Positions 1-64,000 of a stretch of 64,000 bases of DNA are shown piece by piece. A program made the position numbers and the translations under genes. The notes beneath the pieces are model-generated. The model worked only from the letters and a program-made list of their open reading frames with translations. It had not been told where the DNA came from and did no database searches. Source of the DNA: Candidatus Multivoradales bacterium (lineage in GTDB: Bacteria; Acidobacteriota; Thermoanaerobaculia; Multivoradales; JAHEKO01); the NCBI GenBank assembly GCA_965248055.1, contig CBDFIJ010000004.1, forward strand, positions 1,120,001 through 1,184,000. The letters are read 5' to 3'. Position 1 is the first letter of the stretch. The number at the start of each line of letters is the position of its first letter.

Positions 1-612
1 CCGCACTTTGATGATGTAGTTGACGTATAGGTTCTTGGCCCGGGTTTCGCTACTCACCCGGGCATCCCCCGGTGGAGCCGTCTTATTGGTTGCCGCTCCC
101 TCAGTGTCGGTCACCATCGGTGCCCCAGGGATTGCGGATGCTTCCTTCCCGCCAGAGGCGGCGGAACTCTGCGGAGGTATGTAGCTGTGTTTGTGGTCTT
201 GAAACGCGTCGCACTGAAACGATCCAACCCCAGACGACTCTCCCCCAGGCGCAGCGGTTCGCAACGCTACATCCGGGTCCATCCCCGCACCGTGGTCGAC
301 CCCACGCAGAAATAGGCCGCGACAATCAGGGATCGCGAAGCTGCCGTCGCTGCCTCCGTATAGATAGCCCAAAGCCCCAAAGAGATCTGGATACTTGGCG
401 ACTTCCAACTCCCGACCATCGCACAGCATCCAGCCCATGACCTCGATCTTGGCGACCGGTGGCGCTCCAGCCGCTTCTGTAGTCATACCGGTGGGAGTTC
501 CGCACGGAGTTGAGGTCCAAAGCTGGTTCGGCGAGGTGTCCACCGGCTCGAGCTGGCCGGCGTAGGCACAGACGGCCCCTACCGGTGCTTGATCTAACCA
601 AGGTTGATGCAT
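1..612 (-). CDS. Phage tail collar domain protein (3' end runs off the window; absent from ORF track)
   Basis: Manual translation from ATG at 612: MHQPWLDQAPVGAVCAYAG...GWMLCDGRELEVAKYPDLFGALGYLYGGSDGSFAIPDCRGLFLRGVD...GSFQCDAFQDHKH...ETRAKNLYVNYIIKVR. These are classic tail-collar and C-terminal ETRxxN motifs. Overlaps the upstream stop codon. Confidence 0.9.
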   Translation of the reverse strand, partial: MHQPWLDQAPVGAVCAYAGQLEPVDTSPNQLWTSTPCGTPTGMTTEAAGAPPVAKIEVMGWMLCDGRELEVAKYPDLFGALGYLYGGSDGSFAIPDCRGLFLRGVDHGAGMDPDVALRTAAPGGESSGVGSFQCDAFQDHKHSYIPPQSSAASGGKEASAIPGAPMVTDTEGAATNKTAPPGDARVSSETRAKNLYVNYIIKVR

Positions 613-3600
613 GGCAGCTCGGAGCTTTCCTGGAGCTTGACCATCGCGGTCGGCACCCGGACCTTCCAGGGAGTGCCAATCACTCGCGACCGATGGTCAG
701 ACTCAACGGCCAGTTTCCAGTCGTTGATCAGGGGGATCGATTGGTTGTTGGCTGGAGTCAGCACATCCTCGCCATCCCAGATAACTCCAGCTGCTAGAAA
801 ATAGAGCAAACGATAGACAAACGCAGGGTGGACTGGCACCAGGACCCGAGCATCCGTGGCCTGAAGAAAGGCGGTAAAAACACTGTCCGCTCCGGAAAAC
901 AGGCTCTTCAGTCGGCGCCCTCGATTGCCGGAAGGTTGTTCACCGTAGACGGCGAACGAATAACTCATCTCCTGCCACTCAAGCGCTTGATGCAAGAACT
1001 GATAATAGCGGGGTTGGTTCACCTCAAATGCGGGCGGGCCCTCCGACATCTGAGCTTCCGCCTGGACTTCAGCCTGACCTTCTGCCTGAGCCGCATTCTG
1101 GTCACCATTTTGGGGATCAGGCTCGCCTTGGAGATTTAGCGCCCGTTGCAAGAGTCGAAGCACCACGTCGTTTCGTAAGGTCTTGTTTTCCGCCTCCCGA
1201 CTGGCCAGCGGATTGCGGCTGGCTGTCCGCGTCGGAGTCGCCCCGGCGGCTTCAAAGTACTCGGCGCGCCTGCGGTCAGAGGCCTCAACAATCGCAACAT
1301 AGGTCTTCGTCTGCCACTGCTCGAACAGGCGCTCTCCACGAATCGTCACGACTTCCACAGTGGCCAGAAAGGAGGTGCTGGGCGCACCATCCTCTTGATT
1401 GGCTCCGGACTCCGCGGCCACCGGAATGGAACCGGTTTCTCCCGCCATCTCGAGTTGGATTCGCTTGGGGTCCTCTCCTTCACCGGGGAGAGAGAACGCT
1501 TTATTGCCGACGACACCAAAAAAACTGGGGCTTTCCGTCTCAGCAGGCCAGTTTCCAACGATCACCGCTTTGACCGCACGATACCCCGCCGGTACCTCCA
1601 ACACATCGGTTCCCAATGGCGCCCCAGCCTGGAGTGTGATCGCCACCGTCAGTTCATCGGCTGGCGGCGGTTCGATCTGGTCGGCTCCATACCTGGAAGC
1701 AAGCGAGGCGTAGTATTGACGGCTCTTGGGTTCGGCAGATATGTCGGTGTAGTTGCGCACACCCAGTTCATTGAGCGGCTTCGGCTCTTGCAAAGAGACT
1801 CCTTGCAGCGCGAGCTCACTTTGGATGTACGCCTCAGCAGGATTGGGAATCAGAAATTCCAAGATCAGCCGGTGACCGTAGTTAACCACCTCCATTGAGT
1901 AAACCTTGTTCACCCATCGGTAGATGCCGGCCATGTTTTCGGCTCGATCGGAGGCGTCGAAGCGGTGCACCACGGTTTCTTCATTTTCTCGCAAACTCGA
2001 AGATGCGCGGCGCTTGACCACCGAACGAGAGACCCGATTGGCCGCCTGCGCGGTGATGGTCTTGGCGAAATCTTCCGCGTAGGGTGCGGCACCGTTTTCT
2101 CCGGCCAGGTGTGTCAATTCTTGAGAGAAATCGCCGGTGACCTCGGCGTCGGTGGGTGGCCCGTAGACCGAAGAGTAGGTACCAGAGAGGCTCAGAGTGC
2201 CTTGGAGGACCTTGTGCACCTCATTTTGCAAGTCTTCGTTGAGTGCCTCGGTGGTTTCTTCCTGGGAAGTCGATTCTTCACGGACTTCTTCGTCTCTCTG
2301 GAGGTTTCGTTGTCTGGTTTCCTTTTTTGAACCACGCAATACGTTTTCAATTGCACTCACTTCGCCCAACTCGTAACCCACCAACCTCTGCCGAACCAAT
2401 TCCAGGTCGCCGATCGCATAGGGTTCGATCCAACCGGATTTCGCCGATGCTGCGAGTCGTAAGAGACTATCCGGTTTGGGGTCAGGACTCGGAGGTACCT
2501 GGCCAAAGGCTGGCAATGGAAAGACGCTGACCGGCAGGACCACGGTTGCTCTCGCTCCCTGCAAGATGCGCCGGGATGGCCAGGATGGAACAAGCCTCTC
2601 GACCTCCGGATCGAGCGCGGAGACAGTTGGTTCTGAGACAGCGTCGTCGGAGGCTAGCTCGTCGATTGCAATTGCATCTGGGGCGGCGCCATCTGCGGCA
2701 GCGGCGACAGCGCCATCCGCGGCAGCGGCGATAAGGCCGGAGTTCTCGGTGGCAGGGACATAAGCCAGCACCGGCATTTCGGCCGTTTCGTCGTTCTCCT
2801 CGGACACTGGCTCGGACTCGTCCGGCTCCAACCATGTCACCAGCTCGTCCTCTGTCGTTCTTTCCAGCAGATTCGCCATCACCAAGATCAAGATCAGGTG
2901 CTCAAGCAATCGGGTCCGGTATCCAAGAGTAATCGACAAAGCAAAAAAACTCTGCCAGACCCGGCTGAGTTGGCCTTGCACCTGGGAATCTCGAATCCAG
3001 ATCGCGACCTCTTGCCAACGCGGCTCGATCCCCTGCCCCAGCCACGGAAGATCGAGTGCTTCAATGACCTCAAGCTGAAACTCGCGGAAGGTGATGTGGC
3101 CGCGATTGCGGATGCGCCGGTCCAGCGGCGCCAACCGGCGCAAACGCTGGGGTAGGCTCGCCATCGAATCAACGAAGATTCCAGCGTAGGAGCCGTCGAG
3201 ATAAGACGCCGCACCCTCGATGAAATTCACCGCTTCGGTCTCACTCACGGACCGAACTTCCTCGCCCTCAGCTCCCCGAATCGCCACCAAGTTGCAATAG
3301 AGGTTGTCTGGGTCAGCGGTCGGATCGGAACAGTCGCCGAGAAACTCAACAAAATGGTTTTCAAGCGCCTCCGAACTGATCTCTGGTCCCGGGCGCAAAT
3401 AGACATAAGGGAACAGATCGCAATGCCCAGCTGCATCAATGATCGTAGTATCGGGTTCACTGCCCGGGTCAGGATGCGGCGGTGGGGGCGGAGGGGGTGG
3501 CGGCGGACTCGGAGGGGCAAGCTGGTCACCAACCACCTCGCCACCTGGATACTTCAAATCCAGTGTCAAGATCGCAATGCCACGGCTACCGCGAGAGTAC

Positions 3601-3833
3601 GCCAGTCGACCAACCACCTCCTGGTCAGAGCGCTCATCCTCCGGTCGCACGCTAAACGAAACCTGAGGGCGCGTTTCGCTCAAGGTGGCCTCCAAGAACA
3701 GACTCTCGCCCCACGCCCCGGCCACGTCGAACCCCAGTCTATTGGACAGTGGGCGCCAGAAGATCTCGACCGGGCCGAAGCTTTGGCACGATCCAGAGCT
3801 TCGCCGACTCGAGGCCGACGACGAGGGTGTCAT
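594..3833 (-). CDS. Large uncharacterised protein (1079 aa) with poly-Pro linker; possible toxin or structural protein
   Basis: Long ORF in the same operon as the tail-collar gene. C-terminal half has conserved-looking blocks (GDLELVRQRLVGYELGEVSAIENVL, YRWVNKVY, QWQTKTY, FLQATDARVLVPV). Confidence 0.85.
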   Translation of the reverse strand: MTPSSSASSRRSSGSCQSFGPVEIFWRPLSNRLGFDVAGAWGESLFLEATLSETRPQVSFSVRPEDERSDQEVVGRLAYSRGSRGIAILTLDLKYPGGEVVGDQLAPPSPPPPPPPPPPHPDPGSEPDTTIIDAAGHCDLFPYVYLRPGPEISSEALENHFVEFLGDCSDPTADPDNLYCNLVAIRGAEGEEVRSVSETEAVNFIEGAASYLDGSYAGIFVDSMASLPQRLRRLAPLDRRIRNRGHITFREFQLEVIEALDLPWLGQGIEPRWQEVAIWIRDSQVQGQLSRVWQSFFALSITLGYRTRLLEHLILILVMANLLERTTEDELVTWLEPDESEPVSEENDETAEMPVLAYVPATENSGLIAAAADGAVAAAADGAAPDAIAIDELASDDAVSEPTVSALDPEVERLVPSWPSRRILQGARATVVLPVSVFPLPAFGQVPPSPDPKPDSLLRLAASAKSGWIEPYAIGDLELVRQRLVGYELGEVSAIENVLRGSKKETRQRNLQRDEEVREESTSQEETTEALNEDLQNEVHKVLQGTLSLSGTYSSVYGPPTDAEVTGDFSQELTHLAGENGAAPYAEDFAKTITAQAANRVSRSVVKRRASSSLRENEETVVHRFDASDRAENMAGIYRWVNKVYSMEVVNYGHRLILEFLIPNPAEAYIQSELALQGVSLQEPKPLNELGVRNYTDISAEPKSRQYYASLASRYGADQIEPPPADELTVAITLQAGAPLGTDVLEVPAGYRAVKAVIVGNWPAETESPSFFGVVGNKAFSLPGEGEDPKRIQLEMAGETGSIPVAAESGANQEDGAPSTSFLATVEVVTIRGERLFEQWQTKTYVAIVEASDRRRAEYFEAAGATPTRTASRNPLASREAENKTLRNDVVLRLLQRALNLQGEPDPQNGDQNAAQAEGQAEVQAEAQMSEGPPAFEVNQPRYYQFLHQALEWQEMSYSFAVYGEQPSGNRGRRLKSLFSGADSVFTAFLQATDARVLVPVHPAFVYRLLYFLAAGVIWDGEDVLTPANNQSIPLINDWKLAVESDHRSRVIGTPWKVRVPTAMVKLQESSELPCINLG

Positions 3834-3839
3834 CTCGGA

Positions 3840-4289
3840 CTACTTGCCTTTTCCAGCGGCGGATTGGCGCGTTGATCTCTTTTTTGCTGATCGTCTCTTG
3901 CTGGCGCTCTTGGGCGTGGGCTCCGCTGGTTTCTTCCCCGCGATCACCACAACGCTCTCCTGACACCGCTCCAAAACATGATCATTGAGCGGAACTCTGC
4001 CGTAGGTTAGTTCCTCTACCTTGAGCTCGTACCAATCATCGGGGGAATCGCTGACGATGTACAGCAGCGTTCCCGAAGTCAAGGGTTGGTGGTTCTCATC
4101 TCGCAAACTAAAAGATAGCCTCGGCACTGTCAGATCCTCGTCTTTCAGTTCGTCAACGCCAAGTTCATGTTCCAGAAACTCCTGACCAGCGTAAAACGCT
4201 TTGACCCGGAAACTCTTGCTTACGGTTGCTACATCCCATTTGAAGACCAGCTCCGGCCCCCTCTTCGGACTCCACTCACCCATGGTCAT
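3840..4289 (-). CDS. Hypothetical protein (149 aa, basic C-terminal tail)
   Basis: Strong SD (AAGAAAGGAG) directly before ATG; stop lies 6 bp from the next start. Confidence 0.8.
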   Translation of the reverse strand: MTMGEWSPKRGPELVFKWDVATVSKSFRVKAFYAGQEFLEHELGVDELKDEDLTVPRLSFSLRDENHQPLTSGTLLYIVSDSPDDWYELKVEELTYGRVPLNDHVLERCQESVVVIAGKKPAEPTPKSASKRRSAKKRSTRQSAAGKGK

Positions 4290-4320
4290 ACTCCTTTCTT
4301 GTCGTACTCATCAGACCTGA

Positions 4321-4368
4321 TGGCCTTGATTCCGGCGCGCCACGGAGAGCGCGCCGGAATCAAGGCCA
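4321..4368. terminator. Perfect 20-bp stem-loop (terminator or mRNA-stabilising hairpin)
   Basis: TGGCCTTGATTCCGGCGCGC-(8 nt)-GCGCGCCGGAATCAAGGCCA, 6 bp after the stop of the upstream gene; no U-tract. Confidence 0.6.
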
Positions 4369-4374
4369 AATCCT

Positions 4375-4992
4375 CTATGCCTCGGCGATCGCGAAGCCGG
4401 TCCATTTCGAACCGGTCACTAGTGCGGTCATTCCCTCCAGAACCCTGGTCTGGGTCAGACTGATCTCTTCTTCGACCAAGCGCGCGCCGTCAAAGACGAA
4501 CTCGTCGATAATCGCCAGATACAACGGCGAACGAACGTCCTCCATCAGCACCCGACCAGGGGAAACCACCTGCGGGGCGTAGATGTCTTGGTTGTCCTTG
4601 AGCACGTGGCCCCAAACGCCGAACCCACCTTGGTTGTCGATCCGGACCTCATTGAGCACCAGATCTTGGAAAGACTGGCTGATGTCCGCCACCTGCTGCT
4701 GACCGTCGGTGGTCGAATCGGAGTCAACAACAAAGCGCGTGGTCTGCTCATCGAAGTCGATGATCTTGGTGCGGCTGCCCAGATTCGGATTCTCGCGCTC
4801 AACCGGATCATCCGAGTAGCTGGCGAAGACCTGATAGTTGCTCGGAATCTGGACCAAGGTTTGGCCTCCCTCCGGCGGCGGGGCAACCGTCTTCCAGGCG
4901 ATCGTCTGGAGCGTCGGTTGGATGTACGGCTTTTTGAAAATAGCGACACGAATGAACTCGTCGGTGCCGTTTACGATAGTGATGCTGGACAT
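4375..4992 (-). CDS. Hypothetical beta-rich protein (205 aa), first gene of the operon
   Basis: Part of ORF 4375-5121; protein-like sequence begins at ATG 4992 (MSSITIVNGTDEFIRVAIFKKP). Confidence 0.8.
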   Translation of the reverse strand: MSSITIVNGTDEFIRVAIFKKPYIQPTLQTIAWKTVAPPPEGGQTLVQIPSNYQVFASYSDDPVERENPNLGSRTKIIDFDEQTTRFVVDSDSTTDGQQQVADISQSFQDLVLNEVRIDNQGGFGVWGHVLKDNQDIYAPQVVSPGRVLMEDVRSPLYLAIIDEFVFDGARLVEEEISLTQTRVLEGMTALVTGSKWTGFAIAEA

Positions 4993-5455
4993 TTTCGGGG
5001 ACCCCTTTTTTTTGGCCGAGCATGGTTGCTTTTGGGGTCCACCAAGCGCGCTCAGCCGTTCAAACTCTTGGGGACCGGGCCGCCCCTGTTGGGGCGGTGA
5101 CAAGTTGGTTGTCCCCTTCACAACGCTTGCGCGCCTCGCGGTGTGATTATTTCTATCGGCGCCCCGATGGTAGGGCGAAGCGCCCCTCCGGCGACCTGGC
5201 GTACGGTTACAGAAAACTCACTAGTTCTCAGCTACGAGCTCAGGACACAGATGTACTTCCCCTCGGGTACGAGGCACATACCAACGGTGAATTTCCTGTC
5301 TCGCTATTTCTCGACCAACCTTTGGCCAGATTCGGCAAATCAGCTGGCGCAATCGAGGATATGCGGCCTGGAAGAAGCCGAAGCAACGGTTAAACCGTGA
5401 GCAAGATCAGGGAGTACAACCCTGCATCGCACGCGCTAGGACGATGACCGCCAAC

Positions 5456-5836
5456 CTACTCCTGCGGCCCAAACAGAGCCACCAGAATCGGTACCGCGAA
5501 GAACACCGCCATGATGCCAATCGCCAACAGTGGCGCGATCGGCAGTTGTGTCTGGAGCCATCTCGGGGAAAGTGCAAACAGCAAGAGCACCAGACTTGGA
5601 GTACCGCCGAGGTAGAGAGCCAGTAACGACTTGTAGGGGCGCGGGTTGGGGTAAGGGCGCAACCGTATCCGATAATAATTGCCAGCTATCCAGCCGAGTC
5701 CGCCGGCGACGGCGTAGTAAGCCCGCAAGCCGATCTGTACTCGATCCTGCAGATCGATCCAGCCGAATGCGGCCAGTGAGGCGAGGATCCACGCCGCGAC
5801 GAAGATTCCTAGAATCGCTGCGTCAAGCCGCTTCAC
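5456..5836 (-). CDS. Small membrane protein (about 4 TM)
   Basis: Hydrophobic segments; GTG start overlaps the gcvPB stop (GTGA). Confidence 0.75.
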   Translation of the reverse strand: MKRLDAAILGIFVAAWILASLAAFGWIDLQDRVQIGLRAYYAVAGGLGWIAGNYYRIRLRPYPNPRPYKSLLALYLGGTPSLVLLLFALSPRWLQTQLPIAPLLAIGIMAVFFAVPILVALFGPQE

Positions 5837-7386
5837 ACCGATTCGACTTCGCCCTGCTCGGAAGGACGCCAACGCAACACCGGATGCCGGGCGGCCTGCG
5901 CTTCGTCGCAACGGCGCACCGGACTGGAATGCGGTGCCTCATGCAAAATATCGGGGTCGGTCTTGGCCTCCTCGGCGATCTGCAGCATGGCGTCAATGAA
6001 CGAGTCGAGATCCTCTTTGGATTCGGTCTCGGTGGGTTCAATCATCAAGGCGCCAGAGACAATCAACGGGAAGTACACGGTTGGTGGATGAAAGCCAAAG
6101 TCAATCAAGCGTTTGGCAATGTCCATGGTCGAAACACCGTACTGGTGCTGCTTGTGGTCGCTAAACACCACTTCGTGCAAGCTGGGGGCGGTGTACGGCA
6201 GATCGTACTCCGGCTCCAGGCGGCTGCGTATGTAGTTGGCGTTCAACACCGCCAGTTCGGCAACCCCTGCCAGGCCCTCTCCGCCGAGGGCGTAGATGTA
6301 GGTCAGGGCACGCAGCAGAATGCCGAATTGCCCGTGGAAGGAACGGGTACGCCCCATCGCCTGGGGCCGATCGCTGTCCAAGTAGTAGCGACCCTGGTCG
6401 TCGCGCTCTACCATCGGTGCCGGCAGAAAAGCCTTCAAGGAATCGGCAGCCGCCACCGGACCAGCACCCGGACCGCCACCGCCGTGCGGTGTCGAAAAGG
6501 TCTTGTGCAGGTTGAGATGGAGCACGTCGACGCCCATGTCGCCAGGCGTCGCCTTGCCGACGAAGGCGTTGAAGTTGGCCCCGTCGCCATAGACGTAGCC
6601 GCCTTTGCTGTGAACGATGTCGGCAATCTCGACGATCCGTTCTTCGAACACGCCCAAGGTGTTGGGGACCGTCAGCATCAGCCCGGCTACGTCTTCGGTC
6701 ATATGGCGGGCCAGGTCTTCGATGTCTAACCGACCCGAGTCGTTGGACAGTAGTTCCTTGACCTCAAATCCGGCCAAGTGAGCCGACGCCGGGTTGGTGC
6801 CGTGCGCCGAATCGGGGATCAAGATCGTTGAGCGCTGTTCCTCGCGTGCTTCAAGCGCCGAGAGAATCATCTGCACGCCAGCAAACTCGCCCTGAGCTCC
6901 GGCTGCGGGCTGCAGGCTGACACGCGACATCCCGGTCAGGGCGATCAGCGCCTGCTCCAGTTGCCACATCACCGCCAAACAGCCTTGGATGCTATCGATC
7001 GGTTGTAGCGGATGTGCCTCAGCAAACCCCGGGATGCGCGCTACTCCCTCATTGATCCGCGGGTTGTACTTCATGGTGCAGGAACCCAGCGGATAGGTGG
7101 CCAAATCGACCGCAGTATTGCGCCGTGACAAGCGAGTGAAATGACGCACCACGTCCACTTCCGAGGTCTCAGGGAAGTCGGTGAGATCTTCGCGACAAAC
7201 CGATGCGGGCAGACAGTCTTCCAAGGCCGGACTACCTTCGGCGGAAGGAAGAATGACGCCGACCCGACCCTCGCGGCTACGCTCAAAGATCGGTGGCTCA
7301 TTGCGCCAGCTAATCAGCGAACGACTGTCTTGAGAACTCGATGCCTGAGGTCCAGATTCCTGAGAACCCGACTCTTGGCAGCTCAT
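5833..7386 (-). CDS. gcvPB: Glycine dehydrogenase (decarboxylating) subunit 2
   Basis: YPLGSCTMKYNP, QPAAGAQGE, HLNLHKTFSTPHGGGGPG (PLP lysine); ATGA overlap with gcvPA. Confidence 0.97.
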   Translation of the reverse strand: MSCQESGSQESGPQASSSQDSRSLISWRNEPPIFERSREGRVGVILPSAEGSPALEDCLPASVCREDLTDFPETSEVDVVRHFTRLSRRNTAVDLATYPLGSCTMKYNPRINEGVARIPGFAEAHPLQPIDSIQGCLAVMWQLEQALIALTGMSRVSLQPAAGAQGEFAGVQMILSALEAREEQRSTILIPDSAHGTNPASAHLAGFEVKELLSNDSGRLDIEDLARHMTEDVAGLMLTVPNTLGVFEERIVEIADIVHSKGGYVYGDGANFNAFVGKATPGDMGVDVLHLNLHKTFSTPHGGGGPGAGPVAAADSLKAFLPAPMVERDDQGRYYLDSDRPQAMGRTRSFHGQFGILLRALTYIYALGGEGLAGVAELAVLNANYIRSRLEPEYDLPYTAPSLHEVVFSDHKQHQYGVSTMDIAKRLIDFGFHPPTVYFPLIVSGALMIEPTETESKEDLDSFIDAMLQIAEEAKTDPDILHEAPHSSPVRRCDEAQAARHPVLRWRPSEQGEVESV

Positions 7387-8747
7387 GACGCCACCTCCTT
7401 GGCTACGTCCAGCCATCGGTCGACGTCTTCTGCGGTATGGATTTCGGTCGCCGCAGTCAGAAAGCAATCCTCCATCCCCGGCTGATCCGCCAGCGGATGC
7501 CCGGCGATCAGACCGGCGTCACGAAAACCCGCCAAGACTTGATCCACTGGCTTGGCGGTGGCGCGGATCGCCATTTCATTGAACACCGGGGTGTCAAACG
7601 CTGGCTCCAACCCATCGATCGAAGTCAGCCCTTGGCGCAGTTGCCCCAGACGCCGGACGTTGAGTTGCGCCAGCTCGCGCAGCCCGGTGCGTCCATGCAA
7701 CGACAGATAGATGGTGGCGGCCAGGGCACACAACGATTGGTTAGTGCAAATATTGGAGGTCGCCTTCTCACGACGAATGTGCTGCTCGCGGGTGGCCAAG
7801 GTCAAGACGTAGGCGCGACGCCCATCGACGTCCACCGTCTCGCCCACCAAACGACCCGGGATCGCCCGTTTCATCTTGTCGGTCGCCGCCAGGAAACCCA
7901 GCGAAGGCCCTCCAAACGACATGGAATTGCCAAATGACTGCGCCTCGCCGACGGCAATCTGGCAACCGCACTCGCCCGGCGATTTCAAAAGCCCCATGCT
8001 CAGCGCCTCGGTGACCACGCCGATGCTGTGGGCACCGTGGGCGTCAGCGGCGTTAGAAATCGCCTGCCAATCTTCAATGCCACCGAAGTAGTTCGGCGAC
8101 TGGGAAACGACGCAAGCCGTCTCGTCGTCCAACGCGTTTTCAAGATCTGCCAAGTCAACCCGTCCGTCAGCGCCCGACCCGACGTCCACCAACTGCAAGC
8201 AGAGTTTGCGGGTGTAGGTGGCCAAGGTTTCGCGGTAGTGGGGATGAATCGCCCCAGCCAGGATCACCCGGCGGCGCTTTCGCTGTACCCGTAGCGACAT
8301 CAGCACCGCTTCGGCACAGGCCGACGCGCCGTCGTAGAGCGAAGCATTGGCCACAGGCAATCCGGTCAAGATCGAAATAAAGGTCTGGTATTCAAAAATC
8401 GCCTGCAGGGTGCCCTGGGAAGTCTCGGGTTGGTAGGGCGTGTAGACGGTGAAGAACTCGGCGCGGTGTAGCAAATGATCGACCGCCGCCGGGATAGTGT
8501 GCTGGTAGGCCCCAGCACCCAAGAAGCTCTTGCCGCGATCGACTTGATTGAGCGCGGCCAAACCGCCGAAATGCCGTCGCAGGTCCTCATCGCCCATCGG
8601 GCCGGTAACCTCAGGCGGCTGGCTAAGACGAACTTCCTGTGGAATGGTCGCGAATAGGTCATCGACTTGATCGACGCCAATCGCGGCCAACATCTCACGG
8701 CGATCGGTTTCGCCCGCGGGTAGGTAGCGGTGTCCTTTGGCAGCCAT
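7383..8747 (-). CDS. gcvPA: Glycine dehydrogenase subunit 1
   Basis: YTPYQPETSQGTLQAIFEYQT, ANASLYDGASA, TREQHIRREKATSNICT. Confidence 0.97.
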   Translation of the reverse strand: MAAKGHRYLPAGETDRREMLAAIGVDQVDDLFATIPQEVRLSQPPEVTGPMGDEDLRRHFGGLAALNQVDRGKSFLGAGAYQHTIPAAVDHLLHRAEFFTVYTPYQPETSQGTLQAIFEYQTFISILTGLPVANASLYDGASACAEAVLMSLRVQRKRRRVILAGAIHPHYRETLATYTRKLCLQLVDVGSGADGRVDLADLENALDDETACVVSQSPNYFGGIEDWQAISNAADAHGAHSIGVVTEALSMGLLKSPGECGCQIAVGEAQSFGNSMSFGGPSLGFLAATDKMKRAIPGRLVGETVDVDGRRAYVLTLATREQHIRREKATSNICTNQSLCALAATIYLSLHGRTGLRELAQLNVRRLGQLRQGLTSIDGLEPAFDTPVFNEMAIRATAKPVDQVLAGFRDAGLIAGHPLADQPGMEDCFLTAATEIHTAEDVDRWLDVAKEVAS

Positions 8748-8760
8748 GGGTGCAGCTAAT

Positions 8761-9141
8761 CTAGGAGCCAGAGATAAACGCCTGGTATGCCGGGGCGTCC
8801 ATCAAGCCTTCCAAGTCAACACCCTCGGCGGGCTCGATCTCCACCAACCAGCCATCACCGTGCGGATCCTCGTTGAGCAGCTCCGGTTGATCGAGCAAGG
8901 TCTCATTAATCGCCACCACTGTGCCGGGGATCGGGGTGTAGATCTCGGCGACCGCCTTGACCGACTCAATCGACCCTATCTCGTCATCGGCATCGAACTC
9001 AGTACCGATTTCCGGCAGCTCAGCGTAGACCACTTCGCCTAATTCCTCTTGCGCGAAATCGGTAATGCCTAGCCGGTAGTTCTGGCCGTCAGCGGCCAGC
9101 CATTCATGTTCCTCTGAGTAGCGGTAATCCTCGGGATACAT
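8761..9141 (-). CDS. gcvH: Glycine cleavage system H protein
   Basis: YSEEHEW, GITDFAQEELG, lipoyl motif IESVKA; SD GAGGAG before ATG 9141. Confidence 0.97.
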   Translation of the reverse strand: MYPEDYRYSEEHEWLAADGQNYRLGITDFAQEELGEVVYAELPEIGTEFDADDEIGSIESVKAVAEIYTPIPGTVVAINETLLDQPELLNEDPHGDGWLVEIEPAEGVDLEGLMDAPAYQAFISGS

Positions 9142-9244
9142 CGTCTTCTCCTCGATCAAAAAGTGTTGACAGTCGGTCTCTTCGATAGCGGTCGGGTTGA
9201 TCTATTTGCTTTCCCTAGTCTCGAATGACTCAGTCCCTGAACTC

Positions 9245-10351
9245 CTAAGTGTTCGCTTCCGGGCGCCGGTAGAACGGTGTCGGGCAGACCTTGGCTTCAA
9301 CGCTGCGGCCGCGTATCTCAACCTCCAGTTCCTGTCCTTTCTCCGCCAGGTCGGTACGCACATAGGCCAGGGCGATCGCCTTATCCAAAGTCGGGCTCAT
9401 GGTGCCACTGGTGACCTCGCCAACCTGCGCACCGTCCAAGGTTACCGGGTAGTCGTGGCGGGCAATCCCTCGCCCGAGCATCTGCAATCCCACCAATTTG
9501 CGAGAGATGCCTTCCTTGCGTTGTTTCTCCAGCGCATCTCGGCCGATGAAATCTCCGGCCTTCCACTTCACCACCCAGCCCAGATCGGCCTCCAAGGGAG
9601 TGATGGTGTCGTTGAGGTCGTTGCCGTAGAGCGCCATTGCGGCTTCCAGCCGCAGCGTGTCACGGGCTCCGAGTCCACAAGGCAAGAGCTCGACGGATTG
9701 TCCTGCAGCGCGAATTTGACGCCAAATCTCGTCGGCGTCTTGCGCTGCAACGTACAGTTCAAATCCGTCTTCGCCGGTGTAACCGGTGCGAGAAATCAGT
9801 GCGCCGAATCGACCGACCTTGCCGTGAGCAAATCCGTAGTAGCGGATCGCCGAGAGATCAGTGTCGGTGAGCGATTGCAGGATTTCCGCCGACCGCGGAC
9901 CCTGCAAAGCCATCAAGGCGGTGTTCAAACTGTGGTCTTCCACATGGACGCCATTGGCGTGGTTTTCGATCCACTCTAGAGCGCGAATCCGGTTGGATGC
10001 GTTGACCACCAACATCCACTCACGTTCGTCGATTCGATAGACCAGGAAGTCGTCGATGTAGGTTCCCTGTTCGGTGAGCAGACCACTGTAGTGCGCCCGG
10101 CCAGGGACCAGCGAAAGAACGTTGTTGGGGGTCAACCGCTGAACCAGTTCGGTAGATCCGGGTCCGGTCACTGCGACCTGCCCCATGTGGGAGACATCGA
10201 ACAATCCCGCTCGCTCGCGCACCGCTTCGTGCTCATCTCGCAACGAGCCATAACGCACCGGCATTTCCCAACCGGCAAAGTCGACAAACCGAGCGCCCTC
10301 TTCCTGGTTCACTTGGTAGAGGGGGGTGCGGCGTGGTTGGGATTCGCTCAT
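9245..10351 (-). CDS. gcvT: Glycine cleavage system aminomethyltransferase T
   Basis: FAGWEMPVRY, GLFDVSHMG, SRTGYTGEDGFE, GLGARDTLRLEA. Confidence 0.97.
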   Translation of the reverse strand: MSESQPRRTPLYQVNQEEGARFVDFAGWEMPVRYGSLRDEHEAVRERAGLFDVSHMGQVAVTGPGSTELVQRLTPNNVLSLVPGRAHYSGLLTEQGTYIDDFLVYRIDEREWMLVVNASNRIRALEWIENHANGVHVEDHSLNTALMALQGPRSAEILQSLTDTDLSAIRYYGFAHGKVGRFGALISRTGYTGEDGFELYVAAQDADEIWRQIRAAGQSVELLPCGLGARDTLRLEAAMALYGNDLNDTITPLEADLGWVVKWKAGDFIGRDALEKQRKEGISRKLVGLQMLGRGIARHDYPVTLDGAQVGEVTSGTMSPTLDKAIALAYVRTDLAEKGQELEVEIRGRSVEAKVCPTPFYRRPEANT

Positions 10352-10548
10352 TAGGTAGATGTCCAAGAGAAACGCTGGACGGGGCGAAAATACCACAATC
10401 AGTCGGATCGACTGATGCTCCCGCCCGGCCTCGATCTACGGTCTATTCGGGGCTCGTTTCACGTCCGCTGGACAGCCCGGGCCGAAAGCCGATCGCATAG
10501 TCATAAGTGACACAGAATCAATGCCTTAAGGGTCCGGTCCTAGGGATT

Positions 10549-10774
10549 TGTGGAAAAACACCTGAGCGGCTGCTTTAGGGCCAACCGCCACCAACGGACA
10601 CGCTACCTTTAAATTGTTGAACTGATTGATTTTAACCGTCAATGCACAAACCTTTGGGCATTTTGTATAAGCTCTGTCATTGACCCATTCCTCGGCCCGA
10701 AAACCCCGGATATCCACAGCGTTTTCCACAGCTCCTGTGGATTGCCGAAGTCGCACCTCATTCGTTGTTCCACG
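10549..10774. promoter_or_regulatory. DnaA-box cluster with AT-rich/IHF-like tract; candidate oriC
   Basis: TTTTCCACA at 10549-57(-) and 10722-30(+); one-mismatch boxes at 10662-70(-) and 10710-18(+); weaker boxes at 10640, 10736 and 10766; AT-rich tract 10608-10635. Confidence 0.6.
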
Positions 10775-10815
10775 GCGATTGCTAACGACTTTTTCACCAG
10801 TGACTTAGGTCAGAA

Positions 10816-11622
10816 CTAGCCTCGAGCATGGCGTGCCCAAGACGACTCCAAATCAGCAACGAACCGTGCCGAGTCAGGGTCGAAGCGAAAGCGCTGCAAC
10901 GCGAGCCGACCCTCATTCAAGCGAATGCGAAAACACGAGCATTGGCCCTTCTCGCGACCCCGGCCTCGGGTCGAACTGGCGGTCCCGGCGTGGATCAAAG
11001 GCAGGTCATGGCTCAAGTGCCGGTAGTAGTCGCGCAGCCACACTTGATAGCTAATGTGCAGGTGACCGGAGAGCACCAGATCAACTCGATGCTCCGCCAA
11101 AACATCAGCCAAAGCCGCAGCACCGGAGAGCGTCTTGCGTGCCGAAGCATCAGGACCGGGAACCAGTTCGTGATGCACCACCACCACTTTCCATCGATCT
11201 CCGGCGGACTGCAGTCTCTCCGCCAATTTTTGCCGTTGCCGACGCGTGACCCGACCATCTTTGATGGTGGAACGAATCGCCGAATTGACCCCCACCACGA
11301 CCACCCTTTCATCTTGATAAATCGGCTCCAGATCACTATCAAAGTGGTTGCGATAGGCATTCAGAGGAGCCAGCCATCGCTCCCACACCCGATACTGGGG
11401 CACGTCGTGATTTCCAGGAACCGCGAGCACCGGCACCGCGAGCTGATCGAGAAATTGCCGTGCCTGGGCAAATTGCTCCGGCTTCGCGCGCTGGGTTAGA
11501 TCCCCCGAAACGACAACCAGATCCGGAGGGGCGTCGCGCACCCACTGGGCAATCGACTCACTGGCTTCCGCGCGATGCGGAGGCCCGAAATGAATGTCGG
11601 AGAGGTGAAGAATCTCTGGCAA
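10816..11622 (-). CDS. Metallophosphoesterase (CpdA/Icc-like)
   Basis: HLSDIHFG, SGDLT, PGNHD, VHH and SGHLH motifs. Confidence 0.92.
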   Translation of the reverse strand: MPEILHLSDIHFGPPHRAEASESIAQWVRDAPPDLVVVSGDLTQRAKPEQFAQARQFLDQLAVPVLAVPGNHDVPQYRVWERWLAPLNAYRNHFDSDLEPIYQDERVVVVGVNSAIRSTIKDGRVTRRQRQKLAERLQSAGDRWKVVVVHHELVPGPDASARKTLSGAAALADVLAEHRVDLVLSGHLHISYQVWLRDYYRHLSHDLPLIHAGTASSTRGRGREKGQCSCFRIRLNEGRLALQRFRFDPDSARFVADLESSWARHARG

Positions 11623-11751
11623 TGGCTCGGCCTGGATTTCGGTCAGAAGGGCAGTTGGGTCAGAAGGGCGGTTGGAGTTGCCGGTCCGTCGCCAACCACC
11701 ACTCCGATGGCGTTAGACCTCGACCAACCGATCCAGACCTCAACCCTAGGG

Positions 11752-12006
11752 TCAATCGTTGCCTAGATAGGCATTCACGCCTTGGGTAACCCCGTCGGCG
11801 GCCATGTCGGCCAGGTCCTCCATCAGCTGGCTGCCACGGCGGCTGCCGAGCAAGAATCCAACGCCAGCGGCTACCGACAGGGCAAACCAGGGGTGCTGAC
11901 GCACCACGCTTTGCCACTCCAAGTCCTCCGGGAGCAACTGGTCGACCCAGTAGTCAGAAGCTGGCTCTGGTTCTGGCTCAGCTTGCTTGGACTTGGCCCA
12001 AGCCAT
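11752..12006 (-). CDS. Small hypothetical protein, YqjD/ElaB-like C-terminal motif
   Basis: VRQHPWFALSVAAGVGFLLG; start overlaps the upstream stop. Confidence 0.75.
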   Translation of the reverse strand: MAWAKSKQAEPEPEPASDYWVDQLLPEDLEWQSVVRQHPWFALSVAAGVGFLLGSRRGSQLMEDLADMAADGVTQGVNAYLGND

Positions 12007-12332
12007 CAGCGACGGCCACCGCGCATCAGCAGCCCAACTAGAAATCCAACACCAGCGGCGATCAAGACCGAGCGGCCCGGGTTGTCGTTGACGTATGCGT
12101 TAACCTCGCGGTTGAGCCCTTCGAGATCTTTCTTGACCCGGTCGGCGCCGGCCTTCAAATTATCGACCGCGACCTCGCGAGCGACCTCCGATCGTTCGCC
12201 CGCTGACCGAGCTGCATCGGACACCTTGCGTCCAACCCGACCGCCAACCTCAGAAAGGCGTTGCCGTGCCTGATCTGCCCGACCTGGGCTTTCCATACCG
12301 CCATCAACCGAATCGTTTGCTGTGTCTTCCAT
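12006..12332 (-). CDS. DUF883 / YqjD-ElaB family membrane-anchored protein
   Basis: C-terminal YVNDNPGRSVLIAAGVGFLVGLLMR; SD GGAGG before ATG 12332. Confidence 0.85.
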   Translation of the reverse strand: MEDTANDSVDGGMESPGRADQARQRLSEVGGRVGRKVSDAARSAGERSEVAREVAVDNLKAGADRVKKDLEGLNREVNAYVNDNPGRSVLIAAGVGFLVGLLMRGGRR

Positions 12333-12466
12333 GGGTGCCTCCAGACCGCCAACTATAGCAGCGGCGGCTCCGGTTTCATTTGATCCCAAGCCATCAAAAT
12401 GGCACAATCGCCCGCCCGTCAAGGGGCACGATTTCCCTGGGGAACAATTTCCCCAAGGGAGGGTGT

Positions 12467-12542
12467 GGGGCAGTAGCTCAGCTGGGAGAGCACCACGTTC
12501 GCAACGTGGGGGTCGAGGGTTCAAGTCCCTTCTGCTCCACCA
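12467..12542 (+). tRNA. tRNA-Ala (anticodon CGC)
   Basis: 76-nt cloverleaf; anticodon arm CCACG-TTCGCAA-CGTGG; G3:U70 alanine identity pair; GGTTCAA T-loop; encoded CCA. Confidence 0.97.
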
Positions 12543-12866
12543 TTCCTCCGTTTCACTCCAGAATTAGGAGCAGAAAGGACTTTAGGCAGCAGGACGACGC
12601 GATGCGTCGCCTGGTGGCAAGTCCTCAGTCTTCTACTCGCACCATTTCTCCACTACATTTCGGATTTAGGATCAGATGGAGCTCTAGACAGCAGGACGAC
12701 GCGATGCGTCGCCTGGTGGCAAGTCCCCAGCCTTCTACTCGCACCATCCCTCCACTGCGTTTCGGAACTTAGGATCAGATGGAATTTTAGGCAGCAGGAC
12801 GACGCGATGCGTCGCCTGGTGGCAAGTCCCTTGCCTTCTACTCGCACCATTCCTACGGTTCACTCT
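12543..12866 (+). repeat. Three tRNA-linked tandem repeats (102/102/103 bp) with REP-like palindrome
   Basis: CAGCAGGACGACGCGATGCGTCGCCTGGTGGCAAGTCC at 12587, 12689, 12792; CACCAT at 12538 (tRNA end), 12640, 12742, 12845. Confidence 0.92.
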
Positions 12867-12935
12867 AAGTTGCAAGCCGTATAGCTTGTAGTCTCTCGAA
12901 GACATCCGAAACCCGTCCGATAGGAGGACAAGATT

Positions 12936-13082
12936 ATGACGACGTGCTCAACGTGCAACGGAACTGGTAATTGCTACCCGTGCGATGAATCCGGCGACAA
13001 CGGATCCGGCCCTGGGAGCTGCGGAGCGTGCCATGGAACCGGCAACTGCAGTTCTTGCGGGGGTAAGGGACGAAAAGCCTAG
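12936..13082 (+). CDS. 48-aa stand-alone DnaJ-type zinc-finger microprotein (absent from ORF track)
   Basis: MTTCSTCNGTGNCYPCDESGDNGSGPGSCGACHGTGNCSSCGGKGRKA; four CxxC motifs, three of them CxxCxGxG; SD AGGAGG. Confidence 0.85.
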   Translation: MTTCSTCNGTGNCYPCDESGDNGSGPGSCGACHGTGNCSSCGGKGRKA

Positions 13083-13149
13083 CCATCGGACAAAGATTTC
13101 GGATCCTGCGCTCCCAGGAACCTCGGCATCTGGACGTGGCCCGGTGCGT

Positions 13150-13514
13150 ATCTCTCAAGACAGTGCTGGCCCCCAATTGCCCCCGGTGTGTGTGGCGCTT
13201 CGCAATGTCATCGCCGGGCTGCATTCCGATTTCGTCGAAGTAGTCTGGCTCAAGCAAGAGATCGCGAGCCATGGGACAGGGCCGAGGAAGATATCGAGCA
13301 CCACGCCTACATCGGCATCCACGCCAAACATGTCAATTTGGACTTCTACCGCGGCGCTGCGCTGGCTGTCACAGATCTGACCGATCCCCAGGAGCTTCTG
13401 CAGGGAATCGGAAAGCGGCTTCGCCACATCAAGATTGTCAGGGTTGAAGTTGCTAAGAGCGCTGCAGTCAAGAGCCTTCTAGTCGCTGCGACCACGGATC
13501 GACAGAGCGCTTGA
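13150..13514 (+). pseudogene. Frameshifted DUF1801 (YdhG-like) gene
   Basis: N-part (ALRNVIAGLHSDFVEVVW...GTGPRK) and C-part (AYIGIHAKHVNLDFYRGA...GKRLRHIKI) lie in different frames, switching near 13295. Start approximate. Confidence 0.65.
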
Positions 13515-13613
13515 ATATGAGATCCTCTCATTTGATTGGGATTGAGGTCTCTGAACAACAGACCCTAGACCCGTCCAAACGACGCACAACGAATCGAATC
13601 TGGGGGAAGTCTC

Positions 13614-14897
13614 ATGAATGTCACATCGCGCATCTTGGCTGTCTGTCTTGCACTCTCAGTTCCCGTCCAAGCCGAGCACAGCAATTCGGAAAGTGTCAGT
13701 CCGGACGCTTTCAAAGCCCGGCGGCAGAAGCTGATGGAGTCGTTAGACGGGGCGGTAGCGGTGCTCTATGGAGGCACCGAAAACCGCGGTGGCGCTGGCG
13801 GCGATCCCTTTGTCCAAGACTCCGCCTTTTATTATTTAACGGGAGTGTCCGATCCCGGCGCGGCGTTGATCTTGGCTCCCGGAGAGCATCGCTTCAAAGA
13901 AACTCTCTACCTTCAGCCGCGCAATCCTGAGGTCGAGGACTGGAATGGTCGACGACCATCGCTGGGGGAGGCTCTGGAACAAGACCTCGGTTTTGAAGAA
14001 GTGCAGCGCATCGACCGCTTGGGCCGGGATCTCTCGGCCATGGTACAGCGCAGCAAGAAAGCGGCATTCCTGGGTCCGATCGTCAGTGCGACTGCCAACA
14101 AGCCTCAGGCTCTGGTAATTTTGGAAGAGGTCAAGAAGCGGGTACCGGGCACCACTCTGGAGAACATGGCGCATCTGATTCCAGAAATGCGCCGGATCAA
14201 GGAACCGCAGGAGATCGAGTCGATTCAGAAAGCGGTTGACGTAACCGGCAAGGGAATCGTCGCGGCAATGCAGGCGGTGGAACCGGGGATGCTCGAGTTC
14301 CAACTGCAGTCCACCGTGGAACACGCCTATGAGATGGAGGGCGCGCAGTTTCTGGGTTTTTCGACGATTTCGGCCTGGGGTCCAAACGCGACCGTGTTGC
14401 ACTACCAACGCAACGACCAGGCCATCCAAGACCATGGGCTGTTCCTGCTCGACACCGGAGCAGCGTGGCAGCACTACAGCGCCGACGTCACACGCACCTT
14501 CCCAGTAGACGGAACATTTTCTGATCGCGAGAAAGAACTCTACCAACTGGTATTGAAAGCGGCGGATACCGCAACCCAGCAGGTCCAGGTGGGAGCCGAC
14601 TACTACAACGACGTCCACCTGACCGCCAAAGGGGTTTTGGACCAGGCAGGCTACGGCAAGTACTTCATCCACGGCACCGGTCACTTTGTCGGCCTCGATG
14701 TCCACGACGCCGGCAACTACGACCTACCGTTGAAAGCGGGGGTCGTGATCACGGTGGAGCCGGGGATCTACATCCCGGAAGAAGGGATCGGCATCCGTAT
14801 CGAAGATGTTGTCTTGGTCACCGAAGAAGGTCCAGTGGTGTTGTCGCGGCACATTCCGCGCACGGTTGCAGAAATCGAAGCCACCATGGCTGACTAA
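13614..14897 (+). CDS. Xaa-Pro aminopeptidase (M24B) with signal peptide
   Basis: FVQDSAFYYLTG, LHY, DVTRTFP, HGTGHFVGLDVHD, TVEPGIY, GIRIED. Confidence 0.93.
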   Translation: MNVTSRILAVCLALSVPVQAEHSNSESVSPDAFKARRQKLMESLDGAVAVLYGGTENRGGAGGDPFVQDSAFYYLTGVSDPGAALILAPGEHRFKETLYLQPRNPEVEDWNGRRPSLGEALEQDLGFEEVQRIDRLGRDLSAMVQRSKKAAFLGPIVSATANKPQALVILEEVKKRVPGTTLENMAHLIPEMRRIKEPQEIESIQKAVDVTGKGIVAAMQAVEPGMLEFQLQSTVEHAYEMEGAQFLGFSTISAWGPNATVLHYQRNDQAIQDHGLFLLDTGAAWQHYSADVTRTFPVDGTFSDREKELYQLVLKAADTATQQVQVGADYYNDVHLTAKGVLDQAGYGKYFIHGTGHFVGLDVHDAGNYDLPLKAGVVITVEPGIYIPEEGIGIRIEDVVLVTEEGPVVLSRHIPRTVAEIEATMAD

Positions 14898-14951
14898 ACC
14901 AGCAGGGCTTTTCGCTTCGCAAGATCTCTCCGACAAACAACCGAGGAAATA

Positions 14952-15914
14952 ATGACTGACCACCACACAATACTGGGTGCCGCAATGATCGCTCTCGCAC
15001 TGACCGCGGGATGCGCGACCTCGATCGCTCCAAGCGAAACCACAGCAGAGGCTGCCGTTGACGATAGCGAAGCATCTGAAGCCACCCCCTATCGCAGCAT
15101 GCAAGAAGTGCTGGAGGACTCCACCGACAACGATTGGAGACCTCTCGACCCAGAGAACACGCTCTACATGGAACTTAAATCTGGACGGGTGATCATCGAA
15201 CTGGCGACTGCGTTTGCCCCGGAGCACACCGCCAACATGAAGACCTTGGCGCGGGCCGAATTCTGGAACGGCCTGTCGATCTACCGTAGCCAAGACAACT
15301 TCGTGGTGCAATGGGGCGATCCTGCCGCCGACGAAGAAAACAGTCGCTCTCTCGCTCCGGCCCTAGAGCACCTTCCCGCTGAGTTTGACCGCCCGCTGGA
15401 AGGTGTCACTTTCACCGCCCTACCTGATTCTGATGGGTGGTCCGATCAGGCTGGCTTCACCAACGGCTTTCCGTCAGCAACCGACAGCGAACGGGTGTGG
15501 CTTGCCCACTGCTACGGCGCAGTCGGAGCAGGGCGCGCCGCAGAACCGGACAGCAGCACCGGCGCCGAGCTTTACGCGATCATCGGCCAGTCGCCGCGCC
15601 AACTAGATCGCAATATCACCTTGGTTGGCCGGGTGGTGCGGGGCATGGAACTGCTCTCGATTCTTCCCCGCGGACCCGAGCCGATGGGCATTTACGACAG
15701 CGCCGAGAAATACACGCCGATCATCTCGGTCCGGGTGGCTTCAGATGTAGCCGAAACAGACCAGGAACCGCTCGAGATTCTCAGGACCGACACTCAAACC
15801 TTTGCTGACCTGGTCGAAGCGCGGCGCAACCGAGGTGGGTGGTACATCACCCCAGCGGGGCACATCGACCTGTGCAACGTGCCGTTACCGACCCGCGTTT
15901 CAATCGAAGAGTAG
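14952..15914 (+). CDS. Cyclophilin-type peptidyl-prolyl isomerase, lipoprotein
   Basis: Lipobox LTAGC; [33 protein letters not shown]. Confidence 0.88.
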
Positions 15915-15951
15915 GGCGCAAGGAAACTTTGTTTCTGGAGTTCTTGCTGGC

Positions 15952-16476
15952 TTAGGTTTCCGGAATCAACTCAAGAATCGCCACGTAGTCCGACTCTCTG
16001 GCCTCTTTACCAGACTGAGGGTACGGATTCACACTCACCAAACTAATTCGATATCCGAGCGCCAGCGGCGGTTTTTCGCCAGCGGGAACCGGGCTACTCA
16101 AGCTAACGACCTCGGCCTCACTAGTGGATCCTGACACCTCCACTTCCACAGTAACTCTGCCCGCCCAGACACACTGGACCCCGGTTGGGCATCGAGAGTC
16201 GTTGACCGACAGCCAGTGGACTGTCAGATCGTCGACCATGGCCTTCCGATGCAGACCTAGCTGCACTTGCAGTGTCTCATCGCCGCTTTCCGTCCGCGCT
16301 TCGTCTGTGACCTCATCTTTCGACCGAGTTTCCCCAGGACTTGATTCCTCTTGCGAGATTCCAGCGCCAGCGCAGCCACTGACCAGAGCCAGCGTCATCA
16401 CCCCGATAACCAGAAAAAGAGGCGTCCAAGATCGAACCGTTGGGAAGAGGGCGGTCGTCGAAGAAGTAGTGGTCAT
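15952..16476 (-). CDS. Hypothetical lipoprotein (DSRCPxxxxCxWAG motif)
   Basis: Lipobox VSGC; NDSRCPTGVQCVWAG. Confidence 0.8.
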   Translation of the reverse strand: MTTTSSTTALFPTVRSWTPLFLVIGVMTLALVSGCAGAGISQEESSPGETRSKDEVTDEARTESGDETLQVQLGLHRKAMVDDLTVHWLSVNDSRCPTGVQCVWAGRVTVEVEVSGSTSEAEVVSLSSPVPAGEKPPLALGYRISLVSVNPYPQSGKEARESDYVAILELIPET

Positions 16477-16676
16477 GATGGAGAGGAGTATAAGCCGACC
16501 CTGAAAGTGCCGACCCTGAAAGTGCCAGCCAAATATTTACCCCAGCTTCCAGCCCGCGGCAGCTCTATGGAACGAATGGTTAACTTTTCATCGGACGCAC
16601 TGCGTGTGAACCCACGGCAAACCGGCCCTGAAAGTGCCAGCCAAATATTTGCCCGATCTCCTTCGGCACCAGCTCC

Positions 16677-17228
16677 TCATTGGGGTCGTGCTCTATCAGC
16701 CTCGATCTCGTCCAACAGGTTGCTCAAGTGAGCAACGATCTCATTCCTGGCCTTCAAATAATCCACACTCAACGCTGACACGTCACTCCAGTCCATCCTC
16801 GACGCCCCCGCACTCTCAGGCACTTCATTCCCAAACGAAACCACGTAGTCAGCGTCGGCGAGGTCATCGGTGCCGAGGGTTTGGGGTTGATAGCTCTCCA
16901 CCCCGAACCCGTCGCCGCTCAGGGCCGCCGCGAGCGGTCCCGGCACACTATCGTTAGGCGTGATTCCACGGGCGATCGCGCGAACGGGTATCCCCCTGTC
17001 TTTTGCCATACGTTCGAAGTGCCGACTAGATACAAGGCTCTTTGCATAGCCGTACTGGCACACGAATACAACGTCTGTCGGTTCCTCGTGTAACGACACT
17101 CCACTTGCCGAAGCGTCGAGCGCCTCACCGTCGGAGTCGGCGGCGATACCCCGATTCTGTCCTTGGCAACCAGCTAGCGCCATAAGCAGAAAGAGTAAGC
17201 CGGAGAGTCGAGCGATCATGATCTTCAT
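16677..17228 (-). CDS. Lipoprotein with LMW-phosphatase/arsenate-reductase-like fold
   Basis: Lipobox LAGC; VVFVCQYGYAKS P-loop-like motif; ARGITP; ADYVVSF. Confidence 0.75.
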   Translation of the reverse strand: MKIMIARLSGLLFLLMALAGCQGQNRGIAADSDGEALDASASGVSLHEEPTDVVFVCQYGYAKSLVSSRHFERMAKDRGIPVRAIARGITPNDSVPGPLAAALSGDGFGVESYQPQTLGTDDLADADYVVSFGNEVPESAGASRMDWSDVSALSVDYLKARNEIVAHLSNLLDEIEADRARPQ

Positions 17229-17303
17229 GGCTTGATGATAGCGCCACCTTTAGGCATAGTTGGGCTGGGCTGCACCTTTAGGTTCGGGGTTTAGCGGCTT
17301 CGC

Positions 17304-18338
17304 CTACGAGTTAGTAAAAATGTCCTTGGGCAAGTGCATCGTTACCAGCATGTGCGGGATGTCGACGGTCTCAGCGATCTTAAGGTCACCGGCGAGCGAG
17401 CAAAGCATGTAAGCCTCGCTGCGACTGAGACCGTGGGTCTCGGTTAGATAGTCGATCATGTAGCGGGTCGCCTTGCGCGCAGCCTCATCGATCGTGGTCG
17501 CAAAGCCGGTGGTCGCGTAATAGTCGTCAGTCTCGTATTGCGGCTCAGCAATCGATCGACCGCCCTTAATCACACTGACCCGGTAGACGATCCGCATAGG
17601 GGTTTCAATCGCAGTACCGGAGACCTCACCCATACCTTGGACGCCATGGGTGTCGCCAATTGAGAACAAGGCACCGTCCACGAACACTGGAAAATAGACC
17701 GTCGTGCCAGCAACTAGATGTGGATCATCCATGTTGCCGCCATTGGCGCGCGGTGGAATCGTGTTGAGCATCTCGTCAGTATCGGGCGCTACCCCCATGA
17801 CCCCAGCAAACGGGCGGAGCGGGATGCGAATCTCATCAGTGAACTGCAAAACATTGTTTGCTTTATCGAGTGGGAAAGTCTTGAATACCGATTCGTTAAA
17901 CTCCTCCGCGAGAAAGCCAAAACCGGGAAAGATCCCCATCCATCCCCAGTCGCCGACTTCGAGCTCAAGCAGCTCAACCGCGAGTACGTCGCCTGGCGCA
18001 GCGCCTTCGACATAAACCGGCCCGGTCAGCGTGTGGATCTTGTTTGTGTCGAGCGCCTCCATCGTTTCTACGGTTGATTCAATGTTGAACTGGCTACCAG
18101 TCGCCTCCTGAGTAAAGGCCTCAATCACGCTACCCGAGGGCACGGTAAGGGCGGGACGGATGGTACGGCTGAATTTGTCGTGGGTTTGATCGGCGGTCAA
18201 GACAAAGTCCGGTTCCGGAATCGTTACAGCCGGCGAATTCGCCAACTCCGACGAAGCTGGCGGTGCACTCTCACTACACGCCGTAAAGCCCACCGTACAA
18301 GCGACCAACAGAACGACGGACCGGAATTTCTCTTTCAT
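17304..18338 (-). CDS. Acetamidase/formamidase family lipoprotein
   Basis: HTLTGPVYVEGAAPGD, PPRANGGNMD, GDTHGVQGMGEVSGTAIE; lipobox FTAC. Confidence 0.92.
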   Translation of the reverse strand: MKEKFRSVVLLVACTVGFTACSESAPPASSELANSPAVTIPEPDFVLTADQTHDKFSRTIRPALTVPSGSVIEAFTQEATGSQFNIESTVETMEALDTNKIHTLTGPVYVEGAAPGDVLAVELLELEVGDWGWMGIFPGFGFLAEEFNESVFKTFPLDKANNVLQFTDEIRIPLRPFAGVMGVAPDTDEMLNTIPPRANGGNMDDPHLVAGTTVYFPVFVDGALFSIGDTHGVQGMGEVSGTAIETPMRIVYRVSVIKGGRSIAEPQYETDDYYATTGFATTIDEAARKATRYMIDYLTETHGLSRSEAYMLCSLAGDLKIAETVDIPHMLVTMHLPKDIFTNS

Positions 18339-18420
18339 CGATTAGCCCTCTCAAAGAACCACGTGGCACCCACGGTGCCAATTTGATGTACCTGAGTAAG
18401 TTGCACGACAGGACTCGTTC

Positions 18421-19035
18421 TCACGCGAGGTGTTTCCTACCGCGCCTATTTCTATACCTAAACTTTCTCTGATACTCGCGCCGCTGCTTAGTAACTTCAT
18501 ATAGAACGATCCCCGACGTTGTGCCCAAATTCAGGCTTTCGATCATGCCGAGCATCGGTATGTTCACACACAACTCGCTGCGAGCGACCGCAAGGTCACT
18601 AATCCCCCTGGATTCACTGCCAAACCACACCGCTAGCTTGTGATGCTGGGTGTAGTCACCTTCATCCAGCATCACATTTTTGTGGCCTTTTTGATGAGGC
18701 GACGTAACGATAGACACGTACTTGTTCTTCTCCAAGTGCTGGAGACAAGCTTCTGTGCTATCAAACCTTCTTACAAAGCTCCACTTAATCGCGGAAACGG
18801 ATGTCGTCGACAATGATCTACTTTCCCTCATGTCCTGCCAATCATCGGGCAGGGCTCCGTTTGGGTCCACGACATACGCCTTTTCCACACCCAAGGCGTT
18901 TACGTTTCTGATTACCGTGCCGATATTCTTAATGTTATGGGGGTCTTCAATAACAGCAATTAAGTACTTGCATCTATACGGCTTGACCTTGTCCGCACGT
19001 TGGCGCTTGCTACTCTTCTCTGCTGGTTCTTGCAC
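18421..19035 (-). CDS. TrmH/SpoU family RNA methyltransferase
   Basis: PHNIKNIGTVIR, FGSESRGIS, IPMLGMIESLNL. Confidence 0.92.
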   Translation of the reverse strand: MQEPAEKSSKRQRADKVKPYRCKYLIAVIEDPHNIKNIGTVIRNVNALGVEKAYVVDPNGALPDDWQDMRESRSLSTTSVSAIKWSFVRRFDSTEACLQHLEKNKYVSIVTSPHQKGHKNVMLDEGDYTQHHKLAVWFGSESRGISDLAVARSELCVNIPMLGMIESLNLGTTSGIVLYEVTKQRREYQRKFRYRNRRGRKHLA

Positions 19036-19142
19036 TGGTTTCTCTCCGTCGTTCTAATCCTGTCTAGCTCACGGTACCCCGCCCTGGCAAATGGGGAACG
19101 GCAGTGCCAACAACATTCGCCTGGTACCTCTAGCGGAAAACA

Positions 19143-19316
19143 GAATTTGTCGTGGGTTTGATCGGCATGAAGAACGAAATCGACCTCGGGGCCTGCTACA
19201 GCCAAAGGAGGTGAAGTGGACTGCTCTGAGGAATCAGTCGGCGCGCCCATCTGACACGCAACAAAACCTAGAGTGCAACCGACCGACAGGAGTGAGAGCA
19301 CGAGTTTTTTCTTCAT
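19143..19316 (-). pseudogene. 5' fragment of a second acetamidase lipoprotein gene
   Basis: MKKKLV...GFVAC...DFVLHADQTHDKF aligns with the N-terminus of 17304-18338; 24 bp identical (19143-66 vs 18171-94), after which homology stops. Confidence 0.8.
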
Positions 19317-19546
19317 TAATTTACCTTGGTCCAGCAATTGTTCAATCTTAGTAACACCAAGAAATAGTACTCCACACGAGCACTGTCCAGGCTAGCGACG
19401 CACCGTCTCTCTTCAAAAAGAGTGCGGCACCTACTTCCCTTCTACATCTCTGGCACGCGCAATCCCAGTTAATCGCATCGCGCCCTACCTTGGGGCAGCT
19501 ACCGCCTCTCTGCTATTAGCCAAGTCTTATTGGATCCGGCCCGCTG

Positions 19547-20134
19547 CTAGGCGTCAGAAGGGTACTTTAAGCACCACGAGCGATACAGCTCACGCAAAAG
19601 GGACGGGTACACAACCCACCGACGAAACGGTTCGATCAGAAACATGTAGAAAGCGGTGAGCCGCCCAACCGGTTTCACGTAGATGGCCCACAACAACCGA
19701 AACCCGTCTTTACGTCGAATTAATACCCATACGAGCGCGGCGTGCACTGTCGAGTTACGGATCTCACTCATCGCTTCATTGGGATGAACATATAACACGG
19801 TGAACGGTCCGTCCTTCGAACCGGTGGCCACTGTGGAATGGGCGCGATCCGCTTCCGTGATGCGAAGTTGAAACAACCCCTCCTCGCCTACAGGCTCCCG
19901 CTCCCATCCGAATAGCCGACCCAACAACCATCGAATCTCGAACAACAGTCGGACCAAACCGGGCGGCCGGATCGCCAAGACCAGAGAACGGATGTTGGCA
20001 ATCGTGCGCCCGTCACCGCCACCCGGCAAGTCCAGCTGCCACACGTCATGGAGTGGCACACCGTCGAGAACGGTATGGGCACGCAAGTCTTGACTGAGGT
20101 ACTCCGATGCGTCGGTAAGAGCCCATGGAGGCAT
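19547..20134 (-). CDS. DUF2867-like protein, probable integron cassette
   Basis: LHDVW...EIRNSTVH...AIYVKPVGRLTAFYMFLIEPFRRWVVYP; preceded by a GTTAGGC core site at 20164-20158. Confidence 0.75.
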   Translation of the reverse strand: MPPWALTDASEYLSQDLRAHTVLDGVPLHDVWQLDLPGGGDGRTIANIRSLVLAIRPPGLVRLLFEIRWLLGRLFGWEREPVGEEGLFQLRITEADRAHSTVATGSKDGPFTVLYVHPNEAMSEIRNSTVHAALVWVLIRRKDGFRLLWAIYVKPVGRLTAFYMFLIEPFRRWVVYPSLLRELYRSWCLKYPSDA

Positions 20135-20247
20135 GGCATTGATCCTTAGTTGCTACCGCCTAACGTCTCGCGATTTCTGCCGTGCCGCCACTCTGCAGGT
20201 TGGGCCTGCCCTCAAAAGAGGCACCCGAACGTGATCAGAGCTCCCTA

Positions 20248-20900
20248 AAAGTGCCAGCCGAATATTAGCAAGAACGCAGCAACGATTCTCGTCCCTCTCA
20301 CCATGAGCAGGAGACTTCGATTCATACCGCCCGGAGGCGCCTTGGTGGAGGTCACATGCCGTACCATCCAAGGTCGCTTTCTTCTCAAGCCCTCACCCCT
20401 AGCCAACGACATCATTCGAGGTGTCCTAGGGCGAGCACAGAGGAAGTATCCGGTGGAAATCCACGCGTTTGTCTTTATGTCCAATCACTACCACCTGTTG
20501 ATCTCGGTAGCTGATTCCGAGATATAACCGAAAGTTGTGTATGAGAGTTTGAAGGCGGCGTATCCTGAGCCCGGTTTTCAAAGCTGGGTTCAATCATCCC
20601 AAAAGGAGGATACGCCGTTGAGCAAGAGTAACGTAGTTTCAATCGCCGCCAAGGCCATTTGTTCCCGTATTGCAACGGCTCCGTCCAGATTGACTTTCCA
20701 CTTCCATCCCAGAAATGAAACATAGCCGCGCCCCAACATCGGAAAACAAGAAAAATCCAGCAGAAAGAACGCGACCTAACCCCACTTGGCCTGCGATTCA
20801 ACCTGGAGAACGACGCGATCTCGCTCAAAAACACCAAACGAAAGTGTTGACATAGATCAAACGACGTCACGCACCATCCCCTCGAAACAAGGGTGGCACT
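20248..20900 (+). mobile_element. Internally deleted copy of the Y1 transposase element
   Basis: 20248-20521 is nearly identical to the start of the element at 22301; 20652-20900 is nearly identical to 23222-23470; the middle is replaced. Confidence 0.92.
20519..20645 (+). mobile_element. Probable left-end remnant of an IS256-family element
   Basis: GAGATATAACCGAAAGTTGTGTATG end-like sequence; inverted repeat CGGCGTATCCT/AGGATACGCCG covering SD AAGGAGG; TTG start giving MSKSNVVSI. Confidence 0.5.
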
Positions 20901-21027
20901 GGAATTGACGAGTTGACGAGTTGACAGTTGACGGCCCGCACCGTCTCCTCAAAAAGAGGGTGGTACCTATGTCCGCACCCATGTCCCCTATGCCCGAATT
21001 GCGCCAACGTCGCCGACCTACCGCCTC

Positions 21028-21303
21028 TTAATCTTTGGCCATGAAGATCCCGGCCAATCCACCAATCCCTGCTCCGAGAGCGCCCCAGAGTGCGTCGGCA
21101 ACTTCCTTATCGAAGACAGGAAGCAAGACCGCCCCAATTGCCAACAACAGAGTCACCGCTCCAAGAAAAAGGATAGCGGTGTTGTAAGTCTTGGATGGCA
21201 ACTTATCAACGATCGCCTGGCTGGCAGCGTCCAGTTGCGCATCTGGAACACCATGGTCTTTCAATGTACTTCTAACTGTGCTGATATTCATACGAATCTC
21301 CAT
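21028..21303 (-). CDS. Small 2-TM membrane protein
   Basis: Two hydrophobic helices at the C-terminus; flanked by the dispersed motifs. Confidence 0.75.
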   Translation of the reverse strand: MEIRMNISTVRSTLKDHGVPDAQLDAASQAIVDKLPSKTYNTAILFLGAVTLLLAIGAVLLPVFDKEVADALWGALGAGIGGLAGIFMAKD

Positions 21304-21556
21304 TTGTTGCGTTTAGAGGTTGGAAGAATTCGGGACTCTTGGTAATGCAATCCTGGATGTACCGCTTCTCCTCGCTGCGAGACAGTCGAGCGCTGTGCGG
21401 CGCATCGCCTCGTTGAGGGCTTGCGCGCCATCTCGACGCTACTCACGCCAACCACCACACCTCACAATTCAGTCGTCCAACCGCTAACAAAAAAGAACAC
21501 AGCGATTGTACACCGACAAGTGTGCGGAGCGAGCTAAAAGTGCCAGCCAAATATTT

Positions 21557-21690
21557 GGCTCCTTAAGCGCTTCAATCCTCGCGTCTAGCCCCTTGATACC
21601 TGAAGCGCTATTGACCTCGACGCCGAACATGGAAGGACCTACCAAGACGAGCGTCACTATTGATAATCGAATAGCGCTTTTTGACGGCAT
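21557..21690 (-). pseudogene. 5' fragment of a secreted protein, truncated at a Y1 left-end motif
   Basis: SD AAGGAAGG, ATG 21690, signal-peptide-like MPSKSAIRLSIVTLVLVG; runs into the motif at 21537-56. Confidence 0.5.
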
Positions 21691-21725
21691 TGTCCTTCCT
21701 TTTGTCAACATAGCGGAGTTTGAGC

Positions 21726-22190
21726 TCACCGGCGACACCCGAAACACCAAAGGCCCTTGGCTGCACCAACCAGAATACACCTTGCGGAAGGTTGCCGGCC
21801 CCCCAGCAGTTGAGTAGCGATGAAGGCCGCCAACGCGAAGAGTGGGGGAGCGGTTACGACACCTGGGAAATAGCTTCCTCGAAGAACAGCCATGGTGGGA
21901 TGAACGATTCCGTTTCCGAGTTCGATCAACACCCACGGCCACATCCAATTCGACGCTGATGGATGACCTGGTCGTACGCGGGCCAGATAGCACCAAGCTC
22001 CGAGGGCAATAAGAACACCGTTGAGAATCGCGAAACCCAACGCAAGGTCAGTGCTGACGAGGCCGCTCGCGAAGCGTGCAGGCGCGAACACTTCGTAGAG
22101 CTTGAAAACGTACTCCTCGATCGAATGAGCGCCCTGCGTGAGGACCAGAGCGAGGAAAGCGTTTCTAGTGCGCAGATCGATCGGACTCAC
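21726..22190 (-). CDS. HXXEE-domain membrane protein, probable first integron cassette
   Basis: AHSIEEY, NGIVH, YFPGVVTAP; GTG start 7 bp after GTTAGGC. Confidence 0.82.
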   Translation of the reverse strand: MSPIDLRTRNAFLALVLTQGAHSIEEYVFKLYEVFAPARFASGLVSTDLALGFAILNGVLIALGAWCYLARVRPGHPSASNWMWPWVLIELGNGIVHPTMAVLRGSYFPGVVTAPPLFALAAFIATQLLGGRQPSARCILVGAAKGLWCFGCRR

Positions 22191-22196
22191 GCAACC

Positions 22197-22260
22197 GCCT
22201 AACATCCAATGGACAGAAACATTGTTGTACAACACACCGATGAGCGTACTACGTTAATAA
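22197..22260 (-). other. Candidate integron attI site
   Basis: GTTAGGC (GTTRRRY) at 22203-22197 directly before a cassette-like gene, with no attC palindrome, and divergent from the intI remnant. Confidence 0.5.
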
Positions 22261-22300
22261 CAACGAGCGATCCTGGTGAACTTGCACGGATGGTCTCTAG

Positions 22301-23471
22301 AAAGTGCCAGCCAAATATTTGCAAGGACACAGCAACGATTCTCGTCCCTCTCACCATGAGCAGACGACTTCGATTCATCCCGCCCGGAGGCGCCTTGGTG
22401 GAGGTCACATGCCGTACCATCCAAGGTCGCTTTCTCCTCAAGCCTTCGCCCCTGGCCAACGACATCATTCGAGGTGTCCTAGGGCGAGCACAAAGGAAGT
22501 ATCCGGTGGAAATCCACGCGTTTGCCTTCATGTCCAATCACTACCACCTGTTGATCTCGGTGGCTGACTCCGAGCAAATGGCCAAGTTCATGAACCATCT
22601 CAACGGAAACTTGGCCCGCGAACTCGGCAGACTGCACAATTGGACGGACAAATTTTGGTCTAGGAGATACCAAGCCATCGTCATCAGTGAAGAACAAGCA
22701 GCGCAAGAAGAGCGAATGAAATACATACTCAGCCAGGGCGTCAAAGAAAGGCTGGTTGCCCATCCAGTTGATTGGCCTGGAGTTCAGAGCGTAGAGACGT
22801 TGCTGCGCCGCAAGTCGACCGTCGAAGGCCACTGGAGAGACAGGACCCGAGAGTTTCATGCTCGCGGGTTGGACAGTGGCTTGGTCTTTCGTACCAGGGA
22901 ACGAGTCTTCCTAACTCCCCTTCCCTGCTGGGCCGATCGCAATCCAAAGTGGATTGCTCAACGAATACAGGAGCTGATCCAGATTGTGCAACAGGACAAT
23001 CCGTTCATAGAGCGTTCAGAGATTCCCGACCTGGACCCTACATACCGACCGAGCAAGCTCAAGCGCCGACCAGCACCCATGTTTCACTGCGCCAGCAAGG
23101 CGATGCGCAGGATCCTCTATGAAGCCTACTCGTGGTTCGTCCTGGCATATCGTGAAGCCTGCGCTCGGTTGAAAGCTGGCAACCTCACCGCCGCCTTCCC
23201 TCCTGGGTCCTTCCCACCACCCAGGCCATTTGTGCCCGTATAGCAACGGCTCCGTCCAGATTGGCTTTCCACTTCCATCCCGGAAGTGAAACATAGCCGC
23301 GCCCCAACATCGAAAAACAAGAAAAATCCAGCAGAAAGAACGCGACCTACCCCACTTGGCCTGCGATTCAACCTAGAGAACGACGCGATCTCGCTCAAAA
23401 ACACCAAACGAAAGTGTTGACACACATCAAACGACGTCATGCACCGTCCCCTCGAAACAAGGGTGGTACCT
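22301..23471 (+). mobile_element. Y1 (IS200/IS605/RAYT-type) element, full-length copy
   Basis: Bounded by the left motif AAAGTGCCAGCC and the right hairpin plus GGGTGGTACCT; limits set by comparison with the second copy. Confidence 0.85.
22356..23243 (+). CDS. HUH Y1 tyrosine transposase (RAYT/IS200-like, 295 aa)
   Basis: MSRRLR start, FMSNHYHLL (HuH), FWSRRY, catalytic Tyr in MKYILSQGVK, DWPGVQS; C-terminal FPPGSFPP. Confidence 0.93.
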   Translation: MSRRLRFIPPGGALVEVTCRTIQGRFLLKPSPLANDIIRGVLGRAQRKYPVEIHAFAFMSNHYHLLISVADSEQMAKFMNHLNGNLARELGRLHNWTDKFWSRRYQAIVISEEQAAQEERMKYILSQGVKERLVAHPVDWPGVQSVETLLRRKSTVEGHWRDRTREFHARGLDSGLVFRTRERVFLTPLPCWADRNPKWIAQRIQELIQIVQQDNPFIERSEIPDLDPTYRPSKLKRRPAPMFHCASKAMRRILYEAYSWFVLAYREACARLKAGNLTAAFPPGSFPPPRPFVPV

Positions 23472-23492
23472 AGCGGCGCCCGTGCCCGTATA

Positions 23493-23576
23493 GCCCGGTT
23501 ACGCCACATGAGTCCGCGCACCGAGGACTCGTACTTGGGTTGGGTCAAGAGATAAATCAGGTTTCATGATCTGAAG
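23493..23576 (+). pseudogene. intI: Integron integrase N-terminal remnant
   Basis: Manual translation ARLRHMSPRTEDSYLGWVKR*IRFHDLK matches the IntI N-terminal signature (cf. IntI1 [25 protein letters not shown]); internal TAA at 23553. Confidence 0.8.
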
Positions 23577-23613
23577 TTCAAAAAAAAGAAAAAAGAGGGT
23601 GGTACCTATGTCC

Positions 23614-23785
23614 TCGTCCATCAAACTTCGGATCCGCCGCAACGGATGAGACCGAGGAATTCGCCGTTCCAGGTCAACGTAGCTGAACATTGATCCCTCA
23701 CCTTGATCCGATCCACGCATCAAAACCTCCTATTCCCAATTATAGAATCGTTATGGTCAGGTGGTGGGGTTTTTCAGCAAGCTCT
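23614..23785 (-). mobile_element. IS5-family remnant (left end plus first ~36 codons)
   Basis: End AGAGCTTGCTGAAAAACCC; SD AGGAGG; MRGSDQGEGSMFSYVDLERRIPRSHPLRRIR; cut off at the Y1 right motif. Confidence 0.85.
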
Positions 23786-24080
23786 TAGAGGTTGGATTTA
23801 CGATCTTACCGATCATTTCGAAGTACGAGAAGACAATCGCGATGAGCCCATAGGCAGCATGACACCAAATGTCTTGCTTCCCCTCCCGATCATCCTCCAT
23901 CTCCTTTAGCACCTGCACGGCAACACCAAGCTGCCAGACTTCCACTCTACATTCGAAGATTTCGATCTTGTCCGTGAGAGTCCACGGCTTCTGCTTTTGT
24001 TGAATGAACTGCATTGGTGGCAAGAACACATCCCCGGAGTTGAAGTCCAGGAACTTACTGCTACGGAACACCCCGTTCAT
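23786..24080 (-). pseudogene. Hypothetical gene fragment interrupted by the IS5 remnant
   Basis: Protein-like ORF (DKIEIFECRVEVWQL...SYFEMIGK) whose 3' end reads into the IS end. Confidence 0.6.
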
Positions 24081-24189
24081 ACGTTACCCACTACGAATCT
24101 CCTTTCTCCTTGATAAAGGCCTGACTGACCACGCCAGCGAACATCTCTCCTCGAAAAAGAGGGTTCTATGAGTCGGGCGGTCCAGTCAA

Positions 24190-24441
24190 GGGTTTTCTTT
24201 CCATCGATCATGCGTTCTTTAGATTCGGATCTAACCTCAGGACGAGCTTCTATTCGCACTCTCTTGGGTCCGTCTTTGGACCGGTGCATGGTGAGTTTTC
24301 CGTCTGTTGAGGAAATTCGATGCTCCCATCTGGCACGCGGAGTCCCAGCCTCCAACCCATTTATCGGAGTCATCGAAACTTTTCATCCGTCCTTTGAAAC
24401 TCATGACTGATTTCTCTTGCTTTCTTACTTCGAATCCTCGC
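24190..24441 (-). ncRNA. Candidate IS110 bridge/seekRNA (downstream non-coding region)
   Basis: About 250-nt non-coding region 3' of the transposase with hairpins (GGTCC-N5-GGACC) and short matches to the IS end (AUAGAA) and to the target motif (GUGCCA). Position is typical of the IS1111 group. Confidence 0.55.
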
Positions 24442-25455
24442 TTATGTGGCTTGTGGAAACGGCTGGAAATTCTCGTTTGTGACCCACAACCTATGCAGTA
24501 GGACTCCGATCTTTCTAGCCAGCGCTACCACTGCTTTGCTCTTACCTAGCCTTGCCACCAAACCCTCACCCCAGCGCTTGAGCGCTGAGTCCTTGTGACA
24601 CTGTAAAGATGCATGCGCAGCCTGGACCAGGAGTCGGCGCATCTCGCTATCCCCCTCCCGAGTGATCCGGCCACGGATCTCATGCCCTCCTGAGCTGCGA
24701 AGCGAGGGCCTCAAGCCCAGGCATGCTCCAACATCTCGACTCTTTTGAAACCGATCTGGATTGTCTACCCAGCCGGCAAAAGCCAAGCTCACCAGAGGCC
24801 CTACCCCGGGCACTGTCTGCAGACGAACGAGAAGCTCATCGGTACTTGCTTGAGCTTTCAGGTCATTCTCTAGCTCACAGATCCGATCCGACAGCTCACC
24901 GATCGTCGATACCAAGGGAGCCAGGGCCTCTGATACTCCCGAATCGAATCCCATCGATTCGTAACGCACCATGAAAATCTTGGCCGCACACGAAGGCATC
25001 CGGTAGCCCTGAGCACGCAGAGTCCCACGTACCGCGTTGATCAACGAAGTCCGAGACTTAACCAGAGCCGATCGCACCCGTAAACGAGTGCGAAGCTCCT
25101 GGGCCTCAGGGCTTCGCTGATACACCGGACGCAGAAACCCCAGGTCTAATCGGCTCAGCCGAGCTAAAACCTCGGCATCAATGCCGTCGGTCTTTAGTGT
25201 CGATTCGGCAATCAAACGCACTCGCCGGGGATTGACTACCGTTACCGCATGACCTAGATCACACAGCAACCGATATACCCACGGCGTCACCGGACCGCTC
25301 TCCAGCGTCACTTGTGCACGCTCACGAGAACCGAAGAACCCACGGATCGACGTCTCCGTCGTCGAAATCCGACGACGAACCGTCACCTCACCCTCCTGAG
25401 ATATCCCACATACCTCGCTGTACTTTGAGTGAACGTCAATGCCAAGATACTCCAT
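24442..25455 (-). CDS. IS110-family transposase/recombinase (337 aa)
   Basis: YLGIDVH, LES, KTDGIDA (DEDD RuvC), VPGVG, GLRPSLRSSG (catalytic Ser), VALARK; SD AAGGAG before ATG 25455. Confidence 0.96.
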   Translation of the reverse strand: MEYLGIDVHSKYSEVCGISQEGEVTVRRRISTTETSIRGFFGSRERAQVTLESGPVTPWVYRLLCDLGHAVTVVNPRRVRLIAESTLKTDGIDAEVLARLSRLDLGFLRPVYQRSPEAQELRTRLRVRSALVKSRTSLINAVRGTLRAQGYRMPSCAAKIFMVRYESMGFDSGVSEALAPLVSTIGELSDRICELENDLKAQASTDELLVRLQTVPGVGPLVSLAFAGWVDNPDRFQKSRDVGACLGLRPSLRSSGGHEIRGRITREGDSEMRRLLVQAAHASLQCHKDSALKRWGEGLVARLGKSKAVVALARKIGVLLHRLWVTNENFQPFPQAT

Positions 25456-25678
25456 GGTCGGTCTCCTTTCTCGGCTAGATGCCGATTTCTTTGGTTGATC
25501 CAAACTGGCACATTGTCCCAGCTTGGAGACCGACCGACTCATCTCATCTGGCACCTCTGTCTGCGTCAATATGGGGCACGATACTGCCTGGGGTACCGAG
25601 GACTGATAACTCGACTGCCTAGATCCTGATGAGTGGCTGGAGCGTTATCGACTCCTACTTAATGAGACCCAAAAACTA

Positions 25679-25891
25679 GCGCTGCCTTTCTTTGATCACT
25701 CAATACCGGGACGCCCCCACCCGGAAAGAAAAGATGTACCCCTTGACATAACACCGCCTAATAAGTGGCACCTATGTCTGTTCTTTTGGCGCTGCCTTTC
25801 TTTGATCACTCAATACCGGGACGCCCCCCACCCGGAAAGAAAAGATGTACCCCTTGACATAACCCCGCCTAATAAGTGGCACCTATGTCTG
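25679..25891 (+). repeat. Tandem direct repeat, 2 x ~102 bp (period 110)
   Basis: GCGCTGCCTTTC...CCTTGACATAAC...GTGGCACCTATGTCTG at 25679-780 and 25789-891. Confidence 0.95.
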
Positions 25892-25896
25892 GGAAC

Positions 25897-27318
25897 CTAG
25901 CTGGCTCGTTGATGCGAAAACACGGAGAACGTCGTGACATTTCTTTCTTTGCCTTTTAGAACCTCATACGTCTGCAAGCCGAAGAATACTGCTGCACTTT
26001 GGGTAGTGATGGCCGCGACCGAGCGATCCTGAGAGGCGATCCAGGCTGCGTGGTAATTTGATTGAGGGGGTTCTGGTATTCGGGGGAGTACTCGCGCCCG
26101 CTTCTTCATGTAGTCATACACTTGCAGGTATGCGGAATCGACAGCTGCGACTTGCGACGGCCTCTCTCTCGGTGACGCACCGGCAAGAACAAACGACACG
26201 TCAAGCCTGATACTGCCACTTTGTATATAGTGATCTTTAAGCTTTTCAACAGCGCCAGAGGTCATTGTAGGCGGAGTGACTTCGTCTATCCGCGTATTCT
26301 CTACGGGTATGCAGATATGCTCTAGTGTGCCGCCCTCAAACAAGTGCATTGCCTTGTCAAGGCGTTCGAACGGTACAACCACGGGGGGGCGGTCGCGATT
26401 GCGCCTATCAGCACAATAGCGCTGAGCAGCCTCAAACGTAAAAGTGAACGGCATCAATGAACCCACAAATTCAAACCCTCGAATAGGGAGCCTTGAAACA
26501 TCAAGACCATCCAAGAACTTGATAACGTCAAGCGCGAGCTTCCAATGGAAGTTCACTGCATATTTTCTGGGGTCCATGGTGGTCAGCAGTTCCTCTATTA
26601 GATCCACGATCTCTCGATGAGATAGGGCCGGCCCCTGACGCAACAAATGTTGGCGAAAGACGGACAAGCATTCGACCACGTCCGCATGTGGACCAATCGT
26701 GAACAATGAGTTCGCGCGACGGGCGACCCCTCGCTCTTTTGATGAGTAGTGTCGATTGGTGCGATGTAAATAGGTTTCATCTACGATCTGTAGTTGCAAG
26801 GTCAGGCCCTGGCTCTGTTGTACGCGTACCGGGTGCAAAGCAACTCGTCCGCGATATAACGGTAGCGCGGCGAATCGTTCCAGCAGCAGTAGCCAAACGA
26901 GACCATTTTCGGGTAGTTCTGCATCTAAGATGAGGATTCTGGTGTAATCGACACCACGGAGTATCGCCTCCGCCACTGCAGAGACATACTCGCGTGTACG
27001 CTGATCCACCCATTGCGACCCTCGGCCAATCACTTCGATGCGACACTCGGCCTTGCGATCTATGATGGCTGAGATCAGAGCTAGCCCTGCGGCGTCATCA
27101 TCGGTCCTAGCCACTCGATGAGCAGTGTCGAAGAGCGATGAGAGACGTTCAGCAAGTAGTTCGTTGACCAAGCGCCGTGCGGCGCCCTGTACTCTGCGTC
27201 GCCTATGCCTCGCAACTGCAACCCCAAAAACAGCGAGTACGGCCGCAGCAACTAAACCCCCTATCGCTTCAGGCAGCGAGTCGGTCAATACATCTGTGAA
27301 GTCAGCAAACACCACCAT
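25897..27318 (-). CDS. Membrane-anchored protein with unknown middle domain and degenerate prephenate-dehydratase-like C-terminal domain
   Basis: N-terminal TM followed by an Arg cluster; ICIPVENT and AAITTQSAAVFFGL...NVTTFSVF resemble PDT VPIENS and AAIAS..AA..YGL..N.TRF. Confidence 0.7.
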   Translation of the reverse strand: MVVFADFTDVLTDSLPEAIGGLVAAAVLAVFGVAVARHRRRRVQGAARRLVNELLAERLSSLFDTAHRVARTDDDAAGLALISAIIDRKAECRIEVIGRGSQWVDQRTREYVSAVAEAILRGVDYTRILILDAELPENGLVWLLLLERFAALPLYRGRVALHPVRVQQSQGLTLQLQIVDETYLHRTNRHYSSKERGVARRANSLFTIGPHADVVECLSVFRQHLLRQGPALSHREIVDLIEELLTTMDPRKYAVNFHWKLALDVIKFLDGLDVSRLPIRGFEFVGSLMPFTFTFEAAQRYCADRRNRDRPPVVVPFERLDKAMHLFEGGTLEHICIPVENTRIDEVTPPTMTSGAVEKLKDHYIQSGSIRLDVSFVLAGASPRERPSQVAAVDSAYLQVYDYMKKRARVLPRIPEPPQSNYHAAWIASQDRSVAAITTQSAAVFFGLQTYEVLKGKERNVTTFSVFSHQRAS

Positions 27319-27631
27319 CGACCACCAGTTCTACACACGATTGATCAGATGACAGTAACACACCACGCGTTTTGGGCAACGACACGCCAAACGACATTAC
27401 TGCCTCGATCAGTGTTTCACTTTTCGAATGCACCACTACAGAGCACTCATGCGTGGGCTGGATCAAGTCGTCCATCAAAACCCCGATCTGAAGCGCGCTT
27501 TCGACCGCGATCAGGCACTAGTGATCTGCACACTGTTTCCGCTTCGACCAAAGATCATTTCCGTGCATATGAGGTCCACCAAATCAAACAAGTAAGTTCC
27601 AATCCCCCCCAATCCATGCTCAACTAGGCTC

Positions 27632-28888
27632 ATGACCGAATGGATGGAGTTCTGGCCGGCGTTCTTGATCGCATCCGCCATTGGCTTGGTGATCGGTCTG
27701 TTGATCGGGCTAATGATGGGCCAAGCTCGAACTCGCAAACTGGAGATTGAGCGCGCCAAGGAGGCAACTCGCTCCGAAGAAAGGCTGCGGGGCCAGGTTG
27801 ATCTGGCGGAGCAACAAGAGGCGGTGTTTCGCGCCGCTGCGTCGGAGGCGCTGCAAGCCAATAACGATCAATTCCTCAAACTCGCTGAGCAACGATTGAC
27901 CCAAGCCCGCTCGGAGGCGACTTCCGATTTGGAAGCGCGCAAGGTGGCGATCACGCATCTAGTAAAGCCGATGAAAGAAACCTTGGACCGGCTCACCGCC
28001 CAAACGGTGGACCTGGAGCGCCAGCGATCGAAGGCCTACGGCAAATTGGAGCAACACCTTGGCCTGCTGGTCACCCAGACCCAAGATTTGAGCCAGAACA
28101 CAGCGTCGTTATCGACTGCGCTGCGCGGATCGACCGCCGGGGGCCGGTGGGGTGAGATTGCGCTGCGCAATTTGGTGGAGATAGCGGGGATGAATGAGCA
28201 CGTCGACTTTCAGGATCAAGGCAGTCTCCCAGGGGGTGGACGTCCTGACCTGACCATCACGCTGCCGGGCAACCGCTTTATTGCGGTGGACGCCAAGGCG
28301 CCGACGTCCGCCTATTTGGACATTCTCGAAACCGAGGACGCCGACACGGCTAAGCAACGCAGGGCCTCACTGGCTAAGGTGATTCGCGGCCACGTACAGC
28401 AGTTGTCCAGTCGGGAGTACGCCGACCAACTGGAAGGCGACGTCGATTACGTGGTGCTGTTCTTGCCCGCCGACGCAATCCTCGCGGAGGCCTTCAAAGC
28501 GGACCGTGATCTACAGCTAGACGCGTTTCGCAAGCGGGTTTTGGTGGCAACACCGACGATACTGGTGGCCTTGCTACGCACCGTGGCTTTTGACTGGCAA
28601 CGCAATGCGCTAGAGACCAACGCTCACGCAATTGGCGAGCTAGCGGAGACCTTGATCGATCGAGTGTCGCTTTTTGCTCAGAACTTGGGAGAGCTTGGTT
28701 CCAGCCTTGATCGAGCTGTGGGTTCGTACAATCGCGCAGCCAATTCTTTCCGCATGCGGATACGCCCGCTAAAACAAAAACTGGCGGATTTATCGGGGGG
28801 CGAAGGTGCCGAGCGCAAAGATCCAGAGCAGATCACCCAGCGAGTGACCGACCCAGATGTTGGGATCGATGATCGGAGTTCGAACTAG
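27632..28888 (+). CDS. rmuC: DNA recombination protein RmuC
   Basis: N-terminal TM, coiled coil, GRWGEIAL, RPD, VDAKAP, VATPTILVALLRTV. Confidence 0.95.
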   Translation: MTEWMEFWPAFLIASAIGLVIGLLIGLMMGQARTRKLEIERAKEATRSEERLRGQVDLAEQQEAVFRAAASEALQANNDQFLKLAEQRLTQARSEATSDLEARKVAITHLVKPMKETLDRLTAQTVDLERQRSKAYGKLEQHLGLLVTQTQDLSQNTASLSTALRGSTAGGRWGEIALRNLVEIAGMNEHVDFQDQGSLPGGGRPDLTITLPGNRFIAVDAKAPTSAYLDILETEDADTAKQRRASLAKVIRGHVQQLSSREYADQLEGDVDYVVLFLPADAILAEAFKADRDLQLDAFRKRVLVATPTILVALLRTVAFDWQRNALETNAHAIGELAETLIDRVSLFAQNLGELGSSLDRAVGSYNRAANSFRMRIRPLKQKLADLSGGEGAERKDPEQITQRVTDPDVGIDDRSSN

Positions 28889-28894
28889 GGTTGA

Positions 28895-29689
28895 CTAGCG
28901 GCGGGACGGCGGCGCCAAGAGCGGGTTTTCCGTCATTGGCATTTCGGTCATCGGATCGACGCGCACGATATCGACGCGTCGTTTGCGTATTCCTTTTTCG
29001 GTCTTGGTGACCACCAAAAGATCCTGCAGATAGCCACCCACCGGAATCACCAGCTTGCCACCGACCTTGAGTTGGTCGATCAGCGCCTCGGGAATGCTGC
29101 GTGGAGCCGCGGAGACCAAAATGCGGTCAAAGGGTGCCTTCTCCGGCCAGCCTTGATAGCCATCGCCGGTCTTGACTTCGACGTTGTCAAAGCCCAGCCG
29201 AGACAACAAACTGCGCGCTTGATCGGCCAATTCTGGCACGATCTCAATGCTGTAGACCTCACCCGCGAGGGAAGCCAGAATCGCCGCCTGGTATCCAGAG
29301 CCGGTGCCAATTTCCAGCACTCTCTGGTCCCGGTCGAGATCCATCAACGAGGCGGTCAAGGCCACCAAGTAAGGCTGCGGAATACTTTGATCTTGACCGA
29401 TTGGTAGCGCCACATCTTCATAGGCGCGGGCATTGAACTCGCCTGGAAGAAATGCGTGGCGAGGGATATCTTGCATGGCACCGAGAACGCCGGAATCGAC
29501 AATTCCACGCGCTTTCAACTGAGAATCCACCATTTGCCGCCGTTCGGCAGTGCGCTGCTCAAAATCGGCAAAGACATCGCTCGCCTGGGCCCAGTGCGGC
29601 ACCGCGACCAGGAGCATGGCCAGCGCCAAGCCCCGATGGGATCTGCCGCCAGTTGCTGTCTGAGTTTGCTGTTCGCGAATGGGGCGCAT
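28895..29689 (-). CDS. pcm: Protein-L-isoaspartate O-methyltransferase
   Basis: VLEIGTGSGYQAAILA, GDGYQGWPEKAPFDRI, QLKVGGKLVIPVG. Start uncertain. Confidence 0.95.
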   Translation of the reverse strand: MRPIREQQTQTATGGRSHRGLALAMLLVAVPHWAQASDVFADFEQRTAERRQMVDSQLKARGIVDSGVLGAMQDIPRHAFLPGEFNARAYEDVALPIGQDQSIPQPYLVALTASLMDLDRDQRVLEIGTGSGYQAAILASLAGEVYSIEIVPELADQARSLLSRLGFDNVEVKTGDGYQGWPEKAPFDRILVSAAPRSIPEALIDQLKVGGKLVIPVGGYLQDLLVVTKTEKGIRKRRVDIVRVDPMTEMPMTENPLLAPPSRR

Positions 29690-29970
29690 GGTTGCGGATT
29701 GTCTTTTGCTTTTCAATTCAAGCCCTGGAAAATAGAACCTGGACTGTGGAATCATCCCACGGTTTGGGAAAATTCTCGTCTTCATTAGGCGGACAGTGCA
29801 AGGCTTGCGCCAGAACTACGCAGAATCTCCGTCAAGTAGTTTCAGTCAGGCTGGGCCAGAGCGAGACGTCCACGAACACCCACAAAGCAGCGACCCTATG
29901 ACCTGCTTTGCCAAACTGCTGCGGCCAGCGGTAGATACAAAGGCCGCAGGCTGATCGTAGAATGGGCCCG

Positions 29971-31227
29971 ATGCGTGTTCATCTGTCCAACTTGGGTTGC
30001 AAACTCAACCAAGCCGAAATCGAGGCGTTGGGGCGGCAGTTCACCGCCCTCGGTCATCAGATCGTGCCGTCAATCGATGCCGCGGAAGTTCACGTGATCA
30101 ACAGTTGTACCGTCACCCACGTTGCCGATCGCAGCTCGCGCAAACTGGCGCGCAGGGGTGCTCGTGTCCAACCGGGAATCAAGACCGTGCTCACCGGCTG
30201 CTATGCAACCAGCTCAGCCGAGGAAGCTGCACGGTTGGCCGGGGTCGACCTGGTGGTCGACAACCAACAGAAGGACGATTTGGTTGACATGGTGCTGACC
30301 GCGTTTCCTGAGTTTGCCGGAGCGGAGATAGTTCCTGAATTGCCCTACGGCCAGTCAGCAATCGCTGCTGGCCGTTCCCGCGCCGCGGTGAAGATCGAAG
30401 ATGGATGCAACATGCGTTGCTCCTTTTGCATTATTCCGTTTACCCGGGGAGCGCAAACCAGCCGTTCGCCGCAAGAGATCAAGCAAGAGGTGGCGTCGTT
30501 GGTGGCTGATGGCCTACAGGAGATCGTGCTGACTGGAGTGCAGATTTCGTCCTATGAATGGGGCGATCTGCGGCTCTACGACTTGGTCGAACAAGTGTTG
30601 GAGGTGGTCTCGCCAGCGCGCTTGCGCCTGACCTCGATCGCTCCTTGGAACTTTGACTCCCGCCTGTTGGAGCTGCTGGCAGATAGCTCGGTGTGCCCTC
30701 ACGTTCATCTCTCGCTGCAGAGCGGTGCTGATGCCACACTGGAGCGCATGCGACGCCCTTACTCAACGGCTGAATACCAGGAGTTGGTTGCGGCGATTCG
30801 GCAAGCCCAACCGACCGTAGGAATAACCACCGACGTGATTGTCGGTTTCCCGGGAGAGTCCGAGCAGGAATTCGCGGAATCGTTAGAGACGGTGTCTGGA
30901 ATCCAGTTTGCCAAGATTCACGCTTTCCCCTATTCACGGCGGCCAGGAACCAGCGCTGACTTGCTGGATCAGCATCTGGATCCCAGCGTCATTCGCCAAC
31001 GGATGCAGCAGATGCTGCAGGTGGCCGAGGTTGCTGAACGGAAATTTTACGATCGGCAGTTCGGGCGTCAATTGCAGGTCTTGTGGGAAAGTTGGGATAA
31101 CCACACCGCGATCGGGACCAGTGACAACTACGTCAAAGTCTCCGGCCACACCAAGCCAGAGCGTATGGGATCGCTGCGACGAGAGACCATTCGCGCGGGA
31201 GAAAACGGACAATTATGGGCAGCATGA
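29971..31227 (+). CDS. mtaB: tRNA t6A37 methylthiotransferase (radical SAM)
   Basis: LGCKLNQAE, INSCTVT, DGCNMRCSFC, HLSLQSG, HAFPYSRRPGT. Confidence 0.88.
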   Translation: MRVHLSNLGCKLNQAEIEALGRQFTALGHQIVPSIDAAEVHVINSCTVTHVADRSSRKLARRGARVQPGIKTVLTGCYATSSAEEAARLAGVDLVVDNQQKDDLVDMVLTAFPEFAGAEIVPELPYGQSAIAAGRSRAAVKIEDGCNMRCSFCIIPFTRGAQTSRSPQEIKQEVASLVADGLQEIVLTGVQISSYEWGDLRLYDLVEQVLEVVSPARLRLTSIAPWNFDSRLLELLADSSVCPHVHLSLQSGADATLERMRRPYSTAEYQELVAAIRQAQPTVGITTDVIVGFPGESEQEFAESLETVSGIQFAKIHAFPYSRRPGTSADLLDQHLDPSVIRQRMQQMLQVAEVAERKFYDRQFGRQLQVLWESWDNHTAIGTSDNYVKVSGHTKPERMGSLRRETIRAGENGQLWAA

Positions 31228-32591
31228 GCAACCAACCTTCTCGGGATACGACACCGGACCCCGTTCAGCCGAAACCAACGTTCGAGGAAGTCTTGGATCG
31301 CCTCAACAAGGCGCTGCGCCGCTCCTGCGCAGATGAAACGGAGTTGACGTGGATCCACAGCCAACGGTTGTCGATGGGCAGCCATGGTCGTTCGACCAAG
31401 GTACACACATTGGGCGACTCGACGATTCTGGTGAGAACGCTAGACAACAAACGGCTCGGGTCTCACCGAGCGGTGTTGAGCCCAGAACTGTCAATCGAGG
31501 ACACGGTGCGCCAATCGGTCGCCCACTCTAGGAGCCGCTCGGCAAGTCCGCTCAAGTCCTTTGCCCCGCGCAGCGAGTCGATGCCGATCGATCTCAAGAG
31601 TCACGTTGACCCGGCGATCGATCAGCTGTCGGTGAGCGGTGCCAAGAAACTCCTGGGCAGCCTGGGAAAACGACGAGAGCGTCATGCCATGCGCTGGGGA
31701 GGCACCGACATTGCGATCGTCAACAGCCGCGGCTTGGAGACTGGGACACGAGTCTCTGGGCTGGCGTTGGAAGTCTGGAGCGGCCGCAGGATGGGCGCGG
31801 GAAGGGCCGCTAGATCGTGGCGCAAGCTCGACAAGAGTGGGTTGGCAACGGTCTACCAAACCGCGCGCGACCGCGACGCCTCTGGAGACATCGCCGACCT
31901 GCCCGAGGGCGGAGTTCCAATCGCCTTGGGGCCCGAGGCAACCGCGCGCATCTGGGGGTTGATCCACGACGCAGGATTTTCGGCGTCGGCCTATCGACCG
32001 CAGGAATCGTTTCTGCGCAAATACTCTGGAACCCAGGTATTTGATTCTCGAATCTCTCTGATCGACGACGGAACCGACCCCAAAGGCCTAGCGCTGCCGA
32101 TCGACTTTGAAGGCTGCCGCAAGCGACGTGTCTCGCTGATTAAAAAGGGTGTTCCGCAAGGTCCAGCATTGGATCTTCGCCAAGCGGCGATCTTTGGCCT
32201 CAAGGCAACCGGGCACTCGGTGGCTGGCAATGATTCGCGCGCCAGCCACTTGTTCTTGAGTTCAGGAGAGTTGGACGACGACCAGGTCTTGCATTCGGCA
32301 AACGGAGGCCTGTGGATCGGCTGGATTAGCCATATTGAGTGCTTTGACAGCCAACGGATGCTGTTTCGCGCTCATGCTTCCAATGTGCGTCGCATCGTCG
32401 ACGGAAAACGCGAAGCGCCGGTATTCGACCTCATCTGGGAGGACAGTCTGCTGCGGGTCGGGGCGGCGATCTCCGGTCTCGGTACGACCACCGCAACTTG
32501 GTCGCCAGAGAGCTTACTCGGCAGTTGGAGCGGGCCGTCGATGGTGGTTTCGGGAGTCGATAATCTGCGCGTTCGGCCAGGATTGGCTTAG
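31224..32591 (+). CDS. TldE/PmbA-like metallopeptidase subunit
   Basis: IVNSRG, ISLIDDG, PIDFEG, ATGH; ATGA overlap with mtaB. Confidence 0.8.
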   Translation: MSNQPSRDTTPDPVQPKPTFEEVLDRLNKALRRSCADETELTWIHSQRLSMGSHGRSTKVHTLGDSTILVRTLDNKRLGSHRAVLSPELSIEDTVRQSVAHSRSRSASPLKSFAPRSESMPIDLKSHVDPAIDQLSVSGAKKLLGSLGKRRERHAMRWGGTDIAIVNSRGLETGTRVSGLALEVWSGRRMGAGRAARSWRKLDKSGLATVYQTARDRDASGDIADLPEGGVPIALGPEATARIWGLIHDAGFSASAYRPQESFLRKYSGTQVFDSRISLIDDGTDPKGLALPIDFEGCRKRRVSLIKKGVPQGPALDLRQAAIFGLKATGHSVAGNDSRASHLFLSSGELDDDQVLHSANGGLWIGWISHIECFDSQRMLFRAHASNVRRIVDGKREAPVFDLIWEDSLLRVGAAISGLGTTTATWSPESLLGSWSGPSMVVSGVDNLRVRPGLA

Positions 32592-32632
32592 TGGCAACAA
32601 CCTGGCGCAGTAACGACCTGTGCGGTAATCAA

Positions 32633-34177
32633 CTAGTGCACGCGCTTGGCAACCAATAGCGTCTCATCGTCGGCTTGCGGCGCGCCGCGCGAAAATGATT
32701 CCACCGCCAAACGAATCCGGTCGACGATCACCGCTACCGGCTGGTCTTTGGAATCGGTGAGAACGGTCTTGAGTCGATCGAGGCCGAACTCCGCTCCCTC
32801 GGTAGAAGCCGCCTCGGTGATGCCGTCGGAGTAGATGCACAAGATATCTCCCACCGCCATCGCCGCAGTTGCGGTTCGGTAGGGCGCCCCGGCGATCATT
32901 CCCAGCGGCATCCCCCCCGAACCCAGCTCCCGAGTGGCCCCGTCTGAGGACACTATTAGTGCTGGATTGTGCCCGGCATTGCCATACAGCAACTCGGCAC
33001 CGTTGGGACCCACTTCAGCGATGAAGAAGGTTACGAACTTGTTGGCCGCACTGTAGGCCGCAATGTGGTTATTGAGACGGCTGAGTAGCTCCTGGCTGAC
33101 GCCGAATTGGTCCAGCGAGAGTCGCAACGCCGAGTGAATGGTCGACACCAACAACGCAGCCGGAACCCCCTTGCCAGAGACGTCACCAACGAGCAATGCC
33201 GCCCGCTCTCCGGGCAGCAGGATGAGGTCGTGATAATCGCCGCCCACGTGCCGCGCCGACTGACTCCAAGCGGCAAACTGATAGCCATCCAGGGTTGGTA
33301 GTTCCCGCGGCAGCAAGCGATCTTGGATTTCCGAAGCCAGCTCCATCTCGCGCTCCAGACGCTCCTTGTCCAAGGCTTCACGATGCAATCGAGCGTTCTC
33401 CAAGGCGATCGCAGCCTGGCTGGCGAACAGACCTAGGGTGGGGGCATCGGCTGAGGAAAAAGGACCCACGCCACTGCGGCTCTCTTTGTCTCCGGCCACC
33501 AACAGACCCAGTTGTCGGCAGTCGGCCTCGATCGGCCGAGCCAAGACGTGAGAGGCACCGGGCAACAAACCCAAACTCTCCACTTTGTCGCTCAGGCCTT
33601 CGAATTGTTCGGGCGTCGCTTCGATACGGTCTAGGGCATCTCCGCCGACCGTTCCGGCCAGCTTCGCCTCGCCATCTTCAAACAGGTACAAGGCACCGCG
33701 GCGGGCGTCCAAGAGTGCCACCGTACGCAACAAGATTTCCTCAATCAATTGACTGCGGTCCAAGGTCGAGGCAATCGCCAAACCAACGTCGTAGAGCGAC
33801 TGCAGGCGCACGTCATCCAGCCCCGACTGGAAACGTCGATGTTTGATTTCGCGCTCCAGGTGTTGGCCGCGCAGCAGCGCCGAGACCAGCGTCACGGATG
33901 GGGGTCGTTGTTCTCGAGATTCAGCATCGGCGGAAAAGGCGATCAATCCGCCATCGACTTGGATCGCGGGTCCATCGTCGTCGCTGGTCCATCGTTCCGG
34001 GGTCCCGTCTCCCACTCCCACCCAGCGCACGTAGTCGCCGTGGTCGGAAGGTACATAGGCGGCAGCCCCGGTTGCCGAATAGCACAGCAGCAGGTCTTCG
34101 AGCGCTGCCCGGACGTCTGCAGTTGGAGATTGGGTTTGCAACGACCCCAGGCTAGCTGCGGTGGGCACCCTCATCAA
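32633..34177 (-). CDS. GAF plus SpoIIE/PP2C phosphatase (RsbU-like)
   Basis: VGGDYHD, GDVSGKG, NAGHNP, SDGITEA, DDETL. Confidence 0.93.
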   Translation of the reverse strand: MMRVPTAASLGSLQTQSPTADVRAALEDLLLCYSATGAAAYVPSDHGDYVRWVGVGDGTPERWTSDDDGPAIQVDGGLIAFSADAESREQRPPSVTLVSALLRGQHLEREIKHRRFQSGLDDVRLQSLYDVGLAIASTLDRSQLIEEILLRTVALLDARRGALYLFEDGEAKLAGTVGGDALDRIEATPEQFEGLSDKVESLGLLPGASHVLARPIEADCRQLGLLVAGDKESRSGVGPFSSADAPTLGLFASQAAIALENARLHREALDKERLEREMELASEIQDRLLPRELPTLDGYQFAAWSQSARHVGGDYHDLILLPGERAALLVGDVSGKGVPAALLVSTIHSALRLSLDQFGVSQELLSRLNNHIAAYSAANKFVTFFIAEVGPNGAELLYGNAGHNPALIVSSDGATRELGSGGMPLGMIAGAPYRTATAAMAVGDILCIYSDGITEAASTEGAEFGLDRLKTVLTDSKDQPVAVIVDRIRLAVESFSRGAPQADDETLLVAKRVH

Positions 34178-34182
34178 AGTCT

Positions 34183-34551
34183 CTATTCAGCTGGGTCGGT
34201 TGCCGCAGCCAGCGATTCGACCGCACTCGCTTCATCCTGGTAGATGCCGGCATACTGGGCTAAGCCCATAATGTGGAAGGTCTTCTCGATGGTCGGTGTT
34301 AGATCACAAAAGGCAAGGCGCCCCTCACGCTCGATCATGTTTTCCAGCACTTCGATCAAGATAGAAATGCCAATCGAGTTGACGATCTTGGTGCGCGCCA
34401 AATTGAGCAACAAGGTGCGCTCACCGCTGGCCATTAATTCCGAGGCGTGCTTGGCGATTTCCTCGCCGCCCTGGTTGTTGATGTAACCATCGGTGTAAAT
34501 CACCGCGAGGCCGTCACGCCGTTCTACAAGTATTTTTAGCTGGTCGGTCAT
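34183..34551 (-). CDS. STAS anti-sigma-factor antagonist (RsbV-like)
   Basis: LLLNLARTKIVNSIGISIL; operon context. Confidence 0.9.
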   Translation of the reverse strand: MTDQLKILVERRDGLAVIYTDGYINNQGGEEIAKHASELMASGERTLLLNLARTKIVNSIGISILIEVLENMIEREGRLAFCDLTPTIEKTFHIMGLAQYAGIYQDEASAVESLAAATDPAE

Positions 34552-34562
34552 CGTCTTTGTTC

Positions 34563-34982
34563 CTAGCGCATTTTCCTCATGATGACGGTGGTTCCAGCCT
34601 CACCAGACTGGAACTCTACCTCGTCCATCAGGCCGCGGATAATCTGCATCCCCCAACCCCGTTTCCGCGTGGCGTGGATTTTATCTTCGATCTTGGAATC
34701 GGCAACCGATCCAGGGTCAAAACCAACGCCGCGGTCCTTCACCTCTACCTGCAGAAACTCCGGCTTGACCCGGAACCGCAGATAGACATGGCGATCCTCA
34801 GCCGCGCTGTGTTCGATGACATTGATGCAAGCTTCGACGACGGCGATCCGAACCTCGTCAGCCTTGTCTGCATCAAGGCCCATAAAACTAGCCACCGCGC
34901 TCGCGGTCTGGCTTGCCGAAACCTCCATGTCCGCTTCCATGGGAAGCGTCAGCTCGACATCTTGTTCTTCTGGACGGGGCAT
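34563..34982 (-). CDS. Anti-sigma factor / serine kinase (RsbW-like)
   Basis: EACINVIEH, DRGVGFDP, RGWGMQII, LMDEV. Confidence 0.92.
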   Translation of the reverse strand: MPRPEEQDVELTLPMEADMEVSASQTASAVASFMGLDADKADEVRIAVVEACINVIEHSAAEDRHVYLRFRVKPEFLQVEVKDRGVGFDPGSVADSKIEDKIHATRKRGWGMQIIRGLMDEVEFQSGEAGTTVIMRKMR

Positions 34983-35136
34983 GAGGAGCGCCTATTCTCC
35001 GCTATCGAAGGCAGAACTCCAACTCTCGATCCGCGGCACCATCGACCGATCGAGGCTTTGACCTTGATTGAGACTCTTGCTTTGACTTTTGAAAACGGGA
35101 CTCATGGACGGCAACCGACCTAGACGCCGAAGCACT

Positions 35137-35322
35137 CTAAAACGCCAAGAACAGCTGCAACAGGATCAGTGCGACTGGGCTAAGCGCGTCCGAAACCAGA
35201 AGTAAGCCAAACACTGCGATTACCGCGGGAACCCACGCGCGCAACACAGCAACCGGTCGTAAACGACCGCCAACCTCGGAGTAGGTAGATTCTGCTGTGC
35301 GCAGGTGCAGGGTATCCAACAT
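35137..35322 (-). CDS. Small hydrophobic protein (61 aa)
   Basis: Hydrophobic C-terminal half; lies directly after a sigma54 promoter motif. Confidence 0.5.
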   Translation of the reverse strand: MLDTLHLRTAESTYSEVGGRLRPVAVLRAWVPAVIAVFGLLLVSDALSPVALILLQLFLAF

Positions 35323-35335
35323 CGCCTGACAGCAT

Positions 35336-35351
35336 CGCAAGGCCCCTGCCA
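35336..35351 (-). promoter_or_regulatory. Sigma54 -24/-12 promoter
   Basis: TGGCAGGGGCCTTGCG fits TGGCAnnnnnnTTGC with exact GG-N10-GC spacing; lies downstream of a sigma54 activator gene. Confidence 0.65.
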
Positions 35352-35564
35352 GCCTACCTCAGCCTTCCCTAATGGTTCTCTAAGTGCTTTAAATTCCGCA
35401 CTTAAGAATCCTGGAGTTTATCCCTCTCAGAACACACCGAGAAACTACATGCGGCATAATGTCTCTCTCCTGGGAAAATCTAAAAACAATTCGTAACAAT
35501 CGGCCCAGATTGCCTCACGAAATGATCAATAGGGGCAATTTGCCACACAAGGGGCGAAACGCCG

Positions 35565-37061
35565 CTAAAATCCGCGGCGCTGCAGTGTTCTGCGGTCGAT
35601 CCCGAGAAGGCGCGCCGCACGAGACTTGTTTCCGCCGGCGACTGCCAGCACGCGCTTGATGTGGCGCTTTTCGACTGTCTGAAGATCCAAGGGGGTTGGA
35701 CCCAACAGATCAGAAGCTGAACCCAGCAGGGAGCGCACCATTTCGGCGCCCACTTCTGCTTCGCTAGCGAGCGACAGCGCGGCCTCGACCAGATTCTTTA
35801 ACTCACGAACATTGCCCGGATAATCGTGGGCAACCAGTAGTGCGACTGCCTCTGGGGAAAACGTTGACGGTTGCATGTTTTCGCGCTCGCCAAAATTCTT
35901 GGCGAAGTGGCGGACCAAGTAGGGGATGTCCTCACGGCGCTCACGCAACGGAGGGACTCGCACTTCAACCCCTTTTAGGCGGTAGTACAAGTCCTCACGA
36001 AACGACCCGTCGACCAGCTTGGCTTCCAAGTCTTGGTGGGTTGCCGAGACCACCCGAACATCCACCTTGATTGGCCGCATGCCACCCACTCGGGTGATCG
36101 TTCCCTCCTCCAAGGCGCGCAACAGCTTTACCTGTAGTGCTGGCTCCAAGTCGCCAATTTCATCCAGGAACAGCGTTCCTCTGTCGGCCAACTCAAACTG
36201 ACCTCGGCGTTCGCGAACTCCGGTAGCCACCCCGCGCTCGATTCCGAACAACTCGCTCTCCAGCAAGGATTCGGGGAGCGCCGCGCAATTGATCGCCACC
36301 AACGGACCCGACCGACCAGAGAGACCGTGAACCACCCGTGCCATCAGCTCCTTACCGGTTCCGCTTTCGCCACGGACCAAAACACTGATTACCCGAGGGG
36401 CGACCCGGCCGAGGATTTCCATTGCCTCCGCAAGTGGCCGAGCATGGGCTACCACTTGAGTGCCGATGTCCACTTCGGTCCAAGCTGAGCGCAAGGCACG
36501 ATTTTCTTCTTCCAGGGACTGATTGCGCGCCGACAGGGCATTGACCCGCCTCACCCCTGCCACCGCTCGAGCCATCAACACCGCCACCGACTCCAAAAAT
36601 CGACGATCTTCGTCAGAGAAACGAGTGACCCCGCCAGCGCGATCTTCTTTGTCGATCACCGCCAGCATTCCCAAACAATCACCGCCCTGCATCACCGGCG
36701 CCGCGAGCAGATTCTGATGCTCCAATCCAGCCAATTGACCTCGATCCAGTTGTTGGGTCAACCCTTGAGAAAGCGCCCCTTGCCACAAATCGGAAGCCAG
36801 CACAGAGGACAAATCCGGCTGCTTGATTCCCCAGCCAACGTGGGCCAGCGCCCCCGGCACGCCATCGACAATGCCATCCACGCTTGGCTTCGGTGTGGTC
36901 CAAGCAACCGCCGCCGACGGATCCAACACTGAACAAACACGCTCAAGAACCCCTTCTACCAACTCGGGCTCTGGACCGGAGACGTGCAGAGCGAGGTCGT
37001 AGAGAGTCTCCAATTGCAGCGTGCGCCGCTTGTCGCTAAAGGTGACTCCGAACGGACTCAT
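35565..37061 (-). CDS. GAF plus sigma54-dependent activator (Fis family)
   Basis: GESGTGKE, ESELFG, GVATGV (GAFTGA variant), LFLDEIG, YPGNVREL, C-terminal HTH. Confidence 0.95.
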   Translation of the reverse strand: MSPFGVTFSDKRRTLQLETLYDLALHVSGPEPELVEGVLERVCSVLDPSAAVAWTTPKPSVDGIVDGVPGALAHVGWGIKQPDLSSVLASDLWQGALSQGLTQQLDRGQLAGLEHQNLLAAPVMQGGDCLGMLAVIDKEDRAGGVTRFSDEDRRFLESVAVLMARAVAGVRRVNALSARNQSLEEENRALRSAWTEVDIGTQVVAHARPLAEAMEILGRVAPRVISVLVRGESGTGKELMARVVHGLSGRSGPLVAINCAALPESLLESELFGIERGVATGVRERRGQFELADRGTLFLDEIGDLEPALQVKLLRALEEGTITRVGGMRPIKVDVRVVSATHQDLEAKLVDGSFREDLYYRLKGVEVRVPPLRERREDIPYLVRHFAKNFGERENMQPSTFSPEAVALLVAHDYPGNVRELKNLVEAALSLASEAEVGAEMVRSLLGSASDLLGPTPLDLQTVEKRHIKRVLAVAGGNKSRAARLLGIDRRTLQRRGF

Positions 37062-37177
37062 TAATTTCTTGACGCTCCAAACGCCTCTATCAAATTAGCT
37101 TATCGCGCCGTTGCCAGGATCGCGAATGCTGCGCCAGATTTGCAACATGGACGGTGCCCCAGGGTCTTAACCGCGAT

Positions 37178-39994
37178 CTAGCTCAGCATTTGCCGCAGAT
37201 AAGCTGAGGTGTAGCCCTTGCGGCTCGCAGCGATCTGCTCCGGCGTACCTTCAGCAATCACCATCCCGCCACCGTCCCCGCCCTCAGGCCCTAGATCGAG
37301 AATCCAGTCGGCGGTCTTGATGACGTCTAGATTGTGCTCGATCACCACCACCGTATTGCCGCGATCGACCAGTCGATGCAGCAAAGCCAGGAGCTTGGCG
37401 ATGTCGTCGAAATGAAGCCCTGTGGTGGGTTCATCCAGAATGTAAAGCGTCTGCCCCGTGGCACGCTTGCACAGCTCGCGCGCCAACTTAGTGCGCTGGG
37501 CTTCCCCGCCGGACAAGGTGGTCGCCGGTTGCCCCAGGCGCAGGTATCCCAGACCGACGTCGTCCAGAGTGCCGACGATCCGTTCGATCGCAGGAATGTG
37601 AGCGAAAAAGACCCTGGCCTCTTCGACTGTGAGATCTAGAATCTCAGCTATATTGCGATCCTTGTAGGTCACCGCCAACGTTTCCCGGTCATAGCGGCTT
37701 CCGCCACAGATGTCGCAGGTGACGTAGACGTCGGGCAGGAAGTGCATCTCGATCTTAAGTTGTCCATCCCCGCTGCACGCCTCGCACCGACCGCCTTTGA
37801 CATTGAAGCTAAAGCGACCCGGTTTGTAACCGCGCGCTCGAGCTTCCGGAGTTTGAGCCATCAGGTTGCGAATCGCTCCAAAAACATTGGTATAGGTCGC
37901 CGGGTTGGATCGTGGCGTGCGCCCAATCGGGCTCTGGTCGATGCCAATCACTTTGTCCAACTGGTCCAGTCCGTCAATCTGATCGTGATCGCCGGGGCGT
38001 TCGTTGGACCTATACAGAGCTTGCGCCAGAGCTGGGTAGAGGATTTCGTTAACCAGGCTCGACTTGCCGGACCCAGAGACGCCAGTGACTGCGATCAGCA
38101 TGCCCAAAGGGAATCGCCCATCGATCTCTTTCAGGTTGTTGTGGCGGGCTCCGCGCACCACAACCTCACCGCCCGACCCAGGACGTCGCTGTTCGGGAAT
38201 GGGAATCACTTTCTCGCGCCGCAGATACTGGGCGGTCAACGAGTCCGAGGTCTTCTCGATTTCGCCCGGCAGCCCTTGAGAAACCACTTCTCCCCCGTGG
38301 ACCCCGGCGCCAGGTCCCAAATCAATCACCCAATCCGCAGCACGAATGGTGGCCTCATCGTGCTCAACAACCAATACTGAGTTGCCCAGATCGCGCATCC
38401 CTTGGAGAGTGCGGATTAGTCGATCGTTGTCGCGCTGATGTAGCCCAATCGACGGCTCGTCTAAGACATAGAGAACCCCCATCAACTTGGAGCCAATTTG
38501 CGTCGCCAAACGAATTCTTTGACTCTCGCCTCCCGACAGCGTGCCCGAGGATCGTTCTAGGGTCAGATAGCCAACCCCGACGTCGTCTAGGAACCGCAGC
38601 CGGTCCATTACCTCTTTCATAATCTTGCCCGCGATCTCCTGCTCGCGAGATTGCAGCTTGAGTTGATCCAACTCCTTGCGCAGCGCCGCAACCGACATCC
38701 TGGACCAGTCGGAGACCGAAGCGCCATGGACCTTGATCGCCAGCGCCTCTGGCTTCAGGCGATGCCCGTCACAGGAAGGGCAAACCTGAATCGACATGTA
38801 GCGTTCAATTTCAGCACGGACCATTGCCGAGTCGGTGTCGTGATAGCGACGGGTCAAAAGCGGAACAATCCCTTCGTAGCTACCTTCCCAGGCATAATTG
38901 GACTTCTTCCCCTGAATCTCAAAGGTCAGCTCGATGTCGCCACTGCCCAACAAGATGGTCTCTTTCACCTTGGCGGGGAGCCGATTCCACGGAGTATCGA
39001 GATCGAAGCCAAGATGCGCGGCCAGGGTTTCGATCATGCGCATCCGCCAAGACTTGGAACCCGCAGGCCACGGTGCGATCGCCCCTGCGGAAATCCCTCG
39101 TTCAGGGTCGGCGATCACCTTGTCCGGGTCCACCCGCATCAAGGTGCCGAGGCCGTTGCACTCCTGACAGGCGCCGTGAGGGCTGTTAAACGAGAACAAC
39201 CGCGGAGTCACTTCGGCCAGACCGCTGCCACAGTTGGAGCACGCGTAGTTTCGCGACAGTAGCTCCTCGTCGTACCCCTCGGCAGCCACCGCCAACAGCC
39301 CAGAGGAGACCTTGAGCGCGGTTTCGATGGAATCGGCGGCGCGCTGTTCGACCTCTGGCTTGATCACCAATCGATCGATCACGACGTCGATGTCGTGTCT
39401 ACGCTTTTTGTCCAACTTGGGTGGGTCGCCCGAGAGTTCCACCAGCTCACCGTCGACCCGCGCACGGATGAAGCCTTCCTTGGCCATCCTTTCCAACTGC
39501 CGGCGGTACTCTCCCTTTTTCCCGCGCACGTAGGGGGCGTACAGCACCACCCGTGTGCCCTCGGGAAAACTCATCACCCGATCGACCATCTGCTGCACCG
39601 TCTGGGGTTGCACCACCAATCCACATTTGGGGCAATGAGGTATACCGATCGAAGAAAACAGCAAGCGGAGATAGTCGTGAATCTCGGTCACCGTACCGAC
39701 CGTTGAGCGCGGATTTCTCGACACCGACTTCTGTTCGATCGAAATCGCCGGCGACAGCCCCTCGATCGCGTCGACATCCGGTTTTTCTGTCTGCTGGAGA
39801 AACTGGCGGGCATAGGACGAAAGAGATTCGACGTAGCGTCGTTGGCCCTCGGCAAACAAAGTGTCGAAAGCCAGGGATGACTTGCCGGAACCCGATACCC
39901 CGGTGATCACCACCAACTGATTGCGCGGAATCTCCAGGTTGATGTTCTTGAGGTTGTGTTCGCGCGCTCCGCGGATACCGATGTACTCCGTCAC
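37178..39994 (-). CDS. uvrA: Excinuclease ABC subunit A
   Basis: GAREHNLKN, two [10 protein letters not shown] Walker A motifs, zinc fingers, LSGGE signatures. Confidence 0.99.
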
Positions 39995-40446
39995 TTCTGC
40001 CTCCGCGCCATCGCCTCTTCTGCTTCTCGATCCATGATTCGTTTCTTTGCAGCCGCGCGTTTGTCGTGCAACTGCTTGCCACGCGCGACCCCGATCTCAA
40101 TTTTCACCAAGTGCCCCTTGAGATAGACCGACAGGGGCACCACGGTTTGCCCTTTGCGTTGAATCGCACCTGCTAGGCGGTCAATCTCACGCCGACTCAA
40201 GAGCAACTTGCGAACCCGCTCTGGATCGTGATTGGCATCGGTGCCATGCGAATAGGGAGAGATATGGGCTCCCACCAACCACGGCTCGTCGCTGCGGATC
40301 TCGACGTAGGCGTCGCGCAACTGGACGCGCCCAGCGCGGATCGACTTCACTTCGGTTCCGGCCAGAACCACCCCCGCTTCGAGTGTTTCGTCGATATGGT
40401 ATTCGTGGCGTGCACGGCGATTAGCGGCGAGAACTTTGTGACTCAT
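39991..40446 (-). CDS. smpB: SsrA-binding protein
   Basis: NRRARHEY, GTEVKSIR, RKLLL, GKQLHDKR. Confidence 0.98.
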   Translation of the reverse strand: MSHKVLAANRRARHEYHIDETLEAGVVLAGTEVKSIRAGRVQLRDAYVEIRSDEPWLVGAHISPYSHGTDANHDPERVRKLLLSRREIDRLAGAIQRKGQTVVPLSVYLKGHLVKIEIGVARGKQLHDKRAAAKKRIMDREAEEAMARRQK

Positions 40447-40530
40447 GAGGAATTCGGGTTGAACGGGAACTCCAGTTGGGGCCCGAACCGCGCAGTCTAC
40501 CTTCTTCTTCGCGTGCTAGAGTCCCGCCGG

Positions 40531-41145
40531 ATGAGCGCCCCGAGCGCCCTTAAGGCCTCAGCCCTAGCGGGTCTCATCGTCCTCGTCCTCCTTGCTCCTG
40601 CGACCGTGGCGGCGGACGACGGCGACGACCCAGCGATCTCGCAACTTTCTGCAGTTGTCCGAGAAGGGCGTTTGTACGTCGACCTGCTTGCCACCCAGGT
40701 CCTCGACCCCAACAGTTTGAGCCGCCTTGAGTCCGGACTTCCGATCAATCTTGAGTTTGAGGTCGAGGTGCGTAACGAGCGGCCTGGATGGTTCAACAAG
40801 TCATTGGCTTCCGCCCAGGTAGAACTGCAGACGGTCTACGACGCGGTCACCCGAGAGTACACGGTCACCCGACGCATCGACGGCGAACTGATTGACGTCT
40901 CGGCAGCTCGAAGCGTCGAAGAGTTGGAGCCGATGGTCTCGCAATTGGCTGAGTTCGTGGTCCTACAGGTGGCCGACCTCAGTCTGGGTTCGTCGCCGAT
41001 CGTGCGCGCTCGACTGGTCACCCGGCGTCGAACTTGGCTGTGGGTGTTCCCGGCTGTGGCCGCGAGTGCGTGGCAAACGACGCCCTTGACCCTGGACTCT
41101 GTCCTCGAACGGCCGGCCCTCGAACAGCCCGAACCAGAGTCATGA
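40531..41145 (+). CDS. DUF4390 family exported protein
   Basis: Signal peptide, LESGLPI, YDAVTREY; sits upstream of an NtrY-like kinase, as is usual for this family. Confidence 0.75.
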   Translation: MSAPSALKASALAGLIVLVLLAPATVAADDGDDPAISQLSAVVREGRLYVDLLATQVLDPNSLSRLESGLPINLEFEVEVRNERPGWFNKSLASAQVELQTVYDAVTREYTVTRRIDGELIDVSAARSVEELEPMVSQLAEFVVLQVADLSLGSSPIVRARLVTRRRTWLWVFPAVAASAWQTTPLTLDSVLERPALEQPEPES

Positions 41146-41170
41146 TCGCTCGCTCGCCACGCACTCAAAG

Positions 41171-43330
41171 ATGAGCCCTGATCAGCGACCGCCGCGTTCC
41201 TTGGACGGCAGGTTGATTGCCCTCGGCGTGATCGTCATCCTGATCGCGTTGCCGCTGCTGATCGATTTCTTTCAAAGAAAGGCTGACCCCTTCAGTGGTC
41301 GCGGGCTGGAAGGAAATTCGCTTTGGATCTTGCTGGCGATCACGCTGGTCGCAGCCTTGATCCTGTTCGCCGCGGTGCTGCGAGCCGGGGCTCGGCTGTG
41401 GATGCGGCGGCGCCATTTTCGCCATGGGGTATTCGGCTCGCTGTGGCTGACGATTTACCTCGCCTCGATGATCTCTCTGTTGTTATGGATGGGTGTCGGA
41501 GTCTTGATGATCAAAGGCGTAGAACGGGTGTGGTCAGACCCAACCATGCAGTCGGTGCTAACCCAGGGGCACTCCCTGGCCCAGGCGTTTGCCGAACAGG
41601 TGGAAAGTACAACCCAACGCGACGCTCGCCTGGTCGCCGCTGCCTCCGAGGCAAACGTTGCCTCGCTCTCCCCGGACCGCTTGGGACGTCACCTGCGCGG
41701 CCTGCTGGAGCGCTTCGACATCGACTATTTGGCGGTCTATGAAGGCAACGCGTTCGTCCACGCAGTGCTCGACCCCGACGCCGGATTGGGCGATCTACCC
41801 GAGCCAGGCAGCGCATTTCTGGCCAACGTAATAGCCGACGGCGAAGCGGTTCGCATGCCGCCGCGCCAGCGGGGTCGGCTGGTGATCGCCGGCCAACGAC
41901 TCGCCGACACCGACCCAGCGACGGTGATTTTGGTAGGGAACGTGTTGGAACCACGTGTGGTGGACCAAAGGAGAACTTTGGTCGAGGCCTATCAAGGCCT
42001 ACGCAGAATCGAACTCGACAAGAAAAAGTGGACGATCCTGGGATACAGCCTGTTGGCGATCTTGGGGCTAGTTGGTCCGGCACTCACCTTCGTCATCGCC
42101 AGATCGGTCGGCGAACATTTCGACCGCTCGGTTGGGGCTTTAGAAAAAGCCACCGAACGGCTAGCGCGGGGCGACCTCGAACACCGGATCGACGCCGAGT
42201 CGGGGGATGAACTCGGCCTGCTGACCGCGCGCTTCAACGCGATGGCAGACGAGCTAGAGACTCGTGACCAAGCCGTGGAAACCGCCCACCGCGAAACCCA
42301 GGCAGAACGCGCCTTGGCCCAAGCAGTCAACGAGGGTGTTGCCGCCGGAGTGATCGCCATCGATGATCAATCGCGAATCACAGTGCTCAACCGGGTCGCA
42401 CGGGAGTTGTTGGCTTTGGGTTCTGGACCGATACTCGGCCACCCAATCGCCGAAGTGCTGACCGACCTAGGCCTGGACTCCCTAGCCGAGATCGCGACCG
42501 GGCCGATCGAGCAACGGCGCAGTGAGATCCGGGCAACCGTGGGCGGACGACTCAAAGTCTTTGACGTCAAGCTGCGAGAACTGCGTGACACCGAGGGTCA
42601 CCACACCGGGCGCGTCATGGTTCTCGAAGATCTCACCAACCTGATTCAAGCCAAAGAAAGTGGCGCCTGGAGGGATGCGGCGCGCAAAGTAGCCCATGAA
42701 ATTCGCAACCCGCTCACCCCGATCCAACTCTCTGCAGAGAGGCTGAAGAAAAAGTCACTGGCAAACGATGTCGACCTGCCACTCGCGGTCACCGACGCGG
42801 CGGACACCATCGTTGCAGAAGTGCAGACCATGAAACGGATGGTGGATGAATTTTCCCAATACGCACGCCTGGCTCCGCCGAGCCCCAAACCTACCGACAT
42901 TGTCGACCTGATCGACTCCACCGCTCGCTTCTACCAGGACGTCATGCCTGGGGTCAGTGTCACCGCCATCGGTGACCGTGAGATTGGCAGCGCAGTCGTG
43001 GATCGCGATCAGATTCGGCGGGTGCTCAATAACCTGGTCGAGAACGCTGTGGACGCTGCCGCCGACGCAGAAAATCAAGGCATTGTCACTCTGTCGGCCA
43101 CCACCGACGGCGACGCGCTAGTCCTGGAAGTGGCCGACAATGGCATTGGCCTCTCCGACGAACAAAAGAGCAAGATGTTCCTTCCCCACTTTTCCACCAA
43201 GCGCCGCGGATCAGGGTTAGGGCTGGCGATCGCCGAACGCATCATCAGCGAACACCAGGGGGCGATCGAGGTACGCGACAACCAGCCGCGTGGCACCGTT
43301 GTTTCGCTGCGGCTCCCCAGAAGAATCTAA
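41171..43330 (+). CDS. NtrY-like sensor histidine kinase (HAMP, PAS)
   Basis: AWRDAARKVAHEIRNPLTPIQLSAERL, DNGIG, GSGLGL. Confidence 0.93.
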   Translation: MSPDQRPPRSLDGRLIALGVIVILIALPLLIDFFQRKADPFSGRGLEGNSLWILLAITLVAALILFAAVLRAGARLWMRRRHFRHGVFGSLWLTIYLASMISLLLWMGVGVLMIKGVERVWSDPTMQSVLTQGHSLAQAFAEQVESTTQRDARLVAAASEANVASLSPDRLGRHLRGLLERFDIDYLAVYEGNAFVHAVLDPDAGLGDLPEPGSAFLANVIADGEAVRMPPRQRGRLVIAGQRLADTDPATVILVGNVLEPRVVDQRRTLVEAYQGLRRIELDKKKWTILGYSLLAILGLVGPALTFVIARSVGEHFDRSVGALEKATERLARGDLEHRIDAESGDELGLLTARFNAMADELETRDQAVETAHRETQAERALAQAVNEGVAAGVIAIDDQSRITVLNRVARELLALGSGPILGHPIAEVLTDLGLDSLAEIATGPIEQRRSEIRATVGGRLKVFDVKLRELRDTEGHHTGRVMVLEDLTNLIQAKESGAWRDAARKVAHEIRNPLTPIQLSAERLKKKSLANDVDLPLAVTDAADTIVAEVQTMKRMVDEFSQYARLAPPSPKPTDIVDLIDSTARFYQDVMPGVSVTAIGDREIGSAVVDRDQIRRVLNNLVENAVDAAADAENQGIVTLSATTDGDALVLEVADNGIGLSDEQKSKMFLPHFSTKRRGSGLGLAIAERIISEHQGAIEVRDNQPRGTVVSLRLPRRI

Positions 43331-43419
43331 TCCAGTCGAACACCTGGTCTGGGGCCTAATCGGCTGACCCCGGCCATTCGGTGAACCTCACTGATTCCCA
43401 ACCACCCTATAATCGACCC

Positions 43420-43869
43420 ATGCCGACTACCCAAGAATCTCTCCAAGCGGACCTGCATCGTGCGATGAAAGAGCGTGACCGAATTCGGTCTTCGACGCTA
43501 CGATTGCTGCTCACCGATGTTAAGAATCAAACGATCGCCAACGGTGGCGAACTGTCCGACCAAGACTTCGCGACCTTGGTGCGGCGCGGACTCAAACGTC
43601 GTACGGAAGCCGCCGAGCAGTACCAGGCCGGCGAACGCCACGAGCTAGCGCAACAAGAAAGGGCCGAAGCGGCGATTCTGGAAGAATATCTACCAGCTCA
43701 GGTCGATGAAGCAACTTTGTGCTCTGCGATCGATGCTTTGATCACTGAGCAGGATCTGTCCGGACCACGCGCCCTAGGCCAGGTGATGAAAGAGATCATG
43801 GCGCGCTACGCCGGGCAAACCGATGGCGGTACCGTCAGCCGCCTGGCTCGCGAAGCTCTCGGTGACTAG
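43420..43869 (+). CDS. GatB/YqeY domain protein
   Basis: AMKERD, EAAILEEYLP, GQVMK. Confidence 0.92.
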   Translation: MPTTQESLQADLHRAMKERDRIRSSTLRLLLTDVKNQTIANGGELSDQDFATLVRRGLKRRTEAAEQYQAGERHELAQQERAEAAILEEYLPAQVDEATLCSAIDALITEQDLSGPRALGQVMKEIMARYAGQTDGGTVSRLAREALGD

Positions 43870-43928
43870 CCGATCCTGCGCACCAGCGTGATCCACCTCG
43901 GAAGGTTGAGTACTGGAGCCGACCTGTT

Positions 43929-45806
43929 TTGAACAAGATCATCATCGGCACCGCCGGTCACGTCGACCATGGCAAAACCAGCTTGATCAAAGCCCTAACC
44001 GGCATTGACTGCGATCGCTGGGCTGAAGAAAAAACCAGAGGCATCACTCTCGATCTTGGGTTCGCTCATCTCACCGAAGGATCCACCCAGCTCAGTTTTG
44101 TTGACGTCCCAGGGCATGAGCGATTTCTGCACAACGCATTGGCGGGACTGGGCGGCATTCGCACTTTGCTGCTGGTGATCGACGTTCAGGAAGGAGTCAG
44201 ACCGCAAACTATTGAACACTTGGAGATAGCGCGCTTGCTGGGGATCGAACAGATCATCATCGCGGCGTCCAAAATAGACAGCGCGGATGCTGAGTGGGTG
44301 GACTTAGTCAGTGCTGAAATCCGGGAATTCATCTCAAAGCATGGCTATCTCGACGCCCCTATCCATCGGGTTTCAGCGGTCACCGGAGAGGGCCTGGAAG
44401 ACCTCAAGGCAGACTTGCTGCGGGCCGGCGAACAAACACAAGCCGATCACCGGCCCGTTCGCTTGCCGGTGGATCGAGCCTTCCAGGTACTCGGTCGTGG
44501 CAGCGTGGTCACCGCTTCTCCCGCTGCTGGTCAAGTCGCCGAGGGGGCCGAGTTGTCGATCAACGGTAGCGCTTCCAAGGTCAAAGTGCGACAAATCGAA
44601 GTTCATGGCCAACCGCGTCCGACCGCTTCCGTGGGCGAGCGGATAGCGCTGCAAATTTCCGGAGCGCACCCTGACCAAGTACCGCGAGGAACCCAGCTGG
44701 TAGAGCCCGACGGCTACCTCACCAGCAAAGTGATCGCGGGGCAGTTGACCTTGCTTTCAGACGCTCCCGACCTTGAGTCAACGCGTGACGTCCGGCTGCA
44801 CCTGTTCTCCGCCGACTTGGCGGCCAGGGTGCGCCCTTTGGCCGGCACAATCCACGCCGGGGAAACTGGCTGGGTCGAACTGATCATCGGCCAACGCACG
44901 GCTATCGCGGTGGGTGATCGGGCCATTCTCCGCCGCCCTTCCCCCGCCTCGACTCTGGGAGGTCTGGTGGTTGTGGACCCTGCTTGGCGTCGACCCAGAG
45001 GCCAAAGAATGGCAACCGCACTGGCACTCTTGAAAAGCGGCGACGATGGCCTGATGCGCTGGTGGGCAGCCGACAAGCGAAGCTCCGGCGTTTCTACCCA
45101 AGAAGTAGCACGCAGACTTGGACAACCTGCCGAGCTGGCAACGGTGAGCCTCAAACGACTCACCGCCGACGGTCATCTGATCGAACTCCATGGCGAACAA
45201 TGGGCCGCGCCACAGGTGATCAAAGAACTTTCCAAATCCGCCGCCACGCAACTCGACGAGTTTCATCGAGCCCAGCCCCTGGAACCAGGCATGCCCAAGG
45301 CCGAGTTCATCCGACGACTTCTCCCGAGCACAGCAAGCCCACAAGCCCACCTGGACCTTCTAGCCTCGATGCAGTTGATCGAGATCAGCGGCCAGTACGT
45401 CCGTCGACCGCAGTCCGGATCAAGTCTCAACACAGCCCAAAAGACCCTGGCAAATCGCCTCGCCCAGGAACTCGATGACCTCGGCTTCACGGTTCCATCC
45501 CCGGCAGAGTTGGCGCGCAAGCTGGACGCCAAACCCCAAGTCATTGAAGGGCTGCTGCACTACCTCATGAGGCAAGGGACGGCGGTCAAACTGCCGAGTG
45601 GACTTTGGCTCTCGGCCAGCACCATCCAGCGGACCCTCAGCGACCTTCAGGGCAGCGGCTGGCAGAGCTTCACCGTGGGTGAGTTCAAAGGCCGCTACGG
45701 CCTCTCCCGCAAGTGGGCGATTCCGTTGTTGGAGCATTTCGACTCCATGGGTGCCACTGCGCGCCAGGGCGATGGCCGAATCTTGACAACTACTAAACAG
45801 TCTTGA
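43929..45806 (+). CDS. selB: Selenocysteine-specific elongation factor
   Basis: GTAGHVDHGKT, EEKTRGITLDLGF, DVPGHERF; C-terminal SRKWAIPLLEHFD winged helix. Confidence 0.96.
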   Translation: MNKIIIGTAGHVDHGKTSLIKALTGIDCDRWAEEKTRGITLDLGFAHLTEGSTQLSFVDVPGHERFLHNALAGLGGIRTLLLVIDVQEGVRPQTIEHLEIARLLGIEQIIIAASKIDSADAEWVDLVSAEIREFISKHGYLDAPIHRVSAVTGEGLEDLKADLLRAGEQTQADHRPVRLPVDRAFQVLGRGSVVTASPAAGQVAEGAELSINGSASKVKVRQIEVHGQPRPTASVGERIALQISGAHPDQVPRGTQLVEPDGYLTSKVIAGQLTLLSDAPDLESTRDVRLHLFSADLAARVRPLAGTIHAGETGWVELIIGQRTAIAVGDRAILRRPSPASTLGGLVVVDPAWRRPRGQRMATALALLKSGDDGLMRWWAADKRSSGVSTQEVARRLGQPAELATVSLKRLTADGHLIELHGEQWAAPQVIKELSKSAATQLDEFHRAQPLEPGMPKAEFIRRLLPSTASPQAHLDLLASMQLIEISGQYVRRPQSGSSLNTAQKTLANRLAQELDDLGFTVPSPAELARKLDAKPQVIEGLLHYLMRQGTAVKLPSGLWLSASTIQRTLSDLQGSGWQSFTVGEFKGRYGLSRKWAIPLLEHFDSMGATARQGDGRILTTTKQS

Positions 45807-45926
45807 AAGAGAGAAAACGCCGCCGTTCGCCAGACTGAAGTGGATCAACAACATCGACCCAGAGCCTCTACCCGAGACCTCGGATCGTAGGGTCGGGGAA
45901 GTGCTGAGCGGGTTACAATCACCGCC

Positions 45927-46313
45927 GTGCGAACCACCGACCTTGCTCTATTCGTCCTTCGCGTCGGCACCGGCGCCTCGATGCTCTTTGGCCACGGAAT
46001 TCCCAAGCTGGTGAAATTTGCCGAGTTATCTGCCGCGTTCCCCGATCCGCTGGGGATCGGCTCCACCGCTAGCCTCAGCCTGGCGATCTTGGGCGAAGTG
46101 GTCGCAGCGTTGGCCCTAATTCTCGGTTTCTACAGTCGCTGGGCGGCTGTAGTGATGGCAACCACGATGGGGGTAGCCCTTTTCATACACTTGGCGGGCG
46201 CTCAGTTTGCCGAACGGGAACTGGCGATCCTCTACCTCGTGCCCTTGATCACGATCATGATCGCAGGGCCTGGGCGCTGGTCGGTGACCAAACCGCGCAA
46301 GACCAGCCTTTAA
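45927..46313 (+). CDS. DoxX family membrane protein
   Basis: LRVGTG..HGIPKL, ELAILY, GPGRWSV. Confidence 0.92.
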   Translation: MRTTDLALFVLRVGTGASMLFGHGIPKLVKFAELSAAFPDPLGIGSTASLSLAILGEVVAALALILGFYSRWAAVVMATTMGVALFIHLAGAQFAERELAILYLVPLITIMIAGPGRWSVTKPRKTSL

Positions 46314-46324
46314 GTCGCAGTCCA

Positions 46325-46873
46325 CTACTTCGGTTTGGGAAGCGGGCACAACAACGCCCCCTCGTGGACTAGCAACCATTCCTTGATCGCCAGTCCCCCA
46401 CCGTAGCCGACTAAAGATCCATCCGAACCGATTACCCGATGGCAGGGAATGATGATCGGGATGGGGTTTTGACCATTGGCGTGGCCAACTGCCCGAGAAG
46501 CACCCGAGTCGCCCAACTTATCGGCGACTTGACCATAGCTCCAGGTAACACCATAGGGGATACTAGTTAGAGCCTGCCACACCGACTGTTCAAAAGAGCC
46601 ACCTCGCAAATCTAGCGGCAAATCAAAGTCATTCCGTTGATGATCGAAATACTGCTGTAGTTGACGGCGAATTGTTTCGGTCGCTCGATCGTCATGGACC
46701 GGTTCCAAGTCCAACGCCGCCAAGTGGTCGGTCCAATGTGGAATCGACGACTCCACCGCCAGAAAGTCGATTCGCATCAGCACGCCGCTCGAACCAACGA
46801 CCAAGCCCAGATCACCAACCGGCGTTTGCATGATCGAGTAACTAACAGCTTCCATGAATAGCTCCCAATGCAA
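46325..46873 (-). CDS. ogt: Methylated-DNA-protein-cysteine methyltransferase
   Basis: IPYG, RAVG, IPCHRV. Start may be at 46855. Confidence 0.95.
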   Translation of the reverse strand: MHWELFMEAVSYSIMQTPVGDLGLVVGSSGVLMRIDFLAVESSIPHWTDHLAALDLEPVHDDRATETIRRQLQQYFDHQRNDFDLPLDLRGGSFEQSVWQALTSIPYGVTWSYGQVADKLGDSGASRAVGHANGQNPIPIIIPCHRVIGSDGSLVGYGGGLAIKEWLLVHEGALLCPLPKPK

Positions 46874-47040
46874 ACCATCATACCTATAGCAGAAGGCATC
46901 GATGACCCTAATCAGCGCTGGTGGCGCGGCATCCGTCTTGCAAACGCCAGCCCAGGGGACAGAAGTTCAAAATCATTCAAAAAGGCGAGCTTGGGGATCA
47001 TCCCGCCGCGTGTTTCAGACCTCCAAAGACTACTAATAAA

Positions 47041-49659
47041 ATGTACAAGAACAACCGTTCGTACCGTGTCGCACTGACCGCCTTGCTGTGGCTCGCAACC
47101 CATAGTGCGGCAGCGCTCAGCCAAGAGAATGCTGCCGCTCAAGACGACGGCGCTCTTTACCTCTATGTCGACGCCTCACTGGCCCAGAGTTCGGAGATCC
47201 TTTCGCTATCGACCGCGCTGGCCGACCGATCCGATCAATTGGCAGAGATCGGCGAGGTGACTGTGGTGGTCGCTGACCCCGAGCCGCGGATTCACTTTCG
47301 TAGCAGCGACGCGCTGCAAATTCGGCAGGGGCTTTCCACCCTTGGTCTCAGAACCTTTGGTGATGGAACCATCCATCGACAACGCAAAGAGTTCGCCGAA
47401 GCTGGAGCAGCCGAAACCAGCTCCCTGCAACTTCGGCAAGCCGCTGCTGAAGCCGAAACGGAACTGCTTAGATCACGACTAGAGACCTTGGTGTTGTGGA
47501 TGTCCGACAACCCGCAGGCTGCAAACCGTGGCACCTTGCTGCTGCTGGAACCGGCAATCGGATTGTCGACGGAGAGTTTTTTTCAAGCTCGACCGCGAAC
47601 GCTGACGGTCAACCCCGAACAGATCGCTGCGGTGGCCCAACTGCACGGATGGGTCGTGGCACCTGTGGTTCCCTATTCCGACCCCAGACGAACCGTTGCC
47701 CCGATCGGTCCCTCCGCGGTCGGCGTGCGCGTCGGGATCCCTTGGCAGGGAACAGACACCAGCTTCGACCCAGAATTGATGTTGGCACCCGACCTCGAAG
47801 CGGTTCAAAGTTTGGCGACCTCGCCCGATTTTGTGATTACTTCGGAGGCGGAACTGCAACGAGTCCTGAACCAGGTCGCTCGGCCGTCCAACCTTGAAGC
47901 TTTGCCCTCACAATTTCTGAGTGAATCCCTGGCCTTGGCCCGCGAAACGATTGTCCGCGCCCGGGCAAGGACCTTCCTTTTCGGTATCGACGAAGGCGAG
48001 ATACTCCTAGAAGCGACCCTCGAACGTGTGGAAAATGGTTTCGGTATCCAGGTCGCTATTGACCCTGAAGCCTTGTTCGACGCGAGCACAAGCCACTCGG
48101 TGCATATCCTCGCCTATGACGAAAACGAGACAGCACAAATTCAAAGCTACCCGTGGCAACCCGGAGCGGAATCCTGGACTTCTCCCGACCCGGTGCCCAT
48201 GAGCGCAGAGCAAATCGTCGTTTTCGTCGGCGCCGATGACTCCTCCATTTGGGGGATGACCTTCGCCGCCGAACGTACCGCCGAACCGGTGCCGATTGCC
48301 AAGTCGGCCTCCTTGCTGTCCATCCCCGACCTCCCTGCGGCTGGTTTGACCGGTCGCCGCCAATTCGCCGTCAACGCAGCGACTGAGATTGATCGAATCG
48401 AGGTGTTGTTGGACGGCAAGAAGGTCGACAGCGACGGACGACGCCCATTCAACGCTTCGATCAATTTGGGGGCCGCAGCCATCGAGCACTCTCTGGTGGT
48501 CATCGGTTATGACGCCGACCGCAGCGAAGTGGCTCGCGACGGACGTACGCTCAATTCCGCAGCGCGCTTTAACGTCAACATCGTTTCGCCGCACAAACTG
48601 ATCGCTGGCCCGACGGACGTGGTCGCGGAAGTCAAAACACCGGGCGACCGAGCACTGCGTTCGGTCGATTTCTACTGGCAAACCCGCTACTTGGGCAGCA
48701 GCCATCAGGCTCCGCACCGCTATCGGGTTCTGGTCCCGCTAAACAGCGAAGAGAACGGCTACGTGCGAGTGGTGGCGACCCTGGAAGACGGGCGCATCGC
48801 TGAAGACATCTTGCTCGCTGGACGGCAAAATTTCTCTTCTCAGGTGACCGTCGAGTTGATGGAACTGTACGTTGTAGTTACCGGCAAAGATGAGCGACCG
48901 GTGCGCAACCTCGGTGAAGGTGCTTTTGAAATTACCGAGAACGATCAGGCACAGGAAATCGAACATTTCCGCGTCGCTGGGGATCTGCCGCTCACTGTCG
49001 GGCTGGCGATTGATTCATCTTTGTCTCTATTTCGCAAGTTGCCAGACGTGCAAAAAGCAGCGAAGGGGTTCGTTCGCAATCTGGTCTCCAACCGCGATCG
49101 GGCGTTCCTGGTCGGCTTCGGCAACCATCCGCGCCTGGAACATCCCCCGACCTGGAATCTGGATGGTGTGATTGGCGGCATCGATCGCCTGGAGCCGTCC
49201 GGCAACACCGCAGTCTGGGAGGCGGTGAATCTTTCGCTCGATCAACTCCGTTCGGTAAGTGGTCGCCGCGCTTTGGTGGTTTTCTATGACGGCGATGATG
49301 AAGACCTTTCCTTCCCTTATTCGGAGACTTTGGAGAAGGCTCGCGACAGCCAACTGCCGATCTATCTGGTGGTGCTCAACGATGAAGCCGCACGCACTCA
49401 GGGCAAAGGCTTCGCGGTGCGCTCGCGCATCGGTCGTTTGGAGCGGTTGGCGGCCGCCGGCGGCGGCAAAGTTTTCTACGTCCGCACCGACCAAGACCTA
49501 GAAGGCGTGTTTCAGCAGATCGGCGACGAACTGCGTTCCCATTACTTGCTCGCCTACTACCCCGAAGACCCCTCTCTCGAACCCGAATGGCGACCGGTGA
49601 GAGTGCAGGTCAAAGAATCGGGACTCAAGGCGCGCACCGTAGAAGGCTACGTCCGTTGA
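47041..49659 (+). CDS. Exported Ig-like plus VWA (Acidobacterial-type) protein
   Basis: Signal peptide; MIDAS DSSLS; ELRSHYLLAYYP. Confidence 0.88.
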   Translation: MYKNNRSYRVALTALLWLATHSAAALSQENAAAQDDGALYLYVDASLAQSSEILSLSTALADRSDQLAEIGEVTVVVADPEPRIHFRSSDALQIRQGLSTLGLRTFGDGTIHRQRKEFAEAGAAETSSLQLRQAAAEAETELLRSRLETLVLWMSDNPQAANRGTLLLLEPAIGLSTESFFQARPRTLTVNPEQIAAVAQLHGWVVAPVVPYSDPRRTVAPIGPSAVGVRVGIPWQGTDTSFDPELMLAPDLEAVQSLATSPDFVITSEAELQRVLNQVARPSNLEALPSQFLSESLALARETIVRARARTFLFGIDEGEILLEATLERVENGFGIQVAIDPEALFDASTSHSVHILAYDENETAQIQSYPWQPGAESWTSPDPVPMSAEQIVVFVGADDSSIWGMTFAAERTAEPVPIAKSASLLSIPDLPAAGLTGRRQFAVNAATEIDRIEVLLDGKKVDSDGRRPFNASINLGAAAIEHSLVVIGYDADRSEVARDGRTLNSAARFNVNIVSPHKLIAGPTDVVAEVKTPGDRALRSVDFYWQTRYLGSSHQAPHRYRVLVPLNSEENGYVRVVATLEDGRIAEDILLAGRQNFSSQVTVELMELYVVVTGKDERPVRNLGEGAFEITENDQAQEIEHFRVAGDLPLTVGLAIDSSLSLFRKLPDVQKAAKGFVRNLVSNRDRAFLVGFGNHPRLEHPPTWNLDGVIGGIDRLEPSGNTAVWEAVNLSLDQLRSVSGRRALVVFYDGDDEDLSFPYSETLEKARDSQLPIYLVVLNDEAARTQGKGFAVRSRIGRLERLAAAGGGKVFYVRTDQDLEGVFQQIGDELRSHYLLAYYPEDPSLEPEWRPVRVQVKESGLKARTVEGYVR

Positions 49660-51602
49660 GTCGATTGATCCGCGCCACCACCGGCCTCTTAGCGATCTGG
49701 TTGATCGCAGGTATAGCTCCCTCCAGCACCCGCGCGCAGGACGACCCACTCGCAAGTTCCAGAGAGCTGGCGATCGAGGCGATGTCGATGGGATCCGAGG
49801 GTCCGCTGGAAATCACCGTCGCTCTATCTTCGGTAGAACCAGAGGCGGTTGAGGTTCAACTGCGCGTTAATGGGCTTCCGGATCAGCATCGGCGTTTGAC
49901 GCTGACCGCCTGCTTTGCCTTCCTCGATATCGGCGATCGTTGCCTGAAGCCAATCCACGCCGCCAGCGACCGTTCGACCTGGGAAGCTCAATTGATCACC
50001 GACTTGCCGGATGAACCGGTGGCGGTCGGAGTACATATTGCTCTCGATCCCGGCACTGACTCCAATGCCGATCCCAATGCAAGCCCCAGCGCCAATTCCG
50101 AACAGAGCCTCTCAGGATCCGGAGCTAGTGATGCCCAGTCGGACTTATTGCTAACCCTGCATCGTCCAGAAATCTTTGACTCGCGACCTCCCCCTCCGGG
50201 CTCTCTTAGCCGAGACCCCAACCGATCGGCACGGGTCATCCGCGTGGTCTCGCCTCCCAATAGTGGGCTCAAGGGGACACAGCGATTCCGCATCCTGGTG
50301 AGTGATCCCAGGGTCACCAAGGTCGCATTCCAGTTGGATGGAGAACAAGTTTCGAGCGACGGAGCACCTCCTTTCTCCGCCCGCATCAACCTGGGTAATC
50401 AAGTCAATCCTCACTCGGTGGAGGCGATCGCCTACGATCTCCACGACAATGAGATCGGTCGCGATCAAGTGGAAGTCAATCGACGACGAATTCGCAATCG
50501 GGTACGCCTTTCGGGAACAGAGCTTAGCCCCGGCTCGCTGAGGGTCGATGCCGAGATCACCGTCAGGCCCGACGTTTCCATCGATCGGGTGCAGATCATT
50601 TTTCGTGGTCAGACCGTGGCTGATCGCAACCAACCCCCGTACAGCGCGCTGATCGACGCTAGCGATCCAGATCCCACTGACTACGTGCAGGTGATCGCAA
50701 CGCTGAGTAACGGAACCACGATCGAAGACGTCTTGCTCCTGGGCGATGGAACCATGGGTGAGCAAATCGAGGTTCATTTAACCGAACTATTTGCCGTCGC
50801 AACCGACACAGACGGGAAGATCATTGAAGACCTTGCCGTTGACTCCCTACGGCTGTCGGTGAACGGGAACTCACAAGCGATCCAGCGCTTCGCTCGGGCC
50901 GAGGAATTACCCCTCACGGTGGGGCTGGTGATCGATACCTCAGGCAGTATGTATGCCCTGATCCCAGACACACAGCAAGCCGCCGGTCGCTTCTTGAGCG
51001 GTGTTTTACGCCCCAAAGACCGGGCATTTATTGTCGACTTCGACACCCGACCACGCCTTGCCCACGAGGCCAGCGAAGATCGCCGCAGTTTGATCAATCG
51101 CCTGGCAGTGCTACGCGCTGAGGGATTCACCGCCCTTTTTGACTCCATCATCTATTCGACGTTGGAGTTTCCGATAGACGGTCGCCGCCGAGCCCTAGTG
51201 GTGCTAACCGACGGCGACGACTACAAATCGAAACTCGGTCCCGACAATGCGATCGAACACGCTTTAGCGGCCGGAGCGCCGGTCTACATCATCTCCCTGG
51301 CTGGCATTCACCAGGCTCAACAAGCGCCGAATATCCCAGCCAAGAAAATCAAAGTCGCCGAGAAACCAGACATCGAAAGGGTCGCAGAATTTACCGGTGG
51401 GCGGGTTTCTTACCTAACCAACAAGGATCAACTCCAGGCGACCTACGACCAGATCCTCCGGGAACTTACGCATCAATACCTAGTCACCTTCACCACCCCA
51501 CAAGAACTCACCGAACAAGAGCGGGACTCGATCCAATTGAACCCCACCACCAACGACGTAAAACTGCGCTTCACCGTCGGTCGCCCGGCGGAAGATGGCT
51601 AG
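49656..51602 (+). CDS. Exported Ig-like plus VWA protein (paralogue)
   Basis: MIDAS DTSGS, TALFDS, LTDGDD; TTGA overlap with the previous gene. Confidence 0.88.
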   Translation: MSRLIRATTGLLAIWLIAGIAPSSTRAQDDPLASSRELAIEAMSMGSEGPLEITVALSSVEPEAVEVQLRVNGLPDQHRRLTLTACFAFLDIGDRCLKPIHAASDRSTWEAQLITDLPDEPVAVGVHIALDPGTDSNADPNASPSANSEQSLSGSGASDAQSDLLLTLHRPEIFDSRPPPPGSLSRDPNRSARVIRVVSPPNSGLKGTQRFRILVSDPRVTKVAFQLDGEQVSSDGAPPFSARINLGNQVNPHSVEAIAYDLHDNEIGRDQVEVNRRRIRNRVRLSGTELSPGSLRVDAEITVRPDVSIDRVQIIFRGQTVADRNQPPYSALIDASDPDPTDYVQVIATLSNGTTIEDVLLLGDGTMGEQIEVHLTELFAVATDTDGKIIEDLAVDSLRLSVNGNSQAIQRFARAEELPLTVGLVIDTSGSMYALIPDTQQAAGRFLSGVLRPKDRAFIVDFDTRPRLAHEASEDRRSLINRLAVLRAEGFTALFDSIIYSTLEFPIDGRRRALVVLTDGDDYKSKLGPDNAIEHALAAGAPVYIISLAGIHQAQQAPNIPAKKIKVAEKPDIERVAEFTGGRVSYLTNKDQLQATYDQILRELTHQYLVTFTTPQELTEQERDSIQLNPTTNDVKLRFTVGRPAEDG

Positions 51603-52897
51603 CCGTCGCTGCCTGGGTACGAAGTTTCCAAGGTTGCGTGTTGGGGTTCTTCGGGTAGCAAGAACCGATCGATTTTTCGCAAGTATTGCTTCTTGTCCTC
51701 ACTAATCAACAGAACATAGGAACCTGAGTGGACCGTGATCGAAGCGTCATTCCACTCTGTGCCCAATAGCCAGCGATCGCGCTCACCGGTAGCCGGATCA
51801 ATGCGGTCTAGGTAGACGTGATCCTCTGGTCCCGACGCCACCACAACTAGGCGCGACTCCTGCGCATCCCACGCCATCGAATAAATCGCCCCCTTGAAAC
51901 CGAAAACAAACACAGAACTAGCGTTCGCCTCGGTTCCCTCGCCAACTTCGTCAACCGGAGCGGTCAAATCTTAGCCACGGGTCTCTAGAAACTCACCTAT
52001 GTCCTCTTGCATCGCTTCTGCGAACGCCTCCCGCGGATTGCTAATGCTCTCCAAGTCGTCTTTTGACTTGCCGGAAGCAGCGAGCATCTTTTTCAGGATC
52101 ACTTCCTCTGACTCCGGCTCGTCCGGAACCGCAGCATCGGTAATCGACGCGGTCGCTCTCAGGTCTCGGTTGAGCACCGAAATTCGATATCCGCTACCGG
52201 CAGCTGCATATCTGAGCCGATCATTCTGGCTCGCCAAGACCAAGTTGTCGCCCTGGAGAATTCGAGGGCCCTCTGCTTCAACTTCCTCAGTTGCTTCAAC
52301 GTCGAGGCCGGCTGCCCCAATTTCTCCTTCTTTGTCCAAACGCAAAATTCGACTGCACGGATAGTCATCATTCTCGTTCATCGGATGATCGTCCCCACAG
52401 AACACCGGACTACGGCCAAGGATCCAATCGCCTCCCGCAGCCGCTAACTCCTGCGTGATCATCGGAGTCCTGAAAGACCCGGTTCTCGCATCGCCGGCGA
52501 GATCAAAAACTTAGACCTCGAACAAAACAAGGACGCCGATCTCCCGCTCGTTGACCGCAAATGCAGAAGCACTTCGATGCCACGATTCGGCAAAACCAAA
52601 CTGCATCTTGTCTTTCTTCTCAGCCTGATCCGACACGATCTCCGCGTCAGCTAAGGGCAGTGTTTCCCCGGCTTTCTTACCGTTCTGTTCATAGAACGAA
52701 ACCACGGACGAGTCGCGATCGAAAAGGGCAAACCCCCCATCCGGAGTACTCGACAGAAGTAAGCGTCCGTGCTCGCCATCCATCCATTCGCCGACATCAG
52801 TTTCGGTAAGTTTCGCCAACTCGATCAGTGGTTGCGCAGCAACAGAAACGCCCGTAAGCCACGTCAAGACTATTGCAAGCTGTGCAATCCAACGCAT
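51599..52897 (-). pseudogene. Exported beta-rich (propeller-like) protein with two in-frame TAA stops
   Basis: Three track ORFs share one frame; stops at 52511-13 and 51971-73; the intervening codons are open. Confidence 0.8.
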
Positions 52898-53018
52898 TGT
52901 GGAATTCCTCCGACTTCTACCGTACTTCAGCCTATCTAGCTCAAGTTCCTAGCGCTTTCCACCAGGATGGTAGCACCCCCATTTTGGCAAACTCAAACAA
53001 GCGGATAGGATTTCGCCC

Positions 53019-53222
53019 ATGACTACCTACAACCGCCGCTACCGCACCATAGCCACCAACGCCATCCACGCTGGACGACCTGAACCACCGATTTCTGACG
53101 CGGTGATCACGCCGGTTTTTCAATCAGCCAATTACCTGATGGCAGATGAGACCGAGTACGAGACGGTACGCTATATCCGTCTCAACAACTCACCCAACCA
53201 TCACTCGTTGCACGCACGGTTG
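53019..53222 (+). pseudogene. Duplicated 5' 68 codons of the Cys/Met lyase gene
   Basis: Aligns with 55451-55654; 21 differences in 204 nt by manual count. Confidence 0.92.
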
Positions 53223-53272
53223 CAGCATTGGCTTGCTCGAATGAACGGCGTCAATATCCATAGGACCCTTCT

Positions 53273-54475
53273 ATGCGTTCGGTAGCCATTCTTGGCGCAG
53301 GTGTTCAGGGCATTTGTGCTGCCCTCGCATTGCAAGCGAAGGGCTGGAACGTCTCACTGGTCGAACAGGATCCAGAAGCGATGCTGCGCGCCAGCCTGAG
53401 AAACGAGGGCAAGATCCACTTGGGCTTTACTTACGCAAAAGATCCGAGTTTTCGCACTAGTCAGTTGATGTTGGAATCCGGGTTGACTTTCGCGCCCTTG
53501 ATCGATCAGTGGGTGCCACAATCAGTGGATTGGGCCGGTCTTCGATCACGGCCGTTCACCTACCTGGTGATGCAAGACTCCGATGTTGATGCCATCAGCC
53601 TGTTTCAGCACTACGAACGAATAGATCGGGTCTTTCACGAAATCGACCAGCCTTGGCATCACTACCTTGGCACCAAGCCAGACCACCTTTGGTGTCAAAC
53701 AGATCCGCTCCGAGAAGTCGCATCAGAAGCTGTACAAGCCACCGTAAAAACCGCCGAAGCGGCACTTAACCTCGCCAAGTTTCGGAGAGTGTTAATCCAA
53801 GCAATTGACGAGTCCGAACACATCTCCTGCGTTTTCAACCACCGGGTTGAATCAGTCGTGCGTCAATCCCAAGGGTTTTCTGTCGGCGGGACCAACGGTG
53901 ATGGGCAAAGTTGGCAACTTCACACTGACGCTGTGGTCAATTGTCTATGGGAAAACCGATTGAAATTTGACAATGGCTTAGGGATTAAGCCAAGCCGACC
54001 ATGGGTCTATCGATTGAAATACCGCGTCTTGGGCAAGCTACCAAAGACTCTCAAGGATCTACCCTCTCTGTCTCTTGTACTGGGTTCTTATGGAGACATC
54101 GTGCCGATGCCAGACGCGTCCTATATCTCGTGGTACCCAGCCTGTCGACGTGGCTGGGCCGAGGACCTCACTGTTCCCCAGGAGTGGCTGCAGCCCTGTC
54201 GCGGTCAAGTCGAAGCGAAGACGGCAAGTGAAATCACTTCTCAAACATATCGAGAGCTCAATAAGATCATCCCGGGAATCGCCGCTACGCGGACTACTGC
54301 GGTCGATGCGGGCGTCATCTTTTCTTGGGGGAATACCGATATCGACCACGCAAAGAGCGAGCTCCACAATCGGCATGCAATCGGAATTACGGAAAGTGAC
54401 GGTTACTTCTCGATCGACACCGGAAAACTGACCTGCGCTCCTTTGTTCGCAGCCCAACTAGCAGCGCGGATCTAG
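53273..54475 (+). CDS. FAD-dependent oxidoreductase (DAO-like)
   Basis: VAILGAGVQG Rossmann motif, ASLRNEGKIHLG, TGKLT. Confidence 0.88.
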   Translation: MRSVAILGAGVQGICAALALQAKGWNVSLVEQDPEAMLRASLRNEGKIHLGFTYAKDPSFRTSQLMLESGLTFAPLIDQWVPQSVDWAGLRSRPFTYLVMQDSDVDAISLFQHYERIDRVFHEIDQPWHHYLGTKPDHLWCQTDPLREVASEAVQATVKTAEAALNLAKFRRVLIQAIDESEHISCVFNHRVESVVRQSQGFSVGGTNGDGQSWQLHTDAVVNCLWENRLKFDNGLGIKPSRPWVYRLKYRVLGKLPKTLKDLPSLSLVLGSYGDIVPMPDASYISWYPACRRGWAEDLTVPQEWLQPCRGQVEAKTASEITSQTYRELNKIIPGIAATRTTAVDAGVIFSWGNTDIDHAKSELHNRHAIGITESDGYFSIDTGKLTCAPLFAAQLAARI

Positions 54476-54477
54476 TT

Positions 54478-55380
54478 GTGCAGGAGAACCAATATCCACT
54501 CGTCTCGATTGGCATCCCTTTGTACCGTGCTCGCCCGTTCGTCGTCCGGATTCTCGATAACATCAAAGGTATTGACTACCCCAACGTTGAATACTTGATC
54601 GCCGATCAACATTGCCTCGACGACGCGATCCAATTGTTGCGCGGGCAACTGCCCTCCAGCTCCCGAGTTCGCTTTTTCGAGACCGCCGATCAACTCCCAT
54701 GGTTCGACAACTACAGCTTCCTACTTCGAAACGCAGTTGGCCGATACTTTCGACTGCTGGCACAAGACGACTCAATGCCACCAAACTCCATCGCTCATGC
54801 GGTACGAGCGTTGGAGAGAGATCCGAGCGCGGTCGTCGCGTATGGCCCGGTACAAGTCGTTGATATCGATGGTGCGCTCATCGCTGACGATCGGCGCGCT
54901 TACGACAAGAACAAGCCTTGGTCACGTTGGCAATCTTTGGTGGTATTCGCCGGAACACGCTACGGTGGCGCTACCCACGGGATCATTCGTCGCCGCGCCT
55001 ATGCGGAAAACGACCTCTTCTTGCCACCAACTCACGCTCACACCGGACTCTCATTTCGCGTTTTGTTTTTCGCTTTGTCACTGCGAGGGCGATTTTACTA
55101 CGTGTCTCAATACATCACTGAGAGATGTGTTCACCCAGACAGCTTTACCTCAATATTTTGGAACTACCCACTCAAAGACCAAGTCTTAAAACTCTTGAGT
55201 TATTACCGCGTTGCCCTGAAATTCTGGCGCCGGTCTACCGATTCGTGGTTCGAGCGGTGGATCGCAGGACCTGTTCTGCTCTCTGCTGCAACTATAACGA
55301 TCCCCTGTCTACGCTTCATAAGTCGCCTGTCCTCCACTCGCTATACCATTGTCAATGCGAGAAAGGCTGGAAGAAACTGA
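54478..55380 (+). CDS. Glycosyltransferase family 2
   Basis: PLVSIGIPLY, GRYFRLLAQDD. Confidence 0.85.
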   Translation: MQENQYPLVSIGIPLYRARPFVVRILDNIKGIDYPNVEYLIADQHCLDDAIQLLRGQLPSSSRVRFFETADQLPWFDNYSFLLRNAVGRYFRLLAQDDSMPPNSIAHAVRALERDPSAVVAYGPVQVVDIDGALIADDRRAYDKNKPWSRWQSLVVFAGTRYGGATHGIIRRRAYAENDLFLPPTHAHTGLSFRVLFFALSLRGRFYYVSQYITERCVHPDSFTSIFWNYPLKDQVLKLLSYYRVALKFWRRSTDSWFERWIAGPVLLSAATITIPCLRFISRLSSTRYTIVNARKAGRN

Positions 55381-55450
55381 GCGCTGACTTCTCCGTCGTC
55401 GAACCCTCACCAACGGTAACCGGCTTAGCTACTACCGATACTATTTGGTG

Positions 55451-56614
55451 ATGACTACCTACAACCGCCGCTACCGCACCATAGCCACCAACGCCATCCA
55501 CGCGGGACGACCTGAACCACCGATTTCTGATGCGGTGATCACCCCAATTTTCCAATCCGCCAATTATTTGATGGCGGATGAGGCTGAGTACGAGGCAGTG
55601 CGGTATATACGGCTCAACAACTCGCCCAACCACCACTCGTTGCACGCGCGGTTGGCCGCGCTGGAAAACGGCGAGGCGGCATTGGTCACAGCCAGTGGCA
55701 TGGCGGCGATCTCGGCGGCGGTTCTTTCCATCGTCAGCCAAGGCGACCACATCCTGGCGCAGTCGACCCTCTACGGCGGCACCCAAACCTTTTTTGATCA
55801 TGACCTGCCTCGCTGGGGAGTGACCTCAACCCAAGTTGACCTAACCCGACCAGAGACCTGGGAAGCCGCGGTCTCGTCAAGCACCAAGATCTTCTACCTG
55901 GAGTCGATCTCCAACCCGTTGATGGAAGTCGGCGACTTAGAGGCTGCGGTCGCGTTCGCCAAGGAACATGGGCTCATCACGGTCATCGATAACACCTTTG
56001 CCACCCCCGTCAATTTTCGACCGATCGAGATTGGCATCGACTTAGTGATACACAGCGCCACCAAGTACTTGAACGGTCACAGCGACATCGTTGCTGGTGC
56101 GGTCATTGGCAGTCAGGAAGCCGTCACTCGGGTCAACTCGTCGTTGGTCCACCTCGGGGGTACCTTGGACCCGCACGCCGCCTTCTTGCTTGAGCGCGGC
56201 ATCAAGACCTTAGCTCTGCGCGTGCCGCAGCAGAGTTCCAACGCTCTGCAGTTGGCGGAATTTCTAGATCAACATTCAGCCGTGGAGAGGGTCCGTTACC
56301 CCGGTCTTGCGAGCGATCCCGGCCACCGGACAGCCTCTCAACTGTTTGACGGCTACGGCGGCATGCTGGGCTTCTACACAACCGACGCAGCCCGGGCGGA
56401 ATCGTTTCTCGACAAGGTCAAGATCCCAATCCACGCAGCTAGCCTGGGCGGCATTGAGTCTTTGGTGGTACGCCCCTCGCGCAGTTCGCACTTGGGCATG
56501 GACCCTGATGATCGCGAGCGACTCGGCATCACCGATGCGCTGATTCGGGTCTCGGTGGGGATCGAGGATATTGGCGAGTTGATCGAGGATTTCGATCGAG
56601 CGTTGGGAGATTAA
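55451..56614 (+). CDS. PLP-dependent Cys/Met metabolism enzyme (cystathionine gamma-synthase/lyase family)
   Basis: SGMAAI, YGGT, DNTFATP, HSATKYLNGHSD, SLGG, RVSVGIED. Confidence 0.95.
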   Translation: MTTYNRRYRTIATNAIHAGRPEPPISDAVITPIFQSANYLMADEAEYEAVRYIRLNNSPNHHSLHARLAALENGEAALVTASGMAAISAAVLSIVSQGDHILAQSTLYGGTQTFFDHDLPRWGVTSTQVDLTRPETWEAAVSSSTKIFYLESISNPLMEVGDLEAAVAFAKEHGLITVIDNTFATPVNFRPIEIGIDLVIHSATKYLNGHSDIVAGAVIGSQEAVTRVNSSLVHLGGTLDPHAAFLLERGIKTLALRVPQQSSNALQLAEFLDQHSAVERVRYPGLASDPGHRTASQLFDGYGGMLGFYTTDAARAESFLDKVKIPIHAASLGGIESLVVRPSRSSHLGMDPDDRERLGITDALIRVSVGIEDIGELIEDFDRALGD

Positions 56615-57432
56615 TACAACTGGGATCCTAACAATAAACCGATCCAGATCAGGAATGTGGCGACAGTCCAAGTCACTAAAAACTTTTCTTCGCCCAGGGA
56701 TTTCATCCGTCGACGAACCGCCCACGCCCCGACACACCAACTCACAACGGCAAGGGTCCAGACCTGAGCGCTTGAACTTGCAGATTGCGCCGCAACCCTG
56801 GCACCAGTAAGTAGGATCATCCACGCTACGAGCCCCGCTAGGGCCCCGATCGATAGCCCAACCGCAAGTTGGTCACCCACCGCCACAACCCTCTTTACCG
56901 GAGATAGAAAAACAGAGGGCACTACCCACATCACAATGAGTCCGAGCACGATCGGACCGATGCCCAGACGCAAAAGAAGTAACCCCATTATCGCCATCGG
57001 TACGATCACCACAAGAAACGCTGCAAGCCGTTCGGAGGGTGTTGGCTCAGGATCACAATCGCACTGAATACCACCCTGCACCGGGGAGAACATCCTCCGA
57101 TTCGCGGCAAAGACTCGATACGCCAGCCCAGCCAGGTGCGAGATCCCCGGAACTCCCAACAGCCAAGCAGTTATCTTCTTGCCACTCGCAACTTGCATTT
57201 CATGAATCGCTTCCATACCGCCCACAGTACGACCGCTAATCGGGTCGTGTAGCAGCATCTGTTTTTCGATTCCGGCAGCCTGCATCGTTTCAGCTTGCTC
57301 GGGCGGAAGATCTTGGAACGCGATCACTCGATGTGGGCTCGTCCATTTCCGACCCCGCAGTCGATCCGCCGCTCGGCTACAAACCGAGCAGTTTCCGTCG
57401 TAAACGATTAGTCGTTGGGAGCTCTCGGTCAT
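56611..57432 (-). CDS. DCC1-like (DUF393) thiol-disulfide oxidoreductase with C-terminal membrane domain
   Basis: YDGNCSVC, AYRVFAANR, then several TM helices. Confidence 0.82.
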   Translation of the reverse strand: MTESSQRLIVYDGNCSVCSRAADRLRGRKWTSPHRVIAFQDLPPEQAETMQAAGIEKQMLLHDPISGRTVGGMEAIHEMQVASGKKITAWLLGVPGISHLAGLAYRVFAANRRMFSPVQGGIQCDCDPEPTPSERLAAFLVVIVPMAIMGLLLLRLGIGPIVLGLIVMWVVPSVFLSPVKRVVAVGDQLAVGLSIGALAGLVAWMILLTGARVAAQSASSSAQVWTLAVVSWCVGAWAVRRRMKSLGEEKFLVTWTVATFLIWIGLLLGSQLY

Positions 57433-57477
57433 GATCTTGCTGCTATCGAGACACCATTCATCGCCGTAGATCCGCGT

Positions 57478-57945
57478 CTACTCCGCAGTTAGCAGCGTGA
57501 GCACCCGAGCCGGGTGATCTGCCGCCTTACCCACGCGCTTCCAGTGTTTCTTGACCACGCCGTCGGGTCCGATCCAGGTGGTCGAGCGGTTGACGCCAAT
57601 CTTCAGCTTGCCGTACATCATCTTTTCGCCCCAGGCTCCGTACTCGGCCATAACCTTCCTATCCGGATCAGAAAGCAGCGTGAACGGCAGCTTGTGGTTG
57701 CCGATGAATTTCTGGTGCGCGTCGCCCCCATCTGGGGACACACCCACAACTTCAGCACCCACAGCGCGAATCTCGTCCCACAGGTCGCGGAATGCGCAGG
57801 CCTCCTTAGTACAACCGGGCGTCTCATCACGAGGGTAGAAGTAGAGGATCAAATCCTTGCCGCGAAAATCGGCCAGAGAGACATCCGACCCCTCTTGATC
57901 CTGGAGCGTCCAGTCGGGGGCGGGAGTTCCTTCGGTGATTGGCAT
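57478..57945 (-). CDS. bcp: Peroxiredoxin BCP/PrxQ
   Basis: YFYPRDETPGCTKEACAFRD. Confidence 0.95.
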   Translation of the reverse strand: MPITEGTPAPDWTLQDQEGSDVSLADFRGKDLILYFYPRDETPGCTKEACAFRDLWDEIRAVGAEVVGVSPDGGDAHQKFIGNHKLPFTLLSDPDRKVMAEYGAWGEKMMYGKLKIGVNRSTTWIGPDGVVKKHWKRVGKAADHPARVLTLLTAE

Positions 57946-58063
57946 TGCACTTTCCTCTTTAGATAGGGGCCTACGAAGTGCAACTCTACGGCATCACTTG
58001 AGCCCGTGCGACGCCCTGGTTACAGAGAGGGACTCAACAACGATTTCAAGCGTACAAGGAGTT

Positions 58064-58120
58064 GACCGTAATACGGTCTATATCAACCGGATTACGGTTG
58101 CTATGGACCGCAAAGCGGTC
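58064..58120. promoter_or_regulatory. Three palindromic operators at 21-bp period
   Basis: GACCG-TAATA-CGGTC, AACCG-GATTA-CGGTT, GACCG-CAAAG-CGGTC at 58064, 58085 and 58106. Confidence 0.8.
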
Positions 58121-58152
58121 TATCCTGGTATCAAGTACCCGTTGCCAGTACC

Positions 58153-58500
58153 ATGAGACACCTCACCCTCGACGCCGTTTTCGGCAATACCTCTGCTACC
58201 AGGGTTCTGTTATTTCTTCAGAACTACGATGAGGCTTATGCCACCCGCATTGCCCGAACCTACGAAGACATGGCCGTCAGTCGGGCGAAGGAACAACTGG
58301 ATAAGTTCGAGACCGCAGGTTTGCTGGTCAGCCGAATGATTGGTCGTTCCCGCGTCTACTACTGGAACCAGAGGAACCCCACGGTCGCACCGCTTCGAGA
58401 CTTCCTGCAAGCGACCCTAGACTCCTTACCCGTGGAAACCCAACAGCTTTATTACCGCCAGCGTCAGAGGCCACGACGAGGAGGCAAGCCTCTGCGGTGA
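58153..58500 (+). CDS. Winged-HTH protein, putative antitoxin/autorepressor
   Basis: LDAVFGN...VLLFL...QLDKFETAGLLVSRMIGRSRVY; GTGA overlap with the partner gene. Confidence 0.8.
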   Translation: MRHLTLDAVFGNTSATRVLLFLQNYDEAYATRIARTYEDMAVSRAKEQLDKFETAGLLVSRMIGRSRVYYWNQRNPTVAPLRDFLQATLDSLPVETQQLYYRQRQRPRRGGKPLR

Positions 58501-59066
58501 GTCCACCTCTTTCCATGATCACCGCTAAGACTTCACTGCTAGAAGTTGCCGCGTTTGTTTCTCAGGCGCTCATAGACGCAGGGATCAAAGCGGTCCTATC
58601 AGGGGGTGGGGCAGTCTCAACGTACACCCACAATCGATACGAGTCTGCGGATCTCGACTTCGTGTGCTCCGCCGAAACAAAACGCATCGAGAAAGCGATC
58701 GCCCATCTTGGCTTCAAGAGAGGCGACAAGTGGCATACGCGATATTTTGAACACCCGGAAGCTCGATGGTTGCTGGAGTTCCCACCGGGACCTGTCAGTT
58801 TTGGGGGAACCCGGGTGGACTCCGATCAGGACTTCGAACGTATTGACACCCAGCGAGGCACCCTCATCATCATCACTCCAACCCAGTGCGTCATGGATCG
58901 GCTCGCCGCGTACATTCATTGGAGCGATCAACAGTCCTTTGACCAAGCCATCCTAGTGGCTCGAAATCATCCAGTCGAATGGCATCTGCTTGAGAAATGG
59001 GCCGTTGAGGAGGGTATTACACCTAAGCGATTCGAGTACTTCCGCGCCCAAGTCCACCGACAGTAG
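58497..59066 (+). CDS. Nucleotidyltransferase-fold protein, putative type IV TA toxin
   Basis: LSGGGAV...SADLDF (GG...DxD), DRLAAY. Confidence 0.75.
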   Translation: MSPPLSMITAKTSLLEVAAFVSQALIDAGIKAVLSGGGAVSTYTHNRYESADLDFVCSAETKRIEKAIAHLGFKRGDKWHTRYFEHPEARWLLEFPPGPVSFGGTRVDSDQDFERIDTQRGTLIIITPTQCVMDRLAAYIHWSDQQSFDQAILVARNHPVEWHLLEKWAVEEGITPKRFEYFRAQVHRQ

Positions 59067-59158
59067 AAAGCAAGATCGCTCCAAAATATCCATAGCATGT
59101 GTGATGGCACGCCATCAATTCCTTCACTCTCAACCAGTCCGGTTTCGAAGAAGAGGAC

Positions 59159-61810
59159 CTACCCCTTCGCGTCGTACCAAGTCTTGCCACTGCCCAAGTC
59201 CACCACTAACGGAACTTTCAACTCCTCCACTCCGCTCATCTCCTCGACCACCAATTGAGAGACTTCTTCGACCTGGCCCTCGGGGCACTCGACCACCAGT
59301 TCGTCATGCACCGTCAGCAACAGACTGGCGTCGGGGAACTGGTCTCGCAGCTTATGGTCGACGGCGATCATCGCCAGTTTGAGGATGTCGGCGGCGGTGC
59401 CTTGAATGCGGGCGTTGATTGCCATGCGTCGAGCGTTTTCGCGCACCGCTCGGTTACGGTTGTTGAGCTCGGGTAGCCAGCGAGGACGACCGTGCAAGGT
59501 TTCGACTTTGCCCTCAGCTTCAGCGTCGGCAATGGTCGAGTCGATGTAGACCTGGACCTTGGGGTAGCGCGCCAAATAGGTATCGATGAACGATTGGGCG
59601 TCTTTGGGCGGGATCTTCAGGTTCTGGGCCAATCCCCAGGCACTCATGCCATAGAGGATGCCGAAGTTGATCACCTTGGCAGCGCGCCGTTGTTCTGCGG
59701 TGATGAACTCTCGCGCCAGTCCCAGCACCTTGGAGGCGGTCGACAGGTGGATGTCCTCTCCAGCGGCGAAGGCGGCCAGCATTTCCTCTTCCTCGGCGAT
59801 GTGTGCCAATAAACGCAATTCGATCTGACTATAGTCAGCCACTACCAACTGATAGCCGTCGCGGGCGAGAAAGGCCTTGCGGATCTCTTGTCCGCGTTTG
59901 GTGCGAATCGGAATATTCTGCAAGTTGGGGTTGGAGGAGGACAAGCGGCCGGTCGCCGCGCCCACTTGATTGTAGCGGGTATGCAAGCGGCCGTCGTCAC
60001 CCACGATCAACGGCAAGGCGTCGATATAGGTCGATAGCAATTTGGACAGCTCACGGTGTTCCAAAATCAAGGTCGGGAGCGGTAGCCCTTGATCGGCCAA
60101 CGCCTGCAGAGTTGCCGCCGAGGTCGAATAACTCTTGGTCTTCTTGGTCTTTTTCAACACTGGGTAGCCGAGCTTCTCGAACAAAATCACGCCCATCTGC
60201 TTAGGCGACTGGAGGTTGAACTCCTCTCCGGCTAGGTCAAAAATCTTGCTCTGCAACTGTTCCAACTCAGCGGTCACCCCCACCGACAGCTCAGCGAGAA
60301 AATCGCTATCCAACTCGATGCCGGTCTGTTCCATCGCCAGCAACACCGGAATCAAGGGTTCTTCAATTTCTCGATAGATCTTCGCGATCTCTGGGTCTTG
60401 CTCGGGCTTGAGCAATTCCGCCAACCGGCTGACCAGGCTCGCCCGCTCTCCAGCCCACATCGCCAACTCGGTCGCACCCAGCATTGGCACCTGCCCTTTC
60501 TCCCAACCGACCTCCGTGGCGGTCAACATCGGGTGCTGAAAGCGCTCAAAAACCGTTTCGGCCAAAGCTAAGCCCCGGTTCCCTGGCGGAATCAGTTGGC
60601 TCAGAATCATGGTGTCTACCAAACGGCAGGCGGGGCTGGGCAACCCGAGGCGGGCCAGGTCTGACTTGAGGTCGTGCCCGGCAAGCACATGGGCAGAGTC
60701 CGCGACCCATTCAGAGAGACCATCGGTGATCATGTCGCCCAGTTCAGAGTTCCGCAGATCGACAAAGAAGCTCTCACCGGCGTCGTCGGCAGAACCCGCT
60801 CCCTCGGGAACAAAGACCACCCCCTCCACTCCGTCCTGTTCCCAGGAGTTGAGTACGCAGCTCTCGCCCAGCGAGGACAGCCGAGCTTTGAGTTCGTCCA
60901 GCTCGGTGACCTCGACCGATGGGTCGATCGACACCCCGGAACCAATCGTCACTCCCTCATTGCGAATCTCTTCCAGCAAGGAAAAGAACTCCAGCTCGCG
61001 CAGAACCTCTCCCAACGCCTCCGGATCTGGCGGGTCCACCGTGTAGTTTCTGAGGTTGAACTCAATCGGCAGGTCACGGTGGATGGTGACCAACTCCTTG
61101 GACATCTCAGCATCGTCGCGATGTTGCTCCAACCCTTCTCGGTAGGCCTTGCGCGGTACTTCAGCGGCTCGATCCAACAGCGACTCCAACGAGCCGAACT
61201 CACGAATCAAGCTGACCGCCCCTTTGGCACCGATGCCCTTGACCCCAGGCACGTTGTCCACCGCGTCGCCTTGCAACGCCAGCACATCGACCACCTGTTC
61301 GGGAGGTACTCCGAAGTCCTGCTCGACTAGTTCCGGCCGGTAGAGCTTGTCGCGACCGGTGTGCAACAGCGATACGTGAGGCCCGACCAACTGCATCAGA
61401 TCTTTGTCGGCGCTCACCAGCACCACGTCGACGCCTTCGGCTTCTGCCTTGGCGGCCAAGGTCCCCAGTACGTCATCCGCCTCGTACTTCTCCAGATCAA
61501 CCACCGGAATATTGAATGCCTCGATCACCCGGCGTACCCACGGAATCTGCACCTTGAGGTCGTCGGGAGTCGGTCGTCGATTCGCTTTGTATTCAGAAAA
61601 CGTGTCGTCTCGAACCGTTGGACCGGCGAGATCGAACGCAACCCCTATGTATTCTGGATTCTCATCCTTGAGCAGCTTGCGCAGGGTCTTGATAAAGCCG
61701 TAGGTGGCATTGGTCGGGAGGCCTGCGGAGTTGGTCAACGAGCGGATCGCGTAGAACGATCGGAAGATGTTCGAGTAACCGTCGATGAGAAAGAGTCTTG
61801 GTCGTGACAT
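59159..61810 (-). CDS. polA: DNA polymerase I
   Basis: LIDG, YKANR, EADDV, TGRLSSSNPNLQNIP, DYSQIELR, AKVINFGILYG, VHDEL. Confidence 0.99.
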   Translation of the reverse strand: MSRPRLFLIDGYSNIFRSFYAIRSLTNSAGLPTNATYGFIKTLRKLLKDENPEYIGVAFDLAGPTVRDDTFSEYKANRRPTPDDLKVQIPWVRRVIEAFNIPVVDLEKYEADDVLGTLAAKAEAEGVDVVLVSADKDLMQLVGPHVSLLHTGRDKLYRPELVEQDFGVPPEQVVDVLALQGDAVDNVPGVKGIGAKGAVSLIREFGSLESLLDRAAEVPRKAYREGLEQHRDDAEMSKELVTIHRDLPIEFNLRNYTVDPPDPEALGEVLRELEFFSLLEEIRNEGVTIGSGVSIDPSVEVTELDELKARLSSLGESCVLNSWEQDGVEGVVFVPEGAGSADDAGESFFVDLRNSELGDMITDGLSEWVADSAHVLAGHDLKSDLARLGLPSPACRLVDTMILSQLIPPGNRGLALAETVFERFQHPMLTATEVGWEKGQVPMLGATELAMWAGERASLVSRLAELLKPEQDPEIAKIYREIEEPLIPVLLAMEQTGIELDSDFLAELSVGVTAELEQLQSKIFDLAGEEFNLQSPKQMGVILFEKLGYPVLKKTKKTKSYSTSAATLQALADQGLPLPTLILEHRELSKLLSTYIDALPLIVGDDGRLHTRYNQVGAATGRLSSSNPNLQNIPIRTKRGQEIRKAFLARDGYQLVVADYSQIELRLLAHIAEEEEMLAAFAAGEDIHLSTASKVLGLAREFITAEQRRAAKVINFGILYGMSAWGLAQNLKIPPKDAQSFIDTYLARYPKVQVYIDSTIADAEAEGKVETLHGRPRWLPELNNRNRAVRENARRMAINARIQGTAADILKLAMIAVDHKLRDQFPDASLLLTVHDELVVECPEGQVEEVSQLVVEEMSGVEELKVPLVVDLGSGKTWYDAKG

Positions 61811-61903
61811 TTCAGAATTCATACCATGGATTGACACAACAACCAGGGCTAACTACTCCGGAGCACTACTTACGGTACGAGTCAGCGCTAAGATAACGGC
61901 TCC

Positions 61904-63810
61904 GTGTCAAAGCGAACCAGCCATATCTTAGTTGGATTGATCCTCATTCTGGCGGTATGCACCTGGGTCTGGTCGTCGCTGGCGGAACCAACTTCGCACC
62001 GTGAATGGGATGAAAGTCACTCCATGAAGAATGTGGCCAGAATCGTCGAGACCGGCAGTTGGGTTCCACATCATGCCTGGTACCCCGCGCTGTCACACAT
62101 TCCACTCGCGGCACTCCTCCGGGCCACTCAGTGGTTCCACCGTACGACGGGGTTGGAGTCCCTTCGCGTTCAACACGAAACCGCCGGTTGGATGTTGCCG
62201 ATCGCGTACTACCTTGGGCGCTGGTTGAGCGTACTGTATGCCTCACTCACGGCGTTACTCACCTACGCGGTCGCCAGAACCAGCTTTGCCAGGGGGACTG
62301 CGACTCTCGCAGTTTTTCTTCTCATCGCGGCACCGATGTTTTCCTGGTCAGCCGCGATATTCAAACCAGACCTCCTCGCTGTATTGTGGACACTTGTAGC
62401 GTTCCTGCTGGCTCTTGGTGCCGGAGAGAAACCAGTTGTTGGGCGCTACATTCTGGCTGGAGTGGCAATTGGGCTAGCTGCTTCGGCAAAACAGATCGGA
62501 GCCTTTGCTGCACTACCCCTAGTATTCGCGACAATCTGGGTTGGGCCAAGAATCAGAGCCTGGCTCGGCTTGGCCGCCGCCGCCGCCACCTCAGCCTTAG
62601 TCTTTTTGTCGTTCCATCCTAGCCTCCATCTGGTACGCCTGTACCTCAGCATGACCGAGCGCTACGACGGTTGGGCTATGCATCAACCCGAGGCACCAAT
62701 TCCTGCTGCCCTCTACATGCCGTTTCTCGCCGTCACAGACACATGGCACGGGCCGGTCATCGGGATCGCATCCATCCTTGGGATGGTTGGACTGACTTTC
62801 GCTCTGTTCAAGTCGCGAGGCCGAGAGAGTTCAGACCTACCAAAGTTTCTAATCTTGACCTTTGTCGTTTCGTTTCCGATCGGGTACACGATTGTTAGTA
62901 GCCACCCAAAAGACAATATCTTTCTCAGCACCTCCCTTTTACCGCCATCGCCGCGTCTTGGTTCATCAATCTGGTAACGAAATGGGTCGTTGCCAAAGTT
63001 CCCGGAGGCTTTGGAGGCCTCATTGGCTCAGCCTTGATTGCCACTATTGTTCTTACTGCTGGAGTCCCTTTCGTCAAGTATCTCTATCGAGCAGCCGTAC
63101 CGACCACTACGGAGAAGATCGCTTTGGACCTCATGTCTAGGTGGGGAGGATTTGGACCTCACCGTACAGTGATCTCAGAAGGTGCGAGTTTCCAATGGTC
63201 TCGTCGAATTCTCGCCACGGAAGCCAATCTTCCTTGGATCAAGAAGCGCGAAAAAATCCCTTCACCTCAGCCAACCCGACAGCAAGATTTGGCTGACTTC
63301 GAAGTGTTTCCGTTTGCCCGCTTGGGAATCGAAGACAGCCCTTACAGCGCTCGAACGCATCGCCTCAAACCTACTAGTGTACGCATCGTCCATCCAACAC
63401 TGTTCAAGGTTCGTGGGGATCCCTTGGTTGTTCTGCTGCATCCGTGGAAGCACAAGAGGACACTTGACCTGAACTGGACAATTGCTCAAGACAAACGGTC
63501 TATGCATGTGCGTCTTTCGACCGTGCTTAGAGCACGAAGAGTCATCTCTTTTCGGGTGGCGACAAGCGAAGACCTGTCCCGAACTTGCCGAATTACTCTT
63601 GGTCGAAGACAGCTGCCACTATTTCAGTACCGGCGCTCTGAGGGCGGGCAACGATTTCTCATGACAGAGAGGGCTATTGTGCCCGGTCGCCCCGCCACTA
63701 CGATTTTTTCCTGTAGCCAGCAACTGACGGATGATCAAACAAAGATTTCAGTTATCGAATGGCGCCTCCCCAAGAGACACGTAATTGATCTTGAGGGCGG
63801 GACAGGGTGA
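61904..63810 (+). pseudogene. GT39/ArnT-like membrane glycosyltransferase split by a single frameshift
   Basis: EWDE, GRWLS, FKPD, LAASAK; the frame changes near 62926 (KDNIFL | QHLPFTAIAASW...) and continues open into ORF 63034-63810. Could be a sequencing error. Confidence 0.75.
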
Positions 63811-64000
63811 AGCAAACCCTATCCGAGCAACCGTCATGATTCTGTGTCCTGGAGTAAGCCTGCTTGGAGTTGTGACAGCGCTTGCGCTTAAGATTGATCA
63901 GCTGCCCTCTTCCATTCGGATTGGGGTTCGCCTGTAAGATCAACCCTTAAACTTCGGCCAATCCGAAGAGGTACTTCAATGACTGGTTTATTCGTTTGGC

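Follow-up and report, generated by a model that had tools for sequence, protein, structure and literature searches.

The Y1 element, its protein and its ends

Between 16.5 and 25.9 kb of the window (the whole stretch of DNA analysed, 64,000 nucleotides) lies an island which is a decayed gene-cassette region holding whole Y1 elements, which belong to a little-studied group of single-strand-DNA (HUH tyrosine) transposons, and 20-45-base pieces of their ends (Table 1). The 295-aa protein of the intact element is an HUH Y1 enzyme, as the initial annotation had proposed: Pfam Y1_Tnp matches it with E 1e-11, its HUH motif and Tyr align with those of ISDra2 TnpA, H62, H64 and Y123 are present in all 42 aligned homologues, and a Foldseek search with the AF2 model (pLDDT 84) returned TnpA_REP 4er8 as best match (E 2e-6), followed by ISDra2, IS200 and IS608. 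Its N-terminal part, which includes HUH and the catalytic Tyr, adopts the TnpA_REP/IS200 fold, and the C-terminal ~160 aa are conserved, with no match to a known family. The transposase was said to lack a TnpB, which is true of the ORFs listed for the window. Across paralogues the element measures ~1.15-1.2 kb and carries one gene, for a protein of 295-313 aa.

Table 1. Features of the island, in window coordinates (LE and RE, left and right end of the Y1 element).
Feature	Position	Strand	Remarks
Solo LE	16497-16538	+	LE 16519-16538; follows a 15-nt tandem stutter at 16497-16526 (two copies of GACCCTGAAAGTGCC)
Second solo LE	16631-16650	+	Same sharp inner boundary as the first solo LE
LMWPc cassette-like gene (low-molecular-weight phosphatase/ArsC-like)	16677-17228	-	
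Acetamidase/formamidase cassette-like gene (FmdA_AmdA)	17304-18338	-	
Weak end-motif match	18347-18376	-	E 0.78; 7-bp TGGCACC/GGTGCCA hairpin, fold z -2.1
SpoU methylase cassette-like gene	18421-19035	-	
Solo RE	19111-19135	+	Tip GGTACCT at 19123-19129
Acetamidase paralogue, 5' fragment	19143-19337	-	58 aa aligned
Diverged RE-like copy	19394-19433	+	68% to reference RE
DUF2867 cassette-like gene	19547-20134	-	
Degenerate attC-like spacer	20158-20205	-	R''-like GCCCAAC ... R'-like GTTAGGC on minus strand; z -0.5
Degraded second Y1 element	20248-20901	+	94% identical; LE and first 73 codons at 20248-20521
128-bp end piece of a ~1.37-kb IS family	20518-20645		Inside the degraded second Y1 element
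Solo RE (…GAGGGTGGTACCTATGTCC)	20930-20974	+	
Small ORF	21028-21303	-	No family match
Solo LE	21537-21556	+	Inner edge adjoins 5' part of signal-peptide ORF
Signal-peptide ORF, 5' part	about 21557-21700	-	Secretion-signal ORF fragment running into solo LE
HXXEE, first cassette-like gene	21726-22235	-	Below Pfam cut-off
attI-like region and first 3 codons of dead intI	22195-22299	+	ATG 22290
Intact Y1 element	22300-23472	+	1173 bp; LE 22301-22320; RE tip GGGTGGTACCTA at 23461-23472
Y1 ORF in intact element	22356-23243	+	295 aa; HUH = H62/H64, Tyr123; followed by a 229-nt non-coding part
intI remnant	23473-23579	+	Codons ~5-36, one stop
RE2, partial solo RE	23590-23613	+	
IS5-like end remnant	23614-23790	.	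177 bp; 8 other copies
RE3, inner half (CTCCTCGAAAAAGAGGG)	24143-24163	+	
IS110-family element	24164-25548	-	DEDD_Tnp_IS110 and Transposase_20; inserted inside RE3
RE3, tip half (TGGCACCT)	25549-25556	+	Right limit of 100% identity with C4:2104274-2107530
204-bp repeat family and partial tandem copy	25572-25891	+	Each ending in RE-tip-like GTGGCACCTATGTCTG

The two motifs seen on either side of the gene are indeed the ends of the element, ~22-nt imperfect terminal inverted repeats (TIRs; AGGTNCCASSCGAWTWTTG...). The inverse relation first noticed between their cores is real and extends over ~22 nt in all paralogues; an inspection of 13 paralogue loci yielded 9 left and 5 right ends that align to a common 22-nt pattern. 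A CCTC-loop-GAGG hairpin, proposed as a guide for the enzyme, did not hold up: DNA folding gave z-scores of -1.3, +0.8 and -1.0, and there is no conserved pair across 6 paralogous 3' ends. Because the ends are not hairpins, the recognition mode of IS200/IS605 is not simply transferable to this element. The left flanks show just a loose CCCT(R) pattern and are not RE-like (1 of 18 reaches the null 95th percentile).

The left motif AAAGTGCCAGCCAAATATTT has five matches with at most 3 mismatches in the 64-kb window (16519, 16631, 20248, 21537 and 22301), all on the plus strand, and none of 100 shuffles gave any. For the right motif, a profile search returned nine matches in RE orientation, with E from 0.0016 to 14 (18347, 19111, 20876, 20943, 23446, 23593, 25548, 25765 and 25876), and a repeat search added a variant at 19394, for a total of 9-10. 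These counts agree with the five left and about ten right copies first reported, and all 14 LE- and RE-type matches fall within 16516-25889 in a single element orientation. The profile had no match with E<0.3 in the remaining ~54.6 kb of the window (best at 40236, E 0.33), in line with the early remark that the motifs are absent from the backbone.

Three solo LEs end within 21-27 nt (homology of the one at 16519-16538 to the full LE stops after ~21 nt), and a 42-nt RE unit is present in at least 3 independent contexts. At the solo LE at 21537 the gene fragment lies on the inner side, which a simple outward deletion from the tip does not explain. The degraded second element also retains its 3' non-coding part and RE (20646-20901), and the 204-bp repeat family has 4 further copies in the genome. 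Short duplications at the tips, here called tip stutters, were found at 9 of 74 tips versus 16 of 3000 random sites (~23-fold), and occur in a genome of another genus (G011) too.

Distribution in the genome and in relatives

The initial annotation expected solo ends to gather in variable islands. This was borne out: a genome-wide PWM search gave 80 TIR matches at >=16 bits, the 14 training sites included, versus 3 in a Markov-1 simulation, and the sites form ~10 clusters. Several gene fragments end at or next to motif ends, as predicted, both in the window and in a cluster at 1.39-1.40 Mb, where each Y1 gene piece, like a transposase fragment, has RE units as its borders. The gene at L001 7755-8409 lies between two directly oriented RE units at a distance of 779 nt. 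Of 13 whole or partial Y1 genes, 11 are oriented alike with respect to replication direction (counted by cluster, 7 of 8).

The genome holds ~10 diverged Y1 paralogues; 10 are full-length open frames with no stop. Most of them are well separated in sequence, with protein identities of 58-68%. Exactly one pair of copies is identical, and it lies within a larger duplication, while pairs at 94-95% are homologous from TIR to TIR with different flanks. Copies in G011, with the same core, are likewise alike from TIR to TIR with unrelated flanks, at no more than 91% DNA identity. With one identical pair and the other paralogues at 58-95%, the Y1 copies look more like old or domesticated genes than like an active IS.

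Among 64 related loci, the LE motif was found upstream in 26 (1 in control windows), the RE motif downstream in 47 (11 in controls) and both in 22 (0 in controls). Y1 matches are present in 34 of 41 relatives, versus 10 of 41 for intI, and G011 (92% complete) has 25 Y1 matches and no intI match. The Y1 family is independent of IntI, most relatives that carry it having no integrase match. Three 20-kb stretches adjoining intI in other genomes gave no TIR match with E<0.2, so the link between TIRs and integrons is not general.

Origin of the island and of its breakpoints

That the island lies over a dead integron, as was proposed, is well founded, since an attI-like region, the start of intI and a remnant of it are present, and an intact paralogous integron at 1.49 Mb (integron-integrase TIGR02249, 344 bits versus a cut-off of 265) is available for comparison. 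When compared with the intact integron, the stretch 22195-22299 matches the attI/intI junction at 78% identity, and the two flanks of the Y1 element are contiguous there, also at 78%. As judged by reading the sequence, deletion of 22300-23472 restores the frame, joining the intI start at 22290-22299 to the remnant at 23473-23579; the element is inserted in codon 4 of the integrase. The remnant, already noted to have end motifs on both sides, lies between RE1 (tip 23472) and RE2, and 21 of its aa align with residues 7-27 of the intact IntI at 71% identity. The start of the HXXEE gene overlaps an R'-like GTTAGGC at 22197-22203. A crude scan found no canonical attC hairpins between the cassette-like genes, so their integron origin rests on attI/intI, their orientation and two R'-like boxes; the half attC claimed at 20158-20205 has its boxes but does not fold (z -0.5). 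The cassette genes most likely arrived via the integron and not via the Y1 enzyme.

Breakpoints at motif ends had been listed for several features, and besides those of the intI remnant three more were confirmed. The acetamidase fragment, 59% identical to the N-terminus of the full gene, stops at 19143, and the RE tip at 19129 is 14 nt away; the truncated secreted gene runs into the solo LE at 21557; and the IS5 remnant begins directly 3' of RE2 (a full IS5-like element lies at L001 13382-14518). Y1 elements and their end-pieces probably made many of the breakpoints of the island. The IS110-family element has 4 copies, at least 99.9% identical, two of which occupy the same position of the TIR core (…|TGGCAC), in RE3 (and its 2.10-Mb duplicate) and in an LE at 1.38 Mb; it is inserted site-specifically in the TIR core.

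The stretch 22300-25556 (3257 bp) is 100% identical to C4:2104274-2107530. It runs from the LE tip to an RE tip, with the intI fragment, the IS5 remnant and one ORF as its passengers. Because its intI fragment continues the intI start left behind in the window, copying went from the window to 2.10 Mb. Its right limit is the right end of the IS110 copy plus the 6-nt target core. Since it coincides with that IS end, gene conversion explains this event, the only candidate for capture, equally well, and the copy could reflect either passenger mobilisation or gene conversion.

We consider it fairly probable that the island is what remains of a second integron, colonised by elements of the TIRtron/TIRYT kind, with cassettes that came via the integron and breakpoints left by the Y1 enzyme as by-products. 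A second chromosomal integron would have decayed, leaving the attI-like region, intI codons (the first 3 and the next ~32) and genes pointing away, and small mobile elements found lineage-wide would have colonised it. We infer that the Y1 enzyme nicks and rejoins single-stranded DNA at repeat tips during replication, by analogy with IS200/IS605 and REP/RAYT, acting on whole elements and on TIR-only units of ~21-45 nt, and that the latter spread and pile up locally in a REP-like manner. Short tip duplications and gene fragments abutting tips would be by-products, a DNA copy between a left end and a distal right end possibly another, and the site-specific IS110-family element, the IS5-like element and the 1.37-kb IS contribute more breaks.

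The initial annotation had gone further, with a Y1 enzyme that uses solo ends as recombination sites, captures, deletes and reshuffles DNA and so assembles an integron-like array of its own. The part of this that stands is that several gene fragments end at or beside the motifs. As to the array, 9 of 9 spacers between cassette-like genes hold at least one TIR-like motif, in one orientation (partly by eye), where attC sites would be expected, but attI, the start of intI and the way the genes point are in keeping with ordinary integron capture. Gene fragments adjoin tips in the window, and RE units bound the pieces at 1.39-1.40 Mb and the L001 gene; however, no RE-gene-RE unit occurs in two places, and the scrambled clusters resemble fragment graveyards rather than arrays of intact genes. 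The 3257-bp copy, with its tip-to-tip limits, passengers and direction, fits capture, yet recombination between a Y1 arm and an IS110 arm gives the same limits, and of the 482 repeat pairs the 70 longest include no further large duplication bounded by TIRs. Circle junctions were to be a further support: the contigs, which cannot show rare forms, contain no empty site, circle or excision joint. That the Y1 enzyme captures genes and builds arrays is unproven, and we judge the own-array reading quite unlikely.

It also seems unlikely that the TIR units are passive debris of old or domesticated Y1 genes, with breakpoints due to other ISs (IS110, IS5-like, the 1.37-kb IS) and to short repeats recombined by the host. 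The divergence of the paralogues, here and in G011, would agree with this, being typical, according to passages of PMC6006769, of non-IS TnpA_Y1 classes; other ISs demonstrably cut the island, and the contigs show no mobility. Passive decay is harder to reconcile with stutters enriched exactly at the tips in two genera, solo LEs with sharp, shared inner boundaries, a 42-nt RE unit in several contexts, the identical pair, the 94-95% pairs that agree from TIR to TIR in different flanks, or 10 full-length open paralogues with invariant catalytic residues. That the motifs are attC-type sites of this lineage, moved by the integron integrase with Y1 genes as mere cassettes, is highly improbable: they do lie in the spacers of an array beside attI/intI in one orientation, and the 204-bp repeat joins an RE-tip-like motif to an R'-like TTAGGCGG box, but the motifs form inverted repeats on either side of Y1 genes and differ from one Y1 paralogue to the next, they and the stutters occur in G011, where intI was not found, Y1 matches far outnumber intI among relatives, and the normal attC candidate of the intact integron, which folds well (z -3.8), is unlike the TIR. 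Finally, a patchwork created in assembly by collapsed or mis-joined repeats is scarcely credible. The region is repeat-rich and short-read contigs break at every repeat border, but independent short-read contigs from the same sample bridge the junctions at 22300 (LE/intI), 23443-23643 (RE1-intI-RE2-IS5) and 24164 (RE3/IS110), and contigs of four runs, which come from one sample, probably the source of the assembly, and are not independent of it, cover 16000-20306 and 20823-22329 with no differences. Depth in run X1 (~57 for single-copy DNA, 149 for the Y1 element, 265 for IS110) scales with copy number.

Comparison with known systems

The model closest to the capture idea is that of IS91/ISCR rolling-circle elements, whose HUH enzymes can mobilise neighbouring genes through use of a distal end. 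These enzymes are much larger and have two catalytic tyrosines, and their elements lack inverted-repeat ends. No one-ended event was seen here. Some IS110/IS1111 elements, the IS1111-attC elements, target attC sites. The fixed position of the IS110-family element in the TIR core recalls the targeting of repeats by IS110/IS1111 elements (ISPpu9 in REPs, PMC8450116), although the target here is the end of a Y1 element and not a REP or attC site. Resemblance to chromosomal integrons and CALINs (PMC4889954) lies in the remnant of intI, the region like attI and the short, unrelated genes that all point away from the integrase gene. The island differs in its destroyed intI, in having no folding attC that we could find between the genes and in the TIR motifs of its spacers.

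IS200/IS605 elements (IS608, ISDra2) resemble the Y1 element in the HUH core fold and catalytic residues, in a Y---Q motif that fits class 1.1 of PMC6006769, in orientation bias relative to replication and in the lack of a clear target duplication. The protein here is twice as long, with a conserved C-terminal domain, and the element has inverted repeats instead of subterminal hairpins, no TnpB and mostly diverged copies. REPtrons (TnpA_REP/RAYT with REP/BIME/REPIN; PMC6006769, PMC8266576) provide the best structural match (4er8) and the best NCBIfam model, and their gene, too, lies between inverted copies of a short repeat of which many further copies stand alone. However, the Y1 protein scores 58 bits against the RAYT cut-off of 80, its Tyr motif is Y-x-x-x-Q (KYILSQ) where class 2 has Y---NP, the repeats do not form palindromic hairpins, and there are ~10 gene copies versus ~1 per genome and ~80 clustered repeats versus hundreds spread through intergenic regions.

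TIRtrons, with their TIR-associated tyrosine transposases (TIRYT; Di Nocera et al. 2013, PMC3733652), have a RAYT-like Y1 gene flanked by terminal inverted repeats and not REP hairpins, TIRs that also form moderately abundant repeat families (single, paired or clustered) and several different genes per genome, all as found here, and an Acidobacteria-specific TIRYT group is singled out in PMC3733652. The GGGGWSAS motif of many TIRs is not in the ends described here, as judged by reading them, and the TIRYT passages of PMC3733652 mention neither clustering confined to islands, nor stutters or gene fragments at tips, nor an integron context. Tip stutters, gene fragments abutting tips, an IS110-family element in the TIR core and a 3.26-kb copy elsewhere in the genome starting from a left tip are new details. 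The Y1 family is of the published TIRtron/TIRYT kind (PMC3733652), within which it forms a clade outside the listed subclasses.

The Y1 protein and its terminal inverted repeats

The 295-aa protein encoded by the intact 1173-bp element (coordinates of this and other features are in the table) was recognized as a Y1_Tnp protein by Pfam (PF01797, E 1e-11). Its H62-Y-H64 (the HUH motif) and Tyr123 (within KYILSQ) line up with the catalytic residues of ISDra2 TnpA, and these three residues (H62, H64, Y123) do not vary among the 42 aligned homologues, nor does a long C-terminal part that includes LPCW, APxFH and FPxGSFPP. We searched an AlphaFold model (pLDDT 84, pTM 0.83) with Foldseek, and the best match was TnpA_REP (4er8; E 2e-6, TM 0.68 on the target), followed by the ISDra2, IS200 and IS608 transposases, all with probability 1.00 (4er8, 2xm3, 2f4f, 2vjv). 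The protein combines a Y1 fold with an HUH motif and one catalytic Tyr and belongs to the HUH Y1 superfamily (TnpA_Y1). Residues 135-295 had no match among solved structures, no Pfam domain and no HTH, and the Atlas gave weak leads to unnamed clusters for this C-terminal domain (best score 0.91).

The family is large, with at least 1570 homologues of 296-313 aa, many of them labelled 'RayT' by JGI. It was found in 34 of the 41 relatives searched, a tally that takes in the unpublished genome G002, with up to 25 matches per genome. The present genome, a 3.35-Mb chromosome (contig C4) and three small contigs, carries about ten full-length paralogues, plus fragments; one pair of copies is 100% identical (inside a larger duplication), further pairs reach 94-95%, and the rest are 58-68% identical at the protein level. 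The small contigs C1-C3 (14.8, 16.7 and 28.4 kb) have 39-43% G+C vs 57% for the chromosome and could be foreign replicons, phage or contamination; the chromosome also holds a ~6.9-kb unit three times in tandem.

When the flanks of the paralogues were aligned, nine left and five right ends fitted one pattern (AGGTNCCASCCGAATWATTGCAAG on the left, CTCTCAAWAATCGCCTGGNACCT on the right), so that the ends are ~22-nt imperfect terminal inverted repeats (TIRs). This alignment bears out the two end motifs described in the initial annotation, which are one variant of the TIRs of the Y1 family. Their clustering in one orientation within the island is equally real: the left motif matched five times in the window, always on the plus strand, and never in shuffled sequences, and a profile built from end motifs genome-wide found 14 sites (five left-type, nine right-type), all within 16516-25889 and in a single element orientation, the remaining ~54.6 kb of the window giving no profile match at E<0.3.

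The same limits delineate other copies. In the locus around the intact integron at ~1.49 Mb (L001), stretches 5364-6528 and 10709-11882 are 95% identical from TIR to TIR with differing flanks, and a degraded copy in the window behaves likewise. In G011, a genome of another genus, three copies with the same core and different flanks are homologous from TIR to TIR at 88-91%; when the G011 copies were searched for signs of recent transposition, none exceeded 91% identity. We also examined 64 related loci in public genomes with Thermoanaerobaculia or Acidobacteriota in their titles. A left motif was present no more than 120 nt upstream in 26 of them (1 in control windows), a right motif no more than 450 nt downstream in 47 (11 in controls), and both motifs in 22 (0 in controls).

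The CCTC/GAGG hairpin that had been proposed to guide cleavage at the right end did not stand up. Right ends fold no better than shuffled sequence (z -1.3, +0.8 and -1.0), the hairpin is missing from other paralogues, and six aligned paralogous 3' regions contain no conserved pairs, the TIR alone being conserved. The ~230-nt 3' non-coding part of the Y1 element showed no conserved RNA or structure, and Rfam gave no matches over 15500-27000 at E up to 1. We also rejected the idea that the element targets sequences like its own right-end tip, as among 18 left flanks of left ends only 1 scored as high as the top 5% of 5000 random sites. The left flanks of six window-type left ends finish in CCCTG (three times), CCCTA, AGCTA and CTCTA; a loose CCCT(R) pattern is all that remains.

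Three observations on the Y1 genes themselves are recorded here. A conserved block, (T)TGCGTCTCT, precedes the ATG by ~12-20 nt in all paralogues and may be a regulatory or binding site. Within two Y1 ORFs, a stretch encoding the conserved RYQAI(I/V)V motif resembles the element's own TIR (PWM 16.6 bits), and in locus L004 a fragment of a Y1 gene is fused with a right end where the gene codes for HYH.

Features of the island and related loci (window positions unless a contig or locus is named)
Feature	Position	Strand	Remark
Left motif AAAGTGCCAGCCAAATATTT	16519, 16631, 20248, 21537, 22301	+	
Window stutter	16497-16526		GACCCTGAAAGTGCC twice
Diverged right-type copy	19394		additional, from repeat search
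Cassette-like genes between motifs		-	LMWPc, acetamidase, SpoU, DUF2867, small ORF, HXXEE
R'-like boxes GTTAGGC	22197, 20158	-	just upstream of gene starts
Spacer with attC-type boxes	20158-20205		only spacer with both; does not fold
Degraded Y1 copy	20248-20899		94% to 22301-23469, TIR to TIR, flanks differ
128-bp end piece of ~1.37-kb IS family	20518-20645		stands in for middle of degraded Y1 copy
Signal-peptide ORF fragment	21557		at inner edge of solo left end
Flanks of intact Y1 element	22195-22295, 23500-23575		contiguous at C4:1492760-1492952, 78% identity
Window intI	ATG 22290, end near 23579		three codons, Y1 element, 26 more codons
Intact Y1 element	22300-23472		
Pre-ATG block of window Y1 copy	22336-22355		TCTCGTCCCTCT
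Y1_Tnp ORF	22356-23243		
IS5-like remnant	23614		at or beside TIR tip
IS110-family element	24164-25548		other copies C4:1379050-1380443, 804837-806096, 2104274-2105666
IS110-family transposase ORF	24442-25569	-	
3.26-kb copied stretch	22300-25556		100% identical to C4:2104274-2107530, inverted
110-111-bp tandem duplication	25679-25891		inside 204-bp repeat family; other copies C4 1.386, 1.491, 3.287 Mb
Intact integron integrase	C4:1492852-1493769		L001 16850-17806
attC candidate, first cassette	L001 15866-15945		z -3.8
Further stutters	C4:2375030, 1487854, 1300283		also G011 loci L014, L019, L020
TIR-like stretch within Y1 ORFs	C4:2373688, 2374666		
~6.9-kb unit, three in tandem	C4:3105293-3127267		96-97% identical
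Split intI and Y1 gene of G003	C55:24618-25560, 27785-28705		2.2 kb apart; intI frameshifted or broken

End-only units and footprints at the tips

A genome-wide motif scan had been suggested as a check on the clustering, and it came out in its favour. A 22-nt weight matrix gave 80 matches at 16 bits or more, a count that includes the 14 training sites, vs 3 in simulated sequence. The sites fall into about ten clusters, at 0.60, 0.66-0.69, 1.136-1.143 (the window), 1.29-1.30, 1.38-1.40, 1.48-1.49 (by the intact integron), 2.10, 2.20, 2.23 and 2.37 Mb, and within one cluster most matches share a single orientation. Many are end-only units: homology of three solo left ends in the window to the full end stops after 21-27 nt, and a 42-nt right-end unit (GCCCGAGCAGACC…CAGTCAG) occurs in at least three different contexts. 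Relative to the direction of replication, deduced from GC skew with an origin near 1.92 Mb, 11 of the 13 Y1 genes or fragments, in 7 of 8 clusters, point the same way. Such a bias would be compatible with a single-strand mechanism linked to replication, but there are few clusters and the copies lack independence.

Short tandem duplications of 9-15 nt across tip and flank, which we call stutters, were found at 9 of 74 tips vs 16 of 3000 random positions, and look like a mechanistic footprint. Broken genes are also found at the tips or next to them. The fragment of an acetamidase paralogue is one example; others, in the cluster at 1.39-1.40 Mb, are fragments of Y1 genes and of a transposase, some of the joints having 8-11 nt of microhomology. 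Two further breaks are due to the 128-bp end of the ~1.37-kb IS (about 10 copies, 91-100% identical) and to a 177-bp IS5-like end. At the edge of the island, each unit of the tandem duplication inside the 204-bp repeat terminates in CCGCCTAATAAGTGGCACCTATGTCTG, in which a motif like the RE tip is joined to an R'-like TTAGGCGG box.

The integron context and a 3.26-kb copy

The two sequences flanking the intact Y1 element are contiguous elsewhere on the chromosome, where they make up the attI side and the beginning of an integron integrase gene (intI) that is intact; at the attI/intI junction, window and intact integron are 78% identical over 101 nt. In the intact integrase, which reaches 344 bits with TIGR02249 against a cut-off of 265, the integron-specific patch is present. 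The window intI is no functional gene: ~36 codons are left, split by the Y1 element, and the part beyond it is 71% identical to IntI residues 7-27 and contains a stop. Excising the element in silico rejoins both parts in frame, as read from the sequence, and the Y1 element was therefore inserted into intI. The reconstructed empty site fits either no target duplication or one of 2-4 nt.

The genes between the motifs are functionally unrelated, and the six cassette-like ones that we scanned with Pfam, of which five had a match, all lie on the minus strand, pointing away from intI. Scans for AAC…GTT hairpins, too coarse for their negative result to carry weight, brought up no attC in the window spacers, the top matches all falling inside genes; a strict version gave no match anywhere and thereby missed even the well-folding candidate of the intact integron's first cassette. 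The GTTGGGC box matched 16 times vs 10.1 expected, which is not significant, since 16 was also reached in 3 of 100 shuffles. The array side of the intact integron likewise contains two Y1 elements, along with solo right ends, 5-11 kb in.

Among the 41 relatives, intI was found in 10 vs Y1 in 34, and G011 has TIR ends and stutters with no intI match; TIR ends do not depend on integrons. Three 20-kb stretches beside intI (one in G032 and two in G034, further relatives) and partial stretches of G033 and G003 had no TIR match at E<0.2. In G003, a genome of another genus, a split intI lies 2.2 kb from a Y1 gene (41% identity) and is a second case of proximity between the two. In a same-genus genome (G001, ~68% DNA identity), the island flanks are ~2.3 kb apart vs ~15.6 kb here, at a divergence too high to set the island borders. 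Scans of metagenomes gave neither an uninterrupted intI start nor other copies of the window left end.

Misassembly had been named as a possible explanation of the island. Against it, though without being a separate check on the assembly, speak contigs from four runs of one sample: the array is covered, its key junctions are spanned, and depth follows copy number. No joint indicative of an empty site, a circle or an excision appeared in these contigs, in which rare forms would not be visible.

The single candidate for a capture event is a 3.26-kb stretch present twice in the genome, with different flanks on both sides. It starts at the element's left tip and runs through the Y1 gene and its right end (RE1), the intI fragment, a second right end (RE2), the IS5 remnant and an ORF to the inner half of a third right end (RE3), an IS110 element and the tip half of RE3 (TGGCACCT). 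Because the intI fragment continues the intI start left behind in the window, the window was the source of the copy and 2.10 Mb its destination. It may have arisen by transposition from the left end to the distal right end with passengers or, about equally probably, by recombination between a Y1 element and an IS110 element resident at 2.10 Mb. The left tip and the tip half of RE3 would be the limits of a transposed unit, and recombination would give the same limits; its case is helped by the identity stopping 8 nt beyond the IS110 end, 6 of these 8 nt being the core common to all IS110 target sites. Since the right limit coincides with the IS110 end, we no longer regard composite transposition here as a proven capture. 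Among the 70 longest of 482 repeat pairs there was no other large duplication bounded by TIRs.

Four copies of the IS110-family element are present, with at least 99.9% identity among them. In two cases the insertion site within the TIR core is the same (GAGGG|TGGCAC in RE3, AATCGGC|TGGCAC in a left end at 1.38 Mb), and the element therefore uses Y1 ends as target. Downstream of its transposase gene, ~280 nt of non-coding DNA with no Rfam match could hold a guide (bridge-type) RNA.

Beyond the one ambiguous event of the 3.26-kb copy, we found no support for the gene-capturing, array-building system that had been proposed. The island is most likely a dead integron in which Y1 elements, end-only units derived from them and three further ISs have run rife. 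A more far-reaching mechanism, which we consider improbable, is that the Y1 enzyme recognizes a single ~22-nt, hairpin-less TIR unit, perhaps by its C-terminal domain, cuts on either side of it and joins it to unrelated DNA; TIR units would then replace attC in cassette islands, DNA between them would be moved or deleted, and an HUH-based second layer of cassette shuffling would be superimposed on the integron and outlive it. The 3.26-kb copy with its intI passenger would, if this were true, exemplify movement of DNA between TIR units. If the enzyme is able to link single ends with foreign DNA, integron-type gene islands would have a new way of being rearranged; otherwise the island amounts to no more than a common accumulation of nested mobile elements. 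The genome offers a tractable case, with a large conserved protein family, sharp ends, recent copies, footprints at the tips, end-only units that appear to spread by themselves and a site-specific IS110 element targeting the ends.

Comparison with known Y1 systems

The window family fails the tested defining features of both IS200/IS605 elements and REPtrons. IS200/IS605 elements have subterminal imperfect hairpins and no TIRs, whereas the window element has 22-nt inverted repeats with no better-than-shuffled fold. Their TnpA measures ~130-160 aa, against 295 aa for the window protein, which scores 29 bits with the NCBIfam IS200 model NF033573 (cut-off 55). On two other IS200/IS605 traits the picture is mixed. 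Where several near-identical copies per genome would be expected, the window family has one identical pair, pairs at 94-95% and otherwise diverged copies; where insertion would follow a fixed tetra- or pentanucleotide and leave no target duplication, the window left ends have the loose flank pattern given above and the empty site in intI fits either no duplication or a short one. With REPtrons the family shares a gene placed between inverted copies of a repeat that also stands alone in the genome. However, the protein falls below the cut-off of the RAYT model (NF047646, 58 bits vs 80) and has KYILSQ instead of the class-2 Y---NP; REPtron repeats are palindromic REP hairpins, whereas those of the window family fold no better than shuffled sequence, and the REPtron gene is single-copy, against about ten copies here. 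In Table 1 of PMC6006769, Y---NP marks class 2 and Y---Q class 1, and no subclass of that table fits a protein of near 300 aa with the motif set NHYH / W-S / Y-x-x-x-Q, since Y---Q points to class 1 and length and copy pattern do not.

Y1 genes between inverted repeats have been named TIRtrons or TIRYT (Di Nocera et al. 2013, PMC3733652), in a work that describes their repeats as able to form families, single or clustered, and singles out an Acidobacteria group; they were later treated under subclass 2.1 (Quentin et al. 2018, PMC6006769). In their passages on TIRYT enzymes, both papers leave the function open and describe no transposition mechanism. A diversifying role of TnpA_REP beside lanthipeptide genes was proposed and then softened in a preprint (10.1101/2020.03.09.984088), and the top-ranked literature matches included none linking integrons with such Y1 enzymes. 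Like TIRYTs, the window family has a RAYT-like Y1 gene flanked by TIRs that are not REPs, and these TIRs form a repeat family, with the 80 sites in about ten clusters; single, dimeric and grouped units are the TIRYT pattern. It differs in that GGGGWSAS, reported in many but not all published TIRs (PMC3733652), is absent from the aligned ends by reading, and in that Pfam found no subclass 2.1 C-terminal HTH. The elements and their ends are a new variant within the TIRtron/TIRYT kind, itself already described yet unexplored as to mechanism; the window family belongs to that kind by architecture, its fold being like that of both the TnpA_REP and the IS200 enzymes.

Follow-up and report, generated by a model that had tools for sequence, protein, structure and literature searches.

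An IS1111-subgroup insertion sequence with a single putative bridge RNA gene occupies the end motif of a RAYT-like Y1 element in an acidobacterial genome

In a 64,000-nt stretch of a Candidatus Multivoradales bacterium genome (contig CBDFIJ010000004.1, positions 1,120,001 to 1,184,000; hereafter the window), an IS110-family transposase gene interrupts the end motif of a Y1 element. The initial annotation of this locus placed an element at 24164-25662, read it as RNA-guided and programmed against the ends of another element, and suggested that it might carry two guide RNAs. This raises the question of where the element stops, what it recognizes and how many guide RNAs it encodes. We find that positions 24164-25549 (minus strand) are an intact insertion sequence (IS) of the IS1111 subgroup of the IS110 family, about 1385 bp in length. 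It is an otherwise ordinary, well-preserved RNA-guided IS with a single guide RNA gene behind the transposase gene, not two, and its target is the terminal motif that a RAYT-like family of Y1 elements carries at either end. To this reading as a whole (IS1111-type IS, one bridge RNA, Y1-end target) we assign a probability of about 0.85. What we observe directly is how the element is built and where it ends, that stems and guides covary, and that empty sites exist; that it is transcribed, that its RNA is processed and bound by the protein, that the circle junction carries a promoter and that the element is active today are inferences.

Four copies in this genome and some 26 relatives set the ends of the element at 24164 and 25549. 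The left one had been placed correctly and agrees with both sets. The right boundary had been placed at 25662, but the match to genomic copies B, C and D and to 15 copies in a related MAG breaks off at 25554-25555, and 25572-25775 is a separate repeat with three further copies in the genome. The last six matched bases, GTGCCA (25549-25554, minus strand), are target sequence, as judged from uninterrupted paralogous sites; these empty sites rule out GTGCCA as element sequence, 25550-25554 are assigned to the target, and the element proper is therefore 24164-25549. Because one T is common to both junctions, the extent is either 24164-25548 or 24165-25549. The empty counterpart of the window copy lies at 20944-20975, with a single GT(G/A)CCA directly against the right half, and that of copy C is a Y1 left end near C4:1397700 (CCCCTAAGTGCCAGCTGATTATTTGCAAGG, versus the occupied CCCCTAAGTGCCA-IS-GCCGATTACTTGCAAGG). 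Apart from the one ambiguous T/A, no target duplication is seen at the empty paralogous sites. Taking out the element with these boundaries rejoins TCTCCTCGAAAAAGAGGG(T)GGCACCTCTGTCTG, a join that is closer to the motif at 20944 than the one first drawn. An IS621-like 2-nt core was considered and rejected, as no dinucleotide is common to both junctions here, in L014 or in L043, but only a single A. Copy D (24295-25554) was likewise rejected as an independent short form, its left flank being the terminus of another multi-copy IS, a 57-bp sequence present at least 11 times. A Logan unitig covering 24164-25554 has a depth of about 4x. Among sequencing runs, the stretch was found in four DNA runs of one sample and in no RNA run; the contigs of the DNA runs have unitig breaks at the repeat boundaries, and neither an empty-site joint nor a circle joint was found in them, a result with no bearing on activity.

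The transposase gene (24442-25455, minus strand; 337 aa plus stop) is 100% identical and stop-free in all four genomic copies. Its product exceeds the cut-offs of PF01548 (DEDD_Tnp_IS110, N-terminal; 79.2 bits) and PF02371 (Transposase_20, C-terminal; 71.1 bits) and scores 236.9 bits with NF033542 (cut-off 140). Similarity to IS621 is weak (E = 2.4e-10). In the DEDD and SG alignment with IS621 chain 8wt6_A, GID, ES, KTDgiDA and SSGG are placed opposite GID, EA, KTDtvDA and ESGS, the roles of the catalytic residues in IS621 being taken from PMC11208158. Identity does not exceed 36.7% to any plasmid-borne relative and is 28.6% to IS4321/IS5075. The translation contains GLRPSLRSSG, which fits the GL-P----S(t)G motif, and its 337 aa fall within the 330-350 aa that, together with this motif, characterize IS1111 transposases (PMC11187229). 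Subterminal inverted repeats are found on the left (ATGAGTCGGTCGGTC; 25528-25542, minus strand) and on the right (ATGAGTCGGGCGGTC; 24168-24182, plus strand), with 14 of 15 bases matching on inversion, and their length of 15 nt is inside the 7-17 bp range given for IS1111 (PMC11208160). The left repeat is preceded by a 7-nt extension, AGATGAG (25543-25549, minus strand), and such a 7-bp left extension without target duplication has been described for IS1111 members (PMC11187229). As in IS1111, non-coding sequence is longer on the downstream side of the gene: 278 nt after the stop codon (281 nt with the stop) versus 94 nt upstream, the latter having been overestimated at about 205 bp. An outward-facing -35 box, TTGACT (24184-24189, minus strand), is located 20 nt from the right end, and 17 of the 20 aligned relatives have a TTGA(C/T) core in the equivalent region (L042 has TTGCAA; L052 and L061 are without it). 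A junction promoter, which we infer from ISEc11, would not take the form TTGACT-N15-TAGAAT suggested previously, as the circle junction expected from the corrected ends gives TTGACT-N15-TAGAAG, or N17-GAAGAT.

The right target half, TCTCCTCGAAAAAGAGGG, is a hairpin of the Y1 end motif (24146-24163, plus strand), and the left target half, GGCAC followed by CTCTGTCTGCG (25550-25565, plus strand), forms the outer part of this motif. The left half aligns with TGGTACCTATGTCCG at 20961-20975 and with the flank of copy B; TCTCCTCAAAAAGAGGGTGGTACCT was found once, at 20944-20968. The basic Y1 (RAYT-like) element, with left end GAAAGTGCCAGCC, covers 22300-23472 (plus strand), as delimited from the copy B block and from a derivative at 20243-20899. 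Its gene runs from an ATG near 22356 to a stop at 23243, and the first right-end motif occupies 23450-23472. Reverse-complementing the right end, AGGTGCCACCC, gives a match to the left end, AAGTGCCAGCC, so that the gene is flanked by an inverted repeat. The encoded protein is recognized by PF01797 (45.3 bits, sufficient for that model) and stays below the cut-offs of the NCBIfam models REP_Tyr_transpos (57.7 bits; cut-off 80) and IS200 (28.8 bits; cut-off 55). In the genome, the Y1 family accounts for 16 tblastn matches, about 10 of them near full length, with 57-67% identity.

We propose that the preferred target is the approximately 11-bp terminal motif A(A/G)GT(G/A)CCA(C/G)CC, inverted at both Y1 ends. 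The window copy occupies a right-end motif and copy C the left-end motif of a different Y1 copy, and two relatives in other genomes flank Y1 genes (L035 and L038, the only such cases among the loci from L014 up, those of the own genome apart). With independent copies in related sites, the earlier view that another element's terminal motif is targeted is borne out. In G036, no Y1 gene was found within 1.5 kb of its 15 copies. The 10-nt motif occurs 114 times, versus about 83 expected, its extended form in a few dozen places only, and recognizable Y1-motif sites number roughly 25-30. The motif as a high-copy REP is ruled out by this low copy number, the pattern of a single gene with hundreds of REPs being absent.

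The 3' non-coding region appears to encode one putative bridge/seekRNA. The predicted gene, of about 135 nt (24233-24377, minus strand; 115.7 bits), is the sole match of RNA model R1 in the 64-kb window, and R1 also matches 26 of 26 relative loci. In the stems, 96.3% of cells are paired, compared with 81.2% in shuffles (0 of 500 reach the observed value) and 27-46% with slid partners; compensatory changes are present in 8 of 17 pairs, and the covariation score is 0.388 versus 0.119. The 3' strand of the basal stem P1 (24318-24326, minus strand) pairs with 24366-24375, and four of its nine pairs have both sides changed. The apical hairpin of the target-binding loop, GGAG-GCUGGGA-CUCC (24339-24353, minus strand), has a compensatory GGUG..CACC in L014, and its loop sequence differs among relatives. 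The single-sequence fold is only mildly better than that of shuffles (z = -1.84; 8 of 200 shuffles equally stable), and an Rfam E-value scan of window positions 22000-28000 returned no matches.

Two guide strands can be read in this RNA. The T-guide, AUAAAUGGGU (24355-24364, minus strand), is complementary to the top strand of the right target half (A followed by CCC...). Across 19 distinct T-guides, the mean longest match to the own right flank is 5.26 versus 3.03 in 342 cross pairs, a figure in which L055 was entered with a misplaced anchor (by eye, its guide AGGGACCTGT matches flank GGGACCTCGC over 7 nt). None of 10,000 permutations reaches the observed match, although the relatives share kinship and the permutation figures overstate their independence. 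A contiguous match of at least 7 nt is present in 9 of the 19 guides, and 6 of the 19 match their own flank at chance level (longest match 2-3). Pattern-based guide extraction left out 6 of 29 loci; the RNA model had a match in each of the 26 loci searched with it. The B-guide, GUGCCA followed by GAUG (24327-24336, minus strand), reads like the left target half, in the same orientation, and continues into the element's first bases. Where the left flank differs, the guide differs with it: relatives carry GUGACA, CGUAGA, GUGUA and GAUGACGA, and among eight distinct guides the corresponding values are 4.75 versus 2.64 (0 of 10,000 permutations). The earlier reading of the 3' GUGCCA as a guide matching the core of the target motif is supported. 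In the target, the T match precedes the B match on the 5' side and overlaps it, an order described for IS1111 seekRNAs (PMC11187229). The fit of the element's own T-guide is only moderate, at 7 of 10 positions for the window copy and 6 of 10 for copy C, with a contiguous match of 3 nt beyond the shared base, and a genome search returned no site within one mismatch of the 15-nt ideal target.

The donor loop can be read in the same way. Its 5' strand, CUCACC (24290-24295, minus strand), is complementary to the left-end GATGAG, and its 3' strand, AUAGAAG (24247-24253, minus strand), reads in sense as the right end ATAGAA followed by G. CUCA accompanies GATGAG, and CCCA or CCCC accompanies GATGGG, in every relative for which both are known, without a discordant case, a wrong stretch having been entered for L043 in this comparison. 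In 20 of 20 aligned relatives, the donor strand and the right end, CAT(A/G)GAA, have the same base at the A/G position. The ATAGAA at 24248-24253 (minus strand), originally noted as a match to the IS terminus, is present and is part of this donor-matching strand. The initial reading as an RNA-guided element of the IS110 family is supported.

Could the short matches among non-coding ends, termini and motif be coincidental, or do they reveal two guide RNAs, one per non-coding end of an element spanning 24164-25662 and each carrying GUGCCA? Single matches measure 6-10 nt, and GTGCCAGATG, present in the window exactly twice as reported (24327-24336 and 25545-25554, minus strand), reaches that number in 1 of 100 shuffles, with 0.20 expected. 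Across relatives, however, the same positions vary in step with flanks and ends, and the stems covary, which leaves chance with a negligible probability. The case for two guides starts from GCTGGGAC-N3-5-GTGCCAG, which does occur in both regions (24330-24349 and 25505-25522, minus strand) and is reached in 0 of 100 shuffles; moreover, 26 of about 350 IS listed in PMC11187229 have two long non-coding regions. However, the copies and relatives all end at 25554-25555, with the independent repeat 25572-25775 lying outside, and R1 has no second match in the window. The upstream region holds a structured 5' leader (25456-25535, minus strand; MFE -41.6 kcal/mol), in which an 11-bp stem (25525-25535/25456-25466) over the ribosome-binding site encloses a hairpin at 25505-25522; in L036, the leader shows a compensatory change from UCUCC/GGAGA to UUUCC/GGAAA. 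The 5' GCTGGGAC..GTGCCAG forms the two arms of this single conserved hairpin, GCUGG.AC pairing with GU.CCAG. Furthermore, its GTGCCAG is unchanged in L014 and L036, where the target half is GTGACA, and is present in L042, where that half is GGTAGA. A second guide RNA is thus unsupported, since the 5' motif consists of hairpin arms and fails to follow the target. As for GCUGGGA on the 3' side, it forms a hairpin loop that varies in sequence and is two bases off the GCCAGGA of close relatives, and for this reason the 8-mer identity of the two regions weighs little. It had been held against the guide reading that GUGCCA segments might fall in stems; this applies to the 5' copy only. Altogether, we consider two guides very improbable and retain one bridge RNA.

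A different reading takes the internal GTGCCAGATGG mainly as a DNA-level pseudo left end, comparable to the A' box of ISPpu9, that would bound a 3' module able to move separately. At C4:2181140-2181311 and C4:2189021-2189188 lie two elements, each about 175 bp long and diverged to about 82% identity, whose start coincides exactly with this motif and which continue towards the right end, and ISPpu9 circles have been described that contain either the transposase module or the small-RNA module, or the two together (PMC12288879). On the other hand, the motif lies in a conserved internal loop of all relatives and covaries with the left flank, among transposases that are 40-83% identical. The flanks of the first mini element (GTGACA / GGTTACTC) fit an L036-type guide and not that of the present element, and a deletion between 10-11-nt direct repeats of an older copy explains this mini element equally well. 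Solo RNA modules were not found in relatives: 17 of 17 matches in G036 adjoin a transposase gene, and G169, G173 and G115 have one match each. We therefore regard a mainly DNA-level role of the motif as unlikely and keep to its function as an RNA guide. The two readings are compatible with each other.

In the proposed mechanism, the DEDD/serine transposase would work with one bridge (seek) RNA derived from the 281-nt region downstream of its gene. The first loop, closed by the 9-bp covarying stem, would present the T-guide AUAAAUGGGU, complementary to the right half (ideal site A-CCCATTTAT), as well as GUGCCA in the sense of the left target half. In the second loop, CUCACC and AUAGAAG would match the left and right ends of the element as joined in the excised circle, with CTCATAGA-A-GATGAG as the predicted circle junction. 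The point of recombination would be the single A (T on the plus strand) between GTGCC and CCC, without target duplication. Two blocks of 3.26 kb, at window positions 22300-25554 and at C4:2107530-2104276, are 100% identical and extend from a Y1 left end to a Y1 end motif. Tentatively, and with a low probability, this element and the Y1 family may be a pair of nested parasites, with guides tuned to the end motif shared by both ends of a diversified Y1 family in at least three genomes. As the two identical blocks might suggest, the RNA-guided element could have been copied as cargo of a Y1-bounded unit, and the left-guide DNA might serve as a pseudo left end that gives rise to transposase-less mini elements.

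Among described systems, the nearest to the element include the IS1111 elements with a seekRNA (ISEc11, ISKpn4, ISPa11, ISPst6; PMC11187229), with which it shares the subterminal repeats, the 7-nt extension, the lack of duplication, the transposase size of 330-350 aa, the GL-P----SG motif, the long downstream non-coding region, the overlapping top-strand-first order and target-derived flanks on both sides. It differs from them in its distant transposase, its host among the Acidobacteriota, its target and an RNA similarity to IS5075 that is marginal. With IS621 (PMC11208160, PMC11208158) it has in common a DEDD and serine recombinase, one RNA with target and donor loops, and two guide strands per loop that surround a short core and run a few bases past it in the manner of handshake guides. 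IS621, however, encodes its RNA at the left end, uses CT as the core and has repeats of 2-3 bp, whereas here the RNA is encoded at the right end, only a single A is shared and the repeats measure 15 nt. ISPpu9, ISPpu10 and IS621 insert in REPs, and IS4321/IS5075 in the terminal repeats of the Tn21 family (PMC12288879). Site-specific entry into short repeated terminal or palindromic motifs is the same here, but the motif flanks multi-copy, diverged Y1 genes and is of low copy number, not hundreds. An RNA-guided element specialized on Y1 (RAYT-like) ends extends a known habit of the IS110 family, which includes REPs and transposon ends. A literature search returned no report of an IS1111-type element in Y1/RAYT ends; the supplementary tables of PMC11187229 and PMC11208160 may list a relative from this clade.

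As in ISPpu9 (PMC12288879), full and truncated copies coexist with solo 3' RNA modules that start with the left-end box. Here, by contrast, the solo modules are two old, diverged pieces in which half of the target loop is missing, and no equivalent of the B box was seen upstream of the internal motif. With this locus, the IS1111-type elements whose bridge RNA can be read clearly gain a clade from the Acidobacteriota. Its roughly 19 natural guide/target pairs, from transposases 40-83% identical, may serve as a comparative set for the guide rules of IS1111, the less studied branch. Such a set directly displays where the guides lie, the single-base overlap, and which bases extend past the core. 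Outside this clade, R1 has a weak match in the 3' region of IS5075 (14.5 bits; rough E = 0.0012), which sits at L064:1869-1998, 84 nt behind the IS5075 transposase gene.

A BLAST search of positions 24000-25900 against the genome returned three further copies of the element: copy B (C4:2104265-2105830, on the same contig, C4, of which positions 1120001-1184000 form the window; matching 24000-25565), copy C (matching 24161-25554) and copy D (C4:804837-806096; matching 24295-25554). In addition, 15 copies of one relative (79-81% amino-acid identity) in a single Thermoanaerobaculia-class MAG all align to 25555-24164. As the genomic and MAG copies stop there, the repeated unit is 24164-25554 and not 24164-25662; the right boundary at 25662 given in the initial annotation was therefore moved. 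In DNA runs, Logan unitigs end at both 24164 and 25554, where the depth is about 4x that of the flanks. Positions 25572-25775 belong to a different, ~200-bp repeat (25572-25891; three other copies), which ends in AAGTGGCACC and carries its last ~103 bp as a tandem pair (25679-25780 and 25789-25891). At 24294/24295, copy D is truncated by the terminus of a different multi-copy IS (C4:806097-806450), whose 57-bp terminus occurs at at least 11 places and the adjacent 296-bp segment at 13.

The empty paralogous site for the window copy (20944-20975) reads TCTCCTCAAAAAGAGGG-TGGTACCTATGTCCG and the occupied site TCTCCTCGAAAAAGAGGG-[IS]-(T)GGCACCTCTGTCTGCG. For copy C, the empty site is the left end of another Y1 copy, CCCCTAAGTGCCAGCTGATTATTTGCAAGGTTGGGAACC, and the occupied site is CCCCTAAGTGCCA-[IS]-GCCGATTACTTGCAAGGTTGGGAACC. 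In both pairs the empty and the occupied site each have a single GT(G/A)CCA, which in the latter stands only to the left of the element; it hence belongs to the target and not to the element. From these comparisons the element proper is read as 24164-25549 (~1385 bp), with one A/T common to both junctions and without duplication. Just outside the element, the left target half is tandemly duplicated in two cases, at copy D (GTGCCAGTGCCA, flank of C4:804837-806096) and in the upstream region of the relative locus L035 (GAAAAGGTGCCA twice).

The transposase gene (24442-25455, minus strand) encodes a 337-aa protein with both IS110-family Pfam domains, scoring 236.9 bits (cut-off 140) on NCBIfam NF033542, 'IS110 family RNA-guided transposase'. 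It is open and identical in all four genomic copies. Alignment to the solved IS621 recombinase, for which catalytic residue roles are reported (PMC11208158), shows that the D, E, D and D residues and the Ser-Gly pair are kept. With the left boundary after GTGCCA, the left end comprises a 7-nt extension, AGATGAG, and a 15-nt inverted repeat of the right end, identical at 14 of 15 positions. A long non-coding region lies downstream of the gene, and the protein carries the GL-P----SG motif. Left extension of 7 nt, subterminal repeats, long downstream non-coding region, GL-P----SG and transposase length are described as defining IS1111 (PMC11187229, PMC11208160). Judged by its extension, 15-nt repeat, downstream region, motif and 337-aa length, the element is assigned to the IS1111 subgroup, an already known kind of RNA-guided IS.

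The Y1 gene beside the element (22209-23243; Y1_Tnp domain by profile search) probably starts at an ATG near 22356. Its product scores best on the RAYT model, yet below the cut-off. With tblastn, the gene has 16 genomic matches, of which ~10 are nearly full-length (57-67% identity); so many matches are unusual for RAYT-like genes. Upstream of the start codon by ~50-56 bp, 8 of 11 inspected Y1 copies carry the motif A(A/G)GT(G/A/T)CCA(C/G)C(C/T) with GA(A/T)T or AAAT after it, and the right-end motifs are the reverse complement of this motif. Right-end motifs harbour the window copy and copy B, and a left end harbours copy C. Next to two solo right-end remnants (C4:683411-683542, C4:1487918-1488033) stand GCCGAATATTCG and CCCGCTTTTCTG. 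Relatives L035 and L038, in two other genomes, likewise lie next to Y1 genes. Since the genomic insertions fit the Y1 motif and these two relatives adjoin Y1 genes, the earlier proposal that the element is programmed against another element's ends holds. Reported parallels are IS110-family elements that insert into REPs, and IS4321/IS5075, which insert into Tn21-family ends (PMC12288879, PMC11208160). Diverged Y1 gene clusters are found among the same small repeats at C4:1380000-1399000 and C4:1481000-1488000. Downstream of L063, a locus in the related genome G036, a REPIN-like inverted pair (GGATACATATTTCGAG...CTTGAAATAGGTATCC, then TGTCA) has the target of the L014-type relative as one of its arms; no Y1 gene was found within 1.5 kb.

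Window 22300-25554 and C4:2107530-2104276 are 100% identical over 3.26 kb, from the Y1 left end to GGCAC, and copy B by itself is not an independent insertion event. Possibly the element was carried along when a Y1-bounded unit was copied; equally, two identical Y1 blocks may each have received the element at the same motif, the one that fits best. The remaining two motifs are GTACCA, one mismatch to the guide. The block contains the Y1 gene, three end motifs, a 177-bp repeat, a 107-aa ORF and the IS. The 177-bp repeat (23614-23790; 8 other copies, 93-99% identity) begins directly after an end motif (GAGGGTGGTACCTA). A Y1 element derivative (20243-20899) has a 127-bp repeat (20518-20645; at least 10 genomic copies, 94-100% identity) in place of its middle part.

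Of 201 genomes from the same order, 22 contain relatives of the element. The extracted downstream regions of these relatives align into a conserved block, in which RNAalifold predicts a basal stem of 9 bp and a distal stem in two parts. Trained on 20 sequences, a covariance model has one match in the window (24233-24377, minus strand, 115.7 bits) and matches 26 of 26 relative loci, each behind the transposase gene. Paired cells amount to 96.3% in the alignment of model matches vs 81.2% in shuffles (0/500) and 27-46% with slid partners, and both partners change in 8 of 17 pairs. Folded as a single sequence, the region is only modestly more stable than shuffles (z = -1.84). We read the block as encoding a predicted bridge/seekRNA, which would be made from the 3′ region.

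In the loop of the basal stem, the 5′ strand after GACU(C/G)CG (T-guide) is, in relatives, the reverse complement of each element's right-hand flank. Guide reverse complement and flank are CCCACTTAT and CCCACTTGT for L035, CCCTTTTCT and CCCTTTTCG for L057, GGATACTTT and GGATAC(C/T/A)TAT for the L014 group, GGGGTTAGT and GGGGTTAGG for L046, and GACAAGGCGC and GACAAGGCGG for L047. Over 19 distinct T-guides, the mean longest match to the own flank is 5.26, against 3.03 for 342 cross pairs (0/10,000 permutations); the match is no better than chance in 6 of the 19, and the window element's T-guide is among the weaker ones. The 3′ strand (B-guide) repeats the left flank (GUGCCA, GUGACA, CGUAGA, GUGUA or GAUGACGA) and then runs into GAUGG, resembling the element's first bases; for eight distinct B-guides, own matches average 4.75 vs 2.64 in cross pairs (0/10,000 permutations). 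The window guides lie at 24355-24364 and 24327-24336. Their order and overlap at the common A are as reported for IS1111 seekRNAs (PMC11187229). Both seem to extend 1-4 bases into the element's ends, resembling the IS621 handshake guides (PMC11208158), and this extension would fit the reported need for target-derived flanks in IS1111 excision (PMC11187229).

A second guide RNA had been suggested for the upstream end, on the basis of a GTGCCAG motif in a ~205-bp non-coding region. With the corrected boundary this region measures 94 nt, and the motif at 25505-25522 corresponds to the arms, GCUGG.AC and GU.CCAG(U), of a hairpin within a leader stem. GTGCCAG is the same in relatives with target half GTGACA or GGTAGA, which is not guide-like, and the suggestion was dropped. 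The 8-mer common to the 5′ and 3′ regions falls within a variable hairpin loop in the latter, two substitutions from the loop of close relatives. The 11-bp leader stem pairs the left repeat region (25525-25535) with GGAGACCGACC, immediately upstream of the start codon; it covers the ribosome-binding site and probably acts as a translational brake on the transposase gene. This long-range stem (25456-25535) is conserved in relatives with compensatory changes, one of them in L036.

The second loop of the predicted RNA carries putative donor strands. Its 3′ side is AU(A/G)GAAG, in which A/G agrees with the right end CAT(A/G)GAA in 20 of 20 aligned relatives; each state occurs in 10, and the close pair L041/L042 differ. 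The ATAGAA at 24248-24253, previously matched to the IS terminus, is confirmed as part of this strand. The 5′ side is CUCA(C/A)C with left end GATGAG, and CCCA.C or CCCCUC with GATGGG, with no discordant relative among those with both known. The distance from TTGACT to the right end is 20 nt, and 17 of 20 aligned relatives have a TTGA(C/T) core in this region. Of the junction TTGACT-N15-TAGAAT predicted earlier, TTGACT stands; the true ends when joined give TAGAAG at N15, or N17-GAAGAT, a weak -10 box. A junction promoter, known for ISEc11 (PMC11187229), may also form in the window element.

Two ~175-bp elements, C4:2181140-2181311 (plus strand) and C4:2189021-2189188 (minus strand), are ~82% identical to 24164-24336. 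Without transposase gene or T-guide, both have the left-target guide motif (GTGACAGATGG / GTGCCAGATGG) as their exact starting point and extend across the donor loop toward the right end. The flanks of the former fit an L036-type guide; the latter has a scrambled right end, which looks like an inverted left end.
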